Part shown: positions 1-64,000 of the stretch, one piece after another
Layout of the letters: each line of letters opens with the position of its first letter
Position numbering within the stretch: the first letter of the stretch is position 1
Source: Candidatus Galloscillospira stercoripullorum
GTDB lineage: Bacteria; Bacillota; Clostridia; Oscillospirales; Oscillospiraceae
Length of the DNA: 64,000 nucleotides
NCBI GenBank assembly: GCA_018715695.1
Contig: DVLB01000027.1
Span: 6,728 to 70,727 of the forward strand
Direction of reading: 5' to 3'
The notes under the pieces: model-generated
What the model was told of the DNA's origin: nothing
What the model saw: the letters and a program-made list of their open reading frames with translations, nothing else
The model's database searches: none
Made by a program: the position numbers and the translations under genes

Positions 1-842
1 GGGAGGAGGACACCCTTACCCTGGTGGCCACCACCTATCCGGTCTATCTCTTTACCACCGCCGTCACCCAGGGGGCCGAAGGGGTGGAGGTAAAGCTGCT
101 GGTCAACCAGCAGACCTCCTGCCTCCATGACTATACCCTTACCGTGGGGGACATGAAGGCCATCGAGGGGGCCGACGTGATCGTCATGAACGGCGCGGGG
201 CTGGAGGATTTCCTCTCCGACGCCTTGGCAGGCTCCCAGGCTGCGGTCATCGACTGCTCCGCGGGGGTGGAGATGTTGGAGGAGAGCGGCCATGAGGGCC
301 ACGACCATGACACCACCTGGGACCCCCATATCTGGATGGATCCGGAGCGGGCGGCGCAGATGACGGAGAACCTGGCCGAGGGCCTGGCCGCGGCGGACGA
401 GGCAAACGCCGCGCTTTACCGGGAAAACGGTACGACCACGGCGGAGCAGCTGCGCGCGTGCGCCGAGGAATGCCGCGCTATGGTGGAGCGGTCGGAGGTA
501 ACCTGGTCCCTCATCACCTTCCACAACGGCTTTGGCTACTTTGCCGACGCTTTTGGCCTGACTATCCTCAAGGCCATCGAGGAGGAGGAGGGAGCGGAGG
601 CCAGCGCCCAGGAGATCAGGGAGATTGTCGCCCTCATCGGGGAGTATGACCTCCCCGCCATCTTCACTGAGGTCAACGGTTCCGACTCCACCGCCCAGGC
701 CATCGCCCGGGAGACGGGCTGCGGCGTGGCGCAGCTGGACATGATCATGAGCGGCGACGGAAGCGGCATCCAGCCCTATCTGGACGCCATGACCCAAAAC
801 GTACAGACTCTGGTGGACGCTTTGGGTGAAGGAAAGGTCTGA
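1..842 (+). CDS. Metal (Zn/Mn-type) ABC transporter substrate-binding protein, ZnuA/TroA family; N-terminus lies left of the window
   Basis: The frame of ORF 24..842 stays open back to position 1. It has a His/Asp-rich loop (HEGHDHD) and is followed by matching ATPase and permease genes. Confidence 0.8.
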   Translation, partial: EEDTLTLVATTYPVYLFTTAVTQGAEGVEVKLLVNQQTSCLHDYTLTVGDMKAIEGADVIVMNGAGLEDFLSDALAGSQAAVIDCSAGVEMLEESGHEGHDHDTTWDPHIWMDPERAAQMTENLAEGLAAADEANAALYRENGTTTAEQLRACAEECRAMVERSEVTWSLITFHNGFGYFADAFGLTILKAIEEEEGAEASAQEIREIVALIGEYDLPAIFTEVNGSDSTAQAIARETGCGVAQLDMIMSGDGSGIQPYLDAMTQNVQTLVDALGEGKV

Positions 843-847
843 GCAAG

Positions 848-1615
848 ATGAGCGTACACAAACACGGCGACTTATCCAGCGGCTGCAGCGGCTCTTGCTG
901 CCTGCGGGTGAGCGGGCTGGGGGTGGACATGGGGGATGGCGTGCTGCTGCGCGATGTGTCCTTCCACCTCCACTGTGGAGAGATCGTGGCGCTGATTGGG
1001 CCCAACGGTGCGGGGAAATCCACCCTGTTCAAGACCATCCTGGGCCAGTTGAGCCACACCGGTGAGATCGCCTTTGAGCGGTTTGGCGGCGGGCGGGAGC
1101 GCCCTCTCATCGGCTATGTGCCCCAGTCCCCCGCCTTTGACCGGGGGGACCCGGTGAGTGTGCTGGACTTTTTCGCTGCGGCTATCTCCGACTACCCGGT
1201 CTTTTTACCCATTCCCCGGAAGCTGCGGGAGCGGGTGAAGACGTGCCTGGAGCGGGTCCACGCGGGGGAGCTTATCGACAAGCGGATGGGAGCGTTGTCC
1301 GGGGGCGAGCTGCAGCGGGTGCTCATGGCCATGGCCCTGGAGCCCCTGCCCCATATCTTGATCCTGGACGAGCCTCTCTCCGGCGTGGACATCGACGGGG
1401 AGCGGCAGCTTTTGGATATGCTTGACGAGATCCGCACGGCGTATGATCTCTCCATCCTCCTCTCCACCCACGACTTCTCCACCCTGCGGCAGTACGCCGA
1501 CAAGGTGATACTGCTGCGCAAGACGGTGCTCAAAGTGGGCAAGCCGGAGGAAGTCCTCTCCTCGCGTGAGTTTCAGGAGGTCTTCCACCTGGACCTGGGA
1601 AAGGGGGGCGTGTGA
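848..1615 (+). CDS. Metal ABC transporter ATP-binding protein (ZnuC-like)
   Basis: Walker A GPNGAGKST, ABC signature LSGGELQR and Walker B ILILDEP. It lies 5 nt after the binding-protein gene. Confidence 0.88.
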   Translation: MSVHKHGDLSSGCSGSCCLRVSGLGVDMGDGVLLRDVSFHLHCGEIVALIGPNGAGKSTLFKTILGQLSHTGEIAFERFGGGRERPLIGYVPQSPAFDRGDPVSVLDFFAAAISDYPVFLPIPRKLRERVKTCLERVHAGELIDKRMGALSGGELQRVLMAMALEPLPHILILDEPLSGVDIDGERQLLDMLDEIRTAYDLSILLSTHDFSTLRQYADKVILLRKTVLKVGKPEEVLSSREFQEVFHLDLGKGGV

Positions 1616-2466
1616 TGGAGCTTTGGTACGCGCTGGTGGATCTGCTGCCCTTCTCCTGGGCGGAGCCGGGGCAGATGTACTTTATGAAAAACGCCCTGCT
1701 GGCGGTGCTGGTCATCTCGCCGCTGTTCGGGCTTTTGTCCACCATGGTGGTGCAGAGCCGGATGTCCTTTTTCTCCGACGCCCTGGGCCACTCCGCCTTT
1801 ACCGGCATGGCCATCGGCTCCATTGCCGGGCTTTTCGCCGAGCCGCTGTGGTGCGCGGTGCTCTTTGCCATCGCCTTTTCGCTGCTCTTCTCCTTTGTCC
1901 GGCGGCGCACTAGCCTTGCCAGCGACACGGTCATCGGGGTCTTTTCCTCCACTGCCGTGGCTCTGGGCATCTTCATCGCCACTCTGGACGGAGGGAGCTT
2001 CACCCGCTTCAACAGCCTGCTCATCGGCGATATTCTCAGTGTGGAGCCGGGGAAGATCGGCCTGCTGGCCGTCATTTTGCTCCTGACGGTGCTGCTGTGG
2101 GTTCTTTCCTTCAACGGCCTGATGCTCTCTGCCGTCCATCCCGCCCTGGCTGACAGCCGGGGGGTGCGGGTGTTCTGGCAGGAGGCGCTCTTCTCCGCGG
2201 TCATCGCCGTGGTGGTGACCATCGCCATGACTTGGGTGGGCCTCATGGTCATCAACTCCCTGCTGGTACTGCCCGCCGCGGCGGGGCGCAACCTGGCCCG
2301 GAACATGCGGCAATATCACCTGCTCTCCGTGCTGGGAGCTCTGGTCGCCGGGATTGCGGGACTTATGACCTCGTATTATATCGACGCCTCCGCTGGCGCC
2401 ACCATCACGCTGTATCTGGCGGCCTGGTTCGCCGTTACCTTTCTGCTGCGCAAGGGGCGGCAGTGA
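1612..2466 (+). CDS. Metal ABC transporter permease (ZnuB-like)
   Basis: Polytopic hydrophobic 284-aa protein whose start overlaps the ATPase stop by 4 nt. Confidence 0.85.
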   Translation: MMELWYALVDLLPFSWAEPGQMYFMKNALLAVLVISPLFGLLSTMVVQSRMSFFSDALGHSAFTGMAIGSIAGLFAEPLWCAVLFAIAFSLLFSFVRRRTSLASDTVIGVFSSTAVALGIFIATLDGGSFTRFNSLLIGDILSVEPGKIGLLAVILLLTVLLWVLSFNGLMLSAVHPALADSRGVRVFWQEALFSAVIAVVVTIAMTWVGLMVINSLLVLPAAAGRNLARNMRQYHLLSVLGALVAGIAGLMTSYYIDASAGATITLYLAAWFAVTFLLRKGRQ

Positions 2467-2523
2467 GTAGGATGCCTCTTCGCGGGGCACGCTGAGAGAA
2501 AGAGAAAGGAAGGAGCCTTTGTT

Positions 2524-3585
2524 ATGAATCACCTGAAGAAGATCGCCGAAAAGCTGCCCGAGTACGGGCTGGACGCCATGCTCATCACCTCCGAGAGCGG
2601 GGAATTCTACGCCGTGGGCTTCCACGGGGAGGGCGTGGTTCTGGTCACGAAGGAGAAGTGCTGGTATGCCACCGATAGCCGCTATATCGAGGCGGCGGGG
2701 GCCATTGAGGGCGTGGAGCTGCTGCAGCTCTCGGCGGCCAAGAGCTACCGCCAGATGGTTGCCGAGCTGGTGTCGGAGCGGGGCATCAAGTGCCTGGGCT
2801 TTGAGGAGGAGCGCATGTCGGTGCGGGAGTACACCGCCTGGACCGAAGGGGTGCCCGCCCAGTTCCTGCCCGCCTCGGAGCTGCTCGCCGAGCTGCGCAT
2901 GGTCAAGGACGAGGAGGAGCTCGCTGCCATGGCGGAGGCCCAGCGCATCACCGATGAGGCCTTCACCGAGATCCTGGACTTCATCAAGCCTGGCCTCACC
3001 GAGTCGGAGGTGGCGGCGCGGCTCACTTATATCATGGCACGCAAGGGGGCCATGCGCAACTCCTTTGACCCCATCGTAGCCTGCGGCGCCAACGGCTCCA
3101 AGCCCCACGCCATTCCGGGGAGCAGCGTCATCAGCGCGGGGCAGTTCGTCACCATGGACTTTGGCTGCGTGGTGGGGGGCTACTGCTCGGACATGACCCG
3201 TACCGTGGCGGTGGGGGAGCCCAGCGAGGAGATGCGCCTGGTGTACGACACCGTTCTCAAGGCCCAGAAGGCGGGCATCGCCAAGGCGAAGGCCGGCGTG
3301 ACGGGCCGTGAGGTCCACATGGCGGCAGCGGATGTGATCGCCGCCGCAGGCTATGGGGACTATTTCGGCCACGGCTTTGGCCACTCCCTGGGGGTGGAGA
3401 TCCATGAAGATCCCCGCTTCAGCCCCGCCTGGGACAAGCCCATCCCCGCCGGGGCGACCCTCTCGGCGGAGCCGGGCATCTATCTGCCTGGACGCTTCGG
3501 TGTGCGCATCGAGGACGTGGTGGTGCTCCGGGAGGGCGGCTGCACGGACATCACCAACTCGCCCAAGGAGCTGATTATTCTCTGA
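2524..3585 (+). CDS. M24-family Xaa-Pro aminopeptidase
   Basis: Creatinase-like N-terminal domain plus an M24 metal-ligand pattern (DFG..GGYCSDMTRT, HGFGHSLG, EPG, RIED). The position upstream of efp is typical. Confidence 0.85.
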   Translation: MNHLKKIAEKLPEYGLDAMLITSESGEFYAVGFHGEGVVLVTKEKCWYATDSRYIEAAGAIEGVELLQLSAAKSYRQMVAELVSERGIKCLGFEEERMSVREYTAWTEGVPAQFLPASELLAELRMVKDEEELAAMAEAQRITDEAFTEILDFIKPGLTESEVAARLTYIMARKGAMRNSFDPIVACGANGSKPHAIPGSSVISAGQFVTMDFGCVVGGYCSDMTRTVAVGEPSEEMRLVYDTVLKAQKAGIAKAKAGVTGREVHMAAADVIAAAGYGDYFGHGFGHSLGVEIHEDPRFSPAWDKPIPAGATLSAEPGIYLPGRFGVRIEDVVVLREGGCTDITNSPKELIIL

Positions 3586-3663
3586 AACCCCTTGCCAACT
3601 GGGGAATTTTAGGGTAAAATAGTTTCGCTAAATGTCAAAAGCTTATTTTGGAGGATGAAACCA

Positions 3664-4227
3664 ATGATTTCTGCCAGTGATTTCCGCAACGGCATGACCT
3701 TTGAGATGGACGGCCAGGTGATGCAGGTCGTCGAGTTCCAGCACGTCAAGCCCGGCAAGGGCGCCGCCTTCGTGCGCACCAAGATGAAGAACGTCATCAC
3801 CGGCGGCGTGACCGAGACCTCTTTCAACCCCACCGCCAAGTTCGAGGAGGCCTTCGTGGAGCGCAAGGACATGGAGTACAGCTACAACGACGGCGAGCTC
3901 TATTACTTCATGGACCCCGAGACCTACGATCTGGTGCCCATCGACGGCCATGTGCTGGGCGACAACTTCCGCTTCGTCAAGGAGAACATGCCCTGCAAGA
4001 TCAACTCCTATAAGGGCAAGATCTTCGCTGTGGAGCCCCCCACCTTCGTGGAGCTGGAGGTCACCGAGACCGATCCTGGCTTCAAGGGCGACACCGCCAC
4101 CAACGTCACCAAGCCCGCCACCGTGGAGACCGGCGCTGAGATCAAGGTTCCTCTGTTCATCAACCCCGGCGACAAGATCAAGATCGACACCCGCACCGGC
4201 GAGTACCTGGAGCGCTGCAAGGCTTAA
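3664..4227 (+). CDS. efp: Elongation factor P
   Basis: [18 protein letters not shown]...[16 protein letters not shown] is the canonical EF-P N-terminus. GGAGG at 3650-3654 fits the ATG at 3664 better than the ORF-track ATG at 3655. Confidence 0.95.
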
Positions 4228-4517
4228 GCGTCTGAGCCGTCGCGAACAGCGCGGATGGACCGTAGCGAGGGGGAGGCCAAGGCCGCTTGCGGCATGGGCC
4301 GGAGCCCGAGACGGATGGAAGCCGCGCGTCGTGAGCAGGCGAAGCGTGATAACTTAAGCGTCTGAGCGCCCGGGAGCAGGCGCACAGCGAGCCGCGCAGA
4401 CGAAAAAACAGTTGCGCCGGAGGCGCAAGGCATTTTTCGCGCAGCGGAGAGCAGTGTGCCGTGGCGGAGGGCGCGAAGCGTGATAGTTTAAGCGTCTGAG
4501 CGCCCGGGAGCAGGCGA
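4224..4517. repeat. Three-copy tandem repeat starting at the efp stop codon (period about 130-134 bp)
   Basis: TTAAGCGTCTGAGC occurs at 4224, 4354 and 4488. Copies 2 and 3 share a 43-nt block (4341-4383 and 4475-4517) with 2 mismatches, while the sequence between cores is diverged. Confidence 0.8.
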
Positions 4518-4577
4518 AGCGTGTATCCATGGTCAACGGCCCTTTGCGGCCGACTGCTGAGAAAAGGAGAGCGTAAT

Positions 4578-5015
4578 ATGACCATTTCTGAGAAGGTAGC
4601 CTACCTCAAGGGCCTGGCCGAGGGCCTGGCCATCGACACCGAGAAGTCCAAGGAGGGCAAGCTCATCGGCGTCATCATCGACGTGCTGGAGGAGATCGGC
4701 CTGTCCATCGAGGACCTGGAGGAGAACACCGTGGCGCTGGGCGAGGAGATCGACGCCCTGTCTGACGACCTGTCCGATGTGGAGGATGTGGTCTTTGAGG
4801 ACGAGGACGACGAGGATGACGAGTGCTGCTGCTGCGGCGACGATGAGGACGAGGATTTCTTCGAGACTCCCTGCCCTCACTGTGGTGAGGACCTGGTCAT
4901 CGACCAGGCCGTGCTGGATGCCGGCGTGGTGGAGTGCCCCAACTGCAAGGAGAAGTTCTCCGTGGGCTGCGAGGACGACGGCTGCGGCTGCGGCTGTGAC
5001 CACGACCACGAGTAA
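4578..5015 (+). CDS. Acidic Cys-rich protein with a C-terminal CxxC...CxxC zinc-ribbon-like motif (conserved hypothetical)
   Basis: RBS AAAAGGAGAG lies 7 nt before the ATG at 4578. The protein has a long D/E tract, CCCC, CPHCG...CPNCK and a GCGCGCDHDHE tail. Confidence 0.65.
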   Translation: MTISEKVAYLKGLAEGLAIDTEKSKEGKLIGVIIDVLEEIGLSIEDLEENTVALGEEIDALSDDLSDVEDVVFEDEDDEDDECCCCGDDEDEDFFETPCPHCGEDLVIDQAVLDAGVVECPNCKEKFSVGCEDDGCGCGCDHDHE

Positions 5016-5065
5016 GTAAAAAAAATAAGAGAGGCCCGGCGCTTAAAAGGCGCCGGGCCTCAGTC

Positions 5066-5345
5066 TATCGAAAAACCTCCTCGCAGGGAAGTCTCACAGA
5101 GTTCCGTCGTCCGCAGACGACGGAATAAAATCAAAATCCGTTATTTCCGGGGACCTCAAACTCCCTCCTCGCGGCATAGCCGCTGCGGCCTACGCTAAAA
5201 ATGTGCCACCGGCACATTTTCTTTACGCTGCGGCCTCGGAAATGACACTTCTCATGACGGATGGGGTGACAATTTCGTAAGAAATCGAGCCCCGTCCGTC
5301 ATGCAGACTTTTGTTTGAAAAGACCTTTTGGTCTTTTCAAACAGT
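5066..5345 (+). repeat. Hairpin-mosaic intergenic repeat, family A (long copy)
   Basis: Collinear with the reverse complement of 9431..9636. Shared modules are CGCAGGGAAG, the hairpin TTCCGTCGTCCGCAGACGACGGAA, AATAAAATCAAAATCCGT, GGAAATGACACTTCTCATGACGGATGGGGTGAC...CCGTCATGCA and GAAAAGACCTTTTGGTCTTTTC. This copy has an extra internal block of about 85 nt. Confidence 0.85.
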
Positions 5346-5393
5346 CAAACCATCCCCCGCCCTTGTCAACAAGAGCGGGGGATGGTGGAGATC

Positions 5394-6566
5394 TTATTCA
5401 TAACGCAGCGCGTCGATGGGGTTTAAGCGGGCTGCCTTGTCGGCGGGCAGGTAGCCGAAGAGCACACCCACCGCCAGAGACACCCCGGCGGAGACCAGGA
5501 TGGCAGTGAGGGAGGCCTTGGCGGTGATGCCCACGATGCTTCCCGCCACTGTGGCCAGGATCACCCCCAGCACGATGCCGATGACGCCTCCCAGGATGGA
5601 GGTGGTGCCCGCCTCAATGATGAACTGCCGGCGGATGTCCCTCCCCTTGGCCCCCAGTGACTTGCGGATGCCGATCTCCCGGGTGCGCTCGGTGACCGAG
5701 ACCAGCATGATGTTCATGATGCCGATGCCGCCCACCAGCAGGCTGATGGCGGCGATGGCCACCAGGACGGTCATCACCGTGCCCTGGATGTTGCCCATCA
5801 TGGTCATCATCTCGCTCATGGAGATGACCAGGTAGTGCTCATCGTCGCCGTAAAACCGCTCCAGCGTGCTCTCGATGAGGGCCTTGGCGGCTGCGTTTTG
5901 CTCCTCCCCGGCGGCGGAGAAGAGGTACTGGCTGATGCTGGCGCTGCCGTTTAAGCGGGTGGCGTTGGTGTAGGGGATATAGACGGCGTTGTCGCCCCCA
6001 TAGGAGGTGTTGTCGGCCTGCTCGGTGAGGATGCCCACCACGGTGTACTCGTTGCCGTTGAGGCGCAGCGTCTCTCCCAGGCCGTCGCCGCCGAAGGCCT
6101 CCTCATCCACATAGGAGCCGATGACGCACACGTTCTGCATCCGCTCCACGTCGATATACTGGATGAAGCGCCCTGTCCGCAGCTCCAGGCTTTTGACGGC
6201 CAGGTACTCCTCCCCCACGCCGGTGACGGAGGTGCTCAGGGTCTCTGCCCCCGTCTTGACCGCCGCGGCGCAGGAGACGCTGGGGCTCATGGCGGCGATG
6301 AGGGAGGGGTTTTCCTCCTTGAGGGCGTACATCTCCTCCTGGGAGATGCTGCTTGCCGCGCCCCGGTCCATGATCTGGACCTGGAGGAGGTTGGTGCCCA
6401 TCTTCTCAAACTCGGAGTTGATCATCTCATTCATGCCGTCCCCCAGGGAGATGATGACAATGACCGCCGCCACGCCGATGATGATGCCCAGCATGGTGAG
6501 CAGGGAGCGCATCTTGCTCACCGCCAGGCTCTTGAGGGCCAGGCGGAAGGACTGTGCCGCGCTCAT
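5394..6566 (-). CDS. ABC transporter permease, MacB/FtsX type
   Basis: N-terminal TM segment, a large extracytoplasmic domain and a C-terminal FtsX-like 3-TM bundle. It overlaps the upstream ATPase gene by 4 nt. Confidence 0.85.
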   Translation of the reverse strand: MSAAQSFRLALKSLAVSKMRSLLTMLGIIIGVAAVIVIISLGDGMNEMINSEFEKMGTNLLQVQIMDRGAASSISQEEMYALKEENPSLIAAMSPSVSCAAAVKTGAETLSTSVTGVGEEYLAVKSLELRTGRFIQYIDVERMQNVCVIGSYVDEEAFGGDGLGETLRLNGNEYTVVGILTEQADNTSYGGDNAVYIPYTNATRLNGSASISQYLFSAAGEEQNAAAKALIESTLERFYGDDEHYLVISMSEMMTMMGNIQGTVMTVLVAIAAISLLVGGIGIMNIMLVSVTERTREIGIRKSLGAKGRDIRRQFIIEAGTTSILGGVIGIVLGVILATVAGSIVGITAKASLTAILVSAGVSLAVGVLFGYLPADKAARLNPIDALRYE

Positions 6567-7291
6567 GCCTCCACCTCCTCTCCCTCGTCGTGGGGCTGGA
6601 CCACGGCCCGGGGATCGTGGGCGTCCCCGTCGTAGATAACTCTGCCGTCCTGGAGGCGGATGATCCGCTGGGCCCGGACGGCGATGGAGTTGTCGTGGGT
6701 GATGAGGACCACGGTGTGGCCCTGGGCGTTGAGCCGCTGGAGGAAGGTGAGCACCTCCCGGCCGGTGCGGGAGTCCAGGGCGCCGGTGGGCTCGTCGGCC
6801 AGGATGACGGGGGGATTGCCCGCCAGGGCCCGGGCGATGGACACCCGCTGCTGCTGGCCCCCCGAGAGCTGGTTGGGCCGGTTTTTGTACTTGTCGGCCA
6901 GCCCCACCTTCTCCAGGGCGGTCATGGCGGCGGCGCGGCGCTCCGCTGCGGAGAGCCCGCCATAGAGCAGGGGCAGCTCCACATTCTCCAGCACGCTGAG
7001 GGTAGGGATGAGATTATACTGCTGGAAGATGAAGCCCAGCATCTTGTTGCGGATGACCGCCTGCTGGTCGTCGTCCAGGGTGGACACGTCCGCCCCCGCC
7101 AGTTCATAGGTCCAGCTGGTGGGCACGTCCAGGCAGCCGATGATGTTCATGGCCGTGGACTTGCCTGAGCCGGACTGGCCCACGATGGCCACGAACTCCC
7201 CCTTCTCAATGGAGAAGGACACCCCGTCCAGGGCACGGACCGCCGTATCCCCCATGGGATAGAGCTTATATACGTCGGTAAAACGGATCAT
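6563..7291 (-). CDS. ABC transporter ATP-binding protein, MacB/LolD type
   Basis: Walker A GQSGSGKST, signature LSGGQQQRV and Walker B ILADEPTGALD. Confidence 0.9.
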   Translation of the reverse strand: MIRFTDVYKLYPMGDTAVRALDGVSFSIEKGEFVAIVGQSGSGKSTAMNIIGCLDVPTSWTYELAGADVSTLDDDQQAVIRNKMLGFIFQQYNLIPTLSVLENVELPLLYGGLSAAERRAAAMTALEKVGLADKYKNRPNQLSGGQQQRVSIARALAGNPPVILADEPTGALDSRTGREVLTFLQRLNAQGHTVVLITHDNSIAVRAQRIIRLQDGRVIYDGDAHDPRAVVQPHDEGEEVEA

Positions 7292-8463
7292 GGCGTCTCC
7301 CCCGCTGCGCCGCTCGCCATGCCGCCGGCAAAGCCGCCGCTCATCAGCTGCTCCATAAGGGTGGTAGCCTGGGCCTCATAGACCACCGTCTCCCCCGCCT
7401 CCAGGCCGGAGAGGATCTCGATATAGTCCTCATCATTGCGGCCCAGGGTCACCTGGCGCTCCTCCAGACGGGAGTAGTCGGGATTACCGCTTCTGTCGTA
7501 GGCGTCGGGGGGCAGGACCTGCACCACGTCCCCCCGCTGCACCATCTCCACGGGGACGGTGAGCACATCCTCGGCATGCTCCACCAAAATCTCGGCGGAG
7601 ACGTTCATGCCCGGCAGAAGGCCCTGGGCCTGGTCGATGTCCACCGTCACCGGATAGGTGGTCACCCCGTTCATGGCGGTGCCGTTGATGTTCACCCGGC
7701 TCACATGGCCCGTGAAGGTCTCTCCGGGCAGCGCGTCGGCGGTGATGCGCACCTCCTGGCCCACCTGGATCTCATTGATATACAGCTCATCCACCCGCAT
7801 TTCAAAGGTGAGGGAGGACATGTCATAGATCACCGCCAGGTAGCCGGCGGTGGTGGCGTCCAGGTTGTCCCCGGTCTTGTAGTTCTTCTCGATGACGGTA
7901 CCCGAGATGGGGGAGGTAAGGGTGTAGGCCGAGAGCTGCTCCTGGGCCGACTCCAGGGAGAGCTCGGCCGAGCGCAGGGAGAGCCGGGCGTTTTCCACCT
8001 GGCTGTCAGGGGCGCCGCTGCTGAGAAGGCTCTCGTAGCTCAGCCGGGCCTGCTCCACGGCGATCTCAGCCCGCTCCACGGCGATCTCCACGTCCCCGGC
8101 GTCGATGCGGTAGAGCAGGTCCCCCTGCTCTACCTGGTCTCCCTCCTCAAAGGGGGCCTCCAGGATCTCCCCCCGGACCAGGGCGGTGAGGCGGTAGGCC
8201 TCCGCCGGCTCCACCGCGGCGGTGCCCGAGACCGACACGGTGATGTCCCGGTAGTCGGCGGTACCCAGGGTGTAGAGGCTGCTGCTGAGCTTCTCCCGGG
8301 CGCTCATGACGCCGCGCACCGCCAGAATCAGCACCAGCGCCAGCACCACCAGCACGGCGATGAGCGCCGTGCGCCATCTCTTCTTTTTCCTGGGCGCGGG
8401 GAGACTGATCTCCGGGGCGGCCGCCGGGGTCTTTTTTTCCTGCTTATCCATAGCTCGGCTCAC
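7288..8463 (-). CDS. Efflux transporter periplasmic adaptor (HlyD/MacA-like membrane fusion protein)
   Basis: N-terminal TM anchor, a coiled-coil hairpin region and beta-barrel motifs. It is the first gene of the three-gene efflux operon. Confidence 0.8.
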   Translation of the reverse strand: MSRAMDKQEKKTPAAAPEISLPAPRKKKRWRTALIAVLVVLALVLILAVRGVMSAREKLSSSLYTLGTADYRDITVSVSGTAAVEPAEAYRLTALVRGEILEAPFEEGDQVEQGDLLYRIDAGDVEIAVERAEIAVEQARLSYESLLSSGAPDSQVENARLSLRSAELSLESAQEQLSAYTLTSPISGTVIEKNYKTGDNLDATTAGYLAVIYDMSSLTFEMRVDELYINEIQVGQEVRITADALPGETFTGHVSRVNINGTAMNGVTTYPVTVDIDQAQGLLPGMNVSAEILVEHAEDVLTVPVEMVQRGDVVQVLPPDAYDRSGNPDYSRLEERQVTLGRNDEDYIEILSGLEAGETVVYEAQATTLMEQLMSGGFAGGMASGAAGETP

Positions 8464-8660
8464 TTTCTTTCCATGCGATAGATTTTCCTTTTTAGGATAG
8501 TGACCTGTTTTAGTTAAGTCAATCGAAACGGGGCAAAATTCTTACAATGTTCATATTTTCCAAGGCGGAGCGAAAAATTTCCCCTGCCGGGGCAATTTTT
8601 TCATTTTCTCAGGTATAACCCCTGTCCGACCCGTCCACAATATGGCTCGGAGGTGTTCCC

Positions 8661-9383
8661 ATGAAGAAAAAAGCGATCTTGGAACGCATCGGCGACTTTA
8701 TGGCGGGAAAGGGCTTCTACATAGTCCTGTTCCTGTGCGTCGCCGCAATAGGAATCTCGGGCTATTATCTCGTTTCCACCATGAACCCCGGCGAGGGCCA
8801 GACGGTATCGGGCAACGTCCAAGTGACCGTGAACCCCAGTCCCCTGGTCACCGCCACCCCCAGCCCCACTGAGACCCTCAAGCCCACCCAGACCCCCGCG
8901 CCCACGCCCTCTCCCACTCCCGCGCCCACACCCACGCTCTCTCCCACTCCCGTGCCCACCGTGGCGGCCACCGGCTTCACCTGGCCGGTGAAGGGAGAGG
9001 TGATCGGCAACTTCTCCCTGGAGGTGCTGGCCTATGACCAGACCATGGGCGACTGGCGGGTCCACTCCGCCCTGGACATCGCCGCCGAAAGCGGCACCCA
9101 GGTCCGCTCCATCGCCCGGGGCACGGTGAGCGCCGTGTTCGACGATGACCTGATGGGCACCACCGTGGTCATCGACCACGGGAACGGTCTTAGCAGCATC
9201 TACGCCAACCTGGCCATCACCCCCACCGTTTCGGCGGGTGACGAGGTGGACATGGGAGAGGTCATCGGCTCGGTGGGCAATACCGCCATCGCCGAGAGCG
9301 CCAAGGCAAGCCATCTCCACCTGGAGATGCAGAAGGACGGCCAGGCGGTGGACCCCATCAACTACCTGCCCGACCTCCAATAA
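8661..9383 (+). CDS. M23-family peptidoglycan metalloendopeptidase with TM anchor and Pro/Thr-rich linker
   Basis: HSALDIAA, VVIDHGNGLSSIYANL and SHLHLEM match LytM/M23 zinc-site motifs. A TPSPTP-type linker is present. Confidence 0.85.
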   Translation: MKKKAILERIGDFMAGKGFYIVLFLCVAAIGISGYYLVSTMNPGEGQTVSGNVQVTVNPSPLVTATPSPTETLKPTQTPAPTPSPTPAPTPTLSPTPVPTVAATGFTWPVKGEVIGNFSLEVLAYDQTMGDWRVHSALDIAAESGTQVRSIARGTVSAVFDDDLMGTTVVIDHGNGLSSIYANLAITPTVSAGDEVDMGEVIGSVGNTAIAESAKASHLHLEMQKDGQAVDPINYLPDLQ

Positions 9384-9430
9384 TCGCTTTCCACCCGGGA
9401 AGGGGGACCCTGATGGTCCCCCTTCCCAGG

Positions 9431-9636
9431 GCTGTCGGAAAAGGCCAAAGGTCTTTTCCGACAAGGGGTTGCATGACGGATAGGGTTCGATTTCTGGCGA
9501 AACTGTCACCCCATCCGTCATGAGAAGTGTCATTTCCAAGGCGCATGTCCTTGGAAATGACGGATTTTGATTTTATTCCGTCGTCCGCTGACGCCGGAAC
9601 TTAAGCGAGGCTTCCCTGCGGGGAGGTCTTGCCAAA
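9431..9636 (-). repeat. Hairpin-mosaic intergenic repeat, family A (short copy, inverted relative to 5066..5345)
   Basis: Its reverse complement aligns module by module with 5066..5345. It is bracketed by two copies of a 31-nt hairpin, GGGAAGGGGGAC-N7-GTCCCCCTTCCC, at 9397-9427 and 9641-9671. Confidence 0.85.
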
Positions 9637-9699
9637 CTGTGGGAAGGGGGACAATCAGGGTCCCCCTTCCCTTTTTTTCATCGGTGTGATATAATGCCT

Positions 9700-9834
9700 G
9701 CGACTGGTCTCCAACCCAGTCCAACCGCCGCGGAGAAAGCCGCCCGGAGGCATTGCGTCAGACCTCCGGGGAAGGGACCCGCGGCATTGTGCGGGACGCA
9801 CGCACTCTAAACAAAAAATGGAGGTATTCTTGTC
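9700..9834 (+). promoter_or_regulatory. Structured 5' leader of queT; candidate preQ1-type riboswitch
   Basis: Stems GACTGG/CCAGTC and CCGGAGG/CCTCCGG, a GTGCG/CGCAC hairpin, then CTAAACAAAAAATGGAGG running into the SD. queT genes are commonly preQ1-controlled. The class was not confirmed. Confidence 0.35.
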
Positions 9835-10356
9835 ATGCGCAAATTTTCCGCCCGAGACCTGACCCTCGCCGCCGTGGTGGCGGCCATCTACTTCGTGCTG
9901 TGCTACTTCGGCAACATCTTCAGCCTCACCTTCGGCCCGGTGCAGGTGCGGCTGGGAGAGGCCCTCACCGTGCTGCCCTTCCTCTTTCCCGCCACGACGC
10001 CCGGCGTGGTACTGGGCTGCCTGCTGACCAACATCCTCTCCCCCTACGGCCCCATCGACATGGTGGTGGGCACCCTGGCCACCGCCATCGCCGCCGTGTG
10101 GACCATGAAGATGCCCCGGTGGTATCTGGCCGCCCTGCCCCCCATCGTCATGAACGCCCTATTGCTGCCCCCCATGTGGGCCTGGGCGGAGGCGGGGGCG
10201 GTGAACGGCGCTTTCTGGGCGTCCTACCTCTTCAACCTGTGGACCTTTGTGGTGGGCGAGGCCGTGGCCTGCTATGTGCTGGGCACCGTGCTGCTCAAGG
10301 CCCTGCCCCGGGTCCGGTATTTTCAGCCCATGATCCCCGCCGCCCGGCTCTCCTGA
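9835..10356 (+). CDS. queT: Queuosine-precursor transporter QueT
   Basis: 173-aa protein of about 5 TM segments. The N-terminus MRKFSARDLTLAAVVAAIYFVL and the PYGPIDM motif are typical of the QueT family. Confidence 0.8.
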   Translation: MRKFSARDLTLAAVVAAIYFVLCYFGNIFSLTFGPVQVRLGEALTVLPFLFPATTPGVVLGCLLTNILSPYGPIDMVVGTLATAIAAVWTMKMPRWYLAALPPIVMNALLLPPMWAWAEAGAVNGAFWASYLFNLWTFVVGEAVACYVLGTVLLKALPRVRYFQPMIPAARLS

Positions 10357-10405
10357 GCCGCCGGGGCGGCCTGGGTATCCAGAGTAAACGTTGGAGGTTA
10401 CTGCT

Positions 10406-11275
10406 ATGAAGGTACGCAAGGCCGTCATCCCCGCTGCCGGGCTGGGTACCCGGATGCTCCCCGCCACCAAGACCGTCCCCAAGGAGATGCTCCCCCTGGT
10501 GGACAAGCCGGTGATCCAGTACATCATCGAGGAGGCTGTGAACGCAGGCATTGAGGACATCCTCATCATCACCAACCGTTCCAAGTCCGCCATGGACGAC
10601 TACTTCGACTACTACCCCGAGCTGGAGACCCGGCTCAACCAGGCCGGCAAGGACAAGGAGCTCTCTGAGGTCCGCCGGGCCGCAGACCTGGCCAACATCT
10701 TCTACGTCCGCCAGAAGGAGACCAAGGGCCTGGGCCACGCCATCTCCCGGGCCCGGCGCTTCGTGGGGGACGAGCCCTTCGCCGTGCTGCTGGGGGACGA
10801 CATCATGCGCTCGGACAAGCCGGTCATCGGCCAGCTCATCGAGGCGGCGGAGAAATATGACGCCTCCGCCGTGGGGGTCCAGACCGTGGCCACCGAGGCC
10901 ATCAGCAAGTACTCCTCGGTGAAGGTCTCCCCCCTGGAGGAGCGGGTGTTCTCGGTGTCCGACATGAACGAGAAGCCCACACCCGCCGAGATGTTCTCCA
11001 ACTACGCCATCCTGGGGCGCTATGTCCTCACCCCCGACATCTTCGACATTCTGGACCGCCAGACCCCCGGCTACGGCGGTGAGATCCAGCTCACCGACGC
11101 CCTGCGCACCCTGTGTCTCCAGAAGCCCATGGTGGCGGTGGACTTTGAGGGCCGCCGGTACGACACCGGCAACCTCAGGGGCTTCCTGGAGGCCACCATC
11201 GACTTCTCCCTGGAGCACCCCGAGACCGGGGCGTGGCTGCGGGAATTTTTGAAGAACAAGTCCCACACACTGTAA
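10406..11275 (+). CDS. galU: UTP--glucose-1-phosphate uridylyltransferase
   Basis: MKVRKAVIPAAGLGTRMLPATKTVPKEMLP is the GalU signature. GGAGG lies 8 nt before the ATG at 10406; the ORF-track start at 10391 is TTG. Confidence 0.92.
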   Translation: MKVRKAVIPAAGLGTRMLPATKTVPKEMLPLVDKPVIQYIIEEAVNAGIEDILIITNRSKSAMDDYFDYYPELETRLNQAGKDKELSEVRRAADLANIFYVRQKETKGLGHAISRARRFVGDEPFAVLLGDDIMRSDKPVIGQLIEAAEKYDASAVGVQTVATEAISKYSSVKVSPLEERVFSVSDMNEKPTPAEMFSNYAILGRYVLTPDIFDILDRQTPGYGGEIQLTDALRTLCLQKPMVAVDFEGRRYDTGNLRGFLEATIDFSLEHPETGAWLREFLKNKSHTL

Positions 11276-11334
11276 GCACACAAAAAAGAGCCGGCGGCCC
11301 AAAGGCCGCCGGCTCCCTTTTTGTGGTGTCCGGA

Positions 11335-12606
11335 TCAGTCGTCGTAGTCGGTCTCCCAGTCCAGGATGACGCCGGTGACGGCGTTGATGTCGCACTCATA
11401 CTCGGTGCGGCCGTTGCGCAGCTCCAGCTCGTAGACATAGCGCCCGTCGTCCCGGTCCAGCTCGCACTTGACCACGGTGGTGCCGCTGGGCACCTTGGCA
11501 AGCGCGAGGCGCTTAGCCTCGTCGGCGGTGATGAGGTCGTCGCTGGTGACGGTGCCGGTCTGGCCGCCGATGACATAGTCCTCGATGTCCCGGTCATAGC
11601 TCAGGATGGCGCCGGTGGTGGCGTCGATGTCGTAGTCATACTCGGTGTTGCCCGCGTAGAACTCCACCTCGTACTTGAGGTACCCGTCATCCCGCTCCAG
11701 CTGGTTCTTGAGGACCACGGCGCTGGAGGCGGACACGCCCGCGTGCTTCAGGGCGATCTCCTGGGCCCGGGCGGCGGTGATGGAGGCCTGGGTGGCGGTG
11801 CCGGTCTGGCCGGCCTGATAGCCCTCCACGTCCCGGTCATAGCTCAGGATGGTGCCGCTGGTGGCGTCGATGTCGTAGTCGTACTCGGTGTTGCCCACAT
11901 AGAATTCCACCTCATACTTGAGGCGTCCGTCGTCCCGCTCCAGCTGGTTCTTGAGGATCACGGCGCTGGAGGCGGACACGCCCGCGTGCTTGAGCGCGAT
12001 CTCCTGGGCCTGGGCCGCGGTGATGGAGGCCTGGGTGGCAGTGCCGGAGTTCCACAGGTCGTGGATGGTGTAATTCTCCAGGTCGTGGTCCACGCTGAGG
12101 ATGGCGCCGGTAGTGGCGTCGATGTCGTAGTCATACTCGGTGTTGCCGGAGTAGAACTCCACCTCGTAGACCATGCGCCCGTCGTCGAAGTCCAGGCGGG
12201 CCTTGAGGAAGACGGCCTCGGCGGCGGTGACGCCGGCGTCGGCAAGGGCGATCTCCTTGGCCTTGTCAGCGGTGATATAGGTGGAGGCGGCGGGGTCGGC
12301 GGCCAGGGCCACCTCGCTGGTGGTGAGCTGGGCGGTGTTCTGGTCGGCCACATAGGTCACGTTCAGGCCGGCGGCCTCGCACACGGCCCGGATGGGACCA
12401 TAGATGGTGCCGTTGTAGTTGAAGAGGGCCACTTCGTTGCCCTGCTCATCCTTGGGGGTGAAGCGGGCGCCGTTGATGGTGACGCGGACGTTGTCGCTCA
12501 CGGAGATAGTGCGGCTGGCGGCCAGGGCGGACACGCCAAGACCGATGGCCAGGGCGGAAACCAGGACGCCGGAAACGAGACCTCTGACAAATCCTCTGTT
12601 CTTCAT
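11335..12606 (-). CDS. Secreted protein with an N-terminal copper-amine-oxidase-like stalk domain and four PepSY domains
   Basis: Signal peptide followed by four repeats of the unit ITA..A..IAL..AGV....V.....L..DDG...YEVEF..GNTEYDYDIDA.TG.IL. Confidence 0.8.
   Translation of the reverse strand: MKNRGFVRGLVSGVLVSALAIGLGVSALAASRTISVSDNVRVTINGARFTPKDEQGNEVALFNYNGTIYGPIRAVCEAAGLNVTYVADQNTAQLTTSEVALAADPAASTYITADKAKEIALADAGVTAAEAVFLKARLDFDDGRMVYEVEFYSGNTEYDYDIDATTGAILSVDHDLENYTIHDLWNSGTATQASITAAQAQEIALKHAGVSASSAVILKNQLERDDGRLKYEVEFYVGNTEYDYDIDATSGTILSYDRDVEGYQAGQTGTATQASITAARAQEIALKHAGVSASSAVVLKNQLERDDGYLKYEVEFYAGNTEYDYDIDATTGAILSYDRDIEDYVIGGQTGTVTSDDLITADEAKRLALAKVPSGTTVVKCELDRDDGRYVYELELRNGRTEYECDINAVTGVILDWETDYDD
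11350..12290. repeat. Intragenic tandem duplication (about 240-bp PepSY-coding units)
   Basis: The two central units (about 11590-11830 and 11830-12070) are near-identical at DNA level. The outer units are more diverged. Confidence 0.8.
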
Positions 12607-12745
12607 AGCTTGATTCTCCTTTTCTTCCCGCCGGGGGCGGGGTGTTGTTGGTTTTGTGTCCTTCTGCCCTAATAACGCCCCCGCCCCCGGTTTTATCGCA
12701 GGGGGAAGGGAAAATTTTTTATTTTTCTTTTTTGTGCCTTTCGTC

Positions 12746-12773
12746 TTGACATTTCCCTATTTTCCTATATAAT
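12746..12773 (+). promoter_or_regulatory. Sigma-A-type promoter upstream of rpsF
   Basis: TTGACA (12746-12751), a 16-nt spacer, then TATAAT (12768-12773), about 90 nt upstream of rpsF. Confidence 0.6.
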
Positions 12774-12865
12774 AATGTAGCTTGTTTGCGTGCCATCGCA
12801 GGCAATGCGATCCTTGCTCCCGCCAAAGAGCGGGGGCCATATGTCCATAAGGAGGTGCAAAGAAA

Positions 12866-13162
12866 ATGGCGAAACTCAACGCGAACTACGAAGTGGTGAT
12901 CATCTTCAAGCCCGACCTGGGCGAGGAGGCCACCGCCGCCGCTGTGGAGAAGTTCAAGGCTCTGGTGGCGGCCAACGGCACTCTGGGTGAGGTGGATGAG
13001 TGGGGCAAGCGCCGTCTGGCCTATCCCATCAACGACCTCAACGAGGGCTACTACGTCCTGATGACCTTCAGCTCCGCTCCCGCTTTCCCCGCCGAGCTGG
13101 ACCGCGTCCTCAAGATCACCGACAGCGTGATGCGCTCCATGATCGTCTGCAAGGACGAGTAA
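12866..13162 (+). CDS. rpsF: 30S ribosomal protein S6
   Basis: MAKLNANYEVVIIFKPDLGEE...WGKRRLAYPI, in the canonical rpsF-ssb-rpsR order. Confidence 0.95.
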   Translation: MAKLNANYEVVIIFKPDLGEEATAAAVEKFKALVAANGTLGEVDEWGKRRLAYPINDLNEGYYVLMTFSSAPAFPAELDRVLKITDSVMRSMIVCKDE

Positions 13163-13175
13163 GGAGGGGCCTGTC

Positions 13176-13631
13176 ATGCTCAACCGAATCATCCTCATGG
13201 GTCGCCTGACCCGCGACCCCGAGCTGCGGCACACCCAGACGGGTACCGCCGTGGCCTCCTTCTCCCTGGCCGTGGACCGGGACTTCAAGGACAAGCAGAC
13301 CGGCGAGCGCTCCACCGACTTTATCGACGTGGTGGCCTGGCGCCAGACCGGCGAGTTTGTCTCCCGCTACTTCACCAAGGGCCGCATGGCCGTGGTGGAG
13401 GGTCGGCTTCAGTCCCGCAAGTACACCGACCGGGACGGCAACAGCCGCACCGCCTTTGAGGTGGTGGCCGACAATGTGTATTTCGGCGACTCCAAGCGGG
13501 ATGGCGACGGCGGCTCCTATGTGGGCGCCGCTCCCGCTTACGGCGCCCCCTCCGGCAGCTATGCCCCCGCCGCTCCCTCCGGCAACGCCTTCGGCGACCT
13601 GGCCGACGACGACGGGGACCTGCCCTTCTGA
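13176..13631 (+). CDS. ssb: Single-stranded DNA-binding protein
   Basis: MLNRIILMGRLTRDPELR, an OB fold, a Gly/Pro-rich tail and the acidic DDDGDLPF tip. Confidence 0.95.
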   Translation: MLNRIILMGRLTRDPELRHTQTGTAVASFSLAVDRDFKDKQTGERSTDFIDVVAWRQTGEFVSRYFTKGRMAVVEGRLQSRKYTDRDGNSRTAFEVVADNVYFGDSKRDGDGGSYVGAAPAYGAPSGSYAPAAPSGNAFGDLADDDGDLPF

Positions 13632-13709
13632 CGGCGCCGGTCTTTACAACAACAAACGGTTTTCCGTGTATCATGGGGCTCTGCGCCCCAGGAAAGTGAG
13701 GTTACTACC

Positions 13710-13949
13710 ATGGCTATGGATAGAGAGCGCCCCCGCGGCCGCAAGCGCCGCAAGGTCTGCACCTTCTGTGTGGACAAGATGGAGCACATCGACTATAAGG
13801 ACTCCGCCAAGCTGCGCCGGTTCCTGTCCGAGCGGTCCAAGATCCTGCCCCGCCGGACCACCGGTACCTGCGCCATGCATCAGCGCCAGCTGACCGAGGC
13901 CATCAAGCGGGCCCGTCAGATCGCCCTGCTGCCCTACGTCACCGACTAA
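13710..13949 (+). CDS. rpsR: 30S ribosomal protein S18
   Basis: [10 protein letters not shown]...IDYKD...[27 protein letters not shown]. Confidence 0.95.
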
Positions 13950-13986
13950 TATGACGTCAAAAAGGAGCTGTTCCCGTGGGAACAGC
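13949..13986 (+). terminator. Rho-independent terminator after rpsR
   Basis: GGAGCTGTTCCC / GGGAACAGCTCC 12-nt arms followed by TTTTTT. Confidence 0.8.
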
Positions 13987-14040
13987 TCCTTTTTTGCTGT
14001 GCAAACCCATGGACCGAAACGGCCCATACGCGCATAAACT

Positions 14041-14712
14041 TCATGCGCAGAAGCGGTGCTTGCCGATTACGGTGATCAGCGGGCGGCTCCAGATCCAGGA
14101 GCTGGTGGCGGTGGCGGGGTTGAAATAGTAGATGGCCCCGCCGCTGGGGTCGGCGCCGTTGAGGGCGTCCCGGGCGGCCTTGTAGGCCGAGTCGGCCACC
14201 GGCTGATCGAACTGCCCGTCCACCATGCAGGTGAAGGCCCCCGGCTGGTAGACCACCCCGGCGATGGTGTTGGGGAAGGAGGGGTGCTCCACCCGGTTGA
14301 GGATCACCGCCCCCACCGCCACCTGGCCACTGTACGGCTCCCCGCGGGCCTCGGCGGAGATGACCCGGGCCAGCAGGTCCACGCTCCCCTGCTGGGCCGA
14401 TGAGGTGCTGCCGCCGGTGGGCATGCCCAGGGCCTCCAGGGTCCTGGGCCCCACGATGCCGTCCACCGCCAGGCCGTTTTTACGCTGGAACTCCTTCACC
14501 GCCGCCGTGGTCTCCGAACCGAAGATGCCGTCTATGGCGCCGTCGTAATAGCCCCACCGCTGGAGCTTGGTCTGGATGGTGCGCACCGCCTCGCCGCTGG
14601 AGCCCTGGCGGTAGGTGGCCGCCTGGGCGCTCTGGGCCAGGGTGATGATGAGGATGTTCACCGCGAAGATCACCGCCAGCGACGCCATCAGCTTCCTTCT
14701 CTGTGCTCCCAT
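14041..14712 (-). CDS. SleB-family cell-wall hydrolase with an N-terminal peptidoglycan-binding domain
   Basis: Start reassigned to MGAQRRKLMASLAV (ATG at 14712, RBS AGGAAG). It has a signal/TM segment, a PG_binding_1-like repeat (GYYDGAIDGIFG...AVKEFQ) and the Hydrolase_2 motif ARVISAEARGEPY...ILNRV. Confidence 0.85.
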   Translation of the reverse strand: MGAQRRKLMASLAVIFAVNILIITLAQSAQAATYRQGSSGEAVRTIQTKLQRWGYYDGAIDGIFGSETTAAVKEFQRKNGLAVDGIVGPRTLEALGMPTGGSTSSAQQGSVDLLARVISAEARGEPYSGQVAVGAVILNRVEHPSFPNTIAGVVYQPGAFTCMVDGQFDQPVADSAYKAARDALNGADPSGGAIYYFNPATATSSWIWSRPLITVIGKHRFCA

Positions 14713-14869
14713 GGGCCTTACTTCCTTTCCGCATTCATGTGGCCTTAGTCTACGGTCTTTTCCGCCGGGATATGCGCCCGCGCGCCTTACAAAATCTCCC
14801 GCTTTGCGGCATAAGGACGGCAAAGTTGGGCCATACTGGAAAAGGAAAAGATCAGAAAGGAGCGATGAC

Positions 14870-15139
14870 ATGGTAAAAGGTGTGTCACGTCGGGTCATCA
14901 TCGTCAAGGCCCCCGACCCTCGGCTCTTCGAGCAGGCCATTTTTATCGTCCGGGAGGATGCCGCCACTCAGGGGGTCTCCGCCGAGCAGGTGCTCTCCGA
15001 GGCCCAACGGGTGGCTGACGGCTATATCCGGCGCAACAGCCGCATGGGGCGCAGGCTCTCCCGGGTGCGGGGACCGGCCTTTCTGGCCGTGGGCGCGGCC
15101 CTGGCTTCCCTGGCCTGGGGCCTGGTTCTTCTGCTCTGA
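14870..15139 (+). CDS. Small C-terminally membrane-anchored protein (hypothetical)
   Basis: RBS AAAGGAG lies 10 nt before the ATG at 14870. The 89-aa product ends in a hydrophobic helix. The upstream part of ORF 14615..15139 is antisense to the sleB-like gene. Confidence 0.6.
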   Translation: MVKGVSRRVIIVKAPDPRLFEQAIFIVREDAATQGVSAEQVLSEAQRVADGYIRRNSRMGRRLSRVRGPAFLAVGAALASLAWGLVLLL

Positions 15140-15154
15140 AAGCCTGGGGAGGGC

Positions 15155-15198
15155 AAAAAAAGCCTGACGACAAAATTTTGTCGCCAGGCTCCTTTTTT
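15155..15198. terminator. Bidirectional terminator between convergent genes
   Basis: AAAAAA-AGCCTGACGACA...TGTCGCCAGGCT-CCTTTTTT. Confidence 0.7.
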
Positions 15199-15199
15199 C

Positions 15200-16381
15200 T
15201 CAGATCTTGGTGAGGGGACGGTTCTTGAAGGTGACGTACTTGCGGATGGGCTCTCCCAGCAGGGGGCGGCACCACTCCACAAAGGCGTCGGTCACATCGT
15301 GGCCGTTGGGGTGGATGAACTCCTTGGGCATGGTACGCTCCTCCAGCATGACCTGCTCTATGGGGATGAGCATGGTCTCCACCTTGTATTCCTTGCCCTC
15401 CACGCGCTTGAGGCCCACCATCACGCCGTTCTCCCCGGCCAGAGCGGCCTTCACCGCCGTGGCGCCCACCAGGATGGCCTCCTCCCGGTCCACCGAGGAC
15501 TGGTAGGCCACGCTGGCCCGGCCGGCCAGCCCCGGCTTCTCGCTGCGGGCCTTGATGCCCAGCTTGCGGATGACCAGGTTTGCCAGGTGGGAGCCCACGT
15601 CCCCGTAGTACACCGCCCGGCCCACCTGGAAGATGGGGTCCACGATGGGCTTGCCGTCGGCGTTCTTCAGGCCCTCGCTGGCCACCACCACTACGCCGCC
15701 CTTCTCCTCGTGGAGCCGCTTGACGTCCCGGAGGAACTGCTCCTCGTCAAAGGGCAGCTCGGGCAGGTAGATGAGGTCGGGGCCGTCCCCGTCGCCGCTG
15801 CGGGCCAGGGCGGAGGCGGCGGTGGTCCAGCCGGCGTTTCGTCCCATGGCCTCGATGATGCAGACGTGGATGGGCAGGCTGCGCACGTCCTGGCTGATCT
15901 CGGCGGTGGTCTCGGCGATATAACGGGCGGCGCTGGCGAAGCCGGGGGCGTGGTCGGTGACCGAGATGTCGTTGTCCATGGTCTTGGGGATGCCCACCAT
16001 GTTCACCGTGAGCCCCGCCCGGACGCAGGCCTCATAGGCCTTGCCGCAGGTATCCATGCTGCCGTTGCCGCCGGTGAAGAAGGCATAGCGGATACCGTAC
16101 TTGGCGATGACCTGGGCCATGCGGTCGTAGTCGTCTTTCTCCATGGGGTCCCGGCTGGTGCCGATGGCGCTGCCGGGGGTTTGCTTGAGAAGCTCCAGCT
16201 CCTCCTGGGGCACGGTGAGCAGGTCCAGAAACTCCTCCCGCAGCACCGCGCCGCTGCCGCCGATGGCGGCGTAGAAATGCTCGATCTCAGGATGGGCCTT
16301 GGCCTCCATCACCGCGCCGTAGAGGGACGCGTTGATCACCGCAGTGGGGCCGCCGCCGTGAACGATCAGTGCGTTTGCCAT
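15200..16381 (-). CDS. 6-phosphofructokinase family enzyme (PFK; possibly PPi-dependent)
   Basis: MANALIVHGGGPTAVINASL, FFTGGNGSMDT and GIPKTMDNDI are PFK-family motifs. Confidence 0.85.
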   Translation of the reverse strand: MANALIVHGGGPTAVINASLYGAVMEAKAHPEIEHFYAAIGGSGAVLREEFLDLLTVPQEELELLKQTPGSAIGTSRDPMEKDDYDRMAQVIAKYGIRYAFFTGGNGSMDTCGKAYEACVRAGLTVNMVGIPKTMDNDISVTDHAPGFASAARYIAETTAEISQDVRSLPIHVCIIEAMGRNAGWTTAASALARSGDGDGPDLIYLPELPFDEEQFLRDVKRLHEEKGGVVVVASEGLKNADGKPIVDPIFQVGRAVYYGDVGSHLANLVIRKLGIKARSEKPGLAGRASVAYQSSVDREEAILVGATAVKAALAGENGVMVGLKRVEGKEYKVETMLIPIEQVMLEERTMPKEFIHPNGHDVTDAFVEWCRPLLGEPIRKYVTFKNRPLTKI

Positions 16382-16531
16382 GTATCCTTCCTCCTTTATT
16401 CCCCGTCCGCCCCGGTCCTCTTCCGAGCCGGACGCGCCTTGTCCCTGTTCTCTCTGTTCCGGCTGCGCCGGCTCCCCCGCCGCGCAGCCGCCACCATTAT
16501 AGCGCCGGAGCGCCCCTGTGTCAAAGGTCCC

Positions 16532-17677
16532 TCAGGCGCGGGTGTAGACTACCTCGCCCGCCACCACGGTGGCAGCCACCTCCAGCTCGTCGGTGAGCAG
16601 CACCGCGTCGCCGTCCGCGCCCGGGCGCAGGCGGCCCTTCTGGGGCAGACGCAGCAGGTCGGCGGGGTTCTCCGTGAGCAGCGGCAGCACCCGCTCCAGA
16701 CCTTCGCCAGTGAACTTCACCAGGTTGCGCAGGGCCTGGTCGGTGGTGAGGGTGCTGCCCGCCCGGGTGCCGTCCCGGACCAGCTTGGCGTCCCCATTCT
16801 CCACCACCACGTCGTTGACGCCCAGCTTATAGTACCCATCGGGCAGGCCGGCGGCCTGGATGCTGTCGGTGACCGCCACCACCCGGTCATAGCCCTTGCA
16901 CTTGAGCAGCATGCGCACGCTGCCCGGATGGAGGTGCCGCCCGTCGCAGATGGCCTCGCAGTAGACGTCGCTCTCCAGGGCGGCGCCCATAATGGCCGGC
17001 TCGTGCTGGTGGAACAGCCGCATGGCGTTGAAGGTGTGGGTGGTGGAGCGCACCCCCCGCTTCACGCAGTCCATGGCGGCGTCATACCCCGCCCCCGAGT
17101 GGCCCATGGCCACGGCGATCTCCCCACTGATGGCGCTCACCAGCTCGGGCACGCCCTCCACCTCGGGGGAGACGGTGATATACCGGATGGCGCCGCCGGA
17201 GCGCGCCTGACATGCCCGCACCCAGTCCGCGTCCCCCCGGCGCAGCAGCTCCTCGGGCATGGCCCCCTTATAGGCAGAGGCCAGGAAGGGCCCCTCCAGG
17301 TGGATGCCCAGGATGCGGGCACCGCCGGTGGGGGCGGCCATAGCCCGGGTGATGCGGTCGATGCACAGCTCGGTCTGCTCCTGGGTATCGGTGAGGACGC
17401 TGGTGAGAAAACCGGTGGTACCGTGGGAGGCGAAAAACCGGGCCAGGGTCCGCAGGTCCTCCTCCGTGGCGGCGTTCACGTCCACGTTCATGCCGCCGTG
17501 GGTGTGGATGTCCAGAAAGCCGGGGACGCAGTACCGCCCCTGGGCGGGCAGCACCTGGGCCTCCGGCGCCGAAAGCCCGGCTCCCACCGCGGCGATCTTC
17601 CCGTCCCGGATGAGCAGGTCGCCGGGGACGAAGGCCCCGTCCTGGTAGATCCGGGCATCTTTGATGAGAAGCTCCAT
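16532..17677 (-). CDS. nagA: N-acetylglucosamine-6-phosphate deacetylase
   Basis: PGFLDIHTHGG and LEGPF motifs on an amidohydrolase fold of about 380 aa. Confidence 0.88.
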   Translation of the reverse strand: MELLIKDARIYQDGAFVPGDLLIRDGKIAAVGAGLSAPEAQVLPAQGRYCVPGFLDIHTHGGMNVDVNAATEEDLRTLARFFASHGTTGFLTSVLTDTQEQTELCIDRITRAMAAPTGGARILGIHLEGPFLASAYKGAMPEELLRRGDADWVRACQARSGGAIRYITVSPEVEGVPELVSAISGEIAVAMGHSGAGYDAAMDCVKRGVRSTTHTFNAMRLFHQHEPAIMGAALESDVYCEAICDGRHLHPGSVRMLLKCKGYDRVVAVTDSIQAAGLPDGYYKLGVNDVVVENGDAKLVRDGTRAGSTLTTDQALRNLVKFTGEGLERVLPLLTENPADLLRLPQKGRLRPGADGDAVLLTDELEVAATVVAGEVVYTRA

Positions 17678-17937
17678 CTCATTTCCTCCTTGGGCCGCTC
17701 CGCGCCGTGGGGAGCGGCAGTCCGTGTTCTATTATTATACACGATTTTCCCGCGTTTGCAAAGCCTGCCGCTCCCTCCCGCTTTTATGCTCTATCTGGTC
17801 CCCGCTGTTGCCCCGAATGTAGGTGCAATTTCTTCCAGATATCCAGATGAAACCATCGTCTCTTCTGGTATAGCTGGAAAAAACCTGCGGATACTAAAGC
17901 GTGTCAAAGCGAAGAAACCGCAGGAGGAATTTGATAT

Positions 17938-18480
17938 ATGAAAGCAACTGGTATCGTGCGGCGCATCGACGACCTGGGCCGGGTAGTCATTCCCAAGGAG
18001 ATCCGCCGCACCATGCGCATCCGAGAGGGCGACCCTCTGGAGATCTACACCGACAAGGAGGGGGGCGTGATCTTCAAGAAGTACTCCCTCATGGGCGGAC
18101 TCTCCGATTTCGCCGCCCAGATGTGCGAGACGCTCAACAAGACCACCGGGCAGGTGGCCGTCATCACCGACCGGGACGCCTGCATCGCCGTGTCCGGCGC
18201 GCCCCGCCGGGACCTGGTGGACAAGCGCATCTCCGGCGAGCTGGAGCAGCTCATGGAGGGGCGCCAAATCTATCAGCACAAGGCCGGACAGGCTCCCCTC
18301 CCCGTCTGTGAGGACGCCGACCGGTACAGCGTCGTCACCGCCGCTCCCATCCTCTCCGAGGGGGACGTGCTGGGCTGCGTGCTCTTCGTGAGCACCGACG
18401 CCGACACTGAGGGCAGCGAGACCGATTACAAGCTGGCCCAGACCATCGCCGGCTTCCTGGGCCGGCACATGGAGGCATAA
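17938..18480 (+). CDS. spoVT: Stage V sporulation protein T (AbrB-family regulator)
   Basis: MKATGIVRRIDDLGRVVIPKEIRRTMRIREGDPLEIY is the SpoVT/AbrB swapped-hairpin N-terminus, followed by a GAF-like C-terminal domain. Confidence 0.92.
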   Translation: MKATGIVRRIDDLGRVVIPKEIRRTMRIREGDPLEIYTDKEGGVIFKKYSLMGGLSDFAAQMCETLNKTTGQVAVITDRDACIAVSGAPRRDLVDKRISGELEQLMEGRQIYQHKAGQAPLPVCEDADRYSVVTAAPILSEGDVLGCVLFVSTDADTEGSETDYKLAQTIAGFLGRHMEA

Positions 18481-18483
18481 ACG

Positions 18484-18524
18484 AAAAAAGGAGCGGGAGC
18501 TTTGTAAGCTCCCACTCCTTTTTC
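18484..18524. terminator. Bidirectional terminator (spoVT / ancestral asnS end)
   Basis: AAAAAAGGAGCGGGAGC-TTTGTAA-GCTCCCACTCCTTTTT. Confidence 0.75.
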
Positions 18525-18566
18525 GTTTAGAAATCCGCGTTGCCGACGGTGCGGGGGTGAGGAAGG

Positions 18567-18759
18567 CCCCAGCGGGGCACGCCCTGCCGGGGACCCCATT
18601 TTTCATTTGCCCGGGGCAAATGAATTGCCCCGGACCAAGGTTTTGGGCCTGTGGCCCAAAACGCTTGTACGGCGCGCCGCGCCGCCCCATCCAAGATGGG
18701 GCCCCGACGTCCTTCCCCCAAACGCTGGAGAAGATCGCCGGGGCCTCTTACTTCTTACA
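18567..18759 (+). repeat. Hairpin-mosaic repeat, family B, inserted at the asnS 3' end
   Basis: It shares the core GGGGACCCC...(stem)AAATGAATT(stem)...CAAGGTTTTG(stem)N3(stem)CAAAACGCTTG with 37813..37954 and with the reverse complement of 27710..27837. It is flanked by 40-nt copies of the asnS end at 18527-18566 and 18760-18799. Confidence 0.85.
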
Positions 18760-20154
18760 TTAGAAATCCGCGTTGCCCACCGTTCTGGGGTGGGGAAGGA
18801 CGTCGCGGATATTGCCGATGCCGGTGAGGTACATGACCATCCGCTCGAAGCCCAGGCCGAAACCGGCGTGTTTGCAGCCGCCGTAGCGCCGCAGGTCCAG
18901 GTACCACCAGTAATCCTCGGGATTCATACCCAGCTCCTTGATGCGGTTTTCCAGCACACTGAGCCGCTCCTCGCGCTGGGAGCCGCCGATGATCTCCCCG
19001 ATGCCGGGCACCAGGCAGTCGGCAGCGGCCACGGTCTTGCCGTCGTCGTTGAGGCGCATATAGAAGGCCTTGATGTCCTTGGGGTAGTCGGTGACGAAGA
19101 CGGGCTTCTTGAAAATCTGCTCGGTGAGGTAGCGCTCATGCTCAGTCTGCAGGTCGCAGCCCCACTCCACCTTGTACTCGAACTTGTCGTTGTTGGGCTT
19201 GAGCAGCTCGATGGCCTCGGTGTAGCTCACCCGGCCAAAGTCGGAGGATGCCACATGGGTGAGCCGCTCCTTGAGGCCCTTGTCCACGAAGGAGTTGAAG
19301 AAATCCATCTCGTCGGGGCACTTGGCCATGACGGTGTTGATGATGAACTTGATCATCTGCTCGGCCACGTCCATGTCGCCCTGGAGGTCGCAGAAGGCCA
19401 TCTCCGGCTCGATCATCCAGAACTCGGCGGCGTGGCGGGTGGTGTTGGACTTCTCGGCCCGGAAGGTGGGGCCGAAGGTATACACATCCCCGAAGGCCAT
19501 GGCGAAGTTCTCGGCGTTGAGCTGGCCGGAAACGGTCAGGTTGGCACTCTTGCCGAAGAAGTCCTGGCTGTAATCCACGCTGCCGTCCTCGGTGCGGGGC
19601 AGGTTCTCCAGGTCCAGGGTGGTGACCCGGAACATCTCACCGGCGCCCTCGCAGTCGCTGGCGGTGATGATGGGGGTGTGGACGTAGACAAAGCCCCGGT
19701 CCTGGAAGAAAGTGTGGATGGCGTGGGCGGCCACGCTGCGCACCCGGAAGGCGGCGGAGAAGAGGTTGGTGCGGGGCCGCAGGTGAGCGATGGTGCGCAG
19801 GTACTCCACGCTGTGGCGCTTCTTCTGCAGGGGATAGTCAGGGGTGGAGGGGCCCTCCACAGCGATGGAGGCGGCCTTGACCTCCAGAGGCTGCTTGGCC
19901 TCGGGGGTGAGGACCACCGTGCCGGTGACGGACAGGGCGGCGCCCACGTTCTGGGCGGCGATCTCCTTGTAATTGGCCAGCACGCCCGCGTCCATGACGA
20001 TCTGAAGGTTGCGGAAGCAGGAGCCGTCGTTGAGCTCGATAAAGCCGAAGGTCTTCATGTCCCGGATGGTGCGGGCCCAGCCGCAGACGGTGACCGTCTG
20101 CGCGCCAAAGCGCTCCTGGTCGGCGAAAATCTGCGCGATTTTGGTGCGTTCCAA
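18760..20154 (-). CDS. asnS: Asparagine--tRNA ligase
   Basis: 464 aa with an OB anticodon-binding domain and class IIb motifs, ending ...[33 protein letters not shown]. Confidence 0.95.
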
Positions 20155-20234
20155 AGTGAATCCCCCTTGATCCTCGGTATGTTGTCCCTAAAGTATAGCC
20201 GCTTTCTTCGTATTTTGCAAGGGGGAGCCGTGCA

Positions 20235-20741
20235 TCACCCGATGTAGAGTGGGATCAAAAAGGTCCAGGGTGCGGTGACGATGGCCATGGTGAGGGCCAC
20301 CACGTGCTTTTCGCGCCCGGTGAGCAGGCCGCACCTTCTCATGGCCAGCTTGTCAAAGAAGTAGATGCACACTCCCGCCAGGACCACGCCGGAGAAGATG
20401 AGCATAAACCCGGGGAGGGACCGGAAGGGGTTGAGATAGGCGCCGCTGAAGATCTCGGAAAACCAGGGCAGCGTCTGCTGGGTAAGGCTGGCCAGCAGCC
20501 AGATACCGGTGAGCCAGAGGGTCCCGATGAAGTCGGCGGCGAAGCCCAGCAGCCAGAACCGCCACCAGAGCGTTTTCATGACCCCCTTCTTGTCCCGGTG
20601 GCGGAGGGCCAGCAGCGTGAGGAAGAGCACCAGGCAGTCGATCACAAGGTTGCCGGGGACGACGATGACCCACAGCTGCGGAAAGAAGTAGAGGATCCAG
20701 ACGGGAAAGAGCACATTATAAAGTCTCACATCACGCTTCAC
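20235..20741 (-). CDS. Small polytopic membrane protein (hypothetical), third gene of the LytTR cluster
   Basis: GTG start at 20741 with RBS AAGGAGAG. The 168-aa product has about 5 TM segments and overlaps the upstream gene by 11 nt. Confidence 0.65.
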   Translation of the reverse strand: MKRDVRLYNVLFPVWILYFFPQLWVIVVPGNLVIDCLVLFLTLLALRHRDKKGVMKTLWWRFWLLGFAADFIGTLWLTGIWLLASLTQQTLPWFSEIFSGAYLNPFRSLPGFMLIFSGVVLAGVCIYFFDKLAMRRCGLLTGREKHVVALTMAIVTAPWTFLIPLYIG

Positions 20742-21255
20742 GGTCGTTCTCTCCTTTCTTCTCTCTTTTGGGGACGAGACCCAGCTTTCTCCGCATGGCG
20801 GCCAGCTCCAGGTACCACCCCACCCAGCGGCACAGCCAGATGAGCAGGTAGACCGCCGACAAAAGCCCCAGGTAGATGGCAAGGGGCAAAATCTCCCCCC
20901 AGTTCCACCCGCACAGGACCACCAGTGCGGCAAAAACAGCGGCGGTGGCGGCGAAGTGGGCCAGGGAGCGCAGCACCAGCGCCTTTCCCCCGTCGGCAAA
21001 GGGCAGGGTGGAAAGGCCCACCACCGCCCCCATCAGGAAGTAGAGCAGCAGCTCTGCGGCCAGGGCCAGGGGGACCGAGCCGGTGAGCCGCTCCAGGTCA
21101 TAGCTCACCAGTCGGAAGGGGGTGTGGTTTCCCATGGCGATGAGGCCGCCGCTCACCAGGTCGTTGAAGAGGCCGCCCAGGGGGACGAGAACGGCCACGC
21201 CAATGAGTCCACCCAGAAAAATGCGGATGAGCCACTGTCTGCGTATCTCCGTCAT
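20731..21255 (-). CDS. DUF3021-like membrane protein (partner of the LytTR regulator)
   Basis: Start at MTEIRRQWLIRIFLGG (ATG at 21255). It has four TM segments and sits directly downstream of the LytTR gene. Confidence 0.7.
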   Translation of the reverse strand: MTEIRRQWLIRIFLGGLIGVAVLVPLGGLFNDLVSGGLIAMGNHTPFRLVSYDLERLTGSVPLALAAELLLYFLMGAVVGLSTLPFADGGKALVLRSLAHFAATAAVFAALVVLCGWNWGEILPLAIYLGLLSAVYLLIWLCRWVGWYLELAAMRRKLGLVPKREKKGENDREA

Positions 21256-21269
21256 GCTCTTCCCTCCTC

Positions 21270-21704
21270 TCACAGTCCAAGAGCTTCCTTGATCTTTTTC
21301 ACATACCGCCGGGACACATAGCACACCGTGCCCCCCGCCAGGGTCATTTTGATGGTGCCCGTCAGCTTCAGGTCCAGGGCGGTGACCTTGTGAAGGTTCA
21401 CGATCTCCGACTGGGAGATGCGCACAAAGGTGTGCCGGTCAAGCCGCCCCTCCAGCTCGTAGAGCCGCTCCCTCAGGTCGAACACGCCGCTGGCGGTCTG
21501 GGCCTTGACCCCCTTGTCCTCCCCGTAGCACCGGAGCAGCTCCTCCGCCGGGAGCGGAAAGGCCTCTCCGTCCCGCCAGCCCAGGAGCGTCTCCCCGCCC
21601 TCCAGCCGCCGGGCCAGGGCCTTCACCTCGTCGGTAAGGGCGCCGGCCGTAATGGTCACGGACACGCCCTCACAGCCCGGGTCGATCTGTATCCTGACCT
21701 CCAT
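21270..21704 (-). CDS. LytTR-family DNA-binding protein (no receiver domain)
   Basis: Start at MEVRIQ (ATG at 21704, RBS GGGAGGGGG). The C-terminal segment FVRISQSEIVNLHKV...YVSRRYVKKIK is a LytTR signature. Confidence 0.8.
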   Translation of the reverse strand: MEVRIQIDPGCEGVSVTITAGALTDEVKALARRLEGGETLLGWRDGEAFPLPAEELLRCYGEDKGVKAQTASGVFDLRERLYELEGRLDRHTFVRISQSEIVNLHKVTALDLKLTGTIKMTLAGGTVCYVSRRYVKKIKEALGL

Positions 21705-21797
21705 GCTTCCCCCTCCCTTTCGGTTCCAGTATATAGAAAGTGGGGCCGTCTGTCCACCTGCTTTGGACAAACGGCCCCACCAGCGGGACATTCGGCT

Positions 21798-23885
21798 TTA
21801 CCGCCGCCCTCCGCGGCGCTTGCCCGGCTTGTGCCTGGGCGGCTTGGCCTTGGGCTGCGGCTTGGGTTTGCGCTCCCGAAAGCTCCTGCGCCCCTTGTTC
21901 TCCGGCTCTTGCCTGGGAAGTTCTCCGCCGGGGAGGATGAAGGTGATCTCCCCGCTGGCCGGATCTGCGGCGGCGCACACCACGGCCAGGGCCATGCCGA
22001 AGGAGAACACCTGTCCGGTGTGCTCCCCCCGGAGGGTCATGCGCTCCTCGTCGTGGTGCCAGCGGTCCCCGGGCAGGGCGGACAGGGGCAAAAAGCCCTC
22101 CACGCCGCTCTCCAGGGCCACGAACAGCCCCGACCGGGTCACGCCAGACACCGTCCCCGCCATGGTCTCCCCCACATGGGCGGCCATATACTCGGCCATA
22201 TAGAGCTTCTCGATCTCCCGCTCGGCGTTCTGGGCGGCGATCTCCCGCTGGGAGGACTGCTCTGCGGCCCGGGCCGCGGCGGCGGACAGGCGCTTCTCCC
22301 ATGGCATGGTCCGCCCCTCCCCGGCCTCTCCGTCGGCGATCACCTGGCTCAGGATACGGTGGACCATCAGGTCAGGATAGCGACGGATGGGGCTTGTGAA
22401 GTGGCAGTAATATTTGGCGGCCAGGCCGAAGTGGCCCAGGTTGCGCACGTCATACCGGGCCTTCATCATGGAGCGCAGGACGATGGCGGAGACGACGGGA
22501 GCCTCCGGCTTGCCCCGGACGTCGTCAAGGATCTTCTGGAGGGTAAAGTGGTCAGCTTCCGCAATGGTGTACCCAAAGGGGGCAAGCATGGTCTTGAGGC
22601 CCTCGGCCTTGTCCGTGGAGGGCTTCTCGTGGACCCGGTAGACCGCAGGCTTGCCCAGGTCGCACAGGTGCTTGGCCACCGTCTCATTGGCCAGGAGCAT
22701 GAAAGACTCGATGAGCTTCTCGCTCACCCCCTGCTTCCGGGCCGCTATGTCCACCGGACGGCCGGCCTCGTCGCAGATGATATAGCTCTCGCTGCTCTCG
22801 ATGTCCAGGCTGCCCCGCAGCTGCCGCCGCCGCTCCAGTTTTCCGGCCAGGACCGCCATGTCCCGGAGCATGGGCAGGATATGGGCGTACCGCTCCTCCA
22901 GGTCCCTGTCCTCTCCAGCGAGCAGCGCGTTGCAGTCCGTATAGGTCATGCGCTCGGTGGAGCGGATGACGCTCTTGTGGATGCTGTGGGAGAGGACCGC
23001 CCCGTCCTCCCCGACTGTCATCAGGCAGGAGAGGGTCAGCCGGTCCACGTGGGGGTTGAGGGAGCAGATGCCGTTGGAGAGGGCCTGGGGCAGCATGGGG
23101 ATGACCCGGTCGGCAAAGTAGACCGAGGTGCCCCGCTCAAAGGCCTCGGCGTCCAGAGCCGACTTCTCGGTGACATAGTGGCTCACGTCGGCGATGTGGA
23201 CCCCCAGGACCCACCGGCCCCCGGCGTCCCGGGTGAGGCTCACCGCGTCGTCCAGGTCCTTGGCGCTCTCCCCGTCAATGGTGATGATGGTCTCCTCCCG
23301 CAGGTCCAGCCGAGCGGCGAGGGCGTCGCTCTCCACCTGTCCGGGGGCGCGCTGGGCCTCATCCAGGACGGCGGGCGGAAAGGCCTCGTCGATGTCGTAC
23401 TGGTAGAGGATGGCGGCGGCGGAGGCCTCCCGCGTGCCGTCCCGGCCGAAGGTCTCCCGCAGGGCGCCGGTGGGGGGCAGCTTGGCGGTGCCGTAGCTGC
23501 GCATCTCCACCGCCGCACGCTCTCCGGTGCCCACGCCGTGGAGCTTGCCCAGCACCTTGACGCTCTCGCGCAGCTTGTCCGAGGTGGGCTTGAGCCACAC
23601 CTCCCGCCCCTGGCGGTACAGCACCCCGATCACCGTGCGGTTGGCCCGCTCCAGCACCTTGACCACCCGGGCGGTGGGGCGGCCCTCCCGGCCCGGCGCG
23701 TCCTCCTCCAGCACGGCCTCCACCCTGTCCCCGTCCCAGGCCGCGCCCTCCTCACGGGGCGGCACGAAGAAGTCCTCCTGTCCCGGCACGCCCTCCTCCG
23801 GAATCAGAAAGCCAAAGCCCCGGCCCGTGGCCTGATACCGGCCCTGGAGGCGGGCCTTCCCGTTCTCGCTCTTCTCTTTTGCCAT
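21798..23885 (-). CDS. rnr: Ribonuclease R
   Basis: Cold-shock-like N-terminal domains, an RNB catalytic domain (IDGESAKDLDDA), an S1 domain and a Lys/Arg-rich tail. Confidence 0.93.
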   Translation of the reverse strand: MAKEKSENGKARLQGRYQATGRGFGFLIPEEGVPGQEDFFVPPREEGAAWDGDRVEAVLEEDAPGREGRPTARVVKVLERANRTVIGVLYRQGREVWLKPTSDKLRESVKVLGKLHGVGTGERAAVEMRSYGTAKLPPTGALRETFGRDGTREASAAAILYQYDIDEAFPPAVLDEAQRAPGQVESDALAARLDLREETIITIDGESAKDLDDAVSLTRDAGGRWVLGVHIADVSHYVTEKSALDAEAFERGTSVYFADRVIPMLPQALSNGICSLNPHVDRLTLSCLMTVGEDGAVLSHSIHKSVIRSTERMTYTDCNALLAGEDRDLEERYAHILPMLRDMAVLAGKLERRRQLRGSLDIESSESYIICDEAGRPVDIAARKQGVSEKLIESFMLLANETVAKHLCDLGKPAVYRVHEKPSTDKAEGLKTMLAPFGYTIAEADHFTLQKILDDVRGKPEAPVVSAIVLRSMMKARYDVRNLGHFGLAAKYYCHFTSPIRRYPDLMVHRILSQVIADGEAGEGRTMPWEKRLSAAAARAAEQSSQREIAAQNAEREIEKLYMAEYMAAHVGETMAGTVSGVTRSGLFVALESGVEGFLPLSALPGDRWHHDEERMTLRGEHTGQVFSFGMALAVVCAAADPASGEITFILPGGELPRQEPENKGRRSFRERKPKPQPKAKPPRHKPGKRRGGRR

Positions 23886-23949
23886 ATGCGCTCCTTCTCC
23901 CGCCCTCCGGCGGGGCCGTTTATCCTTAGTATCTCAGTCTCCGGCGGTT

Positions 23950-25392
23950 TTACCAGAAAATATTGCCGCAGGTGCGCCATCCGTCGGTAAGCCGGATCTC
24001 CGTCACCACCTCGTCCGTGGCGGCAAATTCCCCGGTGGCCAGCGTGGCCGCCATCTCAAAGCCGCCCTCCGAGGCCGGGTAGCCCAGCTCCGCCGCCCGT
24101 TCCAGGCTGTCTCCCACCCGCAGGCCGGGCACGGTGGAGTAGGTATCGTCGGTGAGCCGCAGCGTGCAGACGAATTCCCGCTGGGGCCCGCCCTGCTCCC
24201 CGGCGGCCTCCATGAACGCCTCGTACACCGACTGCCCGTCTGCGATCCCCGCCACCCAGTCCTCCGGGTGCTCCCAGTCCAGGCGCACGGTCTGCACCTC
24301 CAGGCCGGGGGCGGTGTAGGTGGTGATGACCCAGGGGGAGGCCAGGTCCGGCCGGGTCTCCAGCAGCCGCTCCTCCCCGCCCCGCGCAAGCTCGGCGCGG
24401 AAATCCTCCGGCAACTCGTCCAGGGCCCGGCCCATGATGTCCAGGCCCAGAACGGTGATCATAGCCCGCTCGGCGTCGGCCGCGCCGGGAGAGCTCGTTC
24501 CGCCGGGATAGTCCCCCTCGTCTATGGAGGTGTCGTAGAAGGTGTCGAAGCGCCAGCCCGCCTCGGTGCGCACCATGGTGATGGGGAAGCGCAGGGCATA
24601 CTCGTACCCCGCCTTCAGCCGCGCCTCGCGCGCCTCCGCGCTCTCTCCCTCCAGGGGGTAGGTATAGGAGTAATAGCCCACCAGATAGAAGCTGATCTCG
24701 TTTTCCGAGCGGTAGAGAAGCTCGAAGGTGTCGGGGAAATACCCATTTTGCCAGTAGCGCCCGCCCTTGCTGGCAGCCACGAAGCACAGCCTGCCGTCCT
24801 TCTCCATATAAATCTTCTGCTCCCCGCCCAGATAGTTGTGCTCCAGGATAAAGGAGTCGGTGAACACCCCGCGGAGCAGGGCGTCGAAGTCCACCCAGTC
24901 CCGGTAGAGGCCCTTGGCGTACAGGTAGGTGTACCCGCCCTCCTCAAAGGACTCATAGGGCTCTGACGGAAAGTCGCCGGGGTACTGCTCAGCATACTCC
25001 ACCCCCGTGGTATCCAGACCGAAGACGTGGACATAGACGCTCCACGCCCGCCGGTAGAGGTCCTGCTGCTCCTCGTCCAGAAAATCGGGAACGGATACGG
25101 CCAGCTCCTCCTGTCCCAGGGGCGGCTGGGCCTGGGTGGGCTGTGGGTCGGTGGAGGGCGTCACTGACGCCGTGGGCACAGGCGAGGGCGTCAATGACGC
25201 ACTGGGCGCGGGGGAGGGCGTCATCGACGCCGTTGGCGCAGGGGAGGGTGTCACCGTTACCGCGGGCGAGGGCGTCACTGACACGCTGGGCGCAGGGGAA
25301 GGCGTCTCCGATGCGGATGGCGCGGGCGTGCATCCGGCCAACAGCAGCACGAGCACAGCGCTCATCGCCCGTTTTCCGATCTTCCGGTCCAT
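23950..25392 (-). CDS. Lipoprotein with a repetitive Pro/Ser/Thr linker (hypothetical)
   Basis: Start at MDRKIGKRAMSAVLVLLLAGC (lipobox LAGC, ATG at 25392). It contains TPSPAPSAS-type 11-aa repeats. Confidence 0.75.
   Translation of the reverse strand: MDRKIGKRAMSAVLVLLLAGCTPAPSASETPSPAPSVSVTPSPAVTVTPSPAPTASMTPSPAPSASLTPSPVPTASVTPSTDPQPTQAQPPLGQEELAVSVPDFLDEEQQDLYRRAWSVYVHVFGLDTTGVEYAEQYPGDFPSEPYESFEEGGYTYLYAKGLYRDWVDFDALLRGVFTDSFILEHNYLGGEQKIYMEKDGRLCFVAASKGGRYWQNGYFPDTFELLYRSENEISFYLVGYYSYTYPLEGESAEAREARLKAGYEYALRFPITMVRTEAGWRFDTFYDTSIDEGDYPGGTSSPGAADAERAMITVLGLDIMGRALDELPEDFRAELARGGEERLLETRPDLASPWVITTYTAPGLEVQTVRLDWEHPEDWVAGIADGQSVYEAFMEAAGEQGGPQREFVCTLRLTDDTYSTVPGLRVGDSLERAAELGYPASEGGFEMAATLATGEFAATDEVVTEIRLTDGWRTCGNIFW
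25150..25335. repeat. Intragenic 33-nt tandem repeats encoding the TPSPAP linker
   Basis: About six GAGGGCGTCANTGACGC..TGGGCGC.GGG units are visible on the plus strand. Confidence 0.75.
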
Positions 25393-25612
25393 CTCTCTTC
25401 TCCTTTCCGGCACAGGGGGCCGCCTGTCTCTTCCAATCTCATTGTACGGGATATTCCCCCTCAAATCAATCCCCCGCCCCCGCGTCCCTTTGCCTTTTTG
25501 ATAAATTTTCAGTTGTCATGGCGGCTCCATTGGTGTATAATGCCTAACATAGCCGCTGAGGCCCCAGCGGGGTCCGGCGCTGTCGCAACCCAAATAGTAA
25601 GGAGTGGAAACG

Positions 25613-27694
25613 ATGATGAGTTATTCCGCGCAAAACATCCGCAACATCTGCCTGCTGGGGCACGGCGGAAACGGAAAGACCTCCCTGGCAGAGAGCATGC
25701 TCTATCTCACCGGCGGGACCGACCGGCTGGGCAAGACCGCCGACGGGAACACCGTTTGTGACTATGATCCCGAGGAGAACCGCCGTCAGATTTCCATCTC
25801 CCTGTCGGTGGCTCCCGTGGAGTATAACGGCAGCAAGATCAACGTGCTGGACACTCCCGGCTACTTCGACTTCACCGGCGAGGTGATGGAGGCCCTTCAG
25901 GTCTCCGACGCCGCCGTCATCGTCTGCTCGGCCAAGGCCGGCATGAGCGTGGGCGCGGAGAAGGCGTGGAAGTACTGCGAGAAGCGTCGCCTCCCCCGCA
26001 TCCTCTACATCTCCAAGACCGACGAGGAAAATTCCGATTATAACGCCGCCTTCAACACCCTGCGCGAGCGCTTCGGCAAGAACATCGCCCCGGTGGTGGC
26101 CCCCATCTGGGATAAGAGCAAGAAGGTCATCGGCATCATCGACGTGCTCCAGAAGCGGGCCTTCGAGATGGGTGAGAAGGGCGAGCGCATCGAGATCGAG
26201 GTGCCCGAGGATAAGCTGAGCGTGCTCGACGAGCTCTATGAGCGGCTCAAGGAGTCGGTGGCCGAGACCAGCGAGGCCTTCATGGACAAGTTCTTCGCCG
26301 GCGAGGACTTCACCTACGCCGAGATGATCCAGGGCCTGCGCCAGGGCGTGAAGGACCTCTCCCTCTTCCCCGTGGTCTGCGGCAGCGCCTACTCTGGCCT
26401 GGGCACCCGCATGCTGCTGGACACCATCGTGGAGCTGCTGCCCAACCCCCTGGAGGGCCAGCCTCTCATGGGCGAGAACGCCGACGGCGAGATCAGCGAG
26501 TTCGTGGCCGCCCCCGGCGCCCTGCCCGCGGCCTATGTGTTCAAGACCGTCTCCGACCAGTACGGCAAGTACTCCTACCTCAAGGTGGTCTCCGGCTCCA
26601 TCAAGCCCGATATGTCCCTGGTCAACCCCCGCACCGGCGCCACCGAGAAGCTGGGTAGACTGTATGTGATGAAGGGCAAAAAGGCCGAGGAGGTCAAGGA
26701 GCTGCAGTGCGGCGACATCGGCGCCGTGGCCAAAATGGACAAACTGCGCACCGGCGACACCCTGTGTGACGCCCGCAAGGTAGTCAAACTGGAGCCCATC
26801 GACTTCCCCGAGCCCTGCTACTCCGTGGCGGTGACCCCCAAGGTCAAGGGCCAGGAGGACAAGATCGCCGCCGGCCTCACCCGTCTCTCTGAGGAAGACC
26901 CCTCCTTCACCTGGGTCAACAATGCCGAGACCCGGCAGATGGTGGTCTCCGGCGCCGGCGACATGCAGATGGACGTGATCGTCTCCCGGCTCAAGAGCCG
27001 CTTCGGCGTGGACGCCGAGCTCTCCGAGCCCCGGGTGGCCTACCGTGAGAAGATCCGCAAGAAGGTGGAGGTCCAGGGCCGCCACAAGAAGCAGACCGGC
27101 GGCCACGGCCAGTTCGGCGACGTGTGGATGCGCTTCGAGCCCGGCGAGAGCGAGGAGCTGGAGTTCTGCGAGGAGGTCGTGGGCGGCGCCGTGCCCAAGA
27201 ACTACTTCCCCGCGGTGGAGAAGGGCATGCGGGAGGCGGTACTCCACGGCGTGCTGGCCGGCTACCCGGTGGTCTACCTGAAGGCCACCCTCTTCGACGG
27301 CTCCTACCACCCGGTGGACTCTTCGGAAATGGCCTTCAAGACCGCTGTACAGCTGGCCTACAAGGCCGGTATGCCCCAGGCCAACCCCGTGCTGCTGGAG
27401 CCCATCGGCGAGCTGAAGGTCACCATTCCCGACAGCTACATGGGCGACATCATCGGCGACCTCAACAAGCGCCGGGGCCGCGTTATGGGCATGAACCCCG
27501 ACCACGAGGGCAACCAGGTGGTGGAGGCCGAGGTGCCCATGGCCGAGATGAGCCGCTACGCCATCGACCTGCGGTCCATGACCCAGGGCCGGGGCTCCTT
27601 CACCTTCCACTTCGTCCGCTACGAGGACGCCACCCCCGCCGCCCAGGAAAAGGCCATCGCTGCGGCCAAGGCCATGCAGGACGAGGAAGGCTGA
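25613..27694 (+). CDS. Elongation factor G family GTPase (EF-G paralog)
   Basis: G1 GHGGNGKTS, DTPGYFDF and NKxD-equivalent motifs plus domains II-V. AAGGAG lies 8 nt before the ATG at 25613. It is not in the canonical rpsL-rpsG-fusA context. Confidence 0.88.
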   Translation: MMSYSAQNIRNICLLGHGGNGKTSLAESMLYLTGGTDRLGKTADGNTVCDYDPEENRRQISISLSVAPVEYNGSKINVLDTPGYFDFTGEVMEALQVSDAAVIVCSAKAGMSVGAEKAWKYCEKRRLPRILYISKTDEENSDYNAAFNTLRERFGKNIAPVVAPIWDKSKKVIGIIDVLQKRAFEMGEKGERIEIEVPEDKLSVLDELYERLKESVAETSEAFMDKFFAGEDFTYAEMIQGLRQGVKDLSLFPVVCGSAYSGLGTRMLLDTIVELLPNPLEGQPLMGENADGEISEFVAAPGALPAAYVFKTVSDQYGKYSYLKVVSGSIKPDMSLVNPRTGATEKLGRLYVMKGKKAEEVKELQCGDIGAVAKMDKLRTGDTLCDARKVVKLEPIDFPEPCYSVAVTPKVKGQEDKIAAGLTRLSEEDPSFTWVNNAETRQMVVSGAGDMQMDVIVSRLKSRFGVDAELSEPRVAYREKIRKKVEVQGRHKKQTGGHGQFGDVWMRFEPGESEELEFCEEVVGGAVPKNYFPAVEKGMREAVLHGVLAGYPVVYLKATLFDGSYHPVDSSEMAFKTAVQLAYKAGMPQANPVLLEPIGELKVTIPDSYMGDIIGDLNKRRGRVMGMNPDHEGNQVVEAEVPMAEMSRYAIDLRSMTQGRGSFTFHFVRYEDATPAAQEKAIAAAKAMQDEEG

Positions 27695-27709
27695 GGCTCC
27701 TCCCCCCTC

Positions 27710-27837
27710 GGCTGACGCCGCAGGTGCGGCGTCCCAAGCGTTTTGCCGCCAGGCAAAACCTTGATGCCGGGCGGATTCATTCCGCCCGAGCAGATCAAGT
27801 GCGGGGTCCCCAAAAAGCCTCCGCTTTTTGGGGCGCG
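27710..27837 (-). repeat. Hairpin-mosaic repeat, family B, inserted just after the EF-G stop codon
   Basis: Its reverse complement carries the family-B core (GGGGACCCC...GGGCGGAATGAATCCGCCC...CAAGGTTTTGCCTGGCGGCAAAACGCTTG). It is flanked by about 60-nt copies of the EF-G end at 27650-27709 and 27838-27896. Confidence 0.85.
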
Positions 27838-27920
27838 AAAGCTATCGCCGCTGCCAAGGCCATGCAGGATGAGGAGGGCTGAGACTCCTCCCCTCTGTGC
27901 CAAACCAAACCCATAAAGCG

Positions 27921-27957
27921 AGGTCCCCGGCCCAAATGGGCCGGGGACCTTTTTGTG
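27921..27957 (+). terminator. Rho-independent terminator (ancestral EF-G terminator)
   Basis: AGGTCCCCGGCCC-AAAT-GGGCCGGGGACCT followed by TTTTGTGTTT. Confidence 0.8.
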
Positions 27958-27982
27958 TTTCGTCAGAGTGCGGATATGGACA

Positions 27983-29353
27983 TCATCCGTCGTCGCGCTC
28001 CTCCGGGACGTTCTCCGGCTCCTCGCCGCTGTGCTTCTCCTCCATGGGGGGCGGCGGCGTGATGGGGGCGTCCTCCTCCAGGGCGTCGAAGTAGTCCTCG
28101 TCCTGGATCACGGGCCGGCGGTGCCGGATGGCTGAGGTGATAATGGGATAGAGAACGATGGCGATGAGGCCGCCGGAAAAGCCGTTATTATAGAGGTTGA
28201 TGCCCTCCACCGGCGTGCCGGCGTGGAGGACCACCGAGGAGTGGAGAAAGCCCGCCAGCACGCCGAAGGGCCAGCCGAAGTACCCCGAGATGGGGGCCAG
28301 GGTGGTGCAGAACAGGCAGGCCAGCTGCACGGCGCTGTCGTGGATGGACCACTGCATGAGCAGGCTGCCCAGAAAGACCCCGAACATGACGGGCACGATA
28401 TTGCGGGCGTGCTTTCCAAAGGCGGAAAAGCCCATGATGGTGAAGATACCCCCCAGGGTGGGCCCGTTGAGGTCCCCGCCGGAGAGGAGGATGAAGGCCA
28501 TGCCGATCAGGCCGTTGACCCCCATGTTCATCAGCACCGGCTCATGGCCGAACATCCGCAGATAGTCGCTGGGGGCCCGGCCGGTGGTCTGGAGCAGACG
28601 GCGGTAGCCCGCCCACACCGACCATGCGGGCTTTTTGGTGAAAAGGAACGCAGACAGGATCAGAAAGGCACACAGTCCGCCCAGCGCCAGCCCCAGGGGC
28701 AGGTCGTACCCGGTGGCCCAGTGATGGGCGGTGGTGGGGGCGTGGCCCAGGGATGAGAGCACCGGCACCAGCATCATGGCCAGCAGCCCGCAGGCAAAGC
28801 CCATGTTATAGAGGTTCATGCCGTTTTGGATGCGGAAGGTATAGGCGGACAGGGGCGGCAGGATGAAGCCGATGCCCGCTCCCACCAGGATACCGGCCAC
28901 CCAGCCCGTCCAACCGTTGCCGGACAGGCACAGGAAGCTGACCACCGGCGAAAGGGAGGTGGCCAGCAGCGCCACCGAGGCATACCGGGAGAACGGTTCC
29001 CGCCTGGCCTTTGCATAAAGCCAGGCGCCCAGAATGATGGGCCAGATGTTCATAAGGTTCTTGCCGAACAGGGCAAAGCCCGCCATCAGGCCGATCTCCA
29101 CCAGGGTGTAGCCGTTGGGAGACTCCTTGGCCAGCCGGAGCACCAGCACGCTCACCGCCGTCACCAGCGCGGCATTGACAAAGGCCGCCCCCGGTCCGGC
29201 GATGGCCACATAGTCGGTGATCAGGGAGTCCTCCGTAATGAGGATCTTCCAAAGTCCTCCCGGGATGTTCTCCGGCCGGTCCAGCAGCAGGCCCAGCAGG
29301 GCCAGCACACCTGCAAAGGCCAGCAGGTAGCGGTACACTTTTTGATAGCGCAT
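27983..29353 (-). CDS. Large polytopic membrane protein (possibly DUF1576 family)
   Basis: 456 aa with at least 10 predicted TM helices and an acidic C-terminal tail. The family assignment is from memory only. Confidence 0.6.
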   Translation of the reverse strand: MRYQKVYRYLLAFAGVLALLGLLLDRPENIPGGLWKILITEDSLITDYVAIAGPGAAFVNAALVTAVSVLVLRLAKESPNGYTLVEIGLMAGFALFGKNLMNIWPIILGAWLYAKARREPFSRYASVALLATSLSPVVSFLCLSGNGWTGWVAGILVGAGIGFILPPLSAYTFRIQNGMNLYNMGFACGLLAMMLVPVLSSLGHAPTTAHHWATGYDLPLGLALGGLCAFLILSAFLFTKKPAWSVWAGYRRLLQTTGRAPSDYLRMFGHEPVLMNMGVNGLIGMAFILLSGGDLNGPTLGGIFTIMGFSAFGKHARNIVPVMFGVFLGSLLMQWSIHDSAVQLACLFCTTLAPISGYFGWPFGVLAGFLHSSVVLHAGTPVEGINLYNNGFSGGLIAIVLYPIITSAIRHRRPVIQDEDYFDALEEDAPITPPPPMEEKHSGEEPENVPEERDDG

Positions 29354-29525
29354 GGACTCACCTCGGTTGGGTAAACTAATTTTGCAAATGAAGCCGATTT
29401 ATTTCATTTTATCAAAAAGTCATCACCCTTACAATCTTTTTCTCCCTGCGTTCCCACCGCCCGGAGCGGAAGTCGCCTCAGGTACGGAAAACCCCTGCTG
29501 GAGGGTGAAAAAATTCATGAAAGGC

Positions 29526-29554
29526 TTGCATTCGGGCTCTGCGTGTGGTACACT
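29526..29554 (+). promoter_or_regulatory. Candidate promoter of the rimP-nusA-infB operon
   Basis: TTGCAT, a 17-nt spacer, then TACACT with a TG at the extended -10 position. Confidence 0.5.
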
Positions 29555-29667
29555 TGCTACGTTAGTATAGGATCGTTATGGTAAGAGTGGGGCTTGTCTC
29601 CGCTCTTTTTGATTGAAAAAATCACTTGTGGATTTTTCTGGAAGTTCCAGGGAGAGGAGTCCTTCCC

Positions 29668-30123
29668 ATGGCGAAAGTCACCGACATCACCGCCGCTCTG
29701 GCCCGGCCCATCATCGAGCAAAACGGCTGCACTCTGTGGGACGTGGAGTACGTCAAGGAGGCCGGGGAGTGGTTTCTCCGGGTGTATATCGACAAGGACG
29801 GCGGCGTAGACATCAACGACTGCGAGGCGGTGAGCCGCCCTCTGAGCGACGCCCTGGATGAGGCCGACCCCATTGAGGGCAGCTACACCCTGGAGGTGTC
29901 CTCGGCGGGGCTGGACCGGGTGCTCAAGCGCCCGGAGCATTTCGCCGCCTTTCTGGGCAGCCAGGTGGACGTGCGGCTCTACCGGCCCCTGGAGGGCCGC
30001 AAGGACCACTCCGGTCTCTTGAAAGGCTATGAAAACGGCGACGTGACGGTGGAGCTCCCCGGCGGGGCCGTCACCTTTCCTAAGAAGGACGTGGCCCAGG
30101 TCCGCCTGGCCGTGTCGTTTTGA
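29668..30123 (+). CDS. rimP: Ribosome maturation factor RimP
   Basis: Start at MAKVTDI (RBS GGGAGAGGAG). LEVSSAGLDRVLK motif and a position upstream of nusA. Confidence 0.9.
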   Translation: MAKVTDITAALARPIIEQNGCTLWDVEYVKEAGEWFLRVYIDKDGGVDINDCEAVSRPLSDALDEADPIEGSYTLEVSSAGLDRVLKRPEHFAAFLGSQVDVRLYRPLEGRKDHSGLLKGYENGDVTVELPGGAVTFPKKDVAQVRLAVSF

Positions 30124-30171
30124 ACCGTAGAAAAAACTGGGCCCCGGGCCTGTTAAGGAGAATCAGATATT

Positions 30172-31335
30172 ATGCCCAAACGAAATGCAAAGGCACAGAA
30201 GTCCAATGAGCTGGACGCGCCCGAGTTCTTCGCCGCCATCAACATGATCGAGAAGGAGCGGGGCATTCCCAAGGCCTACATGCTCGACAAGATCACCCAG
30301 GCTCTGGTGTCCGCCTATAAGCGGGACCACGAGGGCATCGGCGACAACGTGACCGTGGAGGCCGACGAGGAGCACGCCTCGGTGCGCATGTTCATCAAGA
30401 AGGACGTGGTGGAGACGGTGGACAACGAGTTCACTGAGATCAGCCTGGAGGAGGCCCGTCTCTCCCTGCCCCACGCCCAGCTGGGCGACCTGGTGCGTAT
30501 GGAGATCAAGCCCCGCAACTTCGGCCGCATCGCCGCCCAGACCGCCCGCCAGGTGATCATCCAGGGTATGCGGGAGGCCGAACGGGGCATGATTTACGAT
30601 GAGTTCTCCTCCAAGGAGCACGAGCTGCTCACCGGCGTCATCACCCGCATCGACCCCCGCTCGGGTGCGGTGAGCCTGCGCATCGGCTCGGGCAACGAGG
30701 CCACCGACGCCTTCCTCTCTGCCGGAGAGCAGGTCAAGGGCGAGACCTACCGGGAGGGAGACCGGCTCAAGGTGTATGTGGTGGAGGTCCGCCGGTCCAC
30801 CAAGGGGCCCCAGGTCCTCATCTCCCGTACCCATCCGGGCCTTGTCAAGCGTCTGTTCGAGCTTGAAGTGCCCGAGATTTACGACGGCACCGTGGAGGTC
30901 AAGTCCATCGCCCGGGAGGCGGGCAGCCGCACCAAGCTGGCCGTCTGGTCCGCCGACCCCAATGTGGACCCCATCGGCGCCTGCGTGGGTCCCCGTGGCC
31001 AGCGGGTGAACAATATTGTGGAGGAGCTCAGGGGCGAGAAGGTGGACATCGTCAAGTATTCCGACGATCCCGCCGAGTATGTGGCCGCCGCCCTCTCCCC
31101 CGCCGATGTGATCAGCGTCACCACCCTGAGCGACGGCAAGAGCTGCCGGGTAGTAGTGCCTGACGACCAGCTCTCCCTGGCCATCGGCAAGGAGGGGCAG
31201 AACGCCCGTCTGGCCGCCAAGCTCACCGGCTTCAAGATCGACATCAAGCCCGCCTCCGCCCCCGAGGACGAGGAGCCCCTGGAGGAGGATGTGGTCATCG
31301 AGGATCAGGATCAGCAGGAGGAGATCCAGGCCTGA
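30172..31335 (+). CDS. nusA: Transcription termination/antitermination factor NusA
   Basis: N-terminal domain, S1 and two KH domains (GACVGPRGQRV, AIGKEGQNARLAAKLTG). Confidence 0.95.
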   Translation: MPKRNAKAQKSNELDAPEFFAAINMIEKERGIPKAYMLDKITQALVSAYKRDHEGIGDNVTVEADEEHASVRMFIKKDVVETVDNEFTEISLEEARLSLPHAQLGDLVRMEIKPRNFGRIAAQTARQVIIQGMREAERGMIYDEFSSKEHELLTGVITRIDPRSGAVSLRIGSGNEATDAFLSAGEQVKGETYREGDRLKVYVVEVRRSTKGPQVLISRTHPGLVKRLFELEVPEIYDGTVEVKSIAREAGSRTKLAVWSADPNVDPIGACVGPRGQRVNNIVEELRGEKVDIVKYSDDPAEYVAAALSPADVISVTTLSDGKSCRVVVPDDQLSLAIGKEGQNARLAAKLTGFKIDIKPASAPEDEEPLEEDVVIEDQDQQEEIQA

Positions 31336-31404
31336 TCCGCCATCAGCGCGATTTATAACGGGCCGGGGACACCGTCCCCGGCCGACGGAAAGGAGGCGGG
31401 AAGG

Positions 31405-31680
31405 ATGCCCAAAAAGATCCCCATGCGCCAATGTCTGGGCTGCCGGGAGATGAAGCCCAAGGGCGAGCTGATCCGGGTGGTCAGAAGCCCCGAGGGGGAG
31501 ATCTCCCTGGACTTTCGGGGCAAGAAGCCGGGCCGGGGCGCCTATGTCTGTCCCAGCGGCGAGTGCCTGAAAAAGGTGCGCAAGTCCCGCTCCCTGGAGC
31601 GCGCCTTCTCCACTCAGCTGCCCCCAGAGGTGTGGGAGGCACTGGAGGAACAGATGGCCCGGGGAGGTGGCGAGACATGA
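31405..31680 (+). CDS. ylxR: YlxR/RnpM-family RNA-binding protein (DUF448)
   Basis: PMRQCLGCREMKPKGELIRVV signature in the conserved nusA-ylxR-L7Ae-infB order. Confidence 0.9.
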   Translation: MPKKIPMRQCLGCREMKPKGELIRVVRSPEGEISLDFRGKKPGRGAYVCPSGECLKKVRKSRSLERAFSTQLPPEVWEALEEQMARGGGET

Positions 31681-32249
31681 GCGGAAACCTTCTCTCCCTG
31701 GTGGGCCTTGCCAAGAAGGCGGGCCGGCTGGAGGTGGGCGAGGAGCCGGTGGGCGCCGCTGCCCGCGCCCGGCACGCCAGGCTCATCCTGGTGGCCGCCG
31801 ACGCCGCCGACAACACCTGCCGCCGGGCCGCACACTTCGCCCAGGCGGGCAACGTGCCCTGGGTGCGCGTCCCCTTTACCAAGGCCCAGCTGGGCGCCGC
31901 CCTGGGGCGGAGCACCTGCGCCATGGCCGCCTTTACCGACGTGGGGCTGGCCTCGTCCATGGCCGCCAAGCTCTCCGCCCTGGACAGCGAGACTTACGGC
32001 GAGCTGGCCCAGGCCCTGAGCGGCAAGGCCCAAAAGGCCCTGGAACGACAGAAGGAGCAGCGTGCCCACGAGAAAAAGCTCCAGAAAAACAAGAAGCCCT
32101 GGGCCCCGCCCGCCAGAGCGCCGGAACCGCCCGCCGGGAAGGAAAAGCCCGCCAGGACCTATGTGAAGAAGGGCCCCGCCCCCAAGGGCGGCACCCTTAC
32201 CGTCAAGGGGAAGCTTTCCTTCCCCTCCGGCCCCCGGAAGAAGCCGTGA
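31677..32249 (+). CDS. L7Ae/L30e-family RNA-binding protein (YlxQ-like) with a Lys-rich C-terminal extension
   Basis: The ATG at 31677 overlaps the ylxR stop (ATGA). It has [16 protein letters not shown]...LILVAADA motifs. Confidence 0.8.
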
Positions 32250-32364
32250 TGGGCCGAGAGTGCGTACCATTCGTAACTGTATTGAACGGACTTGTTCCAA
32301 TAGGAAAGGGGAAGGAGGTCCTTCCGTTTCCCTATTGGCGCAAGTCCCTATGGAGGTGGCTTAT

Positions 32365-34737
32365 TTGCTGAACAAATACCGTGTGCATGAGGTTGCCAAG
32401 GACTTTGGCAAAAATTCTAAGGAGATCGCCGATATTCTCACCGCCTACGCCACAGCGCCCAAGAACCATATGCAGGTGCTGGAGGACAAGGAGCTCTCCC
32501 TGATCTTTGAGTATCTGACCCAGCACAACGAGATCGAGAGCATCGAGAGCGTCTTTGCCGAGGTCTACCATGAGCCCAAGGCCCCGGCCGCCGCGCCCAA
32601 GGCGCAGCCTGCGGCCAAGGCCGCTGACCACGCCGCCGCGCCCGCCCAGGGCGGCGACGCAGCCAAGAGCGCCGCTCCCGCTCAGAGCGGGGAGGGCAGC
32701 GCGCCCAAGGCGCCTCAGCAGGAGAGCGCGCCCCGCAGCGCCACCCGGGTGCCCGAGAAGAAGGTGGTAGACACCCGCAAGGCCACCAACGTGAACCTGG
32801 ACAAGTACGACGAGCGGCTGGAGAACATCGCCTCCCAGCGCACCCAGAACCCCCATATGCAGGCCGGCAAGCAGAAGTTCCAGGGCCGGGGCCAGCGCCG
32901 GGGCGGCGGCTTCCAGGGCAACAAGCGCCGGGCCGAGGAGCAGGAGAAGATGCGCCGTCTCCAGGCCGAGATCGCCAAGAAGCACCCCACCGTGGTCAAG
33001 ATCCCCGACGAGATCGCCGTGGGCGAGCTGGCCTCCCGCATGAAGAAGACCGGCGCCGAGGTGGTCAAGTGCCTGATGAAAAACGGCGTCATGGCCTCTC
33101 TGAGCGAGATCATCGATTTCGACACCGCCGCCATCATCGCCGAGGAGATGGGCTGCAAGGTGGAGAAGGAGGTCATCGTCACCATCGAGGAGAAGCTCAT
33201 CGACACCGCCGAGGACAAGGCCGAGGACCTGGTGCCCCGGGCCCCCGTGGTGGTGGTCATGGGCCACGTGGACCACGGCAAGACCTCCCTGCTGGACTAT
33301 ATCCGGGACAGCCATGTGGCCGCCGGAGAGGCCGGCGGCATTACCCAGCATATCGGCGCCTACCAGGTGGAAGTCCAGGGCAAGCCGGTCACCTTCCTGG
33401 ACACCCCCGGCCACGAGGCCTTTACCGCCATGCGGGCCCGGGGCGCCATGATCACCGACATCGCCATCCTGGTCGTGGCCGCCGACGACGGCATCATGCC
33501 CCAGACGGTGGAGTCCATCAGCCACGCCAAGGCCGCGGGCATCCCCATCATCGTGGCCATCAACAAAATGGATAAGCCCGACGCCAACCCCGACCGCATC
33601 AAGGAGCAGCTCACCGCCTACGAGCTGGTGCCCGAGGAGTGGGGCGGCGAGACCATCATCTGCCCTATCTCGGCCAAGACCGGCATGGGCATCGACAACC
33701 TGCTGGACATGGTGGTGCTCACCGCCGAGATGCAGGAGCTCAAGGCCAACCCCAACCGCTCCGCCCACGGTGCCGTCATCGAGGCCCGGCTGGACAAGGG
33801 CCGCGGCCCCATCGCCACCCTGCTGGTGCAAAACGGCACCCTTCACCAGGGCGACGTGATCATCGCCGGCACTGCCGTGGGCCGCGTGCGCGCCATGACG
33901 GACCACACCGGCAGAAAGGTCACCCAGGCGGGTCCCTCGGTGCCTGTGGAGATCATCGGCATGAGCGAAGTGCCCGGCGCAGGCGACGACTTCCACGCCG
34001 TGGCCGACGAGCGCATGGCCCGTGAGCTGGTGGAGCAGCGCAAGCATGAGCAGAAAACCCTCACCACCGGCGGCGTGAAGCAGAAGGTCTCCCTGGACGA
34101 TCTGTTCAGCCAGATCCAGGCCGGCGAGATGAAGGATCTGAACATCATCGTCAAGGCCGACGTTCAGGGCAGCGCCGAGGCGGTGAAGTCCTCCCTGGAG
34201 AAGCTCTCCAACGAGGAGGTCCGGGTCCGGGTCATCCACAGCGCCGTTGGCGCCATCAGCGAGAGCGATGTGATGCTGGCCGCCACCTCCGGGGCCATCA
34301 TTGTGGGCTTCAACGTCCGTCCCGACAACAACGCCCGGGACAACGCCGCCCGGCTGGGCGTGGATATGCGGATGTACCGCGTGATCTATGACGCCATTGA
34401 AGAGATCGAGACCGCCATGAAGGGCATGCTGGCTCCCAAGTTCCGGGAGGTGGCCCTGGGCCAGGCTGAGGTGCGGGAGGTCTTCAAGATCACCGGCGCA
34501 GGCATCGTGGCCGGTTGCTACGTCACCGAAGGCAAGATCCAGCGCGGCGCCCAGCTGCGGCTCATGCGGGAAAACATCGTCATCCACGAGGGCGTCATCG
34601 CCACCCTCAAGCGCTTCAAGGACGACGTCAAGGAGGTCGCCCAGGGCTATGAGTGCGGCATTACCATTGAAAAGTACGGCGACGTGAAGATCGGCGACGT
34701 CATCGAAGCGTTTATTATGGAACAGATCCAGGTGTAA
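32365..34737 (+). CDS. infB: Translation initiation factor IF-2
   Basis: GTPase domain ([21 protein letters not shown]). TTG at 32365 lies 6 nt after GGAGGTG and gives [15 protein letters not shown]. In-frame alternatives are the ATG at 32350 and the GTG at 32260. Confidence 0.9.
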
Positions 34738-34778
34738 TCTCTTCCCGGCAAATCAAAGGTGAAAGGGAGGATTCTTCT

Positions 34779-36347
34779 ATGCGGTGGAAATTCTTTGGAC
34801 GGCGCTTTGCCGCCGCCGCCCTAGCACTGAGCCTTACCGTCGGCGCGGCGGGCGTCATGCCCGCAGAGGCGCTGAGCGAATACTACACCCAGTACTCCGG
34901 ATGGGCCGCCGCCGACCTGCAGCGGGCGGAGGACATGGGCCTTTTGATGTCCTACTACATGGAGGCCGACCTTAAGGGGGACATCACCCGGCATGAGTTC
35001 GCCGTGCTGGCGGCCAAGGTCGCCCGTGAGCTGGGCCTCACCCTGGACTTCGACGTAGCCGACTGTCCCTTCACCGACCTGCCCTACAAGAGCAGGTCCT
35101 ATGTGGCAGCCGCCTGGAAGGCGGGCCTCATCAACGGCGTCTCCGCCACGGAGTTTGACCCCTACCGCACCATCACCCGCATGGAGGTCTGCACCCTCGT
35201 CAGCCGGATCATGGACAAGTGCGGCGCCGTCCTGCCCCAGAAGGTGGGCGGTGTGGCGCAGCTGCTGGACTCGGGCAGTGAGGGCTCCATCCCCGCCTGG
35301 GCCAAACAGGGCGTCATTGACATCGTGGGTGCCGGTCTCATGGAGGGCTACGGCGGCTCCCTGCACCTGCGGGACTCCCTCTCCCGGGAGGAGGCCGTGG
35401 TCCTCATCCTGCGCAGCCTGGACCAGGGCTCCGACGCCCAGGTGGCGGACCTCTTCACCGAAGCGGAGTGGGCCGAGATCGAGCAGCTGCGGGCGTTGGC
35501 CGACTTCGGCTACTCCGGCTCTGCCTATGCCCAGATACCGTCCTCCGGCGCCCCCTATGCCCAGGGCTCCCTCAATGACGCCTTCCTCCAGAACGGCCTC
35601 AACACCGTCAACTACGTCCGTGCCCTGGCGGGCCTGGATGCGGTCACCCTCTCCGCGTCCAAGAACGACGCCGCCCAGGCCGGGGCCTTGCTGCTGGCCG
35701 CCAGCAATTACAGCCACTACCCTTCCCAGCCCGCGGATATGTCCGATGAGCTGTACGCCAAGGGCTACGCCGCCACCTCCACCAGCAACATCGGCAGCGG
35801 CTACTATAACCTCTCTGAGTTCACTCTGGACTGTATCGATGACTCCCAGCCCTCCAACATCACCGGCCTGGGCCACCGGCGCTGGCTGCTGGACCCCACT
35901 CTCACCTCCGTGGGCATGGGCTATGTGGAGGGGCGGTGCACCACCCAGGTGGTGGACAGCACCTTCCGCAGCTGGCAGAGTTCCGACCAGGACTATGTGC
36001 TCTGGCCCTCGGCGGGGCTGTTCCCCTCGGAGCTGTTCCACGACGGGCTGGCCTGGAGCTGTTCTCTCAACCCCAGCGTCTATTCCTCCAAGTCCCAGCC
36101 CACCATCACCGTCACCGACGGCCGGGGCAACACCTGGAGCAGGACCGCCGCCTACGGCCAGATCGACCTGAATGACTTCGCCATCATGGACGTCTCCATC
36201 GGCTACGGCGGCTCCCCCTGCATCATCTTCGTCCCCTCGGGGCTGGAGTACGCCGTGGGCGAGACCATTACGGTGGAGATCTCGGGGCTCTACCTGCAGT
36301 CGGGCGCACCCAACACCATCACCTATACCGTCAAGCTGTTTGAATGA
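34779..36347 (+). CDS. Secreted SLH-domain protein with a C-terminal CAP/SCP (YkwD-like) domain
   Basis: Signal peptide, SLH repeats (FTDLP...AAAWKAGLINGVSATEFDPYRTITRMEV) and a CAP motif GHRRWLLDP. Confidence 0.8.
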   Translation: MRWKFFGRRFAAAALALSLTVGAAGVMPAEALSEYYTQYSGWAAADLQRAEDMGLLMSYYMEADLKGDITRHEFAVLAAKVARELGLTLDFDVADCPFTDLPYKSRSYVAAAWKAGLINGVSATEFDPYRTITRMEVCTLVSRIMDKCGAVLPQKVGGVAQLLDSGSEGSIPAWAKQGVIDIVGAGLMEGYGGSLHLRDSLSREEAVVLILRSLDQGSDAQVADLFTEAEWAEIEQLRALADFGYSGSAYAQIPSSGAPYAQGSLNDAFLQNGLNTVNYVRALAGLDAVTLSASKNDAAQAGALLLAASNYSHYPSQPADMSDELYAKGYAATSTSNIGSGYYNLSEFTLDCIDDSQPSNITGLGHRRWLLDPTLTSVGMGYVEGRCTTQVVDSTFRSWQSSDQDYVLWPSAGLFPSELFHDGLAWSCSLNPSVYSSKSQPTITVTDGRGNTWSRTAAYGQIDLNDFAIMDVSIGYGGSPCIIFVPSGLEYAVGETITVEISGLYLQSGAPNTITYTVKLFE

Positions 36348-36414
36348 AAACATGGGCCCGTTCCATCCCCAGGTCATGGAGGAGGGGACGGGCCCTGATA
36401 TTAAGGAGAATCAT

Positions 36415-36804
36415 ATGTCTGGAAATCGAATGGGACGCATCAACGAGGAGATTCAGCGGGAGCTCTCCGCTCTCATCCCCACGGTGAAGGACCCCCGGGT
36501 CACCGGCCTGATCTCGGTGACCGCGGTGGACACCACCGCTGACCTCAAGTACGCCAAGGTCTATATCAGTGTGCTGGACCGGTCCGACCGCGCCCAGGTC
36601 CTCAAGGGGCTCAAGTCGGCCGCCGGCTATCTGCGCCGGGAGCTGGGCCGCACGCTGAACCTGCGCGCCACCCCCGAGCTCACCTTCATTCAGGACGACT
36701 CCATCGACAAGGGCGCCCACATCCTGGGCCTTCTGCGGGATGAGACGGTGGTCAAGCCCGCCAACCCCGCCAACGCCCACATCGTGCTCGGCGAGGAGGA
36801 GTGA
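36415..36804 (+). CDS. rbfA: Ribosome-binding factor A
   Basis: RMGRINEEIQRELSALI...DPRV...ITVTAVD..DLKYAKVY. RBS AAGGAG lies before the ATG at 36415. Confidence 0.92.
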   Translation: MSGNRMGRINEEIQRELSALIPTVKDPRVTGLISVTAVDTTADLKYAKVYISVLDRSDRAQVLKGLKSAAGYLRRELGRTLNLRATPELTFIQDDSIDKGAHILGLLRDETVVKPANPANAHIVLGEEE

Positions 36805-37757
36805 CCATGACCATCCAGGAGGCCGCCGCCTTCCTCGCCGCCCACGACGGCTATCTCATTCTCACCCATGTCCGGCCCGACGGGGACACGGTGGGCTCCG
36901 CCGCCGCTCTGTGCCGGGGTCTCCGGCAGCTGGGCAAGCGGGCCTTCGTGCTGCCCAATCCCGAGGCTACCGCCCTCTTCACCCCCTATTTTGAGGGCCT
37001 GCTCTCTCCCGAGGGCTTTGCGCCTGATACAGTGGTGTCAGTGGACATCGCCGCCCGTTCCCTCTTTCCGAAAAACGCGGAGCCCTATGTGGAGCGGGTG
37101 GATCTGGCCATTGACCACCACCCCTCCCAGGAGTTTTTCGCCCGGGAGACCTGTCTGGACAGCGGTCGGGCTGCCTGCGGGGAGCTGATGTATGACATTC
37201 TCCGGGAGCTGGGCCCCCTGAGCGCCGAGATGGGAGAGGCTCTCTATGTGGCCGTGTCCACCGACTGCGGCTGCTTTGTTTACAGCAACACCACCCCCGA
37301 CACCCACCGGGTGGCGGCCGCGCTCATGGAGACCGGCTTTGACGCCTTCCCTGTAAACCGCCGCTTCTTCCGCACCAAGTCCTTCAAGCGGCTGAAGCTG
37401 GAGGGGATGCTCACCGAGGGCATGGAGCTGCGGGACGGCGGTTCCACCGCTCTGGTCTTCCTCACCATCGCCATGGTGGACGCTCTGCAGGCCACCGAGG
37501 AGGACATGGACGACATCTCCGCCTTCGTAGGTCAGATCGAGGGAGTACGCACCGGGGCCACCCTGAAGGAGACCCGGGACGGGAACGTGAAGATCTCACT
37601 GCGCACCGACCCCGCCGACCTCAACGCCAGCGCCGTGTGCGCTCTGCTGGGGGGCGGCGGCCACGCCGCCGCCAGCGGTGCCATGCTCCGGGGAGTCACC
37701 ATGGCCCAAGCCCGGCAGGCCTTGGTGGACGCCATGGAGAAGGTGCGCCATGGCTGA
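36801..37757 (+). CDS. nrnA: DHH/DHHA1 phosphoesterase (NrnA-type oligoribonuclease/pAp phosphatase)
   Basis: HVRPDGDTVGS, AIDHHPS and GGGHAAASG motifs. The start overlaps the rbfA stop. Confidence 0.85.
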   Translation: MTMTIQEAAAFLAAHDGYLILTHVRPDGDTVGSAAALCRGLRQLGKRAFVLPNPEATALFTPYFEGLLSPEGFAPDTVVSVDIAARSLFPKNAEPYVERVDLAIDHHPSQEFFARETCLDSGRAACGELMYDILRELGPLSAEMGEALYVAVSTDCGCFVYSNTTPDTHRVAAALMETGFDAFPVNRRFFRTKSFKRLKLEGMLTEGMELRDGGSTALVFLTIAMVDALQATEEDMDDISAFVGQIEGVRTGATLKETRDGNVKISLRTDPADLNASAVCALLGGGGHAAASGAMLRGVTMAQARQALVDAMEKVRHG

Positions 37758-37812
37758 CGGCATCCTCATCATCGACAAGCCCGCCGCTTGGACAAGCATG
37801 GACGTATGCGCC

Positions 37813-37954
37813 CCACGCCCAAGGATGGGCGCGGGGACCCCTAAGATTTTCTCATCCTCGGCGGAAATGAATTCCGCCTGCGGCAAGGTTTTGCCTCCGG
37901 CAAAACGCTTGTACGGCGCAAAAGCGCCGGATCTTGGCGCACGGGAGGCTCTCT
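37813..37954 (+). repeat. Hairpin-mosaic repeat, family B, inserted 63 nt into the ancestral truB 5' end
   Basis: It carries the family-B core (GGGGACCCC...GGCGGAAATGAATTCCGCC...CAAGGTTTTGCCTCCGGCAAAACGCTTGTACGGCGC). It is flanked by 63-nt copies of the truB start at 37750-37812 and 37955-38017. Confidence 0.85.
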
Positions 37955-38827
37955 ATGGCTGACGGCATCCTCATCATCGACAAGCCCTCCGGGTGGACAA
38001 GCATGGACGTGTGCGCCAAGCTGCGGGGCGTGTTCCACGAAAAGCGCATCGGCCACGGCGGCACTCTGGACCCCATGGCCACGGGGGTGCTGCCCGTCTT
38101 CATCGGCCGGGCCACCCGGGCAGTGGAGTTTGCGGACAAATCCGACAAGGAATATGTGGCCCAGTTACAACTGGGCGTGATCACCAACACCCAGGATATG
38201 AGCGGCACGGTACTGGAGCAGCGGCCGGTTTCCGTGACGGAGGAGGCGCTGGACGGGGCACTCTCCCTCTTCCGGGGGGAGATCGACCAGGTGCCCCCCA
38301 TGTACTCCGCCATCAAGATCGGCGGACAGAAGCTCTACGAGCTGGCCCGGAAGGGCCATGAGGTGGAGCGGCCGCCCCGGCGGGTCACCATCCGCTCCCT
38401 GACGGTGGAGAGGCGGGAGGCTCCCGACCGCTTCACCCTGCGCGTGCGCTGTTCTAAAGGTACCTATGTACGCACCCTCTGCCACGACATCGGGCAGGCC
38501 CTGGGCTGCGGCGGGTGCATGGCCTCTTTGCGCCGGACCGAGGCGGCGGGCTTTTCTTTGTCAGACGCCGTTACCCTGGAGCAGGTGCTTGAGGCCGAAG
38601 ATCCCCTTGCCCTCCTGCTGCCGGTGGACGCCTATTTTGCCGGCCGGCCCATGCTCATCCTGCGGGGAGCGGAGGAGAAGAAGCTGCGCAACGGCATGAC
38701 CCTGACCGCCCCGCCGCAGCTCTCCCCGGGCGAGCTGCGCGTCTATGGCGAGAACGGGGAATTCCTCGCCCTGTGCCGCTGCGACGGTGGGCGGCTGATT
38801 ACCATCAAAAGTTTTTTCAAGGTGTGA
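37955..38827 (+). CDS. truB: tRNA pseudouridine(55) synthase
   Basis: MADGILIIDKPSGWTSMDV...HGGTLDPMATGVLPV. GGGAGG lies 6 nt before the ATG at 37955. Confidence 0.92.
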   Translation: MADGILIIDKPSGWTSMDVCAKLRGVFHEKRIGHGGTLDPMATGVLPVFIGRATRAVEFADKSDKEYVAQLQLGVITNTQDMSGTVLEQRPVSVTEEALDGALSLFRGEIDQVPPMYSAIKIGGQKLYELARKGHEVERPPRRVTIRSLTVERREAPDRFTLRVRCSKGTYVRTLCHDIGQALGCGGCMASLRRTEAAGFSLSDAVTLEQVLEAEDPLALLLPVDAYFAGRPMLILRGAEEKKLRNGMTLTAPPQLSPGELRVYGENGEFLALCRCDGGRLITIKSFFKV

Positions 38828-38835
38828 TAAAATCC

Positions 38836-39744
38836 ATGAACAACCCCAAACGCGTCATCGCCCTAGGCTTCTTCGACGGGGTCCACCTGGGTCACGGAGC
38901 GCTCCTCCGCCGGGTTTCAGAAGCCGCCGAAGTCCTGGGCGCCACCCCCGCGGCTTTCACCTTTGACCGCCATCCCGGCAGTGCCATCACCGGACACCCC
39001 ACCCCCCTGCTCACCTCGGTGGAGGACCGGGCGGGGCTCATGCGCCGGCTCTACGGCATCCAGGAGGTCATCGTGGCCCCCTTTGAAGCTATGCAGCGCA
39101 TGGACTGGGAGGACTTTGTGACCGACTACCTCTCCCGGGAGCTGGGCGTGGTCCATGCGGTGGCGGGGCATGACTTCCACTTCGGCTACATGGGCCAGGG
39201 CAGTCCCGAGCGGCTGAAGGCCAAGTGCGCTCAGCTGGGCATGGGCTGCGACATCATCCCCCCGGTGACGGTAGAGGGCCGGACGGTCTCCTCCACCTAC
39301 ATCCGCACGCTGGTTGCCCAGGGGGAGATGGAGCGCTCGGCCCTGTTCCTGGGCCACCCCTATACCCTCACCGACACCGTCTCCCACGGCAAGAAGCTGG
39401 GCTCCACCCTGGGCTTCCCCACGGTGAACCTCCGCTTCCAGCCCGGAGTGCTGGTTCCCGCCCGGGGCGTGTACGCCACCCGGGTGTGGTTTGAAAACGG
39501 GGAGAGCCGTCTTGCCGTCACCAACGTGGGAGTGCGTCCCACGGTGGACGAGAACGGCGAAGTCAATGTGGAGGGCTATCTTCTGGACTTTGACGGCGAT
39601 CTCTACGGGCAGCGCGTGCGCATGGAGTTTTTCCGCCACCTGCGCGGTGAGGAGAAATTTCCTTCCCTGGAGGCGCTGCGCCGGGAGGTGGAGCACAACG
39701 CCCAGCAGACCCGGGACTATTTCGCAAACCTCCCTCAGCAATAA
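38836..39744 (+). CDS. ribF: Bifunctional riboflavin kinase / FMN adenylyltransferase
   Basis: Start at MNNPKRVIALGFFDGVHLGH. The C-terminal kinase region has GFPTVN...GVY...EGYLLDF motifs. Confidence 0.9.
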   Translation: MNNPKRVIALGFFDGVHLGHGALLRRVSEAAEVLGATPAAFTFDRHPGSAITGHPTPLLTSVEDRAGLMRRLYGIQEVIVAPFEAMQRMDWEDFVTDYLSRELGVVHAVAGHDFHFGYMGQGSPERLKAKCAQLGMGCDIIPPVTVEGRTVSSTYIRTLVAQGEMERSALFLGHPYTLTDTVSHGKKLGSTLGFPTVNLRFQPGVLVPARGVYATRVWFENGESRLAVTNVGVRPTVDENGEVNVEGYLLDFDGDLYGQRVRMEFFRHLRGEEKFPSLEALRREVEHNAQQTRDYFANLPQQ

Positions 39745-39790
39745 AAAGAGCGCGCAGGCCGCTTGGCCTGCGCGCTCTCTTCATTTTCTT
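39744..39790. terminator. Bidirectional terminator (ribF / LCP gene)
   Basis: AGAGCGCGCAGGCC-GCTT-GGCCTGCGCGCTCT with an A-run on the left and a T-rich tract on the right. Confidence 0.75.
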
Positions 39791-40904
39791 AAGCGGCGGG
39801 TTTCTGGAAGATGTTGAGTTCCTCCAGCTCCAGGTCCTCCTCATAGGGGTTGAGAATGGTGTTGACCGTCTCCAGCGTCTTGTCGGGGTAGAGCTGGTAG
39901 ACACTGGCTCCCTTGTAGCTCACCGCGCCGTTGCCCTCCAGGGTGGCAGTGGTGATGTTGTTGGGAAGGTCCACACTCTGATAGGCCTTGCTGGCAAACC
40001 AGAGCATGTCGTTGACGGTCAGATTGGTGGTGACGTTCTCGTTGGCGATCTCGATGTACTCGTTGATCCTGGTAAGGCTCCCCCAGGAGAGCATCTTCTT
40101 CCCGATGGCCATGAGCAGCTGCTGCTGGGTGCGGGTACGGCCGATGTCCGAATCGGGGTAGGCGGCGTAGTAGCCGCCGTTGACGTTGGGGTCCCCGTCG
40201 TTGTTCTGGCGGCAACGGGCGATCTCCATGACCTGCTGTCCGGTAAGGCCGTAGTACATCTGGGGCTCATAGTGGATATGCAGATTTTGGGTAGGATCGT
40301 CGTAGCTCATGTGGACGGGGACCTGGAAGTCAATGCCGCCCACCGCGTCCACCAGGCGGATGAAGCCGTTGAGGTTGACCCGGACGGTATAGTCGATGGG
40401 GATACCCAGCAGATCGGTCACCGCCGCCTTAAGCTCATCCATGCCGCCGTAAGAGTTGGCGGCGTTGATCTTGATGTAGCTGTGGCCGTTTACCTCCCGG
40501 TTGACCAGGGTGTCCCGGGGGATGGAGACCATGCCCACGGACTGGTTCGGCACGTCGTAGGTGACCACCATGATGGTGTCGGTATTGCCACCGGTGGCAT
40601 CGGTGGCCGCCAGCAGGAAGGTATAGACCTGCTTGCGCCGCTCATGGACCGGCCCGGGGTCCGGGGTGAGCTGGCTCTCATCGATCTCGGTATTGGGATC
40701 GTCGGTGGGCGTGTCCACACCGGCGGTGGGCGGGGCAGCCATCTCAGGCTCCCGGATGGCCAGCACCACTCCCACATAGACCGCTACAATGATGGCCGAG
40801 ATTACCACCAAGGTCCGATATGCGTACCGGAGGACCCGCTGCCAGACGGGACTGCCCGGTTTCTTTTTCTGTACGCGCTTTCCTTGCGTGGTCACTGTGC
40901 TCAC
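39789..40904 (-). CDS. LCP-family (LytR-CpsA-Psr) cell-envelope glycopolymer transferase
   Basis: N-terminal TM anchor and TDTIMVVTYD...VSIPRDT motifs. Confidence 0.85.
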   Translation of the reverse strand: MSTVTTQGKRVQKKKPGSPVWQRVLRYAYRTLVVISAIIVAVYVGVVLAIREPEMAAPPTAGVDTPTDDPNTEIDESQLTPDPGPVHERRKQVYTFLLAATDATGGNTDTIMVVTYDVPNQSVGMVSIPRDTLVNREVNGHSYIKINAANSYGGMDELKAAVTDLLGIPIDYTVRVNLNGFIRLVDAVGGIDFQVPVHMSYDDPTQNLHIHYEPQMYYGLTGQQVMEIARCRQNNDGDPNVNGGYYAAYPDSDIGRTRTQQQLLMAIGKKMLSWGSLTRINEYIEIANENVTTNLTVNDMLWFASKAYQSVDLPNNITTATLEGNGAVSYKGASVYQLYPDKTLETVNTILNPYEEDLELEELNIFQKPAA

Positions 40905-41021
40905 CTTTTCCTCTGTTGTGGGGTTATGTCAACGATGTGCTTTCTTAGTATACTGAATTTGACGACATTCGGCAAGGGAAAGTTGCATCCTTTATAATTT
41001 TTTCATTTTTCCCATGGCCGG

Positions 41022-41357
41022 TCACGGCCCTTCCCGTCCAGCCAGCAGGGCAGTGGCCAGGGCTCCCTGCCCCTCCTGCAGCTGCTGCAGGAGCAGATTC
41101 TGCCGACATTCCTCTTCCAGCAGCCGTCCCAGCAGCAGGTTCTGCTCCCGGATCAGGCAGGACAGGCACTCTCCGCCGGCCTGGGGGACAAAAGCTGGAT
41201 TGGGGTAGCGGCGCATGGGGACCTCCTCCGCTGCCCTCTCCGCCTCATGCGCTGCAGCGCGCAGTTCTTCCGCCGCGGCACGCAGCTTTTCCTCCGCGCT
41301 GCGGCAGCTTTGCTCCGTGTTTCTCACCATAGGGCATACCCTCCATTTCTGAGCCAT
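41022..41357 (-). CDS. Hypothetical coiled-coil protein
   Basis: The evidence is the ORF only. It has Ala/Glu/Leu-rich heptad-like stretches, an uncertain start and no recognisable family. Confidence 0.35.
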   Translation of the reverse strand: MAQKWRVCPMVRNTEQSCRSAEEKLRAAAEELRAAAHEAERAAEEVPMRRYPNPAFVPQAGGECLSCLIREQNLLLGRLLEEECRQNLLLQQLQEGQGALATALLAGREGP

Positions 41358-41411
41358 TCTATGCCGCTCTCACCCATTGCGGGACAAAAGAAGAAAAAAG
41401 CCGCCCCCCAC

Positions 41412-41441
41412 TTGACATTCCGCATTTCCGGGGGGTATCAT
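41412..41441 (+). promoter_or_regulatory. Candidate promoter of the ABC transporter operon
   Basis: TTGACA, an 18-nt spacer, then TATCAT, about 90 nt upstream of the lipoprotein gene. Confidence 0.45.
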
Positions 41442-41528
41442 TTTTCTGTTAGTCACATTACGCTGCCGGCAGCCCTGTGTTTCCGCAGCGTCTTTTGTCC
41501 CACAGTCTGCACAGAAAGGAATCTCGCC

Positions 41529-42584
41529 ATGAAACGACTCACTTTTCCGGCCCTGGTCCTGACCCTGGGTCTCCTGCTCACCGGCTGCGTGGGGAATCCT
41601 CAGCCCTCTCCCACCGCCGATCCCACCCCGTCTCCCACCGCCACGCCCACCCAGGCACCCACCACTTCCCCCACCGCCGGCGATGACCGCCCGGTGGTCA
41701 ATGTGGTCATGCTCAGCGGCCCCACGGGCATGGGCTCGGCCAAGCTCATGGCCGACGCCGAGGCCGGGACCACCGCCCTTGACTACCGCTTCACCGTGGA
41801 CCCCGACGCCACCGCCATCCCCGCCAAGCTCACCAGCGGCGAGGTGGACATCGCCGCCATTCCCACCAACGTGGCCGCCAACCTGTTCAACAAGACCGGC
41901 GATGTCCAGATGCTGGCCCTCAACACCCTGGGCGTGCTCTATATCCTGGAGCAGGGGGACTCCATCTCCTCCATGACCGACCTGATCGGCAAGACCATCT
42001 ACGCCCCTGCCAACACCCGGGGCGCCAACCCTGAGTTTGTGCTCAACTTCCTGCTGGAGCAAAACGGGCTCACCCCCGGGACCGACGTGACCATCGAGTG
42101 GCTGGCCGCCGATGAGCTCACCGCCCAGGCCGCCAGCGGCGATATTGACGTGTGTATGCTTCCCGTGCCTGCCGCCACCACCGTGCTCATGAAAAACAGC
42201 GACATGTGCCAGGCCCTGGACCTCACCGAGGAGTGGGACCTGACCGTCACCGACGGCAGCGTGCTCACCATGGGCTGCGTGGTGGCCCGTACCGAATTCA
42301 TTGAGGCCAACCCCGGCGTGGTGGATACCTTCCTCACCGAGTATGCCGCCTCCATCTCCTACGTCCGGGATAACGCCGAGGAGGCCTCCGAGCTGGTGGC
42401 CCAGTACGGCATCACGCCCAGCGCCGCCATCGCCGCCGCCGCCATCCCCCAGGCCAACCTGGTGTGCGTCACGGGGCTTGACATGGCCGCCTCCATCCAG
42501 GGCTACTACGAGGTGCTCTGGGCCGCCGATCCCACCTCTATCGGCGGCAGCATCCCCTCTGACGGGCTTTACTATGTCCCCTGA
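41529..42584 (+). CDS. ABC transporter substrate-binding lipoprotein (NMT1/THI5-like, NitT/TauT family)
   Basis: Start at MKRLTFPALVLTLGLLLTGC (lipobox), a Pro/Thr linker and a periplasmic-binding fold. A permease and an ATPase follow. Confidence 0.8.
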   Translation: MKRLTFPALVLTLGLLLTGCVGNPQPSPTADPTPSPTATPTQAPTTSPTAGDDRPVVNVVMLSGPTGMGSAKLMADAEAGTTALDYRFTVDPDATAIPAKLTSGEVDIAAIPTNVAANLFNKTGDVQMLALNTLGVLYILEQGDSISSMTDLIGKTIYAPANTRGANPEFVLNFLLEQNGLTPGTDVTIEWLAADELTAQAASGDIDVCMLPVPAATTVLMKNSDMCQALDLTEEWDLTVTDGSVLTMGCVVARTEFIEANPGVVDTFLTEYAASISYVRDNAEEASELVAQYGITPSAAIAAAAIPQANLVCVTGLDMAASIQGYYEVLWAADPTSIGGSIPSDGLYYVP

Positions 42585-43419
42585 CCGTGCCGCCGGGAAA
42601 AACCGGCGGTCCCTTGCCCGCCGGGCGGCGGTGGTGGTGTTCTGGCTGGTGGTGTGGCAGGCTCTGGCCATGTTCACCGCCCGGGAGTCCATCGCCCAGG
42701 CGCTGACCCAGGGCAGCATGAGCGAGCTGCTGCGCGCCCTGGAGCAGGGGCATATTCTGCTGCTGCCCGCCCCCGTTCTGGTGGCGGAGACCCTGTTCTC
42801 CCTGGCCCTCACCCCCTCCTTCTGGGCCATCACGGCCGCGTCGCTGCTGCGCATCTTCTCCGGCTTCGTGGCCGGGGCGGTCCTGGGCGGGCTGATCGCC
42901 TGCCTGACCGCCTTCCTCCCCTGGGCTGACACACTCTTTTCCCCCCTCATCCGCATTATCCGGGCCACCCCGGTGGCCTCCTTTATCGTGCTCATATTGC
43001 TCTGGGTGCGCACCGGCATGGTGCCCGGGGTCATCTCGGCCCTGATGGTGCTGCCGGTGGTGTGGGGTAATGTCCACGCCGGTCTCGTCTCCGCCGATGG
43101 ACAGCTTCTGGAGATGGCGGACGCCTACTCTCTGGGCCCCTGGCGCACCCTGGGCCTGGTGCGTCTGCCCTCTGCCCTGCCCCACTTCGCCAGCGGCTGC
43201 ACCACCGCCCTGGGTCTTGCGTGGAAGTCGGGCGTGGCCGCCGAGGTGCTGTGTCTGCCCCGGCAGGCCATCGGCACACAGGTGTACTACTCCAAGCTCT
43301 CCCTGGAGACCCCTGCCCTCTTCGCCTGGACGGCGGTGGTCATCGTGCTGAGCTTCGCCCTGGAGAGCCTGCTGCGCCGAGCCCTGGAGCGGCTGAAGGG
43401 AGGACGGCGATGGAAGTAA
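42574..43419 (+). CDS. ABC transporter permease (NitT/TauT family)
   Basis: Start at [10 protein letters not shown] overlapping the upstream stop. It has 6 TM segments and a BPD_transp_1-like loop. Confidence 0.8.
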
Positions 43420-43985
43420 AGGACCTGCACGTCTCCTTTGGAGACAAGGCAGTGCTCAGCCGCTTCTCCCTCACCCTGCCTGACCGGGGCATCACCGCCC
43501 TGTCCGGCCCCTCGGGCTGCGGCAAGACCACCCTGCTGCGGGTAATGGCGGGGCTGGAGAGCGGCGGCGGGACGGTGTCCCTGCCGGGCCGGGCGGCCCT
43601 GCTTTTTCAGGAGGACCGGCTGCTGCCCTGGCTCACGGCGGAGCAGAACATCGCCGCCGTGCTCCCCCGCGCGCTTCGGAGCGAAGCGGGGCGCTTTCTC
43701 GCCCTCACCGAGCTGGAGGAAGAGGGAGGCGTCTACCCCGGGGAGCTCTCCGGCGGCATGGGCCGGCGACTCTCTCTGGCCCGTGCCCTGGCCCTGGGCC
43801 GGGAGGTGCTGCTGCTGGACGAGCCCTTCACCGGGGTGGACCTGCCCCGCGCGTCGCGTATCCTGGATCGCATCCGCGCCCTGGAGGTCCCGGTGGTGCT
43901 CACCAGTCATGAGCCCGGCATCCTCGCCCTGTGCGACGCCGTCTTTTCTCTGGACGGCCCGCCCCTGCGCCTCATATCCCCCTGA
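43410..43985 (+). CDS. ABC transporter ATP-binding protein
   Basis: Start at MEVKDLHV. Walker [10 protein letters not shown], signature LSGGMGRRL and Walker B LLLDEP. Confidence 0.85.
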
Positions 43986-44153
43986 AACCCTTGTCTCCCA
44001 ACGCCGGAGCGCACCAGTGCGCCCCGGCGTTTTTTCGTCTTCCGCCCCTTTCCTCCCCTGCCAGTTTGACACAAGGGGTCCCTTTTCCTTGCTTTTTGCC
44101 GCTATTTGTCGTATCCTCTAGGTATATCTCAACAAAGGCAAGGAACGAATGGT

Positions 44154-46154
44154 ATGAATCTGCTCACCTCTCCCACGCCCACCATCACCCCCTGGGACAA
44201 GCTCCCCGTCGCCGTATGGAAGCGGGGTCTCATCGTGGCGGCTGTCTCCGCCGTCGCCCTTTTCTCCGCGCTGATGGTCTGGGGCGGCTTCCCCTGGGCC
44301 GTGTGCCTGGGGTGGGCCCTGGCGGTGTTCGTCCTCATCCCCCTGCGGCTGCGCCTGGGGGAAAAGGCTGCGCTCTGGCTGGGCCGGCTGTGCTTTGTGC
44401 TCTACCCCTTCGCGGGCTTTTGCACCGTGGAATTTCTCAGCGGCCTGGACCCCTTTGCCACGCTCTCCCCACTGTATCTGGCCCTCAACCTGGCCTTCTA
44501 CTACCTGATCGCCCTGCTGCTCTACCTCATCACCGGCCGCACCAAGCTCTCCGCCGGCATCTCCCTGGGGCTGTTCTGGTTCATCGGCCTGGCCAACTGC
44601 TATGTCTACACCTTCCGGGGCCGGGCCATTGTGCCGGGGGACCTGCTCACCCTGGGCACCGCCGCCAACGTGGCCGGGAACTACGACTTCACCCCCTCCG
44701 CCCCCCAGGTACTCTCGGCGCTCCTCTGCCTGGTGCTGGTGCTGGCGCTGGCGGTCCTCCCCCGGCAGAAGGGCCGCGCCCAGCTGCGTCTGCGCTCGGC
44801 CTTGCCGGTGGGCGCGGCGGCTCTGGCATTTTTGATCGGCTTTTTCGCCACGCCCCTGCTCTCGGCCAAGGGGATACAGCCCTCGGGCTGGGACACCCGG
44901 ACCGACGGCTTCGCCCTTCACTTTGCCCTGTGCATTTACTACTCCTCGGCGGACAAGCCCCAGGGCTATTCCCAGCAGGCCCTGGACGCCATCGTGGACA
45001 GCCTGCCCGACTCCCAGAGCGCCATTGGGGACGGCACGGCGGACACCGAGCCCGTCAATGTCATCGTCATCATGAATGAGTCCTTCTCCGACCTCTCGGT
45101 GCTGGGGGTGGAGACCAACCGGGACCCGCTCTCCTTCTACCACTCCCTGACGGAGAATACCATCAAGGGCTACGCCTACTCCTCGGTCTTCGGCGGCACC
45201 ACCGCCAACTCCGAATACGAGTTTCTCACCGGCCACACCATGGCCTTCCTGCCCCCCGGCACCGTGCCCTACCAGATGTATGTGGAGCCGGGGGCAGACT
45301 CCCTGGTGGGTCAGATGGACGACTTGGGCTACACCACCATCGCCATGCACCCCTTCTACGCCTCGGGCTGGAACCGCCCCACGGTCTACGCCGACTTTGG
45401 CTTTGACCAGGTCCTCTTCTACGACTCCTACCAGAACGCCTCCTGGATTCGTGCCTTCATCTCCGACCAGTCCAACTACGAGAACATCGTGCGGCTGTGC
45501 GAGGAGAAGGAGGAGGGAGAGAAGCTCTTCTTCTTCAACGTGACCATGCAAAACCACGGCTCCTACGATCAGGAGTGGGTCAACCTGCCCCGGGAGGTGT
45601 GGCTCACCGGGGAGCTGGAGGGGCTCTATCCCACGGTGGACCAGTTCCTCTCCCTGATGTACCAGAGCGACCTGGCCCTGGAGTACCTGGTAAACTACTT
45701 TTCTCAATCTGAGGAGCCCACGGTGATCCTCCTCTTCGGGGACCATCAGCCCCAGGTCTACGGCACCTTCTACGAGGACGTGCTGGGCACCGATCTGGAC
45801 GCGGAGACCGCCCAGCGCAAGCAGGCGGTGCCCTTCCTTCTCTGGGCCAACTACGACATCCCTGAGGCCGACGGCATGGAGCTGTCCATCAACTACCTCT
45901 CCTCTCTGCTCACCGAGTGCGCGGGCATTCCCCAGACCAGCTACCAGCGCTTCCTCGCAGCGCTTTGGGCGGAGGTGCCGGTGGTCAACGCGGTGGGCTT
46001 CCTGGACGGCGACGGGACGTGGAGCTACGACGCCACCCAGCTCTCTCAGGACGCGCAGCAGGGCCTCGCGTCCTACGAGATGCTCCAGTATAACGCCCTG
46101 TTTGAATCGCCCCGCAGCCGCCTGGAGGACTTCTTCTCCCGGCCCTCTACCTGA
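44154..46154 (+). CDS. LTA-synthase-family sulfatase-like membrane enzyme (LtaS-like)
   Basis: N-terminal block of at least 5 TM segments and an extracellular sulfatase domain (NVIVIMNESFSD, FGDHQP). Confidence 0.8.
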   Translation: MNLLTSPTPTITPWDKLPVAVWKRGLIVAAVSAVALFSALMVWGGFPWAVCLGWALAVFVLIPLRLRLGEKAALWLGRLCFVLYPFAGFCTVEFLSGLDPFATLSPLYLALNLAFYYLIALLLYLITGRTKLSAGISLGLFWFIGLANCYVYTFRGRAIVPGDLLTLGTAANVAGNYDFTPSAPQVLSALLCLVLVLALAVLPRQKGRAQLRLRSALPVGAAALAFLIGFFATPLLSAKGIQPSGWDTRTDGFALHFALCIYYSSADKPQGYSQQALDAIVDSLPDSQSAIGDGTADTEPVNVIVIMNESFSDLSVLGVETNRDPLSFYHSLTENTIKGYAYSSVFGGTTANSEYEFLTGHTMAFLPPGTVPYQMYVEPGADSLVGQMDDLGYTTIAMHPFYASGWNRPTVYADFGFDQVLFYDSYQNASWIRAFISDQSNYENIVRLCEEKEEGEKLFFFNVTMQNHGSYDQEWVNLPREVWLTGELEGLYPTVDQFLSLMYQSDLALEYLVNYFSQSEEPTVILLFGDHQPQVYGTFYEDVLGTDLDAETAQRKQAVPFLLWANYDIPEADGMELSINYLSSLLTECAGIPQTSYQRFLAALWAEVPVVNAVGFLDGDGTWSYDATQLSQDAQQGLASYEMLQYNALFESPRSRLEDFFSRPST

Positions 46155-46156
46155 CA

Positions 46157-46219
46157 GCACACGCAAAGGAGCCCGCCCGCGCCGAAATGGCGCAGGCGGG
46201 CTCTTTTGCGTGCTTTTTC
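46157..46219. terminator. Long-stem terminator shared by convergent genes
   Basis: GCACACGCAAAGGAGCCCGCC...GGCGGGCTCTTTTGCGTGC followed by TTTTT. Confidence 0.75.
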
Positions 46220-47030
46220 ACTCCAGCAGATCGGGGCCGGAGAGGTCCATCTTCCGCTTGCGTGAGGCGGAATAGTCCAGTTTTTTCGCCAGGGCCTCCC
46301 GGTCTCCTGAGGCGATGGCCTCGCGGTAGGCGTGGAGGTTGTCCTCCAGCCGGTCCAGGGCGGCGAGGAGGGCGGGCGAGTTCATGGAGAACAGCTGCGT
46401 CCACAGCCCCACATCCAGGGCGGCTACCCGGGTGCAGCCCCGGAAGGAGCTGCCCTCAAAGCCCTTGCAGGTGAAGAGCATGGGATCGTCGCACACGGAC
46501 ACGGCGATGATGTGCATCATCTGGCTGGTGTAGGCCAGGATGGCGTCGTGCTCCTCCGGGGTGGTACGCACCACGTCGGCACAGCCGATGTGGTCGGCCA
46601 GCCGCTCCATAAGAGCCAGGTGCTCGGCGGTGCTGCTCGCCCGGGGGGTGAGGATCAGGTGGGAGCGCTGGAACATCTCGGGGAAGGCGTGCTCGATGCC
46701 GGAGAACTCGGTGCCCGCCATGGGGTGGCAGCCGATGAAGTCCACCCCCTCGGGCAGGACCTCCGCCCCCTCCATGATGGCGGTCTTGACGCCGCACACG
46801 TCGGTGACCAGGCACCCGGCCTTGAAGTCATCCCGGTAGCGGGCCATAAAGTCCACGATGCCCCGGGGGTGCATGCACAAAATGACCACGTCGGCGCGGG
46901 GGAGAACCTCCAGCGCGTTGGCGGTGACGCAGCTGGCCACACCGTGCTCGGAGGCGTAGCGCACCGTGGGCTCGGAGACGTCCACACCCACGATCTCAAA
47001 ATCCTCAAATCCCTTGAGGGCCATGGCCAT
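46218..47030 (-). CDS. tyrA: Prephenate dehydrogenase (the true N-terminus probably lies upstream of the first ATG)
   Basis: CHPMAGTE motif and a TyrA fold. The in-frame sequence upstream of ATG 47030 encodes TIAVIGLGLIGGS, the Rossmann motif, with no ATG/GTG/TTG before it. Confidence 0.85.
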   Translation of the reverse strand: MAMALKGFEDFEIVGVDVSEPTVRYASEHGVASCVTANALEVLPRADVVILCMHPRGIVDFMARYRDDFKAGCLVTDVCGVKTAIMEGAEVLPEGVDFIGCHPMAGTEFSGIEHAFPEMFQRSHLILTPRASSTAEHLALMERLADHIGCADVVRTTPEEHDAILAYTSQMMHIIAVSVCDDPMLFTCKGFEGSSFRGCTRVAALDVGLWTQLFSMNSPALLAALDRLEDNLHAYREAIASGDREALAKKLDYSASRKRKMDLSGPDLLE

Positions 47031-47096
47031 AGAGCCGCCTATCAGTCCCAGGCCAATGACTGCGATGGTTTTTGACGTGCCAGTCTCCCTCCCCGC

Positions 47097-48113
47097 TTAC
47101 AGCTCTCTCCCCACACACCCGGCCACCTGGGAGAGCTTGGGCATGAGGGCGGCGAAGTCGTAGGGGGTGATGGACTGGGCCCCGTCGCACAGGGCGTTTT
47201 TGGGGTCGTTGTGGACCTCGATGATGAGCCCGTCGGCCCCGGCGGCGATGGCCGCCATGCTCATCCGCTCCACCATGGCCGCCCGGCCGCAGGCGTGGGA
47301 CGGGTCCACCACCACCGGCAGGTGGGAGAGGGTCTTGACCGCCAGCACCGCCGAGAGGTCCAGGGTGTTGCGGGTGTAGGTCTCAAAGGTGCGGATGCCC
47401 CGCTCGCAGAGGATGACCTGGTCGTTGCCCGCGGCCATGATATATTCCGCCGACATGAGCCACTCCTCAATGGTGGAGGAGAGCCCCCGCTTGAGCAAAA
47501 TGGGCTTTTTCATCTTGCCCACCTTCTTGAGCAGGTCAAAGTTCTGCATGTTCCGCGCCCCGATCTGTACCAGGTCCACCTTCTCCTCAAAGAGGGGGAT
47601 CTGGTCGGGGCTCATAAGCTCGGTGACGATGGGAAGGCCGGTCTGCTCCTTGGCCTCCAGCAGCAGCTCGATGCCCTTCTCCCCCATGCCCTGGAAGGAG
47701 TAGGGGGAAGTGCGGGGCTTGTAGGCCCCGCCCCGCAGGGCGGCGGCCCCGCTCTCCTTCACGGCGCGGGCCACGGCGGTAATCTGGGTCTCGCTCTCCA
47801 CCGAGCAGGGGCCGGCGATGACGGTCAGCTTCTTTCCCCCCACCTTCACGCCGCCGCCGATGTCGATCACCGAGTCGTCGGGGTGATACTTGCGGTTGGC
47901 CTTCTTGTAGGGCTCGCTCACCCGCATGACCCGCTCCACGCCGGGCAGCTGGGAGAGCTTCTCCTCATCCAGCCCGCGGGCATCGCCCTCTGCGCCCAGG
48001 ATGGTGGTCTCGCTGCCCCGGGAGATCATCACCTTCACGCCGCCCTGCTCCATGCTCCGGACCGCTTCCTCCAACTCCCGCTGGGTAAAGCCCGGCTTCA
48101 TGATCACTACCAT
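47097..48113 (-). CDS. aroF: 3-deoxy-7-phosphoheptulonate (DAHP) synthase, type I-beta with an N-terminal regulatory domain
   Basis: GPCSVES motif, a KDO8P-synthase-like barrel and a ferredoxin-like N-terminal extension. Confidence 0.88.
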   Translation of the reverse strand: MVVIMKPGFTQRELEEAVRSMEQGGVKVMISRGSETTILGAEGDARGLDEEKLSQLPGVERVMRVSEPYKKANRKYHPDDSVIDIGGGVKVGGKKLTVIAGPCSVESETQITAVARAVKESGAAALRGGAYKPRTSPYSFQGMGEKGIELLLEAKEQTGLPIVTELMSPDQIPLFEEKVDLVQIGARNMQNFDLLKKVGKMKKPILLKRGLSSTIEEWLMSAEYIMAAGNDQVILCERGIRTFETYTRNTLDLSAVLAVKTLSHLPVVVDPSHACGRAAMVERMSMAAIAAGADGLIIEVHNDPKNALCDGAQSITPYDFAALMPKLSQVAGCVGREL

Positions 48114-48135
48114 TTATCTCTCTCCTTTCTTTCAG

Positions 48136-48174
48136 AAAAACAAAAACTGCGGCGAGCCCATCGCTCCGCCGCAG
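48136..48174 (-). terminator. Intrinsic terminator inside the aroF 5' leader (attenuator)
   Basis: On the minus strand, CTGCGGCGGAGC-GATGG-GCTCGCCGCAG is followed by TTTTTGTTTTT. It lies about 20 nt before the aroF RBS. Confidence 0.7.
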
Positions 48175-48334
48175 CCAGGTCGTCTTCCCCCGGGGAAGTC
48201 CTCCGTCTGTGTGGTGCCGGTCATGGGCAGGACAAAATGCCGCTATCGTAATAGCGGTAATACCCGTATCCACGACCCATGGCAGAGTTCACGGATGACC
48301 TCCCCTTTCTCTGTGTCTGAGATGACTTTAGCAC

Positions 48335-48363
48335 TTTTTGGTGCTAAAGTCAAGAAAAAATTT
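48335..48363 (-). promoter_or_regulatory. Promoter of the aroF leader embedded in an 11-bp perfect inverted repeat
   Basis: On the minus strand, TTGACT, a 17-nt spacer, then TAAAGT. The palindrome GACTTTAGCAC-N6-GTGCTAAAGTC spans 48334-48361. Confidence 0.55.
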
Positions 48364-48378
48364 TGTCCTTGAATTCCT

Positions 48379-48407
48379 AGTAAAATAGTTGTATTATGGT
48401 GCATGAC
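48379..48407 (+). promoter_or_regulatory. Candidate promoter of the Rrf2 regulator gene
   Basis: TTGAAT, a 17-nt spacer, then TATTAT. Confidence 0.5.
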
Positions 48408-48441
48408 CGGATACCGGGAATCCAAGGACAAGGTGATGGAC

Positions 48442-48864
48442 ATGAAAATTTCCACCAAGGGGCGTTATGCCCTGCGGCTGATGCTGGATCTGGCCCTCCA
48501 CAGCGGTGGGAGCGCCGTCTCCCTGCGGGACGCGGCGGCGCGGCAGGAGATCTCGGACAAATATCTTGAGCAGATCGTCACGCAGCTCTCCCGGGGTGGA
48601 CTGGTAAAGAGCGTCCGGGGGGCCGGGGGCGGGTATCTGCTCACCCGGAAGCCGGAGGAGTACACCGTGGGGGAGATCCTGCGGCAGCTGGAGGGAGAGC
48701 TCTCTCCGGTGAGCTGCCTGGCGGGCGGATGTCGGTGCAGCCGGGCCGACCAGTGCGTGACCATTGAGGTCTGGCAGGAGATTCAGGCGGCGGTGGATGG
48801 GGTGGTGGACCGCATCACCCTCCGTGACCTGGTGGACCGCTACCACGCAAAAAATCCAGAGTGA
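48442..48864 (+). CDS. Rrf2-family transcriptional regulator (CymR/IscR-like)
   Basis: MKISTKGRYALRLMLDLAL is the Rrf2 N-terminus and three Cys residues sit in the C-terminal half. It is convergent with cysK. Confidence 0.88.
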   Translation: MKISTKGRYALRLMLDLALHSGGSAVSLRDAAARQEISDKYLEQIVTQLSRGGLVKSVRGAGGGYLLTRKPEEYTVGEILRQLEGELSPVSCLAGGCRCSRADQCVTIEVWQEIQAAVDGVVDRITLRDLVDRYHAKNPE

Positions 48865-48902
48865 AAAAAGCGTGCCGGGAGAGGCTCTCTCCCGGCACGC
48901 TT

Positions 48903-49820
48903 TTATTCCCGGAACAGCCCGGTGGAGAGGTATCGCTCCCCGGTGTCGGGCAGGATGGCCACGATGGTCTTGCCCCGCAGGTCGCTCCGCCGGGCCAAGG
49001 CTAGCGCGGCGGCGGCGGCGGCTCCGGAGGACACCCCGGCCAGAACCCCCTCGGTCCGGGCCAGGCACCGGGCGCTGCTGGCGGCCTCTTCCCCGGTGAC
49101 GGTGACCACCTGGTCCACCACGCTCATGTCCAGGGTGCCCGGCACGAAACCGGCTCCGATGCCCTGGATGGTGTGAGGTCCCGGCTTGCCTCCGGAGAGC
49201 ACCTGGGACTCCGCCGGCTCCACCGCCACCACCCGGACGGCGGGATTTTGCTCCTTGAGGTACCGGCCCGCCCCGGTGATGGTACCCCCGGAGCCCACTC
49301 CGGCTACCAGCACGTCCACCGTGCCGTCGGTAGCGCGCCAGATCTCCGGGCCGGTGGTCTCATAATGGGCCTGGTCGTTGGCGGCGTTGTTGAACTGGTC
49401 GGGCATCCAGGCCCCGGGCAGCTGCCGGAGCAGCTCTTGGGCGCGGGCAATGGCCCCGGCCATCCCCTCCCCAGCGGGCGTGAGCACCAGCTCCGAGCCC
49501 AGCGCGGAGAGCAGGGCGCGCCGCTCGGCGCTCATAGTCTCGGGCATGGTGAGGATGACCCGGTAGCCCCGGATGGCGGCAATGTAGGCAAGGCCCACTC
49601 CGGTGTTGCCGCTGGTGGGCTCCACGATGACCCCGCCCTTCTTCAAAAGTCCCTTTGCCTCGGCATCCCGGATCATATAGAGCGCGGCCCGGTCCTTGGC
49701 CGAAGAGAGCGGATTGAAGCTCTCCAGCTTGCCCAGCACCCGCTCCCCGGGAGCAAATCGCTCCAGGGCCAAAAGAGGCGTATTTCCAATCAGTTCGGTC
49801 AAGTCGGCGGCGATCCTCAC
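48903..49820 (-). CDS. cysK: Cysteine synthase A (O-acetylserine sulfhydrylase)
   Basis: The PLP-lysine context (NPLSSAKDR) and GSGGTITG loop, in a protein of about 305 aa. Confidence 0.92.
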   Translation of the reverse strand: MRIAADLTELIGNTPLLALERFAPGERVLGKLESFNPLSSAKDRAALYMIRDAEAKGLLKKGGVIVEPTSGNTGVGLAYIAAIRGYRVILTMPETMSAERRALLSALGSELVLTPAGEGMAGAIARAQELLRQLPGAWMPDQFNNAANDQAHYETTGPEIWRATDGTVDVLVAGVGSGGTITGAGRYLKEQNPAVRVVAVEPAESQVLSGGKPGPHTIQGIGAGFVPGTLDMSVVDQVVTVTGEEAASSARCLARTEGVLAGVSSGAAAAAALALARRSDLRGKTIVAILPDTGERYLSTGLFRE

Positions 49821-50000
49821 GGTTCTTCCTCCTCAGCGTGCATAGTGTCTTGCCCTTCCCGGCAACCTATGGACAGTGTATCGGCTCCGGCCGCCCTTGT
49901 CAAGGCGGCGGAACGGGGGCGCGATTTTGATTGACTTGCCCCAGCCCCGGTGATATAGTGAAAGTGGAACCATTTTATCCCTGGCAGGAGGAGCGTGACT

Positions 50001-51125
50001 ATGGACAGAAAACTTTTCCGCAGTATCCTGTGGATCATCACTTACGCCGTGCTGCTGGTGCTTTTCATCGTACAGTTTAACGAGCTGCGGGCTCTGGCGG
50101 GCACTGTACTGGGTATCTTTCAGCCGCTGTTCATCGGCTTTGCCATCGCCTTCGTCCTCAACCGCCCCTGCCACATGCTGGCAGTGCTCTATGACCGGGC
50201 ATTGGGAAACACCCGGGCCAAAAAGCTCTCCCGCCCCCTGGCGGTGGGCACCTCCTACCTGATCCTGCTGGTGCTGATCGTGGCCTTCTTCGCCATTGTC
50301 CTGCCCAAGCTGGTGGAGAGCATCACCCTTTTCGTCAACAGCATCAACGGGTACCTTGCCAACCTCCAGACCTGGCTCACCCCCCTGCTGGATCTGCTCA
50401 ATCTGGAGTCCTTCAACCTCTCCAATCTCTCCGAGTGGATTCGTACCGCCCTCAACGGCGTGCTCAACACCCTGACCACCGCGGTACCCCAGATCATCAG
50501 CACCGCCATGGCCGTGGTGTCCATCGTGGTTACCGCTTTCCTGTCCATCATCTTCTCCATCTATATGCTCTCGGGCAAGGAAAAGCTTCTCTCTCAGTGC
50601 AGGCGGGTCCTTCTGGCCTATGTGCCCAAGCGGGTCAACAGCGTGGTCCTGGAGGTGCTCCGCCTCACCGCCGATACCTTCACCGCCTTTGTCACCGGCC
50701 AGCTTTTGGAGGCCTGCATCCTGGGTGGCCTTACCACCGTGGGCATGCTCTTCATTCAGGCCGACTATGCCCCCCTGGTGGGTATCATCGTGGGGGTCAC
50801 CGCTCTGGTGCCTATGATCGGCGCCTTTGTGGGCGGCGCCCTGTCCGCCATTCTGCTGCTCATGGTCTCCCCTATCAAGGCCCTTATCTTCCTCATCTTC
50901 ATTCTCTGCCTCCAGCAATTTGAGGGCAATGTCATTTACCCCAAGGTAGTGGGCTCCTCCATCGGCCTGCCCGCCATCTGGGTGCTCACCGCCGTCACCG
51001 TGGGCGGCGGACTGCTGGACTTTGTGGGCATCCTCATCAGCGTGCCCATCGCCTCGGTGTTCTATACTCTCCTGCGCCGGGACGTCCACAAGCGCCTGGG
51101 AGAGCCCGCCCCCAAGGAGGACTGA
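50001..51125 (+). CDS. AI-2E-family (PerM/YtvI-like) transporter
   Basis: AGGAGGAG lies 7 nt before the ATG at 50001. It has 8 TM segments and an LQQFEGNVIYPKVVG motif. Confidence 0.85.
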   Translation: MDRKLFRSILWIITYAVLLVLFIVQFNELRALAGTVLGIFQPLFIGFAIAFVLNRPCHMLAVLYDRALGNTRAKKLSRPLAVGTSYLILLVLIVAFFAIVLPKLVESITLFVNSINGYLANLQTWLTPLLDLLNLESFNLSNLSEWIRTALNGVLNTLTTAVPQIISTAMAVVSIVVTAFLSIIFSIYMLSGKEKLLSQCRRVLLAYVPKRVNSVVLEVLRLTADTFTAFVTGQLLEACILGGLTTVGMLFIQADYAPLVGIIVGVTALVPMIGAFVGGALSAILLLMVSPIKALIFLIFILCLQQFEGNVIYPKVVGSSIGLPAIWVLTAVTVGGGLLDFVGILISVPIASVFYTLLRRDVHKRLGEPAPKED

Positions 51126-51149
51126 CTCCCCATTTCCCCTCTGAATATC

Positions 51150-51190
51150 AAAGGGCCCGCCGTCTGTTTTGACGGCGGGCCCTTTTCTGT
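51150..51190. terminator. Bidirectional terminator
   Basis: AAAGGGCCCGCCGTC-TGTTTT-GACGGCGGGCCCTTTT. Confidence 0.8.
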
Positions 51191-51215
51191 CTTTCGGTTT
51201 CTCTCAGGCGCAGTC

Positions 51216-51785
51216 TTACCGCATCTGAGCATCCCAGCGCTCCATCGCCTGGCGGAGGATACCCTCCACATCAGCACCCCACACATCCAGTCCCTCTGCC
51301 TGGAGGCACTGGACCTGGGGAATGTGGAAAAACGTATCCGCCAGGGCCTTTATATAGTCATAGCCCAGGTTCTGCCCGCCCATGGGTCCGCCTGAGGTGG
51401 TGACGTAAATCAGCCGCCGCGCCCGGCACAGACCCGCAGGCACACCCTGGTCGTTATAGTGGAAGGTCACCCCGGTCACCGACACCCGCTCCAGATAGGC
51501 CCGCAGGACGGCGGGAAAGGACAGGTCCCAACAGGGGGCGGCGATGAGGATCTGATCCGCCCGGGCAAATTGCCGGGCATAGTCCAGCAGGGGGTCGTCC
51601 AGCGCCCCCGCCTTCACCAGTCGCTCCCGCCGCTCGGCCTCCTCCGCGCTCAAAGGAAGGACCTGCCCCAGGCTCAGGTCCACCTCCTCCGTCCGGCCGC
51701 CCAGCCCCTCCAGTACATGCCGGGCCAGGCGCAGGGTGCGGGACTGGGGTCTGATACAGGCGTTGACAAAGAGAACCTCATCCAT
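51216..51785 (-). CDS. Flavodoxin-fold NAD(P)H-dependent oxidoreductase (azoreductase/ACP-phosphodiesterase-like)
   Basis: Start reassigned to MDEVLFVNAC (ATG at 51785, RBS AGGAAGGAG). It has the pattern of the FMN_red/Flavodoxin_2 family. Confidence 0.75.
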   Translation of the reverse strand: MDEVLFVNACIRPQSRTLRLARHVLEGLGGRTEEVDLSLGQVLPLSAEEAERRERLVKAGALDDPLLDYARQFARADQILIAAPCWDLSFPAVLRAYLERVSVTGVTFHYNDQGVPAGLCRARRLIYVTTSGGPMGGQNLGYDYIKALADTFFHIPQVQCLQAEGLDVWGADVEGILRQAMERWDAQMR

Positions 51786-52014
51786 GGAACATGCTCCTTC
51801 CTGTTCTTCCGTCCTACTTCTAGGGTGGACGGGTATGGGCGGGACGGCTCTGCACGGCAGCTTTTCCTTCCCGGCCTGCTCTGTCCTTTCAGTATACATC
51901 CGATTCATCCGGCAGGACAACCCCATTTCCTCACCACCCGGCAAAGGAGGGATATACAAAAGCGGGGCCGCTGCGCTGGGCTCGCGCGGGGGCCCCAGGA
52001 GCTGGGCGAGGTAA

Positions 52015-52052
52015 AAGGGGCCGCTGCCTTTTGCCCGTGTCCCATAAGGAAA
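52015..52052. other. attL: host hairpin arm (52015-52028) joined to the left terminal repeat of the element
   Basis: AAGGGGCCGCTGCC is the exact reverse complement of 61206-61219. The following TTTTGCCCGTGTCCCATAAGGAAA is an imperfect inverted repeat of the right end. Confidence 0.75.
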
Positions 52053-52091
52053 CCCAAGGACAGGCAGACGGGCGAGTGGTAAATTGAACAG

Positions 52092-52129
52092 AACCGGGGA
52101 CCGGCAAGAAGCTGGTCCCCGGTTTTGTT
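52092..52129. terminator. Hairpin with flanking T tracts near the left end of the element
   Basis: AACCGGGGACC-N11-GGTCCCCGGTT followed by TTGTT on the plus strand. Confidence 0.55.
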
Positions 52130-52410
52130 ATGCTCTGGTCCCTGTGTCTATTGTGGTGTGGTAGCAGACAGACCGAGCAGTGCTGTCCCTCTCGGCCCTG
52201 CCTATCTCACGCCCCGCAGGGCGTCAGAGCGACAGCAATCCCCACGGGGACGAGGCCACAAGTTACCACCACCAACCGGCGGGGGATTGCGAAGGAGCGT
52301 ACCCACCTTATTCCCCGCCTTGCTTACGGCTCCGTCACTTGCCCGGCCTCCGCCCGTGGCGGGCCACCGGCTCCCAGCTTACCGGACAAGCCTCTCTCTG
52401 AACAACAAAA
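52130..52410. other. G+C-rich, stem-dense non-coding block inside the element (candidate structured RNA or single-strand origin)
   Basis: No plausible CDS is present. All three forward frames are open across 52180-52401 but their translations are not protein-like. Stems: 52209-14/52219-24, 52235-43/52282-90 (9 bp), 52294-301/52325-33 and 52350-54/52358-62. Hairpins bracket the block on both sides. Confidence 0.5.
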
Positions 52411-52414
52411 AGCT

Positions 52415-52449
52415 CGGAACACTTGTACGCTCAAGTGTCCGGGCTTTTT
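52415..52449. terminator. Bidirectional terminator downstream of the XRE gene
   Basis: CGGAACACTTG-TACGCT-CAAGTGTCCG with AAAAAGC on the left and GGCTTTTT on the right. Confidence 0.7.
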
Positions 52450-52759
52450 ATGTCTTTTCATTCATGGCTTTCATAATTTCTAATACTGCCATTTTTTGCC
52501 GAGACGTTAGATTTGCCCATTGACGGAATACTGCATCCAGTTCCGGGGTCAGCTCCACCATTTCCCCCTCTGCAAAGAACTGTGAAAGTGTTATTCCAAA
52601 CCCTTTGCAAATTGCTTCTAAAGTGGAGACCGAAGGAATGGTATTGCGCTTATAGATATTTGCTATTGTGGCATGGGACAAGTTGCTGTTTTTTGCCAGA
52701 CGATAGGTTGTCCATCCTTGACTTTCCAACAGCTGGTGTAGCCTTTCCAGAACATCCAT
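52448..52759 (-). CDS. XRE-family helix-turn-helix transcriptional regulator (element repressor candidate)
   Basis: WTTYRLAKNSNLSHATIANIYKRNTIPSVSTLEAICKGFGITLSQFF is a classic XRE HTH. It is divergent from the cargo operon. Confidence 0.88.
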   Translation of the reverse strand: MDVLERLHQLLESQGWTTYRLAKNSNLSHATIANIYKRNTIPSVSTLEAICKGFGITLSQFFAEGEMVELTPELDAVFRQWANLTSRQKMAVLEIMKAMNEKT

Positions 52760-52905
52760 ACTTTCAACACCATCCTTTTGTAGCTATTTTATCGTTAAGC
52801 TTGATGGTATTATATGAAAGTATTGTAACTATATTATTGTTATGTTAGAATATAATTCGAGCAGCACAGCGAGAGTGCGAATGAAAGCTTGAAAGGACTG
52901 ATATT
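52760..52905. promoter_or_regulatory. A+T-rich divergent promoter/operator region
   Basis: Plus strand: TTGTAA, a 17-nt spacer, then TAGAAT at about 52823-52851. ATTGTWA half-sites are repeated (ATTGTAAC, ATTGTTAT). Confidence 0.5.
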
Positions 52906-53505
52906 ATGAGTAACCAAAGCGGCGGCTGGGATACCGCCATTGAGACCCAGAACTACACCCCCAGCGGAGGGGCGGCCCCGCAAAAGGGCGCAAGTATCTT
53001 GGTTGACCAGAGCGAGAGCATTGTGTCCACCATCGGCAGCAACTATTTGCAAAATTTCCTTTCCGGCGGCACGGTGTCGAAGGGCGTAGGCGTCCTGACC
53101 CAGAGGCGATTTTACTACAAGGGCAGGAATTTCAGCGGTTCGGGTAAAGATATGAAAGTAACCACTGAGGAAGGGGTCGTATCTATTGAGGATATTACCT
53201 TCAGCAATTTTTCTTACACAAGAAACATTGGTGCCTTGGTTGTAGGCTTACTGCTGGCTGTTGTAGGTGCTTTTTGTACTCTTTTTTTAGGCGGCTACGG
53301 CAGCATCGGCGGACTTGGACTGTTAGGAGTTGCTGCTTTCCTGTTGGTCAATTTTTTTGTCAGTCGAAAATCTCTTTTTATCGTTTCCTTCCCCGGCGGC
53401 AGTTTTGGTTTTGACATTCGTTATTACCCCATTTCCGACATTCGGGACTTCCAGCGGCAGCTTCACCTATTAAAAGACCACCGCAAGGAGGACGGGAACC
53501 TATGA
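52906..53505 (+). CDS. Membrane protein, paralog 1 (PH-like beta domain interrupted by a TM hairpin)
   Basis: GVLTQRRFYYKGR...EDITF, then two TM helices, then LFIVSFPGGSFGFDIRYYPISDIRDFQRQLHLL. A purine-rich stretch (AAAGGA) lies 8 nt upstream of the ATG. Confidence 0.75.
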   Translation: MSNQSGGWDTAIETQNYTPSGGAAPQKGASILVDQSESIVSTIGSNYLQNFLSGGTVSKGVGVLTQRRFYYKGRNFSGSGKDMKVTTEEGVVSIEDITFSNFSYTRNIGALVVGLLLAVVGAFCTLFLGGYGSIGGLGLLGVAAFLLVNFFVSRKSLFIVSFPGGSFGFDIRYYPISDIRDFQRQLHLLKDHRKEDGNL

Positions 53506-54266
53506 GGGAACAGTACCCCTTTTTCCGGGAGGAGGACGAGCGCACCCGGGCGGTCATCGGCGCGGACGCTGCGGAAGCGGATCTGGGCGGAGAATATCAA
53601 AAACCCTACGCTATTCTTACCCAGAAGCGGCTCTACTGTAAGAACGAAGCAGGAAATTTTATTACACAGTCTGCTGACCTGCGGGGAGTGGGCAAAAGTT
53701 TTCCACCTGAGCTAACACAATGGTTTTGGGCAGAAGTAGTTTGTATGGTATTGCTCGTTTGTATGGTCATCTTCTATCATTTTGCTCCGTGGGGGCATAA
53801 CAATTTGAATGATTATTATAGTGCAGTCGGCTCTCTCGCTCAAATGCCTGCATCTGCTTATTTTGACCTGCTTGTGTCTGTTCTTTTGTGCCTCGAATGT
53901 GTTATCGCCTATATATTTATTTTTCAGAAAAGTTTTACAGCAGCTCATCGGCTGGTGTCGGTAGCTATAATAACAGCTCTGGCGTATAGCATTTTTTTAT
54001 GCAGTAAAAGACTTCTTGACCATTCCCTTACTGGTTGGATAGGGGTTAGTTTTGATGATGTTTTTTTACCGCTTATGTCCCTCGTAGCGATTATATCTTT
54101 TGTGTTGTCTGTTATAAATAGTTGGCATAGCAAAAGAAATGTTACCTTTCAAATTACCCACAACGCCGGCGCCTTTTCCTTTAACCCCAGACTGTATTCC
54201 TCTGCCGAGCTGAAACACTTTGCAGCCCAGGTTAAGACCCTAAAAGCAGGTGACGCAAATGGGTAA
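53502..54266 (+). CDS. Membrane protein, paralog 2 (same split architecture, larger TM block)
   Basis: ATGA overlap with paralog 1. YAILTQKRLYCKNEAG, then about 5 TM helices, then VTFQITHNAGAFSFNPRLYSSAELKHFAAQVKTL. Confidence 0.75.
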   Translation: MREQYPFFREEDERTRAVIGADAAEADLGGEYQKPYAILTQKRLYCKNEAGNFITQSADLRGVGKSFPPELTQWFWAEVVCMVLLVCMVIFYHFAPWGHNNLNDYYSAVGSLAQMPASAYFDLLVSVLLCLECVIAYIFIFQKSFTAAHRLVSVAIITALAYSIFLCSKRLLDHSLTGWIGVSFDDVFLPLMSLVAIISFVLSVINSWHSKRNVTFQITHNAGAFSFNPRLYSSAELKHFAAQVKTLKAGDANG

Positions 54267-54798
54267 TAACCCCGGTTTTCTGCTCGGCGGTGCCTCTTGC
54301 TCCGCTGTCCTTACCGCCGAAACCGTCACCCTCAGCGGGAACTATTACCGCTATGACATTCACAAACGGCGCAAGGTGTCCGGGACTGTCACGGTGGACT
54401 TGCTCAATGTGCTTCGGGTGGGGCTTACCAAAACCTATTCCCGCCTAATGCTGGCCGTCCCAATGTGTTTCGGTTTCGCCGCTTTAGGCATCAAGGCCAT
54501 TCCCTCTGTCGAGGTAAAAAAGACCCTTTTGGAAATTCCAGATGTTTGGAGCTTCTCCCCTGGCGTTACATTCTGGAGCCTGCCCCACCAGGATTTCCTG
54601 TGGAAGCTGTGCGCCGTGCTGTGCCTGCTCACCATCCCCCTGTACTGGTTGAGCTACCGCAACGATTTGGAGGTCAACACCACCCAGGGCCGCTATCTGC
54701 TGCCCCAGAAAGGAATGGACGCGGCACAGATCGCCAGCTTCCAGCGAGAGTTTACGCAAGCAAAAATAGCTCGACAGAAGCAGAGCAAGCGTATATAA
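54250..54798 (+). CDS. Membrane protein, paralog 3 (same split architecture)
   Basis: 17-nt overlap with paralog 2. AVLTAETVTLSGNYYRY, then TM helices, then LEVNTTQGRYLLPQKGMDAAQIASFQREFTQ. Confidence 0.7.
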   Translation: MTQMGNNPGFLLGGASCSAVLTAETVTLSGNYYRYDIHKRRKVSGTVTVDLLNVLRVGLTKTYSRLMLAVPMCFGFAALGIKAIPSVEVKKTLLEIPDVWSFSPGVTFWSLPHQDFLWKLCAVLCLLTIPLYWLSYRNDLEVNTTQGRYLLPQKGMDAAQIASFQREFTQAKIARQKQSKRI

Positions 54799-54807
54799 TT
54801 CAAAAAG

Positions 54808-54843
54808 GCGGACGGTCAAAGGGCCGTCCGCCACTTGTTTTTG
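54808..54843 (+). terminator. Terminator after the three-gene membrane cassette
   Basis: GGCGGACGG-N8-CCGTCCGCC followed by ACTTGTTTTT. Confidence 0.7.
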
Positions 54844-54855
54844 AGGAGAGGTTAT

Positions 54856-55902
54856 ATGAAAAAAGGCTCCAAAAAGATGCGTCCAGAAATTAAGCAGCCG
54901 ATTTATTATGAAATAGACTGGGGTCGAGCTGGTGTACACTATATCCCGTTGAATAACGGCACCTTTGGCCTAAGTGACATAACCGACGGAATAAAGCATC
55001 TGTTAGAGGACCACAGCTATAAAATATCTGATTTGGTAAAGGCATTTGTTTCCTGGAAAGAAAAGAACGGTTTATTGGTGCAGGACGTACCTAGTGAGGA
55101 TACAAGTCTAAGGCGCTATCTTAACAATAAAATCGTTATGCCAATGGAGGTGATGATTGATGTGTTTTGCGTTTTAGATAACTTGGGTAAGCAACTCCCG
55201 GAAGAAGAATCTGTTAAATATTTTGAAACGCTTTGCAAATTGCATAAAATGGCGGCTCAATACCAGTGGGAAACGAATTATTTTAACGAAAAACTTGAGA
55301 ATCTTCTTGAACAGCTAAATGAGTTAGATGCTGATGATATTATCCGTTTTTTGCGGTCTTTTGAATTACTGTCACTGGGGGAAGAAACTTGGTGTTTCTG
55401 GCTTTGTTATGCTACATTGCCTAGAGAAATGAGGGAAGAAACTGAACAGGTCTTATGCCGGTGTACGACACCGCATACATTCCATCGGTTGTTCTCCCGA
55501 TATCATTTCTATGCAGAGGAAGCCCATGTACTGGACGAAAAAATACTGAGAGCGAAAAGGGCTGCCCAGGAAAATCAAGAGGCGCTGAAAAAGCGCCTGG
55601 TCAGCATGGCTCGGGAAACATTTAACAGAGTTCCTAAAACCGATAGCGCCCTAAAACGAATATGTGAGATTATCAATTTGGCACTTCATTTAGACAGTGG
55701 CGATTGGATGGTGCTGCTAATGTATGAGTACACGGAAGATTGCAAATCCGCCATAGAGTTTGTATTGTCAGCTATGGAGACCCCAACCAATTACAAAAGT
55801 AAATGTCCGGAAGAAGTGGTGCGCTCCTTCAAAGAACGTCTTGTCGAACAGGTAGACCGGCGAGAGCAAGCAGAGTTAGAAATGATGTTTTTGGATGATT
55901 AA
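54856..55902 (+). CDS. Cytoplasmic all-helical protein with a degenerate XRE-like HTH near the N-terminus (hypothetical regulator)
   Basis: GAGGAGAGG lies 5 nt before the ATG at 54856. SLRRYLNNKIVMPMEVMIDVFCVL resembles the second half of an XRE HTH. It occupies the most A+T-rich stretch of the window. Confidence 0.7.
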   Translation: MKKGSKKMRPEIKQPIYYEIDWGRAGVHYIPLNNGTFGLSDITDGIKHLLEDHSYKISDLVKAFVSWKEKNGLLVQDVPSEDTSLRRYLNNKIVMPMEVMIDVFCVLDNLGKQLPEEESVKYFETLCKLHKMAAQYQWETNYFNEKLENLLEQLNELDADDIIRFLRSFELLSLGEETWCFWLCYATLPREMREETEQVLCRCTTPHTFHRLFSRYHFYAEEAHVLDEKILRAKRAAQENQEALKKRLVSMARETFNRVPKTDSALKRICEIINLALHLDSGDWMVLLMYEYTEDCKSAIEFVLSAMETPTNYKSKCPEEVVRSFKERLVEQVDRREQAELEMMFLDD

Positions 55903-55925
55903 GCGTAAGTAAATACCCATAAAAA

Positions 55926-55961
55926 CGGCTGGTGTTCAAAAGATGACACCAGCCGCTTTTA
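55926..55961 (+). terminator. Terminator after the helical-protein gene
   Basis: CGGCTGGTGT-N10-ACACCAGCCG followed by CTTTT. Confidence 0.65.
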
Positions 55962-56119
55962 TCAGCAATAATGCGGACAGTACAAATGATTGTTGCTTTT
56001 GACGATGTTTTTTACTTATGGCAGAATATCATCATAGGGACGCCTATTTGAAATATAGCCGCCGCCTTTGGGGTCGCGACCTGGGGGACGGTGGACACAA
56101 TTAAGAAGAAGGTAATACC

Positions 56120-56497
56120 ATGGCAAAATTCAATATTTCTTTGACCTGTGAACAGGCAACCGGTACCGCTACCCCCTTTCTTGTCGGGGTGTCGGAGGAC
56201 TGGGAATGGATAGATGGCCCGGACGGTAAGCGCCATCCCGGCTCTACGATTGGGACCCGTTACACCGTCCTCATGCTCCAGAGCGAGTGTGCCCCGCTGG
56301 TCGTGAAGACCCCGGAGACCACCCCGGCCGTGAGCGCCGAGGAAGTGGCTGCGGCCTGTTTGTCCGGAAATTTTATCCGGGTCCGATTCGAGGGTTTCAC
56401 GGCCAGCCCCTACCAGGGCAGGAACGGCCTGGGCATCAGCGCCAACGCTGAGAAGTGCATGGTCGTGACCCCTGCGGCTAACACTTCCAAGACCTAA
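56120..56497 (+). CDS. Small soluble protein (hypothetical), first gene of the transfer/replication block
   Basis: 125-aa ORF with a moderate RBS (GAAGAAGG). It looks beta-rich and no family was recognised. Confidence 0.6.
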   Translation: MAKFNISLTCEQATGTATPFLVGVSEDWEWIDGPDGKRHPGSTIGTRYTVLMLQSECAPLVVKTPETTPAVSAEEVAAACLSGNFIRVRFEGFTASPYQGRNGLGISANAEKCMVVTPAANTSKT

Positions 56498-56541
56498 CCA
56501 ACTCATAACCAGCGGCCCCGGCAGGGTCGGGGCCGCCCTCA

Positions 56542-57336
56542 TTGTTAATAAAGGAGATGAATACTATTAAAACTTTAATTGCTTTCTTTGCTGCGCTTGC
56601 ATCTCCGCTGATCAGTCAGTGGACCAAGTGTGGCCAAGCCATTGAGGACCGGGACCCCCTGGGGGCTGTGTTTCATTTCCTCCTGGTGGTCCTTTATATC
56701 GGTGGGCTGAGCGCCGCTGCCTGCGGGCTTGTGGCTCTGGTCTGCGAGTTCTGGTTTTATCTGATTATCCCCATCCTTATCGTCTGGCTTATCCTGTATT
56801 ATGCCGGGAAGAAGCCACAGACCCCGCCTCCCCCGCCTCCACCTCCCCCGCCTCCGGGGATTGAGGAAGTGCGTGCCCGGGCGGAGCGGGCTTATCCGCT
56901 CATGCAGCAGGCAGTTTATCTCCTGTTTACTGACCTGTGCCGCTACCTGCCCGGCCTTGTGTCCCCCTTTTCCCTGTCGGCGGTGACAGCCCCGGTGAAT
57001 TTTGACATTACCGCCAGCCTCGTCACAAGGTTTCACTTTGTACTCTCCAAAGGCCAGTGCAGCGCACCCGTCAGTGATGTAAAGGATATCCTGGACAACA
57101 TTATCTTCCAGCGTCTCCGTGTCCAGGACCTGCCCATCTCTATTCCGGCTATTTACACTGCGGCGGACGGCAGCACCTGGCCCGGGTTGGTTGTGGACGG
57201 TGTCTTTGACTTGGGCAATCAGTACCGGGTGGATTTGGTCATCACCAACGAGGCCGAGGTGGCCGCCCTCCGGGCCAAGGGCCTATCCTGGTCCGAGGAC
57301 GACGAGGCCGCCGACCCCCAGGACCCGGACCTTTAA
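56542..57336 (+). CDS. Membrane protein with a 12-residue polyproline tract (hypothetical)
   Basis: Three N-terminal TM helices, PPPPPPPPPPPP, a soluble C-terminal domain and an acidic tail. The start is ambiguous (TTG 56542 or ATG 56557). Confidence 0.65.
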   Translation: MLIKEMNTIKTLIAFFAALASPLISQWTKCGQAIEDRDPLGAVFHFLLVVLYIGGLSAAACGLVALVCEFWFYLIIPILIVWLILYYAGKKPQTPPPPPPPPPPPGIEEVRARAERAYPLMQQAVYLLFTDLCRYLPGLVSPFSLSAVTAPVNFDITASLVTRFHFVLSKGQCSAPVSDVKDILDNIIFQRLRVQDLPISIPAIYTAADGSTWPGLVVDGVFDLGNQYRVDLVITNEAEVAALRAKGLSWSEDDEAADPQDPDL

Positions 57337-57341
57337 TCGTC

Positions 57342-58058
57342 ATGCTGATTGGATATGAGTATAACGCCTACCGGCTGGGTGTGGCGCTGGGGGTCCACTG
57401 GACCCCTGGCCCCACGGCCCCGCCCCATTGGCTGGTCGTTGGTCCAAGCGGAACGGGGAAAACGGTGTTTTCTGGCCAGCTTGCAGCCCGCATGGTGCTG
57501 CGGGAAAATGCCCGTCTGTGGATAGTCAACTACAAGGACGATGATTTTTTCCAATTTCTCCAAGAGGTACAGGGGCGGTATTACCGATTCCGGGACGCGG
57601 CCAACGGCATACGGGATTTTTATACCGTCCTGGAGAACAGGCTGGGTGGAGACCCGGACCGCTCCCTATGCCTGCTGTGGGTGGACGAGCTGGCAGCTAT
57701 GGTAACGGGCCTGGACAAGAAGGAGGGGGAACTTGCGAAGTCCGCTGTGGCCTCCATCCTCCAAACCGGCCGCTCCCTCAACTGTCAGCTGCTGGTCAGC
57801 GTCCAGCGGGCGGACAGCGCTTACTTCAACAACGGAGCGAGAGAGAATTTTGGGAATGTGGTGTTCCTGGGTCCCAATATCACAAAGGAGGCAGCGGGGA
57901 TGTTTGGGATAGACCGGGCAGCTCTGCCCTCTGTGACCGGGCGGGCAGGATACTACATCGTCAACGGCAACAGCGAAGCAATCCGCCCCATCCAGTGCCC
58001 CATCATCAAGGACACCGCCAAGCTGAAAGAGGCCCTTTCGTTGGGGTTGACGAGGTGA
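57342..58058 (+). CDS. Short FtsK/SpoIIIE-family DNA-translocase-like ATPase
   Basis: Walker A GPSGTGKT, Walker B LLWVDELA, and TGRSLNCQLLVSVQRAD, which matches the FtsK QRP-type motif. Confidence 0.8.
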   Translation: MLIGYEYNAYRLGVALGVHWTPGPTAPPHWLVVGPSGTGKTVFSGQLAARMVLRENARLWIVNYKDDDFFQFLQEVQGRYYRFRDAANGIRDFYTVLENRLGGDPDRSLCLLWVDELAAMVTGLDKKEGELAKSAVASILQTGRSLNCQLLVSVQRADSAYFNNGARENFGNVVFLGPNITKEAAGMFGIDRAALPSVTGRAGYYIVNGNSEAIRPIQCPIIKDTAKLKEALSLGLTR

Positions 58059-58120
58059 CAAGCTGGGAGCGGCGGCGGAGCCGTAGGCGGAAGCCGCCGC
58101 TCCTGTTAACTTGATTCTTT

Positions 58121-59059
58121 ATGAACATTAGCAGAATGGCAAAACATGAGCGCCCACAGCCCAGGGACGATGTAACGGTAAAAGAGTGCGCAAACCTTGT
58201 TGAAGTGCGGTACAGCGTGAATACTCCCCCGGAAACGGTCATTCAAAAACTGACAGCAGACCTATACCTGGACAAACGGACGGGAGAAGTCAAGGCTTTC
58301 CGGCACACGGAAAACCGGGCAGAAGACAAGTCCAGCGTGGCGCAAAGTCTGTGCAGGCTGCGGGACCTCATCAACACCAATGTGACAGACCCGGACTGGG
58401 TTCTATGGGTAACGCTGACCTACCGGGAAAATATGCGTGACCCCTCCCGGCTGTATGAGGACTTCCGCCGCTACCGGCAGCGACTAAACTACTACCTGGA
58501 CAAACGGGGCCAGCCGAAATGTGAATACATAGCGGCAGCAGAGCCACAGGGCCGTGGGGCGTGGCACCTCCATTTGCTGCTCCTGTTTCCCGACAAGGCC
58601 CCATTCATTCCCAACACTGAAATGGCCCGTCTGTGGGGGCAGGGATTTACCAAGACCAAGAGCCTAAAGGGCGTGGATAACCCGGGCCTCTATCTGACCG
58701 CCTATCTGGGCGACATGGAACTGACCGAGGCGGTGACGGCTGGACAGTTCCAAGCGGCCCACATCCAGGAGAAGGCAGCGGGGAAAGCGGTGGTAAAAGG
58801 GGCGAGGCTACGGCTGTACCCCAGCGGATTCAACTTGTATCGCTGTTCCAGAGGGGTGAAGCGGCCACAAGTCATACAGATGACCGAGGGAGAGGCCCGC
58901 CAAGTCATCAGGGACGCCCCTCTTGTCTATGAAAAAACCATAGCGGTCTTGAATAACGAGGGTGAGACAGTGAACATCATCAACTACCGCCAGTACAACC
59001 GAGCCAGGGTCGAGGAAGAAACCGCCCCCGCCGTGGCATCAGGAAAGACAGAGGCATGA
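58121..59059 (+). CDS. HUH-type rolling-circle replication initiator / relaxase
   Basis: Motif order WVTLTY (motif 1), GAWHLHLLLLF (HUH) and GLYLTAYLGD (Tyr motif). Confidence 0.75.
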   Translation: MNISRMAKHERPQPRDDVTVKECANLVEVRYSVNTPPETVIQKLTADLYLDKRTGEVKAFRHTENRAEDKSSVAQSLCRLRDLINTNVTDPDWVLWVTLTYRENMRDPSRLYEDFRRYRQRLNYYLDKRGQPKCEYIAAAEPQGRGAWHLHLLLLFPDKAPFIPNTEMARLWGQGFTKTKSLKGVDNPGLYLTAYLGDMELTEAVTAGQFQAAHIQEKAAGKAVVKGARLRLYPSGFNLYRCSRGVKRPQVIQMTEGEARQVIRDAPLVYEKTIAVLNNEGETVNIINYRQYNRARVEEETAPAVASGKTEA

Positions 59060-59203
59060 GCTGTCCGGGAGACACCCAAAGAATAAAATCCGGCGGCAAG
59101 CGCCGCCCACCACTAACCCCATACAGATAGCCGTCGCAACGGCAACCGCTAAAAAGGAAATATCCTCCATATCAAGTAAAGGGTAAAACAAGGAGGCAGA
59201 ACT

Positions 59204-59398
59204 ATGAGTGACCAACAAGAACAAGACCGGGTATTGGTCGTGACCCCCATTATTTTTAAGGAGATAAGCGGGACGATATACGGCGTCTATGGCTATTTCA
59301 GCCCGGAGGCAAAGGAAACAGCGAGGGAGAAAATCAGACGGCTTTTGACGAAGGAGCCAGAGAGCAAAACACGGAAGAAAGTTGCAAAAATCATATAA
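59204..59398 (+). CDS. Small basic-tailed protein (hypothetical; possible recombination directionality factor)
   Basis: A strong RBS (AAGGAGG) lies 7 nt before the ATG. The 64-aa ORF sits immediately upstream of the recombinase. Confidence 0.6.
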   Translation: MSDQQEQDRVLVVTPIIFKEISGTIYGVYGYFSPEAKETAREKIRRLLTKEPESKTRKKVAKII

Positions 59399-59479
59399 AA
59401 TGCTGTACTTTTAGGCAGAAATAAGGTATAATATAGACATACCACAAGCCCGTTCTGCCACACAAAGGAGGTTAATTTC

Positions 59480-61144
59480 ATGTGGCAGTACGATACAATC
59501 AAAGGCAAATTTATCCCCGGCGAACTTCCCGCCGACGGTGCAAAAATCACTGCTTGCTATGACCGGCTGAGCCAGGAGGACGAGCAGGAGGGGGACAGCG
59601 GGTCCGTCGTTAATCAGCGGGACTTCCTGCGGAAATACTGCGTAGAGCATCATTTCCTCAATGTGCGGCACTTCTCAGACGATGGCTATACTGGGACGAA
59701 TTTTGACCGGCCCGGTTTCCAGGAGATGATGGACCTGGTGGAGCAGGGCCGTGTCTCCGCCGTCATTGTCAAGGACCATTCCCGGCTGGGTCGTAACCGC
59801 CTTCTGGTGGGCGCTCTCATGGAGCGGTTCACGGAGGATTACGGGGTGCGATATATCGCTGTGACGGACAACATCGACAGCGCAAAGGGCCTGGACGATA
59901 TGACGGCAGTGCGGGAGTTGTTTAATGAGTTTTACCCCCGTGACACCTCCAAGAAAATACGGGCGGTGTTCACCAGCAAGGGCAACAGCGGACAGAGGTT
60001 GTGTACTCAGGTCCCCTATGGCTACAAGGGCAATAAATACGGCTGGGAGGTAGACGAGGAAGCGGCCCAGGTGGTGCAAGAGATATTCAGCCTGTGTATG
60101 GCAGGGTTGGGTCCCATGCAGATCGCCAAGCGGCTGAAAACGGCGGGGGTGCTGACCCCCACGGCGTACAAGCTGGAAAAGGGCCTGTCCGTTACCCATA
60201 AGCCGACAGCGGACCCTTGCGGCTGGGACCATCGGGCGGTAGTGAAAATCCTGGAGCGCATGGAATACCTAGGCTGTACGGTGAACTTCAAGACCCGGAA
60301 GAAGTCATACAAGTCTAAAAAGACGCTGTACCTCCCCAAAGAGGAATGGAAGGTATTTCCCGACACTCACCCAGCTATTATAGACCAGGAAACATGGAAA
60401 CGGGTCCAGGAGCTGCGGAAGCACAAGCGCCGTCCCACTAAAGCGGGCAAGCGGGGTTTGTTCTCCGGGCTGGCCTATTGCGCCGACTGCATGAGCAAGC
60501 TGTATTTCTCCACCCACAAGGGGTCCACAGAGGACCAGGACCACTATGTATGCGCCAACTACAAGAGCAACACGGGCAGCTGCACCATCCACTATATCCG
60601 GGAAAAGGTACTGTCTGCCCTGGTGCTGGCCCACCTGCAAGCCACCCTTGCCTATGTCCAGGCGGACGAGGACGCTTTTACCCGTCTGGTGATGGAAAAG
60701 GACGCCCAGGAGCAGCGGCGGGATTTAGCCCGAAAGAAAGCAGAGCTGACCAAGGCGGAGAAGCGGGGCATGGAACTGGACGGGCTTTTCCAGCGGGTCT
60801 ATGAGGACCACGCCCTGGGTAAGCTGACAGAGGAGCGGTACAACCGCCTCTCCAGATCTTACGAGGCCGAACAGAGAGAGCTGGAGGCCAGAGTGGAAGA
60901 ACTGCGGCGGGACCTGGAAAAAGGCCAGGAGGAGGCCGTAAATGTGGCCCAATTCGTGGCGCTGGTGAAGAAATACACGGAGGTCCGGGAACTGACGCCC
61001 ACTATCGTCAATGAGTTTATCAAGATGGTGATTGTTCACGCTCCATCGAAGGTCAACGGCAGACGATTCCAGGCGGTGCAGGTCGTTTATAATCTGGTGG
61101 GTGAGGTCACGATACCCGACACCCAGAACAGAGAAACGGCGTAA
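59480..61144 (+). CDS. Large serine recombinase (TnpX/TndX-like)
   Basis: The N-terminal resolvase domain has the catalytic-Ser context ACYDRLSQED and VIVKDHSRLGRN. It also has a recombinase domain, a Cys-rich zinc ribbon (CADC...CANYKSNTGSC) and a coiled-coil C-terminus. Confidence 0.92.
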   Translation: MWQYDTIKGKFIPGELPADGAKITACYDRLSQEDEQEGDSGSVVNQRDFLRKYCVEHHFLNVRHFSDDGYTGTNFDRPGFQEMMDLVEQGRVSAVIVKDHSRLGRNRLLVGALMERFTEDYGVRYIAVTDNIDSAKGLDDMTAVRELFNEFYPRDTSKKIRAVFTSKGNSGQRLCTQVPYGYKGNKYGWEVDEEAAQVVQEIFSLCMAGLGPMQIAKRLKTAGVLTPTAYKLEKGLSVTHKPTADPCGWDHRAVVKILERMEYLGCTVNFKTRKKSYKSKKTLYLPKEEWKVFPDTHPAIIDQETWKRVQELRKHKRRPTKAGKRGLFSGLAYCADCMSKLYFSTHKGSTEDQDHYVCANYKSNTGSCTIHYIREKVLSALVLAHLQATLAYVQADEDAFTRLVMEKDAQEQRRDLARKKAELTKAEKRGMELDGLFQRVYEDHALGKLTEERYNRLSRSYEAEQRELEARVEELRRDLEKGQEEAVNVAQFVALVKKYTEVRELTPTIVNEFIKMVIVHAPSKVNGRRFQAVQVVYNLVGEVTIPDTQNRETA

Positions 61145-61181
61145 CCCCGTAAGGTTACGCCGTTCTCTCCAAATATTGATA

Positions 61182-61219
61182 CTTCTTTATGGGACATGAC
61201 CCTTTGGCAGCGGCCCCTT
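61182..61219. other. attR: right terminal repeat of the element joined to a host hairpin arm (61206-61219)
   Basis: The reverse complement of 61182-61205, AAAGGGTCATGTCCCATAAAGAAG, pairs with the left end. GGCAGCGGCCCCTT is the exact complement of 52015-52028. Confidence 0.75.
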
Positions 61220-61235
61220 GTGGTATTGGGGAAGA

Positions 61236-62606
<1,371 letters not shown>

Positions 62607-62677
62607 TCACGCCCGCCGGGATCATATGGTAAGGGCCCCTTTCTCTCGATGGAGTGCCAAGGCCCGGATACCCGCTT

Positions 62678-64000
62678 TCAGTTGCAGATAAGGGTGCTGC
62701 CGTCCATCTCTTCCGGCTTGTTGAGGCCCATCAGGTCCAGCATGGTGGGGGCGATGTCGGCCAGGCGGCCGTCGCGCAGCTTCACGCTGGCGCCCACGAT
62801 GCAGAAGGGCACGGGGTTGGTGGTGTGGGCGGTATAGGGGGTAATGCCGTCGTCCTCCACCATGCGCTCGGCGTTGCCATGGTCGGCGGTGATCAGGGCC
62901 ACGCCACCCATCTTCCGGGTGGCCTCCACCACCTTGCCTACGCACTCGTCCACCGTCTCAACGGCCAGGCGAGCGGCCTCGTACACACCGGTGTGGCCCA
63001 CCATGTCGCAGTTGGCGAAGTTGAGGATGATCACGTCGTACTCGCCGCTCTCGATGCGCTTTACCGCCTCGTCGGCCACCTCCACGGCGCTCATGGCGGG
63101 CTGGAGGTCGTAGGTGGGCACCTTGGGAGAGGGGATGAGGCAGCGGTCCTCCCCAGGGAAGACCTGCTCCACGCCGCCGTTGAAGAAGAAGGTGACATGG
63201 GCGTACTTCTCGGTCTCGGCGATGCGCAGCTGGGTCAGGCCCAGCTTGGAGACATACTCCCCGAAGGTGTTGTGCAGCTCGTGATGGGGGAAGGCCACGG
63301 TCACACCCGGCATGGTGGCGTCATACTCGGTGGTGCAGACGAACTGGACGCTCTGGAAGCCGTTTTTCCGCTCCACGTCGGTGAAATCGCTATCCACAAA
63401 GCACCGGGTGATCTCCCGTGCACGGTCAGGCCGGAAGTTGAAGAAGATGATGCTATCCCCCTCGCTGACCTTGGCGTTCCGCTCGCAGACCACGGGCACC
63501 ACAAACTCGTCGGTGACCTCGGCGTCATAGGACTTCTGCACCGCCGCCACAGGGTCGTCGCACTTGACACCCTCGCCGCAGGCGATGGCATCGTAGGCCT
63601 TCTGCACCCGGTCCCAGCGCTTGTCCCGGTCCATGGCGTAGTAGCGTCCCATGACGGTGGCGATGGTGCCCACGCCGATCTCCCGGCACTTCTCTACGAG
63701 TTCGGCCACGAAGGCCTTGCCCGAGGCGGGCGGCACGTCCCGGCCATCCAGGAAGCAGTGGATGAACACCTTCTTGAGGCCCCGCTCCTTGGCCATCTTC
63801 AGCAGGGCATAGAGGTGGGTGTTGTGGCTGTGGACGCCGCCGTCGCTCAGAAGACCCATCAGGTGGAGGGCGGTACCCTTCTCCTTGCAGGCGTCCATGG
63901 CGGCGATATAGGCGGGGTTTGCGAAGAAATCCCCGTCGGCAATGGCCTTGGAGATGCGGGGCAGGTCCTGGAACACCACCCGGCCGGCGCCGATGTTGGT
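62678..64000 (-). CDS. gpmI: 2,3-bisphosphoglycerate-independent phosphoglycerate mutase; N-terminus lies right of the window
   Basis: LLSDGGVHSH and ADHGNAE motifs. The frame remains open to the window edge. Confidence 0.92.
   Translation of the reverse strand, partial: TNIGAGRVVFQDLPRISKAIADGDFFANPAYIAAMDACKEKGTALHLMGLLSDGGVHSHNTHLYALLKMAKERGLKKVFIHCFLDGRDVPPASGKAFVAELVEKCREIGVGTIATVMGRYYAMDRDKRWDRVQKAYDAIACGEGVKCDDPVAAVQKSYDAEVTDEFVVPVVCERNAKVSEGDSIIFFNFRPDRAREITRCFVDSDFTDVERKNGFQSVQFVCTTEYDATMPGVTVAFPHHELHNTFGEYVSKLGLTQLRIAETEKYAHVTFFFNGGVEQVFPGEDRCLIPSPKVPTYDLQPAMSAVEVADEAVKRIESGEYDVIILNFANCDMVGHTGVYEAARLAVETVDECVGKVVEATRKMGGVALITADHGNAERMVEDDGITPYTAHTTNPVPFCIVGASVKLRDGRLADIAPTMLDLMGLNKPEEMDGSTLICN

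Follow-up and report, generated by a model that had tools for sequence, protein, structure and literature searches.

The last 12 codons and the stop codon of asnS are present twice in the 64-kb stretch of DNA analysed here (hereafter the window), on either side of a non-coding, hairpin-rich repeat, and the two copies differ by silent changes only. These silent differences are probably best explained by recombination, rather than by selection on the spare copy or by a gene end borne by the element. This reading draws on the anatomy of the locus, a synonymous excess across the repeat family, empty sites in relatives, the sharing of alleles, exchange between the copies, and imported tracts.

Architecture of the asnS locus

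One copy of the asnS end (the live copy, D_R) is contiguous with the gene, and the other (the displaced, or 'dead', copy, D_L) lies 3 nt from the bidirectional terminator shared by the convergent spoVT-like gene and the original asnS end (Table 1). The copies agree at 35 of 40 positions; the five mismatches (18545, 18548, 18551, 18553 and 18560) give the codon swaps CCC/CCT, AGA/CGC, ACG/ACC and GTG/GTC, all of which are silent, such that the 12 encoded residues are identical. Weaker likeness continues for 9 nt beyond the stop codon (6/9), and the repeat pair is significant in a self-comparison of the whole window (E = 3.7e-6). The first-pass annotation had described an asnS end present twice, with five silent differences and a repeat in between, and direct reading of the window bears this out. 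An assembly artefact is excluded, as 15 additional metagenome contigs from the window's species show the same structure. Read-through into, or in-frame translation of, the displaced copy is rejected because the spacing of the copies, 233 nt, is not a multiple of three and because in-frame spacing is depleted, rather than enriched, across the family.

The insert carries an inverted copy (IC) of the asnS sequence that straddles the inner boundary of the duplication. This IC also pairs with 18727-18745, forming a hairpin 14 nt past the live stop codon.

Table 1. Features of the asnS, EF-G-like and truB loci in the window.
Feature	Position	Strand	Basis or remark
spoVT-like gene, convergent with asnS	17938..18480	+	ORF; Pfam MazE_antitoxin and SpoVT_C (identical protein)
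Bidirectional intrinsic terminator, common to spoVT and original asnS end	18485..18523	.	18-nt inverted-repeat arms, 94% complementary; terminator-like site
Displaced ('dead') asnS end, D_L, 12 codons and stop	18527..18566	-	Likeness may reach 18518
Non-coding hairpin-mosaic repeat element, 193 bp	18567..18759	+	Three-copy alignment, folds, family HMM matches
Element part, hp0	18567-18592
Element part, GGGGACCCC	18589-18597
Element part, hp1 loop AATGAAT	18619-18625
Element part, CAAGGTTTTG..CAAAACGCTTG hairpin	18636-18667
Element part, hp3	18671-18683
Element part, hp4	18684-18702
Element part, tail	18703-18759
IC, inverted copy of asnS sequence straddling inner duplication boundary	18702..18718	+	Inverted-repeat search
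Live asnS end, D_R, 12 codons and stop, contiguous with gene	18760..18799	-
asnS stretch complementary to IC	18792..18808	-	Across D_R / gene-body boundary 18799/18800
asnS, asparagine--tRNA ligase, 464 aa	18760..20154	-	Direct reading; Pfam tRNA_anti-codon and tRNA-synt_2; named homologues
Imported divergent recombination tract within asnS	19100..19640	-	Sliding identity against same-species contig L235
EF-G-like gene (25613-27694), live 3′ end, 14 codons, stop and 14 nt	27650..27708	+
Second family copy, reverse orientation	27709..27837	-
Displaced EF-G-like 3′ end	27838..27896	+	6 coding differences, all synonymous; 2 more after stop
Displaced truB 5′ end, start codon and 20 codons	37750..37812	+	Overlaps stop of upstream DHH-family gene (ATGGCTGA)
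Third family copy	37813..37954	+	IC at about 37924-37942
Live truB 5′ end, D_R	37955..38017	+

Two further copies of the repeat family are present in the window, at an EF-G-like gene and at truB, and both are likewise flanked by duplicated gene ends. At truB it is the 5′ end that is duplicated; its copies differ at 4 nt, with two amino-acid changes, the displaced copy opens a 70-codon upstream ORF that continues through the element, and the right end of the element provides GGGAGG ahead of the live start. A tandem second element is present at truB in two contigs (L227 and L232). Amongst same-species contigs, a GT[A/G] at the truB site is polymorphic in both copies.

A repeat family flanked by long duplications of gene ends

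A scan of metagenome and viral sequences for the family returned 156 pattern matches and 102 units with flanking duplications, the latter corresponding to 66 distinct insertion sites. The hosts are Pseudoflavonifractor/Flavonifractor-like gut Oscillospiraceae, together with viral (IMG/VR) contigs, and the genes with the family at their ends include asnS, truB, lepA, uvrB-like, ABC-F and EF-G-like genes. Duplications of gene ends of 30–130 bp (the shortest being 26) flank most of the copies with sufficient flanking sequence, and their length differs from site to site (26 to about 130 bp), rather than being short and fixed at 2–10 bp; the earlier remark that the asnS duplication is far longer than ordinary target-site duplications holds, and describes a property of the whole family. 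The direct repeat spans from the junction inside the gene to the gene end, leaving the gene intact, and at the 3′-end loci 11 of 23 duplications stop within 0–2 nt of the stop codon. With few exceptions, the element has its inverted copy on the side where the intact gene lies. Tandem arrays of family units exist. Family copies without duplications are found mostly after tRNA terminators or between phage genes, and some copies directly follow intrinsic terminators.

The inserts are of 85–190 bp with no gene inside. Their left end is a variable hairpin starting with (N)CCCCA, and their right end varies in length and closes with the inverted copy derived from the target; the 66 representatives have no terminal inverted repeat in common. 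Target sites are unrelated in sequence across the family, with no fixed 4–5-nt target. No Rfam family reached its gathering score in the 64-kb window, and nothing relevant was found at E <= 10 in 18400-18900. When ORFs within 4 kb of the 156 copies were clustered for an autonomous partner, the recurring ones were host genes only, with no transposase-like or recombinase family evident. A total of 1.5 Mb of sequence flanking asnS in relatives from a genome collection (species at <=91% AsnS identity, none with spoVT downstream) contained no family copies, and a search of the literature returned nothing relevant describing such an element.

Two species in which different genes follow asnS have the insertion at the same asnS nucleotide, and likewise diverged hosts at truB and at lepA; the loci L198 and L203 also share an insertion nucleotide, and their duplicated terminators are unrelated. 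As the duplications take in host-specific non-coding sequence and terminators (L186, L198 and L203), they must be made from local DNA. The first-pass annotation had suggested that the element might arrive carrying, or might generate, a surrogate gene end. Generation of the duplication by the element is upheld by the host-specific terminators at L198 and L203; arrival with a gene end is not, since each live copy fits the host in which it is found and neither side of the element is reserved for one type of allele. A foreign live end, as at E. coli icd with e14, was rejected on the same three grounds.

Synonymous excess and evidence against present selection

Over 23 independent 3′-end loci, the copies differ by 64 synonymous and 11 nonsynonymous codon changes, where drift of a dead copy gives an expected synonymous fraction of 0.36 (p = 3e-18, or 1e-14 with the window loci excluded); amongst 5′-end loci the excess is less marked (6 synonymous : 4 nonsynonymous). 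The first-pass annotation had argued that a neutrally drifting dead copy should not stay silent-only, and neutral decay is rejected at this p of about 3e-18. The refutation named in that annotation, namely that other family copies show no flanking duplications or that nonsynonymous differences are as frequent as chance predicts, did not materialise: other copies do have long duplications, and the differences are overwhelmingly synonymous.

It is scarcely credible, in our view, that the dead copy simply drifts, with its silence a coincidence or a product of faster mutation at G+C-rich third positions. There are only 5 differences at asnS, third positions are 85–90% G+C, and G/C sites mutate faster; however, we estimate that third positions would thereby gain little, their share of changes going up from about 33% to about 40%, the family-wide ratio is far from the drift expectation, and the same variants occur as alleles of working genes. 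A diversity-generating retroelement was likewise rejected: the differences are C/T, A/C and G/C, silent and not adenine-specific, and three unrelated housekeeping genes are affected.

Selection acting on both copies now, as also proposed in the first-pass annotation, is not supported: of the 16 asnS sequences (the window and 15 same-species contigs), three (L002, L220 and L223) have lost the stop codon of the displaced copy and carry a second change linked to this loss. L107 shows a comparable stop loss in its displaced copy, nonsynonymous changes also segregate in displaced copies, and the displaced asnS copy has two haplotypes within the species. Coding selection on the displaced sequence is true only in the historical sense that it recently belonged to working alleles. 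Gene conversion combined with selection predicts, by our own calculation, only about 40% silent differences, and was therefore rejected as a sole cause; imported variation is needed too.

Empty sites, exchange between copies and imported tracts

Exchange between the copies is evident within the species: in 4 of the 16 sequences the displaced copy equals the live copy at all five sites, and in three of those four a new G>A is common to both copies (18557, 18790). One further site, present in three lineages (about 88% identity), has lineage-specific changes in both copies. The truB polymorphism common to both copies, and the tandem elements in L227 and L232, likewise indicate exchange.

In the sister group, that of Pseudoflavonifractor capillosus, the same asnS insertion is present at the same nucleotide in L237, L239 and L240, and exact empty sites are present in L241 and L242; an identical AsnS protein is encoded by L240, L241 and L242. 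The search for empty sites in relatives that the first-pass annotation had proposed was thus productive, by way of protein homologues and contig look-ups, the AsnS scan of the genome collection having yielded none. The working asnS ends read CGT ACT in L241 and AGA ACC in L242; the live end of L239 reads CCT CAC CCC CGC ACT GTG, which is nearly the displaced copy of the window, and L240 has CGT in the live copy and AGA in the dead one, the reverse of the window. The silent asnS variants, including the AGA/CGY arginine codons, are standing alleles of working ends and are found on either side of the element.

Exact empty sites amongst strains with an identical AsnS protein could also suggest that the element is precisely lost, by recombination between the duplicates or by dedicated excision, such that the displaced copy regularly becomes the working end again and both copies are selected. 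The empty allele of L241 resembles a live/dead hybrid of an L240-type filled allele, the copy number of units varies within the window's species, and the frame is intact in both copies even though silent sites have diverged by about 0.2 per site. Nonetheless, we consider regular loss improbable, given that stop losses and nonsynonymous changes segregate in displaced copies and that the window's species is filled in all sampled contigs. Loss by recombination is moreover irreversible within a lineage unless the element is re-acquired, and with re-acquisition the proposal merges, at the population level, into the recombination that we favour.

Compared with the P. capillosus group, the element-bearing downstream region is about 82% identical, as are asnS third positions (82%); the insertion is therefore old, and the intact frame of the displaced copy needs ongoing renewal. 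Short tracts, roughly 10–20% divergent, have demonstrably been imported at two places. In L205, about 270 nt comprising the outer flank, the displaced copy and hp0 are about 99% identical to another lineage, bar one 26-nt indel, and most of the surrounding sequence is 70–92% identical; the copy differences at this locus (GAC/GAT, TAT/TAC, CCC/CCT and CTC/TTA) are allelic, and the break in ancestry falls inside the element, not at the junction of live copy and gene. Within asnS itself, L235 and the window are 78–93% identical over a 550-nt patch and 97–100% identical elsewhere in the locus.

Of the three explanations in the first-pass annotation, recombinational replacement ending at the insert is thus the best supported, although not with the live copy as the one replaced: of 16 informative sites, the IC sides with the live copy at 13, and the L205 tract covers the outer flank, displaced copy and first hairpin, which points to the displaced copy as the one of foreign ancestry.

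A model for renewal of the displaced copy

The following sequence of events would account for these observations. A mobile, non-coding, hairpin-rich repeat of roughly 190 bp would have entered the last 12 codons of asnS, duplicating 30–130 bp of its target such that the gene end occurs twice; the copy at the right end of the element would stay joined to the gene and keep it intact, with the other pushed up to the old terminator. Gene conversion or unequal crossing-over would then homogenise this displaced copy with the live one, and homologous recombination with the asnS ends of other strains or species (working ends in filled or empty alleles) would overwrite it, in tracts that tend to end in or at the element. 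Most differences between the copies would be silent because they are imported allelic variants, the AGA/CGC arginine switch amongst them, that had already passed through purifying selection. From the synonymous fraction, we estimate that recombination must outweigh mutation roughly 6-fold or more.

We infer that an import of this kind gave rise to the window's own asnS haplotype; none of the outgroups found has spoVT next to asnS, and the direction of change at this locus is likewise deduced. The haplotype seen in 4 of the 16 sequences could be the derived one, formed by conversion from the live copy, in which case the five-difference haplotype would be older than the sampled diversity of the species. 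Within the window's species the flank beside the displaced copy is no more divergent between haplotypes, so any import there must be very short or old. All 25 same-species contigs are filled (15 at asnS, 9 at truB and 1 at the EF-G-like gene), with no empty donor amongst them.

The inverted target copy

The IC is a 12–17-nt inverted copy of the target at one junction of the element. Its centre coincides with the inner boundary in 59% of the 54 loci compared, as against 0–2% in four controls. It covaries with the target between species in the asnS, truB, lepA and ABC-F site sets. In the family-wide IC scan, no IC was recognisable in the EF-G-like family copy. The gene-body half of the IC is about 5 nt long, too short for silent mismatches to serve as a donor signature. 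The recombination model explains neither the IC nor the way it covaries with its target, nor the strict side of the intact gene; the IC at one junction, covarying with its target, and the fixed side of the intact gene form a feature pair that is probably new.

These features, together with the agreement of the IC with the live copy, lend themselves to another explanation of the silent differences, namely that the element, with the IC as a nucleic-acid guide and a surrogate gene end in tow, enters a guide-matched site and displaces the native end, the two copies being donor and recipient alleles. The reuse of insertion nucleotides described above, the duplications that end at or next to the stop codon and the tandem arrays fit such homing, and there is a precedent in e14, with icd, icdC and their silent differences (PMC13626634). 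We nevertheless judge it unlikely. At truB and in cluster 1, live copies resemble the displaced copy of their own host more than they do live copies from elsewhere, and the duplications are built from local DNA including terminators. The ancestry break of L205 lies within the element, each side of the element can have either the AGA or the CGY allele, and the divergence of the element region equals host synonymous divergence, with no sign of recent transfer. Furthermore, no partner enzyme was found near any copy, and the EF-G-like copy has no IC.

Two other routes were rejected. Campbell-type integration of a circle bearing a gene end predicts that, close to the junction, the IC agrees with the displaced copy, which is the reverse of what is observed. 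Nor can crossover within the duplicate be the general means by which the element is transferred, as differences occur up to 3 nt from the junction.

As to how the element itself operates, we tentatively raise the possibility, which we hold to be rather unlikely, that it is a new non-autonomous mobile element whose 12–17-nt inverted target copy directs insertion or is written by it, maybe by template switching on an intermediate that is RNA or single-stranded. Such an element would home to the same nucleotide of orthologous gene ends and build the 30–130-bp duplicate that keeps the gene intact; complementarity between IC and gene would then be maintained either because the element needs it to home again once lost or because the IC pairs with the host mRNA in regulation.

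Comparison with known elements

A close parallel to the gene-end duplicate, with an intact housekeeping gene and mostly silent differences between copies, is the insertion of e14 or phage 21 within the 3′ end of E. coli icd, which leaves the gene intact and a displaced icdC fragment with mainly silent differences (PMC13626634); loss of e14 recombines icd with this fragment (PMC13626634). However, e14 is a 15-kb prophage with its own integrase that brings a substitute end, whereas the family described here has non-coding inserts of 130–190 bp, a duplicate made from local sequence and dozens of target genes, with silent differences that probably stem from later recombination.

Long direct repeats of variable length are also known from IS1634 and IS1549, the target duplications of which are very variable (8–514 bp) and have no accepted mechanism (PMC2266710). 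These are insertion sequences of 1.5–2 kb from Mycoplasma and Mycobacterium with a DDE transposase and terminal inverted repeats; the asnS repeat family has neither of the latter, and consists instead of a mosaic of covarying hairpins with the IC. We know of no report of an inverted target copy at the junction for IS1634 or IS1549.

MITEs and REP-type repeats (REP/BIME, ERIC, Correia, RUP and BOX) resemble the family in being short, non-coding, hairpin-forming and present in many copies at gene ends, with possible co-transcription with flanking genes. They have duplications of 0 or 2–10 bp, their termini are defined or they have inverted repeats, and they are not known to duplicate coding ends; to our knowledge, none carries an inverted copy of its target. 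A classical MITE was rejected, as terminal inverted repeats are absent and the duplications are long and variable. REP/BIME-REPIN sequences are palindromic units of 20–40 bp with GTAG/CGTC heads and an associated RAYT transposase, whereas the unit of the asnS family is a mosaic of roughly 100 nt with GGGGACCCC, AATGAAT and CAAGGTTTTG/CAAAACGCTTG.

In having a short internal stretch that is complementary to the target across the insertion point, the family is reminiscent of guide-using elements (EBS1/delta of group II introns, the guide tetranucleotides of IS200/IS605, and the bridge RNA of IS110), in the way that delta-EBS1 spans the ligated exons, and the position of some family copies directly after intrinsic terminators recalls group IIC introns. 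The asnS repeat family, however, has no ribozyme or other Rfam match and no associated protein. Group II introns, IS200/IS605 and IS110 elements are not known to produce long duplications or to have guides that are made anew with every change of target. A group II intron was rejected for want of a D5/D6 ribozyme match (Rfam, 64-kb window), and IS200/IS605-derived palindromic elements on account of the long duplications and sequence-unrelated targets.

The proposed renewal of the displaced copy is akin to concerted evolution of a gene and its pseudogene, in which a non-functional copy stays gene-like via exchange with a selected one; here, though, the copies are only 40–130 bp long and about 200 bp apart, and the alleles of other strains seem to be the main source of differences.

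Implications

The family, with its very long flanking duplications and short inverted target copy, looks undescribed. It is widespread in human-gut Oscillospiraceae and viral contigs, sits at the ends of essential genes, makes a long duplication that keeps the gene intact and carries a target-derived IC that is complementary across species; we know of no family for which this combination of traits has been described. It could lead to a new insertion mechanism or a cis-regulatory RNA module, and its members mark, and may cause, recombination breakpoints and tandem amplification beside core genes. A 'dead' duplicate of a gene end need not be selected for its reading frame to stay perfect, where recombination is as frequent as in this gut bacterium and working alleles refresh it; silent-only differences are consequently not proof of function, which calls for caution in dN/dS-based scans.

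Duplication of the asnS gene end

The final 40 nt of asnS occur twice in the window, once joined to the gene (the live copy) and once beside the old terminator (the displaced copy). The five differences between the copies fall in the codon pairs CCC/CCT, AGA/CGC, ACG/ACC and GTG/GTC, so that both encode the same peptide followed by a stop codon, bearing out the first-pass annotation, which had described a duplicated gene end with silent differences only; past the stop, the copies remain weakly similar for 9 nt. The same arrangement is carried by 15 other metagenome contigs of the same species, and the structure is therefore real. AsnS similarity places the source organism near Pseudoflavonifractor capillosus (93-94%) and Flavonifractor (91%), to which it is related. 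In some contigs of the P. capillosus group (L236, L238) the repeat's place between the terminator and asnS is taken by an unrelated 84-codon ORF, marking the asnS 3′ flank as a variable spot.

Features of the asnS locus and of other repeats in the window
Feature	Position	Description
spoVT-like gene	17938-18480	convergent with asnS
Bidirectional terminator	18485-18523	common to the asnS side and the convergent spoVT-like gene; 3 nt from the downstream asnS-end copy
Displaced asnS end	18527-18566	35/40 identical to the live end
Element at asnS	18567-18759	193 bp, non-coding, hairpin mosaic
Inverted target copy at asnS	18702-18718	pairs with 18792-18808, also with 18727-18745
Live asnS end	18760-18799	
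asnS	18760-20154	minus strand; 464 aa; ends in the C-terminal 12 residues, then stop
EF-G-like gene 3′ end, duplicated	27650-27708 / 27838-27896	6 coding differences, all silent
truB 5′ end, duplicated	37750-37812 / 37955-38017	4 nt differences, 2 amino-acid changes
70-codon ORF	37750-37962	opened by the displaced truB start codon, through the element
Second repeat family	9432-9630; 5072-5344	second copy inverted
Duplicated terminator hairpins	9397-9427 / 9641-9671	around the 9432-9630 repeat
Direct repeat, 58 nt	4325-4382 / 4460-4516	~95% identical; around a 77-nt hairpin insert
Third partial copy of the 58-nt repeat	4223-4237	CTTAAGCGTCTGAGC; at the stop of ORF 3655-4227
Internal repeats in a long ORF	11362-12299	period ~240 nt; 68-77% identical

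Flanking duplications across the repeat family

Two further family copies in the window each lie between duplicated gene ends, and a pattern scan recovered the element core in viral contigs and at 120 metagenome loci. Direct repeats of 30-130 bp enclose an insert of 85-190 bp in most of the copies whose flanks are long enough (102 units, 66 distinct sites), and the changes between duplicated ends depart far from chance; neither outcome that the first-pass annotation had named as refuting was therefore observed. At 23 independent 3′-end sites we counted 64 synonymous and 11 nonsynonymous codon differences. With a silent probability of 0.22 for a random change, a neutral dead copy beside a constrained live copy should give 36% silent differences (binomial p = 3e-18; 1e-14 without the window loci). 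The smaller 5′-end class gave 6:4. The excess of silent differences is real and general across the family.

The spacing between duplicates is a multiple of three at 9 of 57 sites (L095-L214 plus the window) and at 2 of 23 in the 3′-end class; in-frame spacing seems to be avoided. Tandem arrays of element plus duplicate occur at truB, where two contigs (L227, L232) have a second element, and at L087, L106, L133-L135, L153, L182, L195 and L212, with copy number polymorphic within species. The 70-codon truB-side ORF, annotated by gene callers in 6 contigs, ends at a TGA overlapping the live truB ATG (ATGGCTGA), mirroring the overlap of the upstream DHH gene stop with the truB start, and may preserve translational coupling.

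In IMG/VR contigs L086-L088 and L090-L093, family copies lie between viral (putative phage/prophage) genes, some flanked by near-identical 55-95-nt duplications which suggest recent activity; viral contigs are a possible route between hosts. L198 and L203 share an inner boundary in orthologous genes of two hosts while their duplicates hold unrelated host-specific terminators; either one nucleotide was hit twice independently, or a single very old insertion has undergone turnover in parallel. The duplicated terminator hairpin around one copy of the window's second repeat family indicates that long flanking duplications may reach beyond a single family.

Element architecture and the inverted target copy

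The conserved unpaired motifs of the element are GGGGACCCC, an AATGAAT loop and CAAGGTTTTG...CAAAACGCTTG; the stems vary in sequence from copy to copy yet remain paired, and the antisense strand folds slightly better, with more G-U pairs. No Rfam family matched the element, and neither terminal inverted repeats in the family copies nor a partner gene near them were found. In element orientation the order at every locus is outer flank, duplicate, hairpins (hp0-linker-hp1-hp2-hp3-(hp4)), inverted copy (IC), 0-45 nt, duplicate and gene body. The intact gene lies almost always on the IC side, for 3′-end and 5′-end duplications alike, and at 11 of the 23 3′-end sites the duplicate boundary is ≤2 nt from the stop codon. 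At 3 of 58 sites (L177, L186, L203), versus 4 of 464 control positions, the outer boundary immediately follows the T-run of the terminator belonging to the gene, a hint that a terminator hairpin or RNA 3′ end sets it. At least 8 duplication-free copies (L097, L100, L108, L126, L149, L174, L189, L191) directly follow intrinsic terminators of tRNA genes, with the terminator in the hp0 position.

The IC repeats 12-17 nt of the target in inverted orientation. Its centre is the inner boundary of the duplicate on the right, and identity is >0.8 over positions -6 to +2 relative to that boundary; 59% of 54 sites reach a score of ≥10, against 0-2% in four controls. Since the IC holds bases beyond the duplicate, its template was the uninterrupted target. 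It covaries with silent target changes in sets of orthologues (asnS, GGGGAAGG/GGGGCAGG; truB; lepA; ABC-F), and at informative sites it matches the live copy in 13 of 16. At L105 (about 2460-2900) a displaced gene end (TCAATCGCTG...) is followed by one element and then by an IC and the live lepA start, a hybrid that suggests recombination between elements of two different sites.

For the insertion chemistry our leading guesses are two: breaks staggered by 30-130 nt, combined at one end with template switching or snap-back synthesis, or else a guide-like role of the IC. A cassette or homing explanation appears unlikely; what weight it retains comes from the resemblance of the IC to a guide, the strictness of the polarity and the repeated hits at identical sites.

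Origin of the silent differences

The displaced copy is under no present protection: at asnS it has lost its stop codon, with a linked second change, in L002, L220 and L223, and stop loss or amino-acid changes affect displaced copies at other loci. Coding selection on both copies, one of three explanations offered in the first-pass annotation, thus holds in a historical sense but not as selection acting at present.

Live and displaced copies swap sequence. In 4 of 16 same-species sequences the two asnS copies agree at all five sites, and in three of those four a new G>A is common to both. One silent truB site is polymorphic in both copies. At one site represented by three lineages ~88% identical, lineage-specific changes are present in both copies, which is concerted evolution.

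The comparison with relatives proposed at first pass located exact empty sites in the P. capillosus group (L241, L242), where L237, L239 and L240 share this insertion, with a homologous element at the identical nucleotide; L240 (filled), L241 and L242 (empty) encode identical AsnS protein. Working asnS ends in this group read CGT ACT (L241), AGA ACC (L242) and CCT CAC CCC CGC ACT GTG (L239), the last being two silent sites from the window's displaced copy. L240 has CGT in the live and AGA in the displaced copy, opposite to the window. The apparent "two-step" Arg switch is therefore an old dimorphism between alleles of working asnS genes, and its variants occur on either side of the element.

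Short divergent tracts are also imported. In L205, a ~270-nt stretch (outer flank, displaced copy and first hairpin) is ~99% identical to another lineage, one 26-nt indel aside, while most surrounding sequence is only 70-92% identical to it; the copy-pair differences coincide exactly with those that separate the alleles of the two lineages. L235 matches the window's species save for a 550-nt patch in asnS (19100-19640), 78-93% identical. Between the window and P. capillosus, the element-containing downstream region (~82% identity) has diverged as far as asnS third positions (82%), so the insertion is old, and the intact frame of the displaced copy needs continuing renewal. By our calculation gene conversion and selection alone would give only ~40% silent differences, and imported variation must therefore dominate, by a factor that we infer to be roughly six or more.

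We thus consider it probable that the silent-only differences arose because working alleles recombine and evolve in concert. The earlier proposal that recombination ended at the insert finds support; the displaced copy appears to be the one of foreign ancestry, because the IC tends to match the live copy, and L205 points the same way. That the element supplies a surrogate end is correct in part: it generates the duplicate, since duplicates include host-specific terminators (L186, L198, L203), but nothing points to a foreign gene end arriving with it. We infer the direction of change at the window's own asnS locus; no empty or outgroup allele was found next to spoVT, and between the two haplotypes the sequence flanking the displaced copy shows no unusual divergence.

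Relation to known systems

For a gene end duplicated with silent differences, the nearest analogy is e14/icd-icdC, in which a prophage with an integrase supplies the replacement end (PMC13626634), neither feature being indicated here. For long duplications of variable length it is IS1634/IS1549 (8-514 bp, mechanism not known; PMC2266710), which, unlike the element, are complete insertion sequences bounded by inverted repeats. As a classical MITE, an IS200/IS605 derivative, a group II intron or a diversity-generating retroelement, the element failed the defining tests. We class the family with short non-autonomous repeats. What sets it apart is that it carries, and maintains, an inverted copy of its target, for which we know of no precedent, and the family merits study in its own right.

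Follow-up and report, generated by a model that had tools for sequence, protein, structure and literature searches.

In a 64,000-nt stretch of the genome of Candidatus Galloscillospira stercoripullorum (the whole stretch analysed, hereafter the window), the end of an EF-G paralog gene occurs twice, with a repeat of family B lying in between, and the two copies differ only at silent positions. The question raised by this locus is how a gene end that is out of frame with its gene came to differ from the in-frame copy by synonymous changes alone. The reading that we favour, with a probability of about 0.7, is that the duplication is the pair of junctions left by the insertion of a small gene-end replacement module, and that family B is a family of such modules. 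The parts of the locus are as follows.

25613..27694, plus strand: coding sequence of the EF-G paralog, the target gene, 693 aa (100% identical to P0001; Pfam GTP_EFTU, EFG_III, EFG_IV and EFG_C)
27644..27709, plus strand: putative foreign patch, comprising the codons CAG GAA, copy 1 and a 15-nt trailer (from L124 versus L121)
27650..27708, plus strand: copy 1 (c1), in frame and functional: the final 14 codons with stop and trailer, apparently element-borne
27710..27836, plus strand: family-B scaffold, a mosaic without the target-complementary segment
27714-27733, plus strand: scaffold hairpin P1
27735-27763, plus strand: invariant scaffold stretch CAAGCGTTTTG..AAAACCTTG with hairpin P2
27768-27788, plus strand: scaffold hairpin P3, loop ATTCATT
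27803-27811, plus strand: scaffold motif GGGGTCCCC
27808-27833, plus strand: scaffold hairpin P4
27838..27896, plus strand: copy 2 (c2), the displaced resident gene end, out of frame
27920..27961, plus strand: original intrinsic terminator of the EF-G paralog (hairpin and T-run), contiguous with c2 as in empty-site strains

According to the preliminary description, the 3′ end of the gene is present twice, with a family-B insert in the middle, and this is borne out. c1 and c2 are direct copies of 59 nt with 86% identity at a spacing of 188 nt, and the insert between them (27710-27836) scores 110 bits against a family-B covariance model built from 52 copies. c1 is in frame with the EF-G paralog, and the 188-nt offset puts c2 out of frame, as had been stated. 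Among the 42 sense nucleotides there are six differences (AAG/AAA, GCC/GCT, GCT/GCC, GCG/GCT, GAC/GAT and GAA/GAG); all six are synonymous changes at third positions, and both copies are translated as KAIAAAKAMQDEEG-stop. The chance that six random differences in the EF-G gene would all fall at synonymous sites is about 8e-5, and it is about 1e-3 for the five differences between the asnS copies described below; the argument against neutral decay stands. The trailer of c1 reads GGCTCCTCCCCCCTC. Codon preference had been proposed as a means to recognise a foreign copy. The comparison with the EF-G gene sets neither copy apart, since both contain several codons that are rare there (logL -10.9 for c1 and -13.6 for c2).

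Which of the two copies is resident can be read from strains in which the site is empty. Strains with an uninterrupted gene-terminator arrangement, which the preliminary description had suggested looking for, exist within the same species: the empty site is present in 10 same-species contigs (9/10 places at the locus, plus L139), and L130, a relative 94% identical, provides an additional one. The empty site reads ...CAAGAGAAAGCTAT(T/C)GCCGCTGCC...GATGAGGAGGGCTGAGACTCC..., that is, c2 followed by the terminator. Thus c2 adjoins the original terminator in these strains as well as in the window, and it is their only gene end, bar one polymorphic third-position site (ATC versus ATT). Their uninterrupted arrangement also speaks against c2 being part of a conserved downstream ORF, and an identical occupied locus in an independent assembly (L124) speaks against an assembly artefact. 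When the window and occupied L124 are compared with empty L121, 1 SNP is found in the gene (2 kb compared), together with a dense patch of 13 differences that is confined to 65 nt and coincides with the c1 patch. Because empty strains carry c2 alone and occupied ones differ from them by 1 SNP plus this patch, we take c2 to be the displaced resident end and c1 a foreign, once-functional allele brought by the insert. The silent-only differences follow from this, since c1 was a foreign allele that once served as a gene end; beyond what had been noted before, their cause is that c1 and c2 are different alleles, each of which evolved as a working gene end. The foreign tract in the window begins two codons upstream of the duplication boundary, so that co-conversion or a homologous crossover is required, and a strictly conservative site-specific exchange at the insertion point (X) is insufficient. 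The resident copy can be identified in a second species (that of P0011) too. There, occupied L131 shares its flanks with empty L153 (25 versus 400 differences over the 1 kb upstream) and carries the c1 and terminator 1 found in empty L136; the change from one to the other falls between gene nt 2028 and 2043, around X. The empty alleles L120 and L130 are mosaics. A metagenome scan for c1- and c2-type alleles yielded one contig, which is empty and c2-type, and no donor lineage of c1. Displaced copies decay: the stop has become CAA in L151 and TGG in L131, and the minus-strand copy in L003 has an in-frame TAG.

The family-wide pattern, the truB 5′-end case in the window and a segment complementary to the insertion site had all been missed by the preliminary description. 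Across more than 100 Oscillospiraceae genomes, 85/116 family-B copies are flanked by a duplication, which begins right after P4 and is 25-140 nt long. For 66 cases at gene 3′ ends, pN/pS is 0.08 (pS 0.217, pN 0.018), differences fall at the three codon positions in the proportion 38/24/182, and the codon switches include AGA/CGC and AGT/TCT. The similarity usually ends exactly at the stop codon, also in pairs with 100% identity over the coding part, and beyond the stop the two copies are unrelated. Fully identical pairs are found at L030, L040, L056 and L069. P4 joins the target precisely, and does so at one and the same codon across genera (infB, EF-G). Targets include infB, tuf, asnS, fusA-like genes, lepA, truB, tRNAs and phage genes, with infB present in 19 of 119 loci by ORF clustering, and about 10 modules lie antisense at gene 5′ ends, as at truB and lepA. 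Flavonifractor plautii ATCC 29863 is among the carriers, with copies in L016, L051 and L114. Tandem arrays and copy-number polymorphism occur (L104, L145). In L024 and L025, long, young-looking duplications contain the complementary segment in both copies, and we tentatively interpret them as tandem or partly deleted modules. Family B is unmatched in GenBank phages and PLSDB plasmids; in IMG/VR, 7 contigs match, their modules are of the ordinary kind, and an autonomous version is not among them.

Exactly three family-B copies are present in the window, at 27710-27836(+), 18564-18690(-) and 37808-37935(-). The second belongs to asnS and is laid out as follows.

18792-18805, minus strand: target of the complementary segment
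18760..18799, minus strand: functional asnS end, element-side copy
18705..18718, minus strand: target-complementary segment GGGGAAGGACGTCG
18691-18704, minus strand: hairpin P0, just upstream of the scaffold on this strand
18564..18690, minus strand: family-B scaffold
18527..18566, minus strand: displaced asnS end, with 4 synonymous codon differences including AGA/CGC
18481-18527: native bidirectional terminator after the displaced end

The third belongs to the 5′ end of truB.

37955..38017, plus strand: functional truB 5′ end, element-side copy in the B(+) orientation
37943-37954: spacer, which provides the RBS GGGAGG
37933..37942, minus strand: target-complementary segment GTGCGCCAAG
37808..37935, minus strand: family-B scaffold
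37750..37812, plus strand: displaced truB 5′ fragment, reading PAAW instead of PSGW and joined to the DHH-family gene upstream, at the latter's 3′ end

At asnS, GGGGAAGGACGTCG is the reverse complement of CGACGTC followed by CTTCCCC, a stretch that spans the duplication boundary; at truB, GTGCGCCAAG is complementary to CTTGGCGCAC at 38011-38020. Such a segment is a regular part of the family. In about 85% of copies, the 10-18 nt just 5′ of the scaffold are the reverse complement of gene sequence spanning the insertion point. The complementarity score has a median of 11, controls average 5.7 with a 99th percentile of 9, and 84-87% of copies exceed the control tail. The segment lies at fixed distances from the core, with X inside the paired stretch (about -5 to +8), is unique to each copy and is 40-100 nt away from the matching site. 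Across infB orthologues it covaries with its target (GTCGCCCTCCTTGA / TGTCGCCTTCCTTG). The match of the segment to c1 as compared with c2 differs only weakly (10 versus 5, with 17 ties), and the edges of the guide-target pairing are not enriched in G:T wobbles (34/271), which gives no sign of selection at the RNA level. The EF-G scaffold scores 6, the background level, and the segment is absent there, so that guided insertion cannot be argued from the EF-G copy alone. This scaffold is a mosaic, in which P4 and the junction belong to an EF-G-specific lineage and P1-P3 hardly differ from those of a copy at another gene.

The scaffold is non-coding, about 130 nt long, and folds into four to five hairpins with z-scores of -4.4 to -6.1. 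On a MAFFT alignment, RNAalifold found no more than P2 and a portion of P3 since the variable hairpins are out of register, and hairpin conservation was therefore counted directly. By this count, the hairpins are conserved while their sequence varies. P4 has a median stem of 11 bp with 64 distinct arms in 68 copies, and contains a conserved G.T pair. Its arms are not copied from the target, as similarity to the own target (6.29) is close to that to others (6.12). Non-Watson-Crick positions within the stems comprise 36 G:T and 6 A:C, which indicates selection for folding of the B(+) strand alone. Rfam 15 at the gathering threshold gives 0 matches in the window, and the element alone, at E<10, gives nothing credible (best 17.7 bits against a cut-off of 125.8).

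Taken as a gene-end replacement module, the EF-G insert would be a non-coding element of about 190 bases that entered the last 14 codons of the gene. It would consist of c1, which is the replacement gene end with its stop and short trailer, followed by the scaffold of about 130 nt. On joining, c1 would have been kept in the reading frame, and c2 with the terminator would have been displaced 188 nt downstream, where it is presumably unused. The source of c1 would be a different lineage, where it was the real gene end. A typical module, read along B(+), runs from a functional terminus (X to the stop or start) through a spacer, the complementary segment of 10-18 nt and P0/P1-P4 to the displaced resident terminus. 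The complementary segment may be a guide by which the module homes to its cognate site, either as RNA or as single-stranded DNA. The junction on the P4 side would then be made precisely, the other one would be resolved via homology with the gene, and the enzyme would act in trans. The EF-G copy in the window is a recombinant that has lost its complementary segment, and it is probably a stranded copy. In many modules c1 equals c2, which requires either a donor of the same species or homogenisation after insertion. That family B is a new class of non-autonomous, nucleic-acid-guided mobile element, whose copy-specific guide homes the module to the end of a single conserved gene and which brings a spare terminus that lets essential genes survive, depends on an enzyme of the host or in trans and swaps alleles between lineages, is a more tentative proposal, for which we put the odds somewhat below even.

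Could the duplication be the product of a more familiar process? A MITE with an unusually long (59 nt) target-site duplication of the IS1634/IS1549 type, whose copies started out identical and diverged later, would account for the direct repeats around so many family-B copies and for the fully identical pairs. Neutral decay, however, predicts about 60% non-synonymous changes, against the observed pN/pS and the AGA/CGC and AGT/TCT switches; the c1 patch is a 13-difference block that starts upstream of the duplication in a gene otherwise identical to that of empty strains; and the similarity stops at the stop codon with an unrelated spacer beyond, a pattern that fill-in could not yield. The copies are thus not the contiguous, neutrally decaying repeats, identical at birth, that a transposon or MITE leaves as its target-site duplication, and we regard this origin as very unlikely. 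Retention of the downstream copy by selection because it is expressed, through intron-like removal of c1 to B from the RNA, through frameshifting or as a small peptide, has its own attractions: the complementary segment is laid out like a group I internal guide sequence (the end of the 5′ exon and the start of the 3′ exon), selection would keep pN/pS low, the stop codon marks the limit of the duplication and P4 has its conserved G.T pair. Against this, empty strains already have c2 as their resident allele, it lies outside the frame of the gene, displaced copies are seen to lose the stop or pick up nonsense codons, mRNA splicing is impossible for the roughly 10 modules antisense at gene 5′ ends, and the scaffold is far below the size of a group I/II core and finds nothing in Rfam; we give expression of c2 little credence, slightly less than the MITE.

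A passive structured repeat, for example a 3′-UTR RNA element, without dedicated mobility, whose copies and allele differences arose via host homologous recombination alone, is unlikely as well, with better prospects than either of these. Its routes would be excision and integration of a circle via the repeated gene end, unequal crossing-over, or imports from relatives with B as portable homology. The tandem arrays and copy-number polymorphism, the mosaic B copies and mosaic empty alleles, and an enzyme gene linked to none of the 119 loci all fit, and one crossover can give either polarity of the apparent resident copy. What recombination alone leaves unexplained is that 85% of copies have, at a constant spacing from the scaffold, their own reverse complement of the exact junction sequence, that P4 meets the target precisely at the same codon across genera, and how duplication first came about at dozens of separate genes. 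The occupied locus recurs in independent assemblies and the architecture in more than 100 genomes, which puts an assembly or sequencing artefact practically out of the question. The same can be said of a diversity-generating retroelement, which also duplicates a gene 3′ end nearby, beside a structured RNA: the c1/c2 differences are not adenine-specific, 4/6 being C/T changes and the remaining 2/6 lacking an adenine-bearing template consistently on one side, a reverse transcriptase is absent near the 119 loci and near the B copies of the window, and the targets are housekeeping genes. The gene-end replacement module remains the reading that we prefer.

A partner enzyme was sought around the family. 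In about 900 kb around 119 family-B copies, no recurrent cluster of recombinases, reverse transcriptases or transposases is found, and ORF clustering of these loci returned housekeeping families only. Pfam searches of 30 window ORFs gave no enzyme near the B copies; the sole recombinase is a large serine recombinase 32 kb away, within an unrelated island. This negative result counts against the module reading, in which mobility and guide function are inferred. A keyword search, which was not exhaustive, did not find a published description of such an element, and family B, which is widespread in gut Clostridia (Oscillospiraceae), is apparently undescribed so far.

If the gene-end replacement reading is true, these genomes would carry about one module per 20 kb (three in the 64-kb window), which would be harmless inside the ends of the most conserved and most expressed genes because each brings a spare gene end. 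It would explain coding-end duplications that differ silently and abrupt foreign-allele patches at gene termini, and would provide a route for short core-gene stretches to pass between lineages. Base-pairing target recognition would occur in a protein-less element, and its partner enzyme and possible programmability would become testable. On the most conservative reading, an abundant, structured and unannotated element family is added to the genomes of gut Oscillospiraceae. In either case, family B will confuse gene calling, through spurious 70-aa ORFs and C-terminally extended proteins such as P0015, as well as strain-level SNP analyses.

Several known systems share part of this anatomy. In group I/II introns and IS110 bridge RNAs, as in family B, an internal segment pairs across the insertion point and sets specificity. 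Unlike them, family B lacks a ribozyme-sized core, an intron-encoded protein or a DEDD recombinase, duplicates part of its target and also occurs antisense to the target gene. No catalytic core of a group I/II intron is recognised by Rfam 15 in the window, and splicing as a general property is hard to reconcile with modules that lie antisense at truB and lepA. As to IS110, whose bridge RNA has two loops that pair with target and donor, one target-complementary segment is found in family B, and a recombinase is not linked at the 119 loci. The adenine-specific changes and the reverse transcriptase of diversity-generating retroelements are lacking, as described above. In the IS200/IS605 family, a short DNA guide beside a hairpin pairs with the target or the cleavage site, excision leaves no scar, and non-autonomous copies are mobilised in trans. 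Members of this family, its non-autonomous PATEs included, are small, hairpin-rich and strand-specific like family B, in which subterminal hairpins on one active strand are indicated by the excess of G:T over A:C. However, the IS200/IS605 guide is 4-5 nt long and the same across the family, without duplication or gene-end cargo, whereas the complementary stretch of family B is 10-18 nt long, unique to each copy and 40-100 nt from its site. A shared tetra- or pentanucleotide target without duplication is thus replaced by unique 10-18-mers and duplications of 25-140 nt, and no Y1 transposase is seen with family B. Background on the IS200/IS605 family and PATEs is available (PMC10055086; 10.1101/2023.11.20.567912).

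Closer to the events at the EF-G locus are free-standing homing endonuclease genes of organelles and phages, which replace gene ends, as in the hybrid atp6 of Allomyces, and intronless homing with co-conversion. There too, a foreign in-frame C-terminal piece arrives and the original end persists downstream as a pseudo-copy, and the flanking exon is co-converted, as may be compared with the two upstream codons in the window. Homing systems encode their own endonuclease; family B encodes nothing and has no linked nuclease. Gene-end restoration is also known from integrative elements, such as prophage e14 and phage 21 in icd and islands in the 3′ ends of tRNA and tmRNA genes. As with family B, the element brings a substitute terminus, the gene that stays intact is a hybrid, and the resident fragment ends up beyond the insert; identity between the copies runs no further than the gene end, and substitutions between them preserve function. 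No recurrent recombinase that could be the cognate enzyme is found in the roughly 900 kb around 119 family-B copies. The features of such att-type restoration, namely presence or absence at exactly one gene position, an element-side copy that completes the gene and a resident copy opposite, are found in the window species, in the P0011 species and in the truB 5′-end case. The icd- and tRNA-type elements are kilobases long, encode an integrase and use a fixed att site, whereas family B is a non-coding insert of about 190-300 nt found at dozens of target genes, with its own gene-end copy and its own reverse complement of the site for each target.

The preliminary description had the EF-G 3′ end duplicated around a family-B insert, and this was confirmed. 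Family B, a ~130-nt, non-coding, hairpin-rich element, is present in the window in exactly three copies, listed here with the features around them.

Features of the EF-G, asnS and truB loci in the window
25613-27694, +, EF-G paralog coding sequence, ending ...KAIAAAKAMQDEEG-TGA
27650-27708, +, EF-G copy 1: last 14 codons, stop and ~15 nt of trailer
27710-27836, +, family-B element between the EF-G copies, 127 nt, 110 bits
27838-27896, +, EF-G copy 2: repeat of the same gene end
27920-27961, terminator-like hairpin with T-run, downstream of EF-G copy 2
18564-18690, -, family-B element, asnS, 94 bits
18705-18718, asnS complementary segment GGGGAAGGACGTCG; target 18792-18805
37750-38017, third module, antisense at the truB 5′ end, 63 nt of truB duplicated
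37808-37935, -, family-B element, truB, 109 bits
37933-37942, truB complementary segment GTGCGCCAAG; target 38011-38020

The two EF-G ends (59 nt, 86% identity, 188 nt spacing) differ at 6 of 42 sense nucleotides, every time at a synonymous third position. An all-synonymous outcome of six random changes at this gene end has a probability of ~8e-5, and the view that silent-only differences do not fit neutral decay of a duplicate is borne out. As had also been noted, the second copy adjoins the original terminator: the hairpin follows it, and empty alleles consist of copy 2 plus terminator. The uninterrupted gene-terminator arrangement was sought in other strains and found. Among independent same-species assemblies, located by look-up of near-identical EF-G proteins, 9 of the 10 places listed are empty, with a DUF1576 gene 100 nt past the EF-G stop; in the tenth, the occupied contig L124, the gap after the stop is 288 nt, as in the window. 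Empty alleles read ...GCCGCC CAA GAG AAA GCT AT(T/C) GCC GCT GCC AAG GCC ATG CAG GAT GAG GAG GGC TGA GACTCCTCCCCTCTGTGCC, followed by the terminator, which is copy 2 with its context. Between L124 and the empty L121 there is one SNP in the 2.1-kb gene, plus 13 differences within 65 nt, a patch that ends at the element and begins two codons (CAG GAA vs CAA GAG) ahead of the duplication boundary. Because the empty alleles match copy 2 and this dense patch marks L124, copy 2 is the displaced resident end and copy 1 a foreign block that arrived with the insert. Each copy evolved as an allele in service at the end of a gene, which explains the silent differences. As regards what the locus contains, the EF-G duplication puzzle is solved.

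A second species, whose EF-G protein (P0011) is 92% identical, gives the same polarity, and all three states are present. One empty site (L136) carries copy 1 with terminator 1, another (L153) carries copy 2 with terminator 2, and L131-L135, L137 and L138 are occupied. The flanks of the occupied haplotype are of the L153 type (25 vs 400 differences in the upstream kilobase), and L136-type copy 1 with terminator 1 stands ahead of the element; the switch falls between gene nt 2028 and 2043, around the insertion point. In the empty-site allele at L153 1501-3636 (P0015), the stop has become TGG, and 19 extra residues run through the terminator hairpin to give 711 aa; this is probably a decayed displaced copy that became the gene end once the module was lost. 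The empty-site EF-G alleles of L120 and L130 (locus 4534-4600) are mosaics, with c1-like ATC GCT GCG between two c2-type ends; they reflect either past conversion or a polymorphism shared by descent from an ancestor.

The other two window copies are also flanked by gene ends. At asnS the duplicated 3′ ends show four synonymous codon differences, AGA/CGC among them. The truB copy, absent from the preliminary description, is flanked by the duplicated 63-nt truB 5′ end, and its spacer provides a new ribosome-binding site. Gene calling places a spurious 70-aa ORF over this module in 10/10 same-species contigs, and at least one such contig (L145; probably L149 too) has two tandem units.

A scan of one genome per species with the invariant core CAAGCGTTTTG-N(6-18)-AAAACCTTG gave at least 119 stretches. 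Nearly all of the matches listed are from Oscillospiraceae (Flavonifractor, Pseudoflavonifractor, Lawsonibacter, Intestinimonas, Oscillibacter, Dysosmobacter), and among them 85 of the 116 copies whose flanks are long enough lie between direct repeats of 25-140 nt, the right-hand one starting directly after the last hairpin. In the 66 gene-3′-end cases among these matches, differences fall 38/24/182 by codon position (pS 0.217, pN 0.018), Ser AGT/TCT switches included. In most copies similarity stops exactly at the stop codon, even where the coding stretches are 100% identical. What follows the stop is a lineage-specific spacer on the left and, on the right, the native 3′ UTR with its terminator. 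Fill-in target-site duplication cannot make similarity break at the stop codon. About ten copies, those at truB and lepA among them, run antisense to a gene at its 5′ end. Read on B(+), the folding strand, the functional terminus is always left and the displaced terminus right, and displaced copies decay by losing stops or gaining nonsense codons. Targets recur: infB (19 loci among the matches listed), tuf, asnS, the EF-G paralog, an AraC-type regulator, tRNA genes and phage genes. The junction codon is constant for infB across different genera and for EF-G across two species, and tandem arrays with copy-number polymorphism occur (L104, L145).

Directly 5′ of the scaffold, a 10-18-nt segment is reverse-complementary to the gene across the left duplication boundary. 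Its distance to the core (1-2, 19-22 or 33-40 nt) is set by the presence of hairpins P1 and P0, and the paired stretch spans, in the median, -5 to +8 relative to the boundary. The complementarity score has a median of 11 vs 5.7 +/- 1.2 for mismatched locus pairs, with 84-87% of copies scoring above the control's 95th to 99th percentile. Segment and target covary among orthologous infB modules (TCAAGGAGGGCGAC / GTCGCCCTCCTTGA vs CAAGGAAGGCGACA / TGTCGCCTTCCTTG). Where the gene-end copies differ, the segment tends toward the element-side copy (10 vs 5, 17 ties), as expected if the two travel together. In the window, the asnS and truB copies (2/3) carry the segment and the EF-G copy is without it. 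The P4 and junction of the latter match the EF-G-specific lineage of the P0011 species (30/32), which carries GGCCTTCTCC against GGAG|AAGGCC, and its P1-P3 are near-identical to a copy at a different gene (44/47 and 32/32); this element has therefore arisen by recombination, with loss of the segment. The empty-site infB end at 34660-34737 of the window has unusually AT-rich codons (GAA, TTT, ATT; GC3 0.72 in the last 25 codons vs 0.89 in the gene body). In other species infB-specific modules replace precisely this stretch, which may therefore be left over from an earlier occupation of the site.

An alignment of 72 copies gives the scaffold order as optional P0, P1, an invariant P2 in the core, P3 with loop ATTCAYT, an A-rich linker, GGGGTCCCC and a long P4. 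The P4 stem has a median of 11 bp (5.2 bp in shuffled sequences) and a conserved G.T as its fifth pair; across 68 copies its arms show 64 different sequences. Folded singly, copies exceed shuffled sequences in stability by 4.4-6.1 SD. Non-Watson-Crick positions in stems are G:T 36 times vs A:C 6 times, which means that the fold is selected only on B(+), as RNA or single-stranded DNA. At five loci (L019, L027, L060, L065, L073), P4 is replaced by an A/T-rich terminator-like hairpin abutting the 3′ end of an opposite-strand tRNA (or tRNA-like) gene; the left end of L019 has a 12-nt copy of that 3′ end, then directly its reverse complement.

The insert is a module of replacement gene terminus, spacer, usually a target-complementary segment, and B scaffold, and it is polymorphic within species. 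Its right junction, from P4 to target, is precise, and its left side merges seamlessly with the gene, in the window with two co-converted codons. Exactly this asymmetry would be expected of a target-primed, one-sided mechanism. We infer that the complementary segment guides a single-stranded form of the module to an intact target, where one end would be joined at the insertion point and the other resolved via homology with the gene body, by an enzyme working in trans. The route could be retrohoming, starting from a read-through transcript, or else "peel-and-paste" of single-stranded DNA with a lengthened guide. Excision, or recombination between both copies, would restore an intact gene using the displaced copy, and the P0015 allele with its TGG extension seems to have arisen in this way. 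Host recombination clearly acts on family-B loci too, as arrays, mosaics and homogenised copies. Modules also occur in IMG/VR viral contigs (L160, L157/L158, L156), L160 having a 95-nt duplicated phage gene end with a matching complementary segment; phages may carry modules between lineages.

Other repeats were seen in the window. A second, different family (5100-5328 / 9397-9671; inverted pairs of 96 and 55 nt, 86-89% identity, plus a 32-nt near-perfect palindrome pair) brackets a ~4-kb segment with an ABC/MacB/HlyD export operon, and in L131 and L136 EF-G is followed by an element that looks similar and is rich in hairpins. A low-GC3 island (52000-61220) is bounded by 37-nt inverted repeats (52015-52051 / 61183-61219) and ends beside the enolase gene with a serine recombinase of the large type (59480-61144; domains Resolvase, Recombinase, Zn ribbon, DUF4368); it is probably a mobile element that has integrated here and has no relation to family B. 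The gene 11335-12606(-) contains three to four tandem repeats of 243-252 nt (11363-12299; 75-91% identity), which correspond to four PepSY domains. A 30-nt periodic repeat (GGCGTCACTGACGC...GGGCGCAGG) at 25135-25326 lies within an unannotated 504-aa ORF, 23950-25464(-), just upstream of the EF-G paralog; some same-species contigs have this ORF, and others a LytTR-containing arrangement instead.

An Rfam search with family B gave no match, and a literature keyword search for such an element found no description, which is weak evidence of novelty. As far as can be told, family B is undescribed; we know of no family that combines a spare gene end and an internal guide in an element of 200-300 nt that encodes no protein, and each known class compared has at least one defining feature that was not found with family B. 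The logic of carrying a spare gene end is shared with integrative elements in icd or tRNA genes and with endonuclease-driven gene-end replacement in organelles, and an element-internal guide that pairs with the site is likewise found in IS200/IS605 ends, intron guide sequences and bridge RNAs.

Follow-up and report, generated by a model that had tools for sequence, protein, structure and literature searches.

Gene ends that are restored by an inserting element are known, for example, from prophage e14 or phage 21 in icd of E. coli, which integrate and rebuild the terminus of the gene that they enter. Recognition by an internal nucleic acid is known from IS200/IS605 (IS608), with internal DNA guides, and from IS110/IS1111, with bridge/seek RNAs, which recognise the cleavage or crossover sequence; to our knowledge, the known elements of these two groups carry no copy of a target gene end. 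IS1634 and IS1549 have long direct repeats, the duplications made by IS1634 being reportedly also variable, and insertion with long target duplication was reportedly described by Nobusato in 2000. We know of no polarity rule, guide or recurrent insertion at the same site reported for either. Mycobacterial interspersed repetitive units (MIRUs) were reportedly described by Supply and colleagues in 1997.

The insert analysed here lies at the 5′ end of truB, belongs to a repeat family that we call family-B, and resembles each of these systems in part. As with gene-end-restoring integrative elements, the inserted DNA gives the working end and displaces the original as a direct repeat, and the family-B copies of gene 3′ ends differ mostly at silent sites. 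However, the family-B insert is 142 nt long, non-coding and without an integrase, and its core is found at about 16 genes, each time with a matching gene end and guide. As in IS200/IS605 and IS110/IS1111, an internal segment is complementary to the insertion point, here the putative cleavage or crossover point, and the hairpins and strand asymmetry point to a single-stranded form, but the family-B guide is 10-15 nt long and different in every copy. MIRUs are likewise small operon repeats with short ORFs that overlap the flanking stop and start codons, and with a tandem copy number that varies between strains; in contrast to family-B they have no gene-end duplication or guide, and the family-B overlap occurs in one lineage only, the Shine-Dalgarno sequence being the conserved feature. 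Variable direct repeats, from tens of bp to over 100 bp long and sometimes over gene ends, are shared with insertion with long target duplication (Furuta 2010, PMC2853133), whereas those inserts and IS1634/IS1549 are gene-sized units or full insertion sequences. Our literature search returned no described equivalent closer than these long-target-duplication insertions and IS1634, and family-B apparently represents an undescribed group of small elements, located at gene ends in gut Clostridia, that do not disrupt the gene.

A repeat search of the window (the whole 64,000-nucleotide stretch of DNA that was analysed) identified a direct repeat, 37741-37812 and 37946-38017, with 63-nt cores at 37750-37812 and 37955-38017 on either side of the 142-nt non-coding insert (37813-37954). 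With a flank-repeat score of 53, the repeat lies far beyond chance: 300 random loci scored 9.9 on average, with a 95th percentile of 13. Together with a comparison of the copies, this bears out the original prediction that 63 nt of the truB 5′ end, with four mismatches, are duplicated around the insert; the mismatches lie in GCCGCT versus TCCGGG (Ala-Ala versus Ser-Gly) and GTA versus GTG. The upstream copy (codons 1-21, 37750-37812, Ala-Ala) retains the native context, its ATGGCTGA overlapping the stop codon (TGA, 37755-37757) of the plus-strand gene nrnA, which encodes a DHH/DHHA1 phosphoesterase (36801-37757) and ends inside that motif. The same overlap is seen at the insert-free nrnA-truB junction of a relative, G007, in agreement with the earlier view that it is ancestral. 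The downstream copy (codons 1-21, 37955-38017, Ser-Gly), which had been taken for the real start, is contiguous with the body of truB (37955-38827, plus strand; 290 aa, TruB_N and TruB_C_2 domains) and is called as a gene in other assemblies. Its Shine-Dalgarno sequence, GGGAGG at 37943-37948, 6 nt upstream of the ATG at 37955, is supplied by the insert, again as predicted. We conclude that truB is read from the Shine-Dalgarno sequence of the unit and the start codon at 37955, and that the displaced native start is a relic. The relic frame, as also predicted, reads through the insert on the plus strand to give a 70-codon ORF (37750-37962) that stops at TGA 37960-37962, within a second ATGGCTGA over the truB ATG. 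No Pfam match was found for the 70-aa product. A sigma-70 promoter scan of 36000-40000 gave no promoter, and thus no evidence for one borne by the element, and an Rfam covariance-model scan of 37600-38100 returned chance-level matches only (E >= 0.9), far under gathering scores.

The insert can be divided into a structured core, a guide and a linker, all on the plus strand. Hairpin H1 (37811-37841) forms the 5′ end of the element, with CCCC-A, a variable stem and C-GGGG followed by ACCCC, and has two nucleotides (CC) in common with the target. H2 (37860-37878) is a covarying hairpin whose loop, A(A/G)TGAAT, is conserved, H3 (37885-37911) consists of AAGGTTTTG, a stem and CAAAACGCTTG with a covarying inner stem, and H4 (37915-37928, GGCGC-AAAA-GCGCC) is the last hairpin of the core. 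Then comes the guide CTTGGCGCAC (37933-37942), the reverse complement of truB positions 38011-38020, where it spans the insertion point from -7 to +3; the paired target is GTGCGCC|AAG, with the insertion point after 38017. The linker GGGAGGCTCTCT (37943-37954), which contains the Shine-Dalgarno sequence, has homologues in other genera. The original prediction had neither the 10-nt guide nor the view of the second gene copy, the Shine-Dalgarno sequence and the repeat as one unit. Compensatory changes are found in 14 of the 29 consensus pairs of the family-B structure. The conserved A of H1 lies opposite C in 14 of 21 copies, which on the complementary strand gives a G·U/G·T pair, and this strand folds better in 12 of 16 copies; the A/C pairs and the better-folding complementary strand together point to a single-stranded form. 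A rule tying orientation to the replication strand was rejected, the better-folding strand differing among the three copies in the window.

Searching the 1.88-Mb genome with nhmmer gave about 34 family-B copies, and about 20 of them are flanked by repeats 30-112 nt long, much more than is seen at random loci. The 16 copies that were analysed have a common polar layout: relic gene end, core with H1-H4/5 (~115 nt), guide of 10-15 nt, short linker, working gene end and gene body. As a rule, family-B inserts at gene ends and the gene is not lost; the original prediction had seen this as the theme of three sites, and it holds at 16 sites in the genome. Among these, truB is the only 5′-end case, and the other 15 copies are at gene 3′ ends. 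In all 16, the detached copy meets the H1 end at its internal breakpoint, and the copy contiguous with the gene body meets the guide end (p ~1.5e-5 under random orientation). The guide was found in 10 copies, directly after the last hairpin, as the reverse complement of the target (score 11-14), covering -8 to +6, and was not detectable in the other 6 of the 16. Guide-target scores average 9.8 for cognate pairs and 6.46 ± 1.1 for non-cognate pairs, and there is no signal in the direct orientation. Similarity of the flanking copies starts at the start or stop codon or at most about 28 nt from it. Two of the sister copies lie in the window. One (18567-18759, plus strand) is at the 3′ end of a minus-strand gene, with the guide CGACGTCCTTCCCC and 40-nt gene-end copies on both sides (about 18527-18566 and 18760-18799); the other (27708-27836, minus strand) is at the 3′ end of a plus-strand gene and is flanked by 59-nt gene-end copies, and in it no clear guide was detected.

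The flanking repeats of the 15 copies at 3′ ends differ at 35 synonymous and 3 non-synonymous codons, with 3, 6 and 32 differences at codon positions 1, 2 and 3, and look allelic. Neutral decay of the relic was rejected as the source of these differences, since they are mostly synonymous and at position 3. Translation of the 3′-end relics was also considered as what keeps their differences silent; reading frames through the element are often open there, but in three different phases. Unlike the near-silent pattern of the 3′-end relics, the truB relic shows amino acid changes; in the source species these are Gly to Ala and an A21T polymorphism seen in six of nine other assemblies.

At least four other Oscillospiraceae lineages (G004/L170, L102, L065/L066 and L093) carry the same element at the same position of truB (±3 nt). 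The guide tracks its target: guide and target read CTT/AAG in most lineages and ATTTT/AAAAT in G004, the two G004 units differ at position -1 of the target (C or G), each having the guide that matches, and at position -7 G000 has G where L102 has C, the guides matching here too. The target changes tracked in this way are synonymous. Tandem duplication of the whole unit is also found in L102, in G004 and on contigs C75 and C119. As to whether the unit brought a foreign allele into L102, the middle truB copy there differs by 5 nt both from the host relic and from G000, the 63-nt region being too conserved to tell the sources apart. L158 has a solo form in which core, guide and linker lie directly 5′ of truB with no relic, and a 5′-truncated element is the fixed truB leader of one species cluster (L053, L057, L069, L080). 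Regardless of mobility, a conserved housekeeping gene has come to have its translation initiated from a 142-nt repeat. This takeover recurred at the same truB codon in several gut Oscillospiraceae lineages, and one species now has a truncated remnant as its permanent truB leader.

We lean, by a modest degree, towards a family of small mobile units, non-coding mosaics of hairpins moved by guide pairing, to which the insert belongs as a truB-specific member. The anatomy and the Shine-Dalgarno reading are held with high confidence, and the guide-directed mobility step is put forward tentatively. Each unit would comprise the structured core, the guide across the insertion point, the linker with its expression signals, and a copy of the target gene terminus that belongs to the unit. 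It would move as single-stranded nucleic acid, its guide base-pairing with a|b and so setting both the right end of the unit and the target, and a candidate enzyme would act in trans. Insertion would regenerate the a|b site, making tandem arrays possible, and excision would restore the intact gene. How a new guide and gene-end copy are acquired at new loci lies outside this model. As a class, family-B may possibly, though with less than even likelihood, represent new programmable nucleic-acid-guided mobile elements whose cargo is the target gene terminus and whose enzyme is supplied in trans or by the host. Under such a reading the cargo of gene terminus and expression signals would let essential genes be entered unharmed and left without a scar, and truB would extend the design from 3′ ends to 5′ ends, with a Shine-Dalgarno sequence and a start codon. 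If the guide does direct insertion, this would be a natural and very small programmable insertion system that spares essential genes.

Five genomes rich in the element, including one that is 98% complete, were searched for candidate enzymes. Y1 HUH transposase (PF01797) was found in 0/5, control genomes being positive, and TnpB (PF07282) and reverse transcriptase (RVT_1) were each likewise found in 0/5. An IS110 DEDD recombinase (PF01548) is present once, on contig C97 of G000, about 19 kb from the nearest element; the other four genomes have none, and the C97 IS110 locus has no family-B match. No longer element with family-B ends was seen among the nhmmer matches. Several class assignments were rejected on these and related grounds. 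The ends of the element are the H1 hairpin and a variable tail, and its duplications are variable at 30-112 nt, which sets it apart from a classical MITE. Hairpins and a target-complementary guide are present and may correspond to the subterminal hairpins and internal guide of IS200/IS605, but the Y1 enzyme expected of a derivative (PATE/REP-like) was not found in the five genomes. For an IS110/IS1111 bridge RNA, the recombinase adjoins no element; for TnpB/omega-RNA (reRNA), the nuclease is absent from the five genomes and the guide is an inverted copy of the flank and not the flank itself; and for a retroelement (group II intron, retron, DGR or SINE-like), RVT_1 is lacking from the same five genomes and the repeat differences are not adenine-specific. 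The working copy lies on the element side, as in an integrative gene-end-restoring element, but the insert, with 142 nt of non-coding DNA, encodes no site-specific recombinase. Long variable direct repeats (30-112 nt) agree with an IS1634-family derivative. A small overlapping ORF of the MIRU kind is present in the source species and absent from the homologous inserts of other lineages.

The repeats could instead come from an ordinary non-autonomous transposon that makes very long and variable staggered cuts (IS1634/IS1549-like), or from insertion with long target duplication, where identical host copies later diverged by recombination with insert-free alleles, with the guide as a by-product. 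Duplications of long and variable size have been documented for restriction-modification units (PMC2853133). The flanking repeats of family-B are indeed long and variable, both truB copies are host-like in each host, and in the L065 cluster the two L065 copies match two alleles, both of which are also working starts in sister strains. We nevertheless regard staggered cutting as unlikely, given a polarity fixed in 16/16 copies, an inverted copy of the insertion point in a fixed slot, copy similarity that begins at or within about 28 nt of a start or stop codon, recurrent insertion at the same truB site in several lineages, and the joint change of guide and target.

An account with no dedicated machinery, in which DNA uptake and homologous or homology-facilitated illegitimate recombination act at the element's own locus and the guide-target helix is kept for an RNA function (mRNA stability or translation control), appears improbable to a similar extent. 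It agrees with the outcome of the Y1, TnpB, reverse transcriptase and IS110 searches, with the allelic look of the 3′-end copies (35 synonymous and 3 non-synonymous differences), and with the retention of the guide in truncated, presumably immobile leaders. The predicted fold of 37905-38035 also contains the guide-target helix, around the Shine-Dalgarno sequence and AUG. However, the energy of this fold is unexceptional (z = -0.73), the better-folding strand is antisense to truB and sense for the 15 genes with copies at their 3′ ends, and about 16 loci with the same core, their own matching guide and the same polarity are left unexplained.

The 70-codon ORF raises a further alternative: that insertion was tolerated through a translational relay from nrnA to this ORF and on to truB by way of the two ATGGCTGA overlaps, truB depending on the ORF. 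Both overlaps exist, as the original prediction of nrnA-uORF-truB coupling had stated, and are fixed in all sampled assemblies of the source species, including both units of the tandem; ribosomes terminating at nrnA probably do translate the ORF. The relay itself does not look selected, because an open frame is likely anyway and the periods of the homologous truB inserts are 0, 1 or 2 mod 3 where an overlap requires 1 mod 3. The frame is open through the element in 4/6 homologous units, but this is expected about 56% of the time, elements being stop-poor on both strands (mean 1.7 of three frames open per element versus 1.0 in shuffles). Among insert-bearing lineages the stop/start overlap with truB occurs in the source species only: in G004 the upstream ORF ends 12 nt short of the ATG, in L102 it runs 19 nt past it, and in L065 and L093 it ends within the element, 107-111 nt upstream of truB. 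These last two come close to the observation that the original prediction had named as speaking against it, and a strong Shine-Dalgarno sequence is kept in every homologous linker. The relic, moreover, gathers amino acid changes. A relay is thus quite improbable. We conclude that the ORF is a by-product of the relic running into a stop-poor element, and neither its peptide nor the stop/start overlap would seem to be what maintains truB expression. The 70-aa 'gene' annotated upstream of truB in public assemblies is accordingly a fusion of the relic, belonging to no protein family.

That strain variants were joined through the repeat during metagenome assembly is hardly conceivable. The genome does consist of a 121-contig bin, with a completeness of about 74% and several contigs ending in family-B copies, but contigs with the identical structure were assembled from at least nine other samples by different assemblers, and other genera have homologous structures. 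An exact-protein look-up found identical TruB encoded on 12 contigs from other samples and assemblers, and at least nine independent metagenome assemblies have the same truB structure. Apart from these exact matches, the metagenome and genome scans contained no relatives above 75% TruB identity and no insert-free strain of the source species. The 70-aa ORF and the insert are present in 7/7 contigs with enough upstream sequence; the insert is also present in L181-L183, which begin too near truB to include nrnA. A tandem pair of units occurs at truB within the source species as well, L179 having two units and L183 beginning inside an earlier one.

Within the window, open reading frames and Pfam matches define a plus-strand rbfA-nrnA-truB-ribF operon (RBFA; DHH/DHHA1 for nrnA; TruB_N/TruB_C_2 for truB; FAD_syn/Flavokinase for ribF), which is closed by a terminator at 39747-39778. 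The sequence ATGGCTGACGGC...TGCGCC is present twice, at 37750-37812 and 37955-38017, with mismatches at 4/63 nt, and a 142-nt insert separates these two truB 5' copies. The first copy, a displaced gene end referred to here as the relic, overlaps the nrnA stop codon in ATGGCTGA (TGA at 37755-37757), and the ORF that begins at 37750 runs for 70 codons through the insert to a TGA at 37960-37962, within the second ATGGCTGA. The working copy, contiguous with the gene body, has its ATG preceded by GGGAGG, 6 nt upstream. When the repeat, ORF and motif positions were rechecked, the coordinates and counts of the original prediction all proved correct. The structure is real, since every testable contig from other samples and assemblers shows it: 12 such contigs encode an identical TruB protein, and the insert and 70-aa ORF are found in 7/7 of the listed identical-TruB loci with sufficient upstream sequence. 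Locus L179 has two tandem truB units, while L181-L183 start too near truB for nrnA to show, yet contain the insert, the L183 contig starting within an earlier truB unit.

A family-B profile built from the three copies of the window and searched against the 1.88-Mb genome identified ~34 copies of these small hairpin repeats, ~20 of them with flanking direct repeats of local sequence of 30-112 nt (flank-repeat scores of 27-105, compared with a mean of 9.9 and a 95th percentile of 13 for random loci). In 15 copies the repeated sequence corresponds to a real gene's 3' end (third-position G+C 0.77-0.94), and flank similarity there begins ~0-28 nt from the stop codon; only at truB is it a 5' end, with similarity from the ATG onwards. 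In 16/16 copies the hairpin H1 end of the element adjoins the internal breakpoint of the detached gene copy, and the opposite end adjoins the outer edge of the copy running into the gene body. The core, which has no match in Rfam, consists of four to five hairpins with compensatory changes in 14/29 consensus pairs. In H1 a conserved A lies opposite C in 14/21 copies, the reverse never being seen, and this pair becomes G·U/G·T on the complementary strand, which folds better in 12/16 copies. This pairing, together with the better fold, points to a role for the complementary strand in single-stranded form.

Further arrangements occur in the source genome (G000). Just upstream of the window (G000:C6:5026-5277), a copy has a 69-nt duplication that takes in two overlapping gene ends of an operon (TAATG), the stop of the first gene and the start of the second, and the start region of the downstream gene still comes from the 'relic' copy. 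At G000:C75:9559-9989 and G000:C119:4276-4696, two to three units are arrayed in tandem, and each unit joins a shorter element variant to a gene end. A sub-family whose 5' module differs (TTTTTGGGTTTCGCCGCCCAAAGGGCGGCTCCACCC; C90:710-1003, C100:18561-18652, C105:84-180, C115:8873-8979, C52:18039-18136 and C79:7978-8069) lies after terminators or a tRNA 3' end, mostly without flanking duplication.

In 10/16 copies the reverse complement of the target is found in the tail directly 3' of the last hairpin, covering ~ -8 to +6 around the insertion point. This guide scores 11-14 in those ten copies, except at truB (10), and over all 16 copies the cognate guide-target mean is 9.8 versus 6.46 ± 1.1 for non-cognate pairs. 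Across the same 16 copies there was no guide-like signal in the direct orientation, and element parts other than the guide had no match to their own flanks. The truB guide CTTGGCGCAC (37933-37942) pairs with GTGCGCC|AAG (38011-38020), and guide and target were also found as inverted repeat I1 in a repeat search. In order, the full layout runs from the relic gene end through core, guide and a linker of 0-41 nt to the working gene end and the gene body.

Taxonomically the organism is placed in the Oscillospiraceae, close to Lawsonibacter, Pseudoflavonifractor and Flintibacter. In most relatives, for example G024, G007 and G016, the nrnA-truB junction is insert-free, and the same ATGGCTGA overlap is present in that of G007. 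In a set of 160 truB loci taken from genomes and metagenomes, four lineages carry this element at the truB position seen here, after nt 60-63; it is in tandem in G004/L170, with the first unit 5'-truncated and fused to the nrnA stop, forms two full units at L102, and is also seen at L065/L066 and L093. The breakpoint differs by 3 nt between two lineage groups, an argument for multiple insertion events. The guide follows the sequence of its host, with CTT against AAG in most lineages and ATTTT against AAAAT in G004. The two G004 units differ G/C in the guide, in exact agreement with the C/G difference at the final base of the truB copy that each unit carries, and the L102 guide has a terminal G facing C at -7, a position at which the G000 guide has C and its target G; all of the tracked target changes are synonymous.

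Other arrangements are found at truB. At L158 core, guide and linker directly precede truB without a relic, and in one Oscillospiraceae species cluster (L053, L057, L069, L080) a 5'-truncated H3-H4-guide-linker is a fixed leader carrying the truB Shine-Dalgarno (positions ~1425-1500), which looks like a domesticated element. The sister strains L065 and L066 have an additional full unit at the target of the guide, and the two truB copies of L065 match two alleles that are both working starts in sister strains. Upstream of its truB units (1380-1455), L065 has a small Zn-ribbon-like ORF, not nrnA, and the truncation point of the element also differs, suggestive of a rearrangement there.

Comparison of the two flanking copies across the 15 gene 3' ends gives 3, 6 and 32 differing sites for codon positions 1, 2 and 3, a pattern that rules out neutral relic decay; the non-coding part differs at 20/103 nt. 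As neutral decay cannot yield 35 synonymous to 3 non-synonymous differing codons, both copies must, judging from these sequences, have histories as working gene ends. The silent differences fit a working copy carried in with the unit from another strain, and equally a relic and working copy overwritten by recombination with insert-free alleles. The truB pair is unlike these, with two adjacent amino-acid differences in this species. One is Gly to Ala in the relic, where all examined relatives have Gly, Asp or Glu, and the relic has an A21T polymorphism in 6/9 other assemblies; it behaves as unconstrained sequence in this species.

We favour, with low to moderate confidence, a polar, single-strand mechanism directed by the guide. 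In it the guide would set the right end of the unit as well as the target, the carried gene end would keep the target gene intact, and the target site would be regenerated on insertion, hence tandem arrays; excision is predicted to be scarless. Tandem arrays, recurrent same-site insertion and guide-target covariation, all predictions of the model, are observed. Two points count against it. No enzyme was found among those searched: Y1 transposase, TnpB and reverse transcriptase were present in 0/5 element-rich genomes, and IS110 in G000 only, unlinked to any element. The model also leaves the source of new guide-plus-cargo combinations without explanation. The sole IS110-family (DEDD) transposase of G000 (C97:19671-20141, L013) is without associated family-B sequence.

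If spread were instead purely recombinational, the guide-target helix might have an RNA role, and the fold predicted for the region of the Shine-Dalgarno and AUG does contain this helix, although the energy of that fold is unexceptional. The other rival is long-stagger transposition followed by allelic recombination; symmetric staggered cuts should give either orientation, and 16/16 copies lie one way (p ~1.5e-5). A literature search returned no small non-coding repeat described as having long gene-end duplications, fixed polarity and a target-complementary segment together. The closest comparisons are with long-target-duplication insertion (PMC2853133), with IS1634 and its long direct repeats, and with integrative elements by which a gene end is restored. 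For the guide the parallel is site recognition by IS200/IS605 and IS110, and for the overlapping small ORF it is MIRUs.

Ribosomes ending nrnA (37757) could plausibly restart at 37750, as before insertion, so that the 70-codon ORF is probably translated. Its shape is not evidence of selection, since stop codons are scarce on either strand of family-B elements (1.7 open frames out of 3, versus 1.0 in shuffles) and a stop/start overlap needs a period of 1 mod 3, giving a joint chance of ~0.2. The upstream ORF stops 19 nt after the next ATG in both L102 units (periods 203 and 206 nt), and 12, 111 and 107 nt before it in G004, L065 and L093 (periods 216, 210 and 221 nt). A Shine-Dalgarno (GGGAGG, GAGGAG, AAGGAGG or AAAGGAG) lies 6-9 nt before the ATG in all homologous units; because it is kept while the ORF stops vary, the element-borne ribosome-binding site is the conserved solution. 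The proposal that the insert turns nrnA-truB coupling into nrnA-uORF-truB coupling stands for the overlaps and the ORF; the stop/start relay is species-specific and probably incidental.

Direct repeats of 55-102 nt, spaced by 131-155 nt, occur ~1 kb beyond the truB end in two other lineages, at L119 (3441-3650, with the sequence between the repeats masked as N) and L151 (3411-3640). An unrelated second repeat of ~127 nt interrupts truB after 45 nt in G001, a relative of the same genus (L002, C69, ~3442-3660), and in two other lineages (L081, 1328-1545; L115, 1330-1545). No clear guide was seen in these three. Its layout is that of the family-B truB unit, with 45 nt of the gene start duplicated and a terminal Shine-Dalgarno of the GGAGG type, and the stop of the upstream ORF in G001 falls 1 nt short of the truB ATG.
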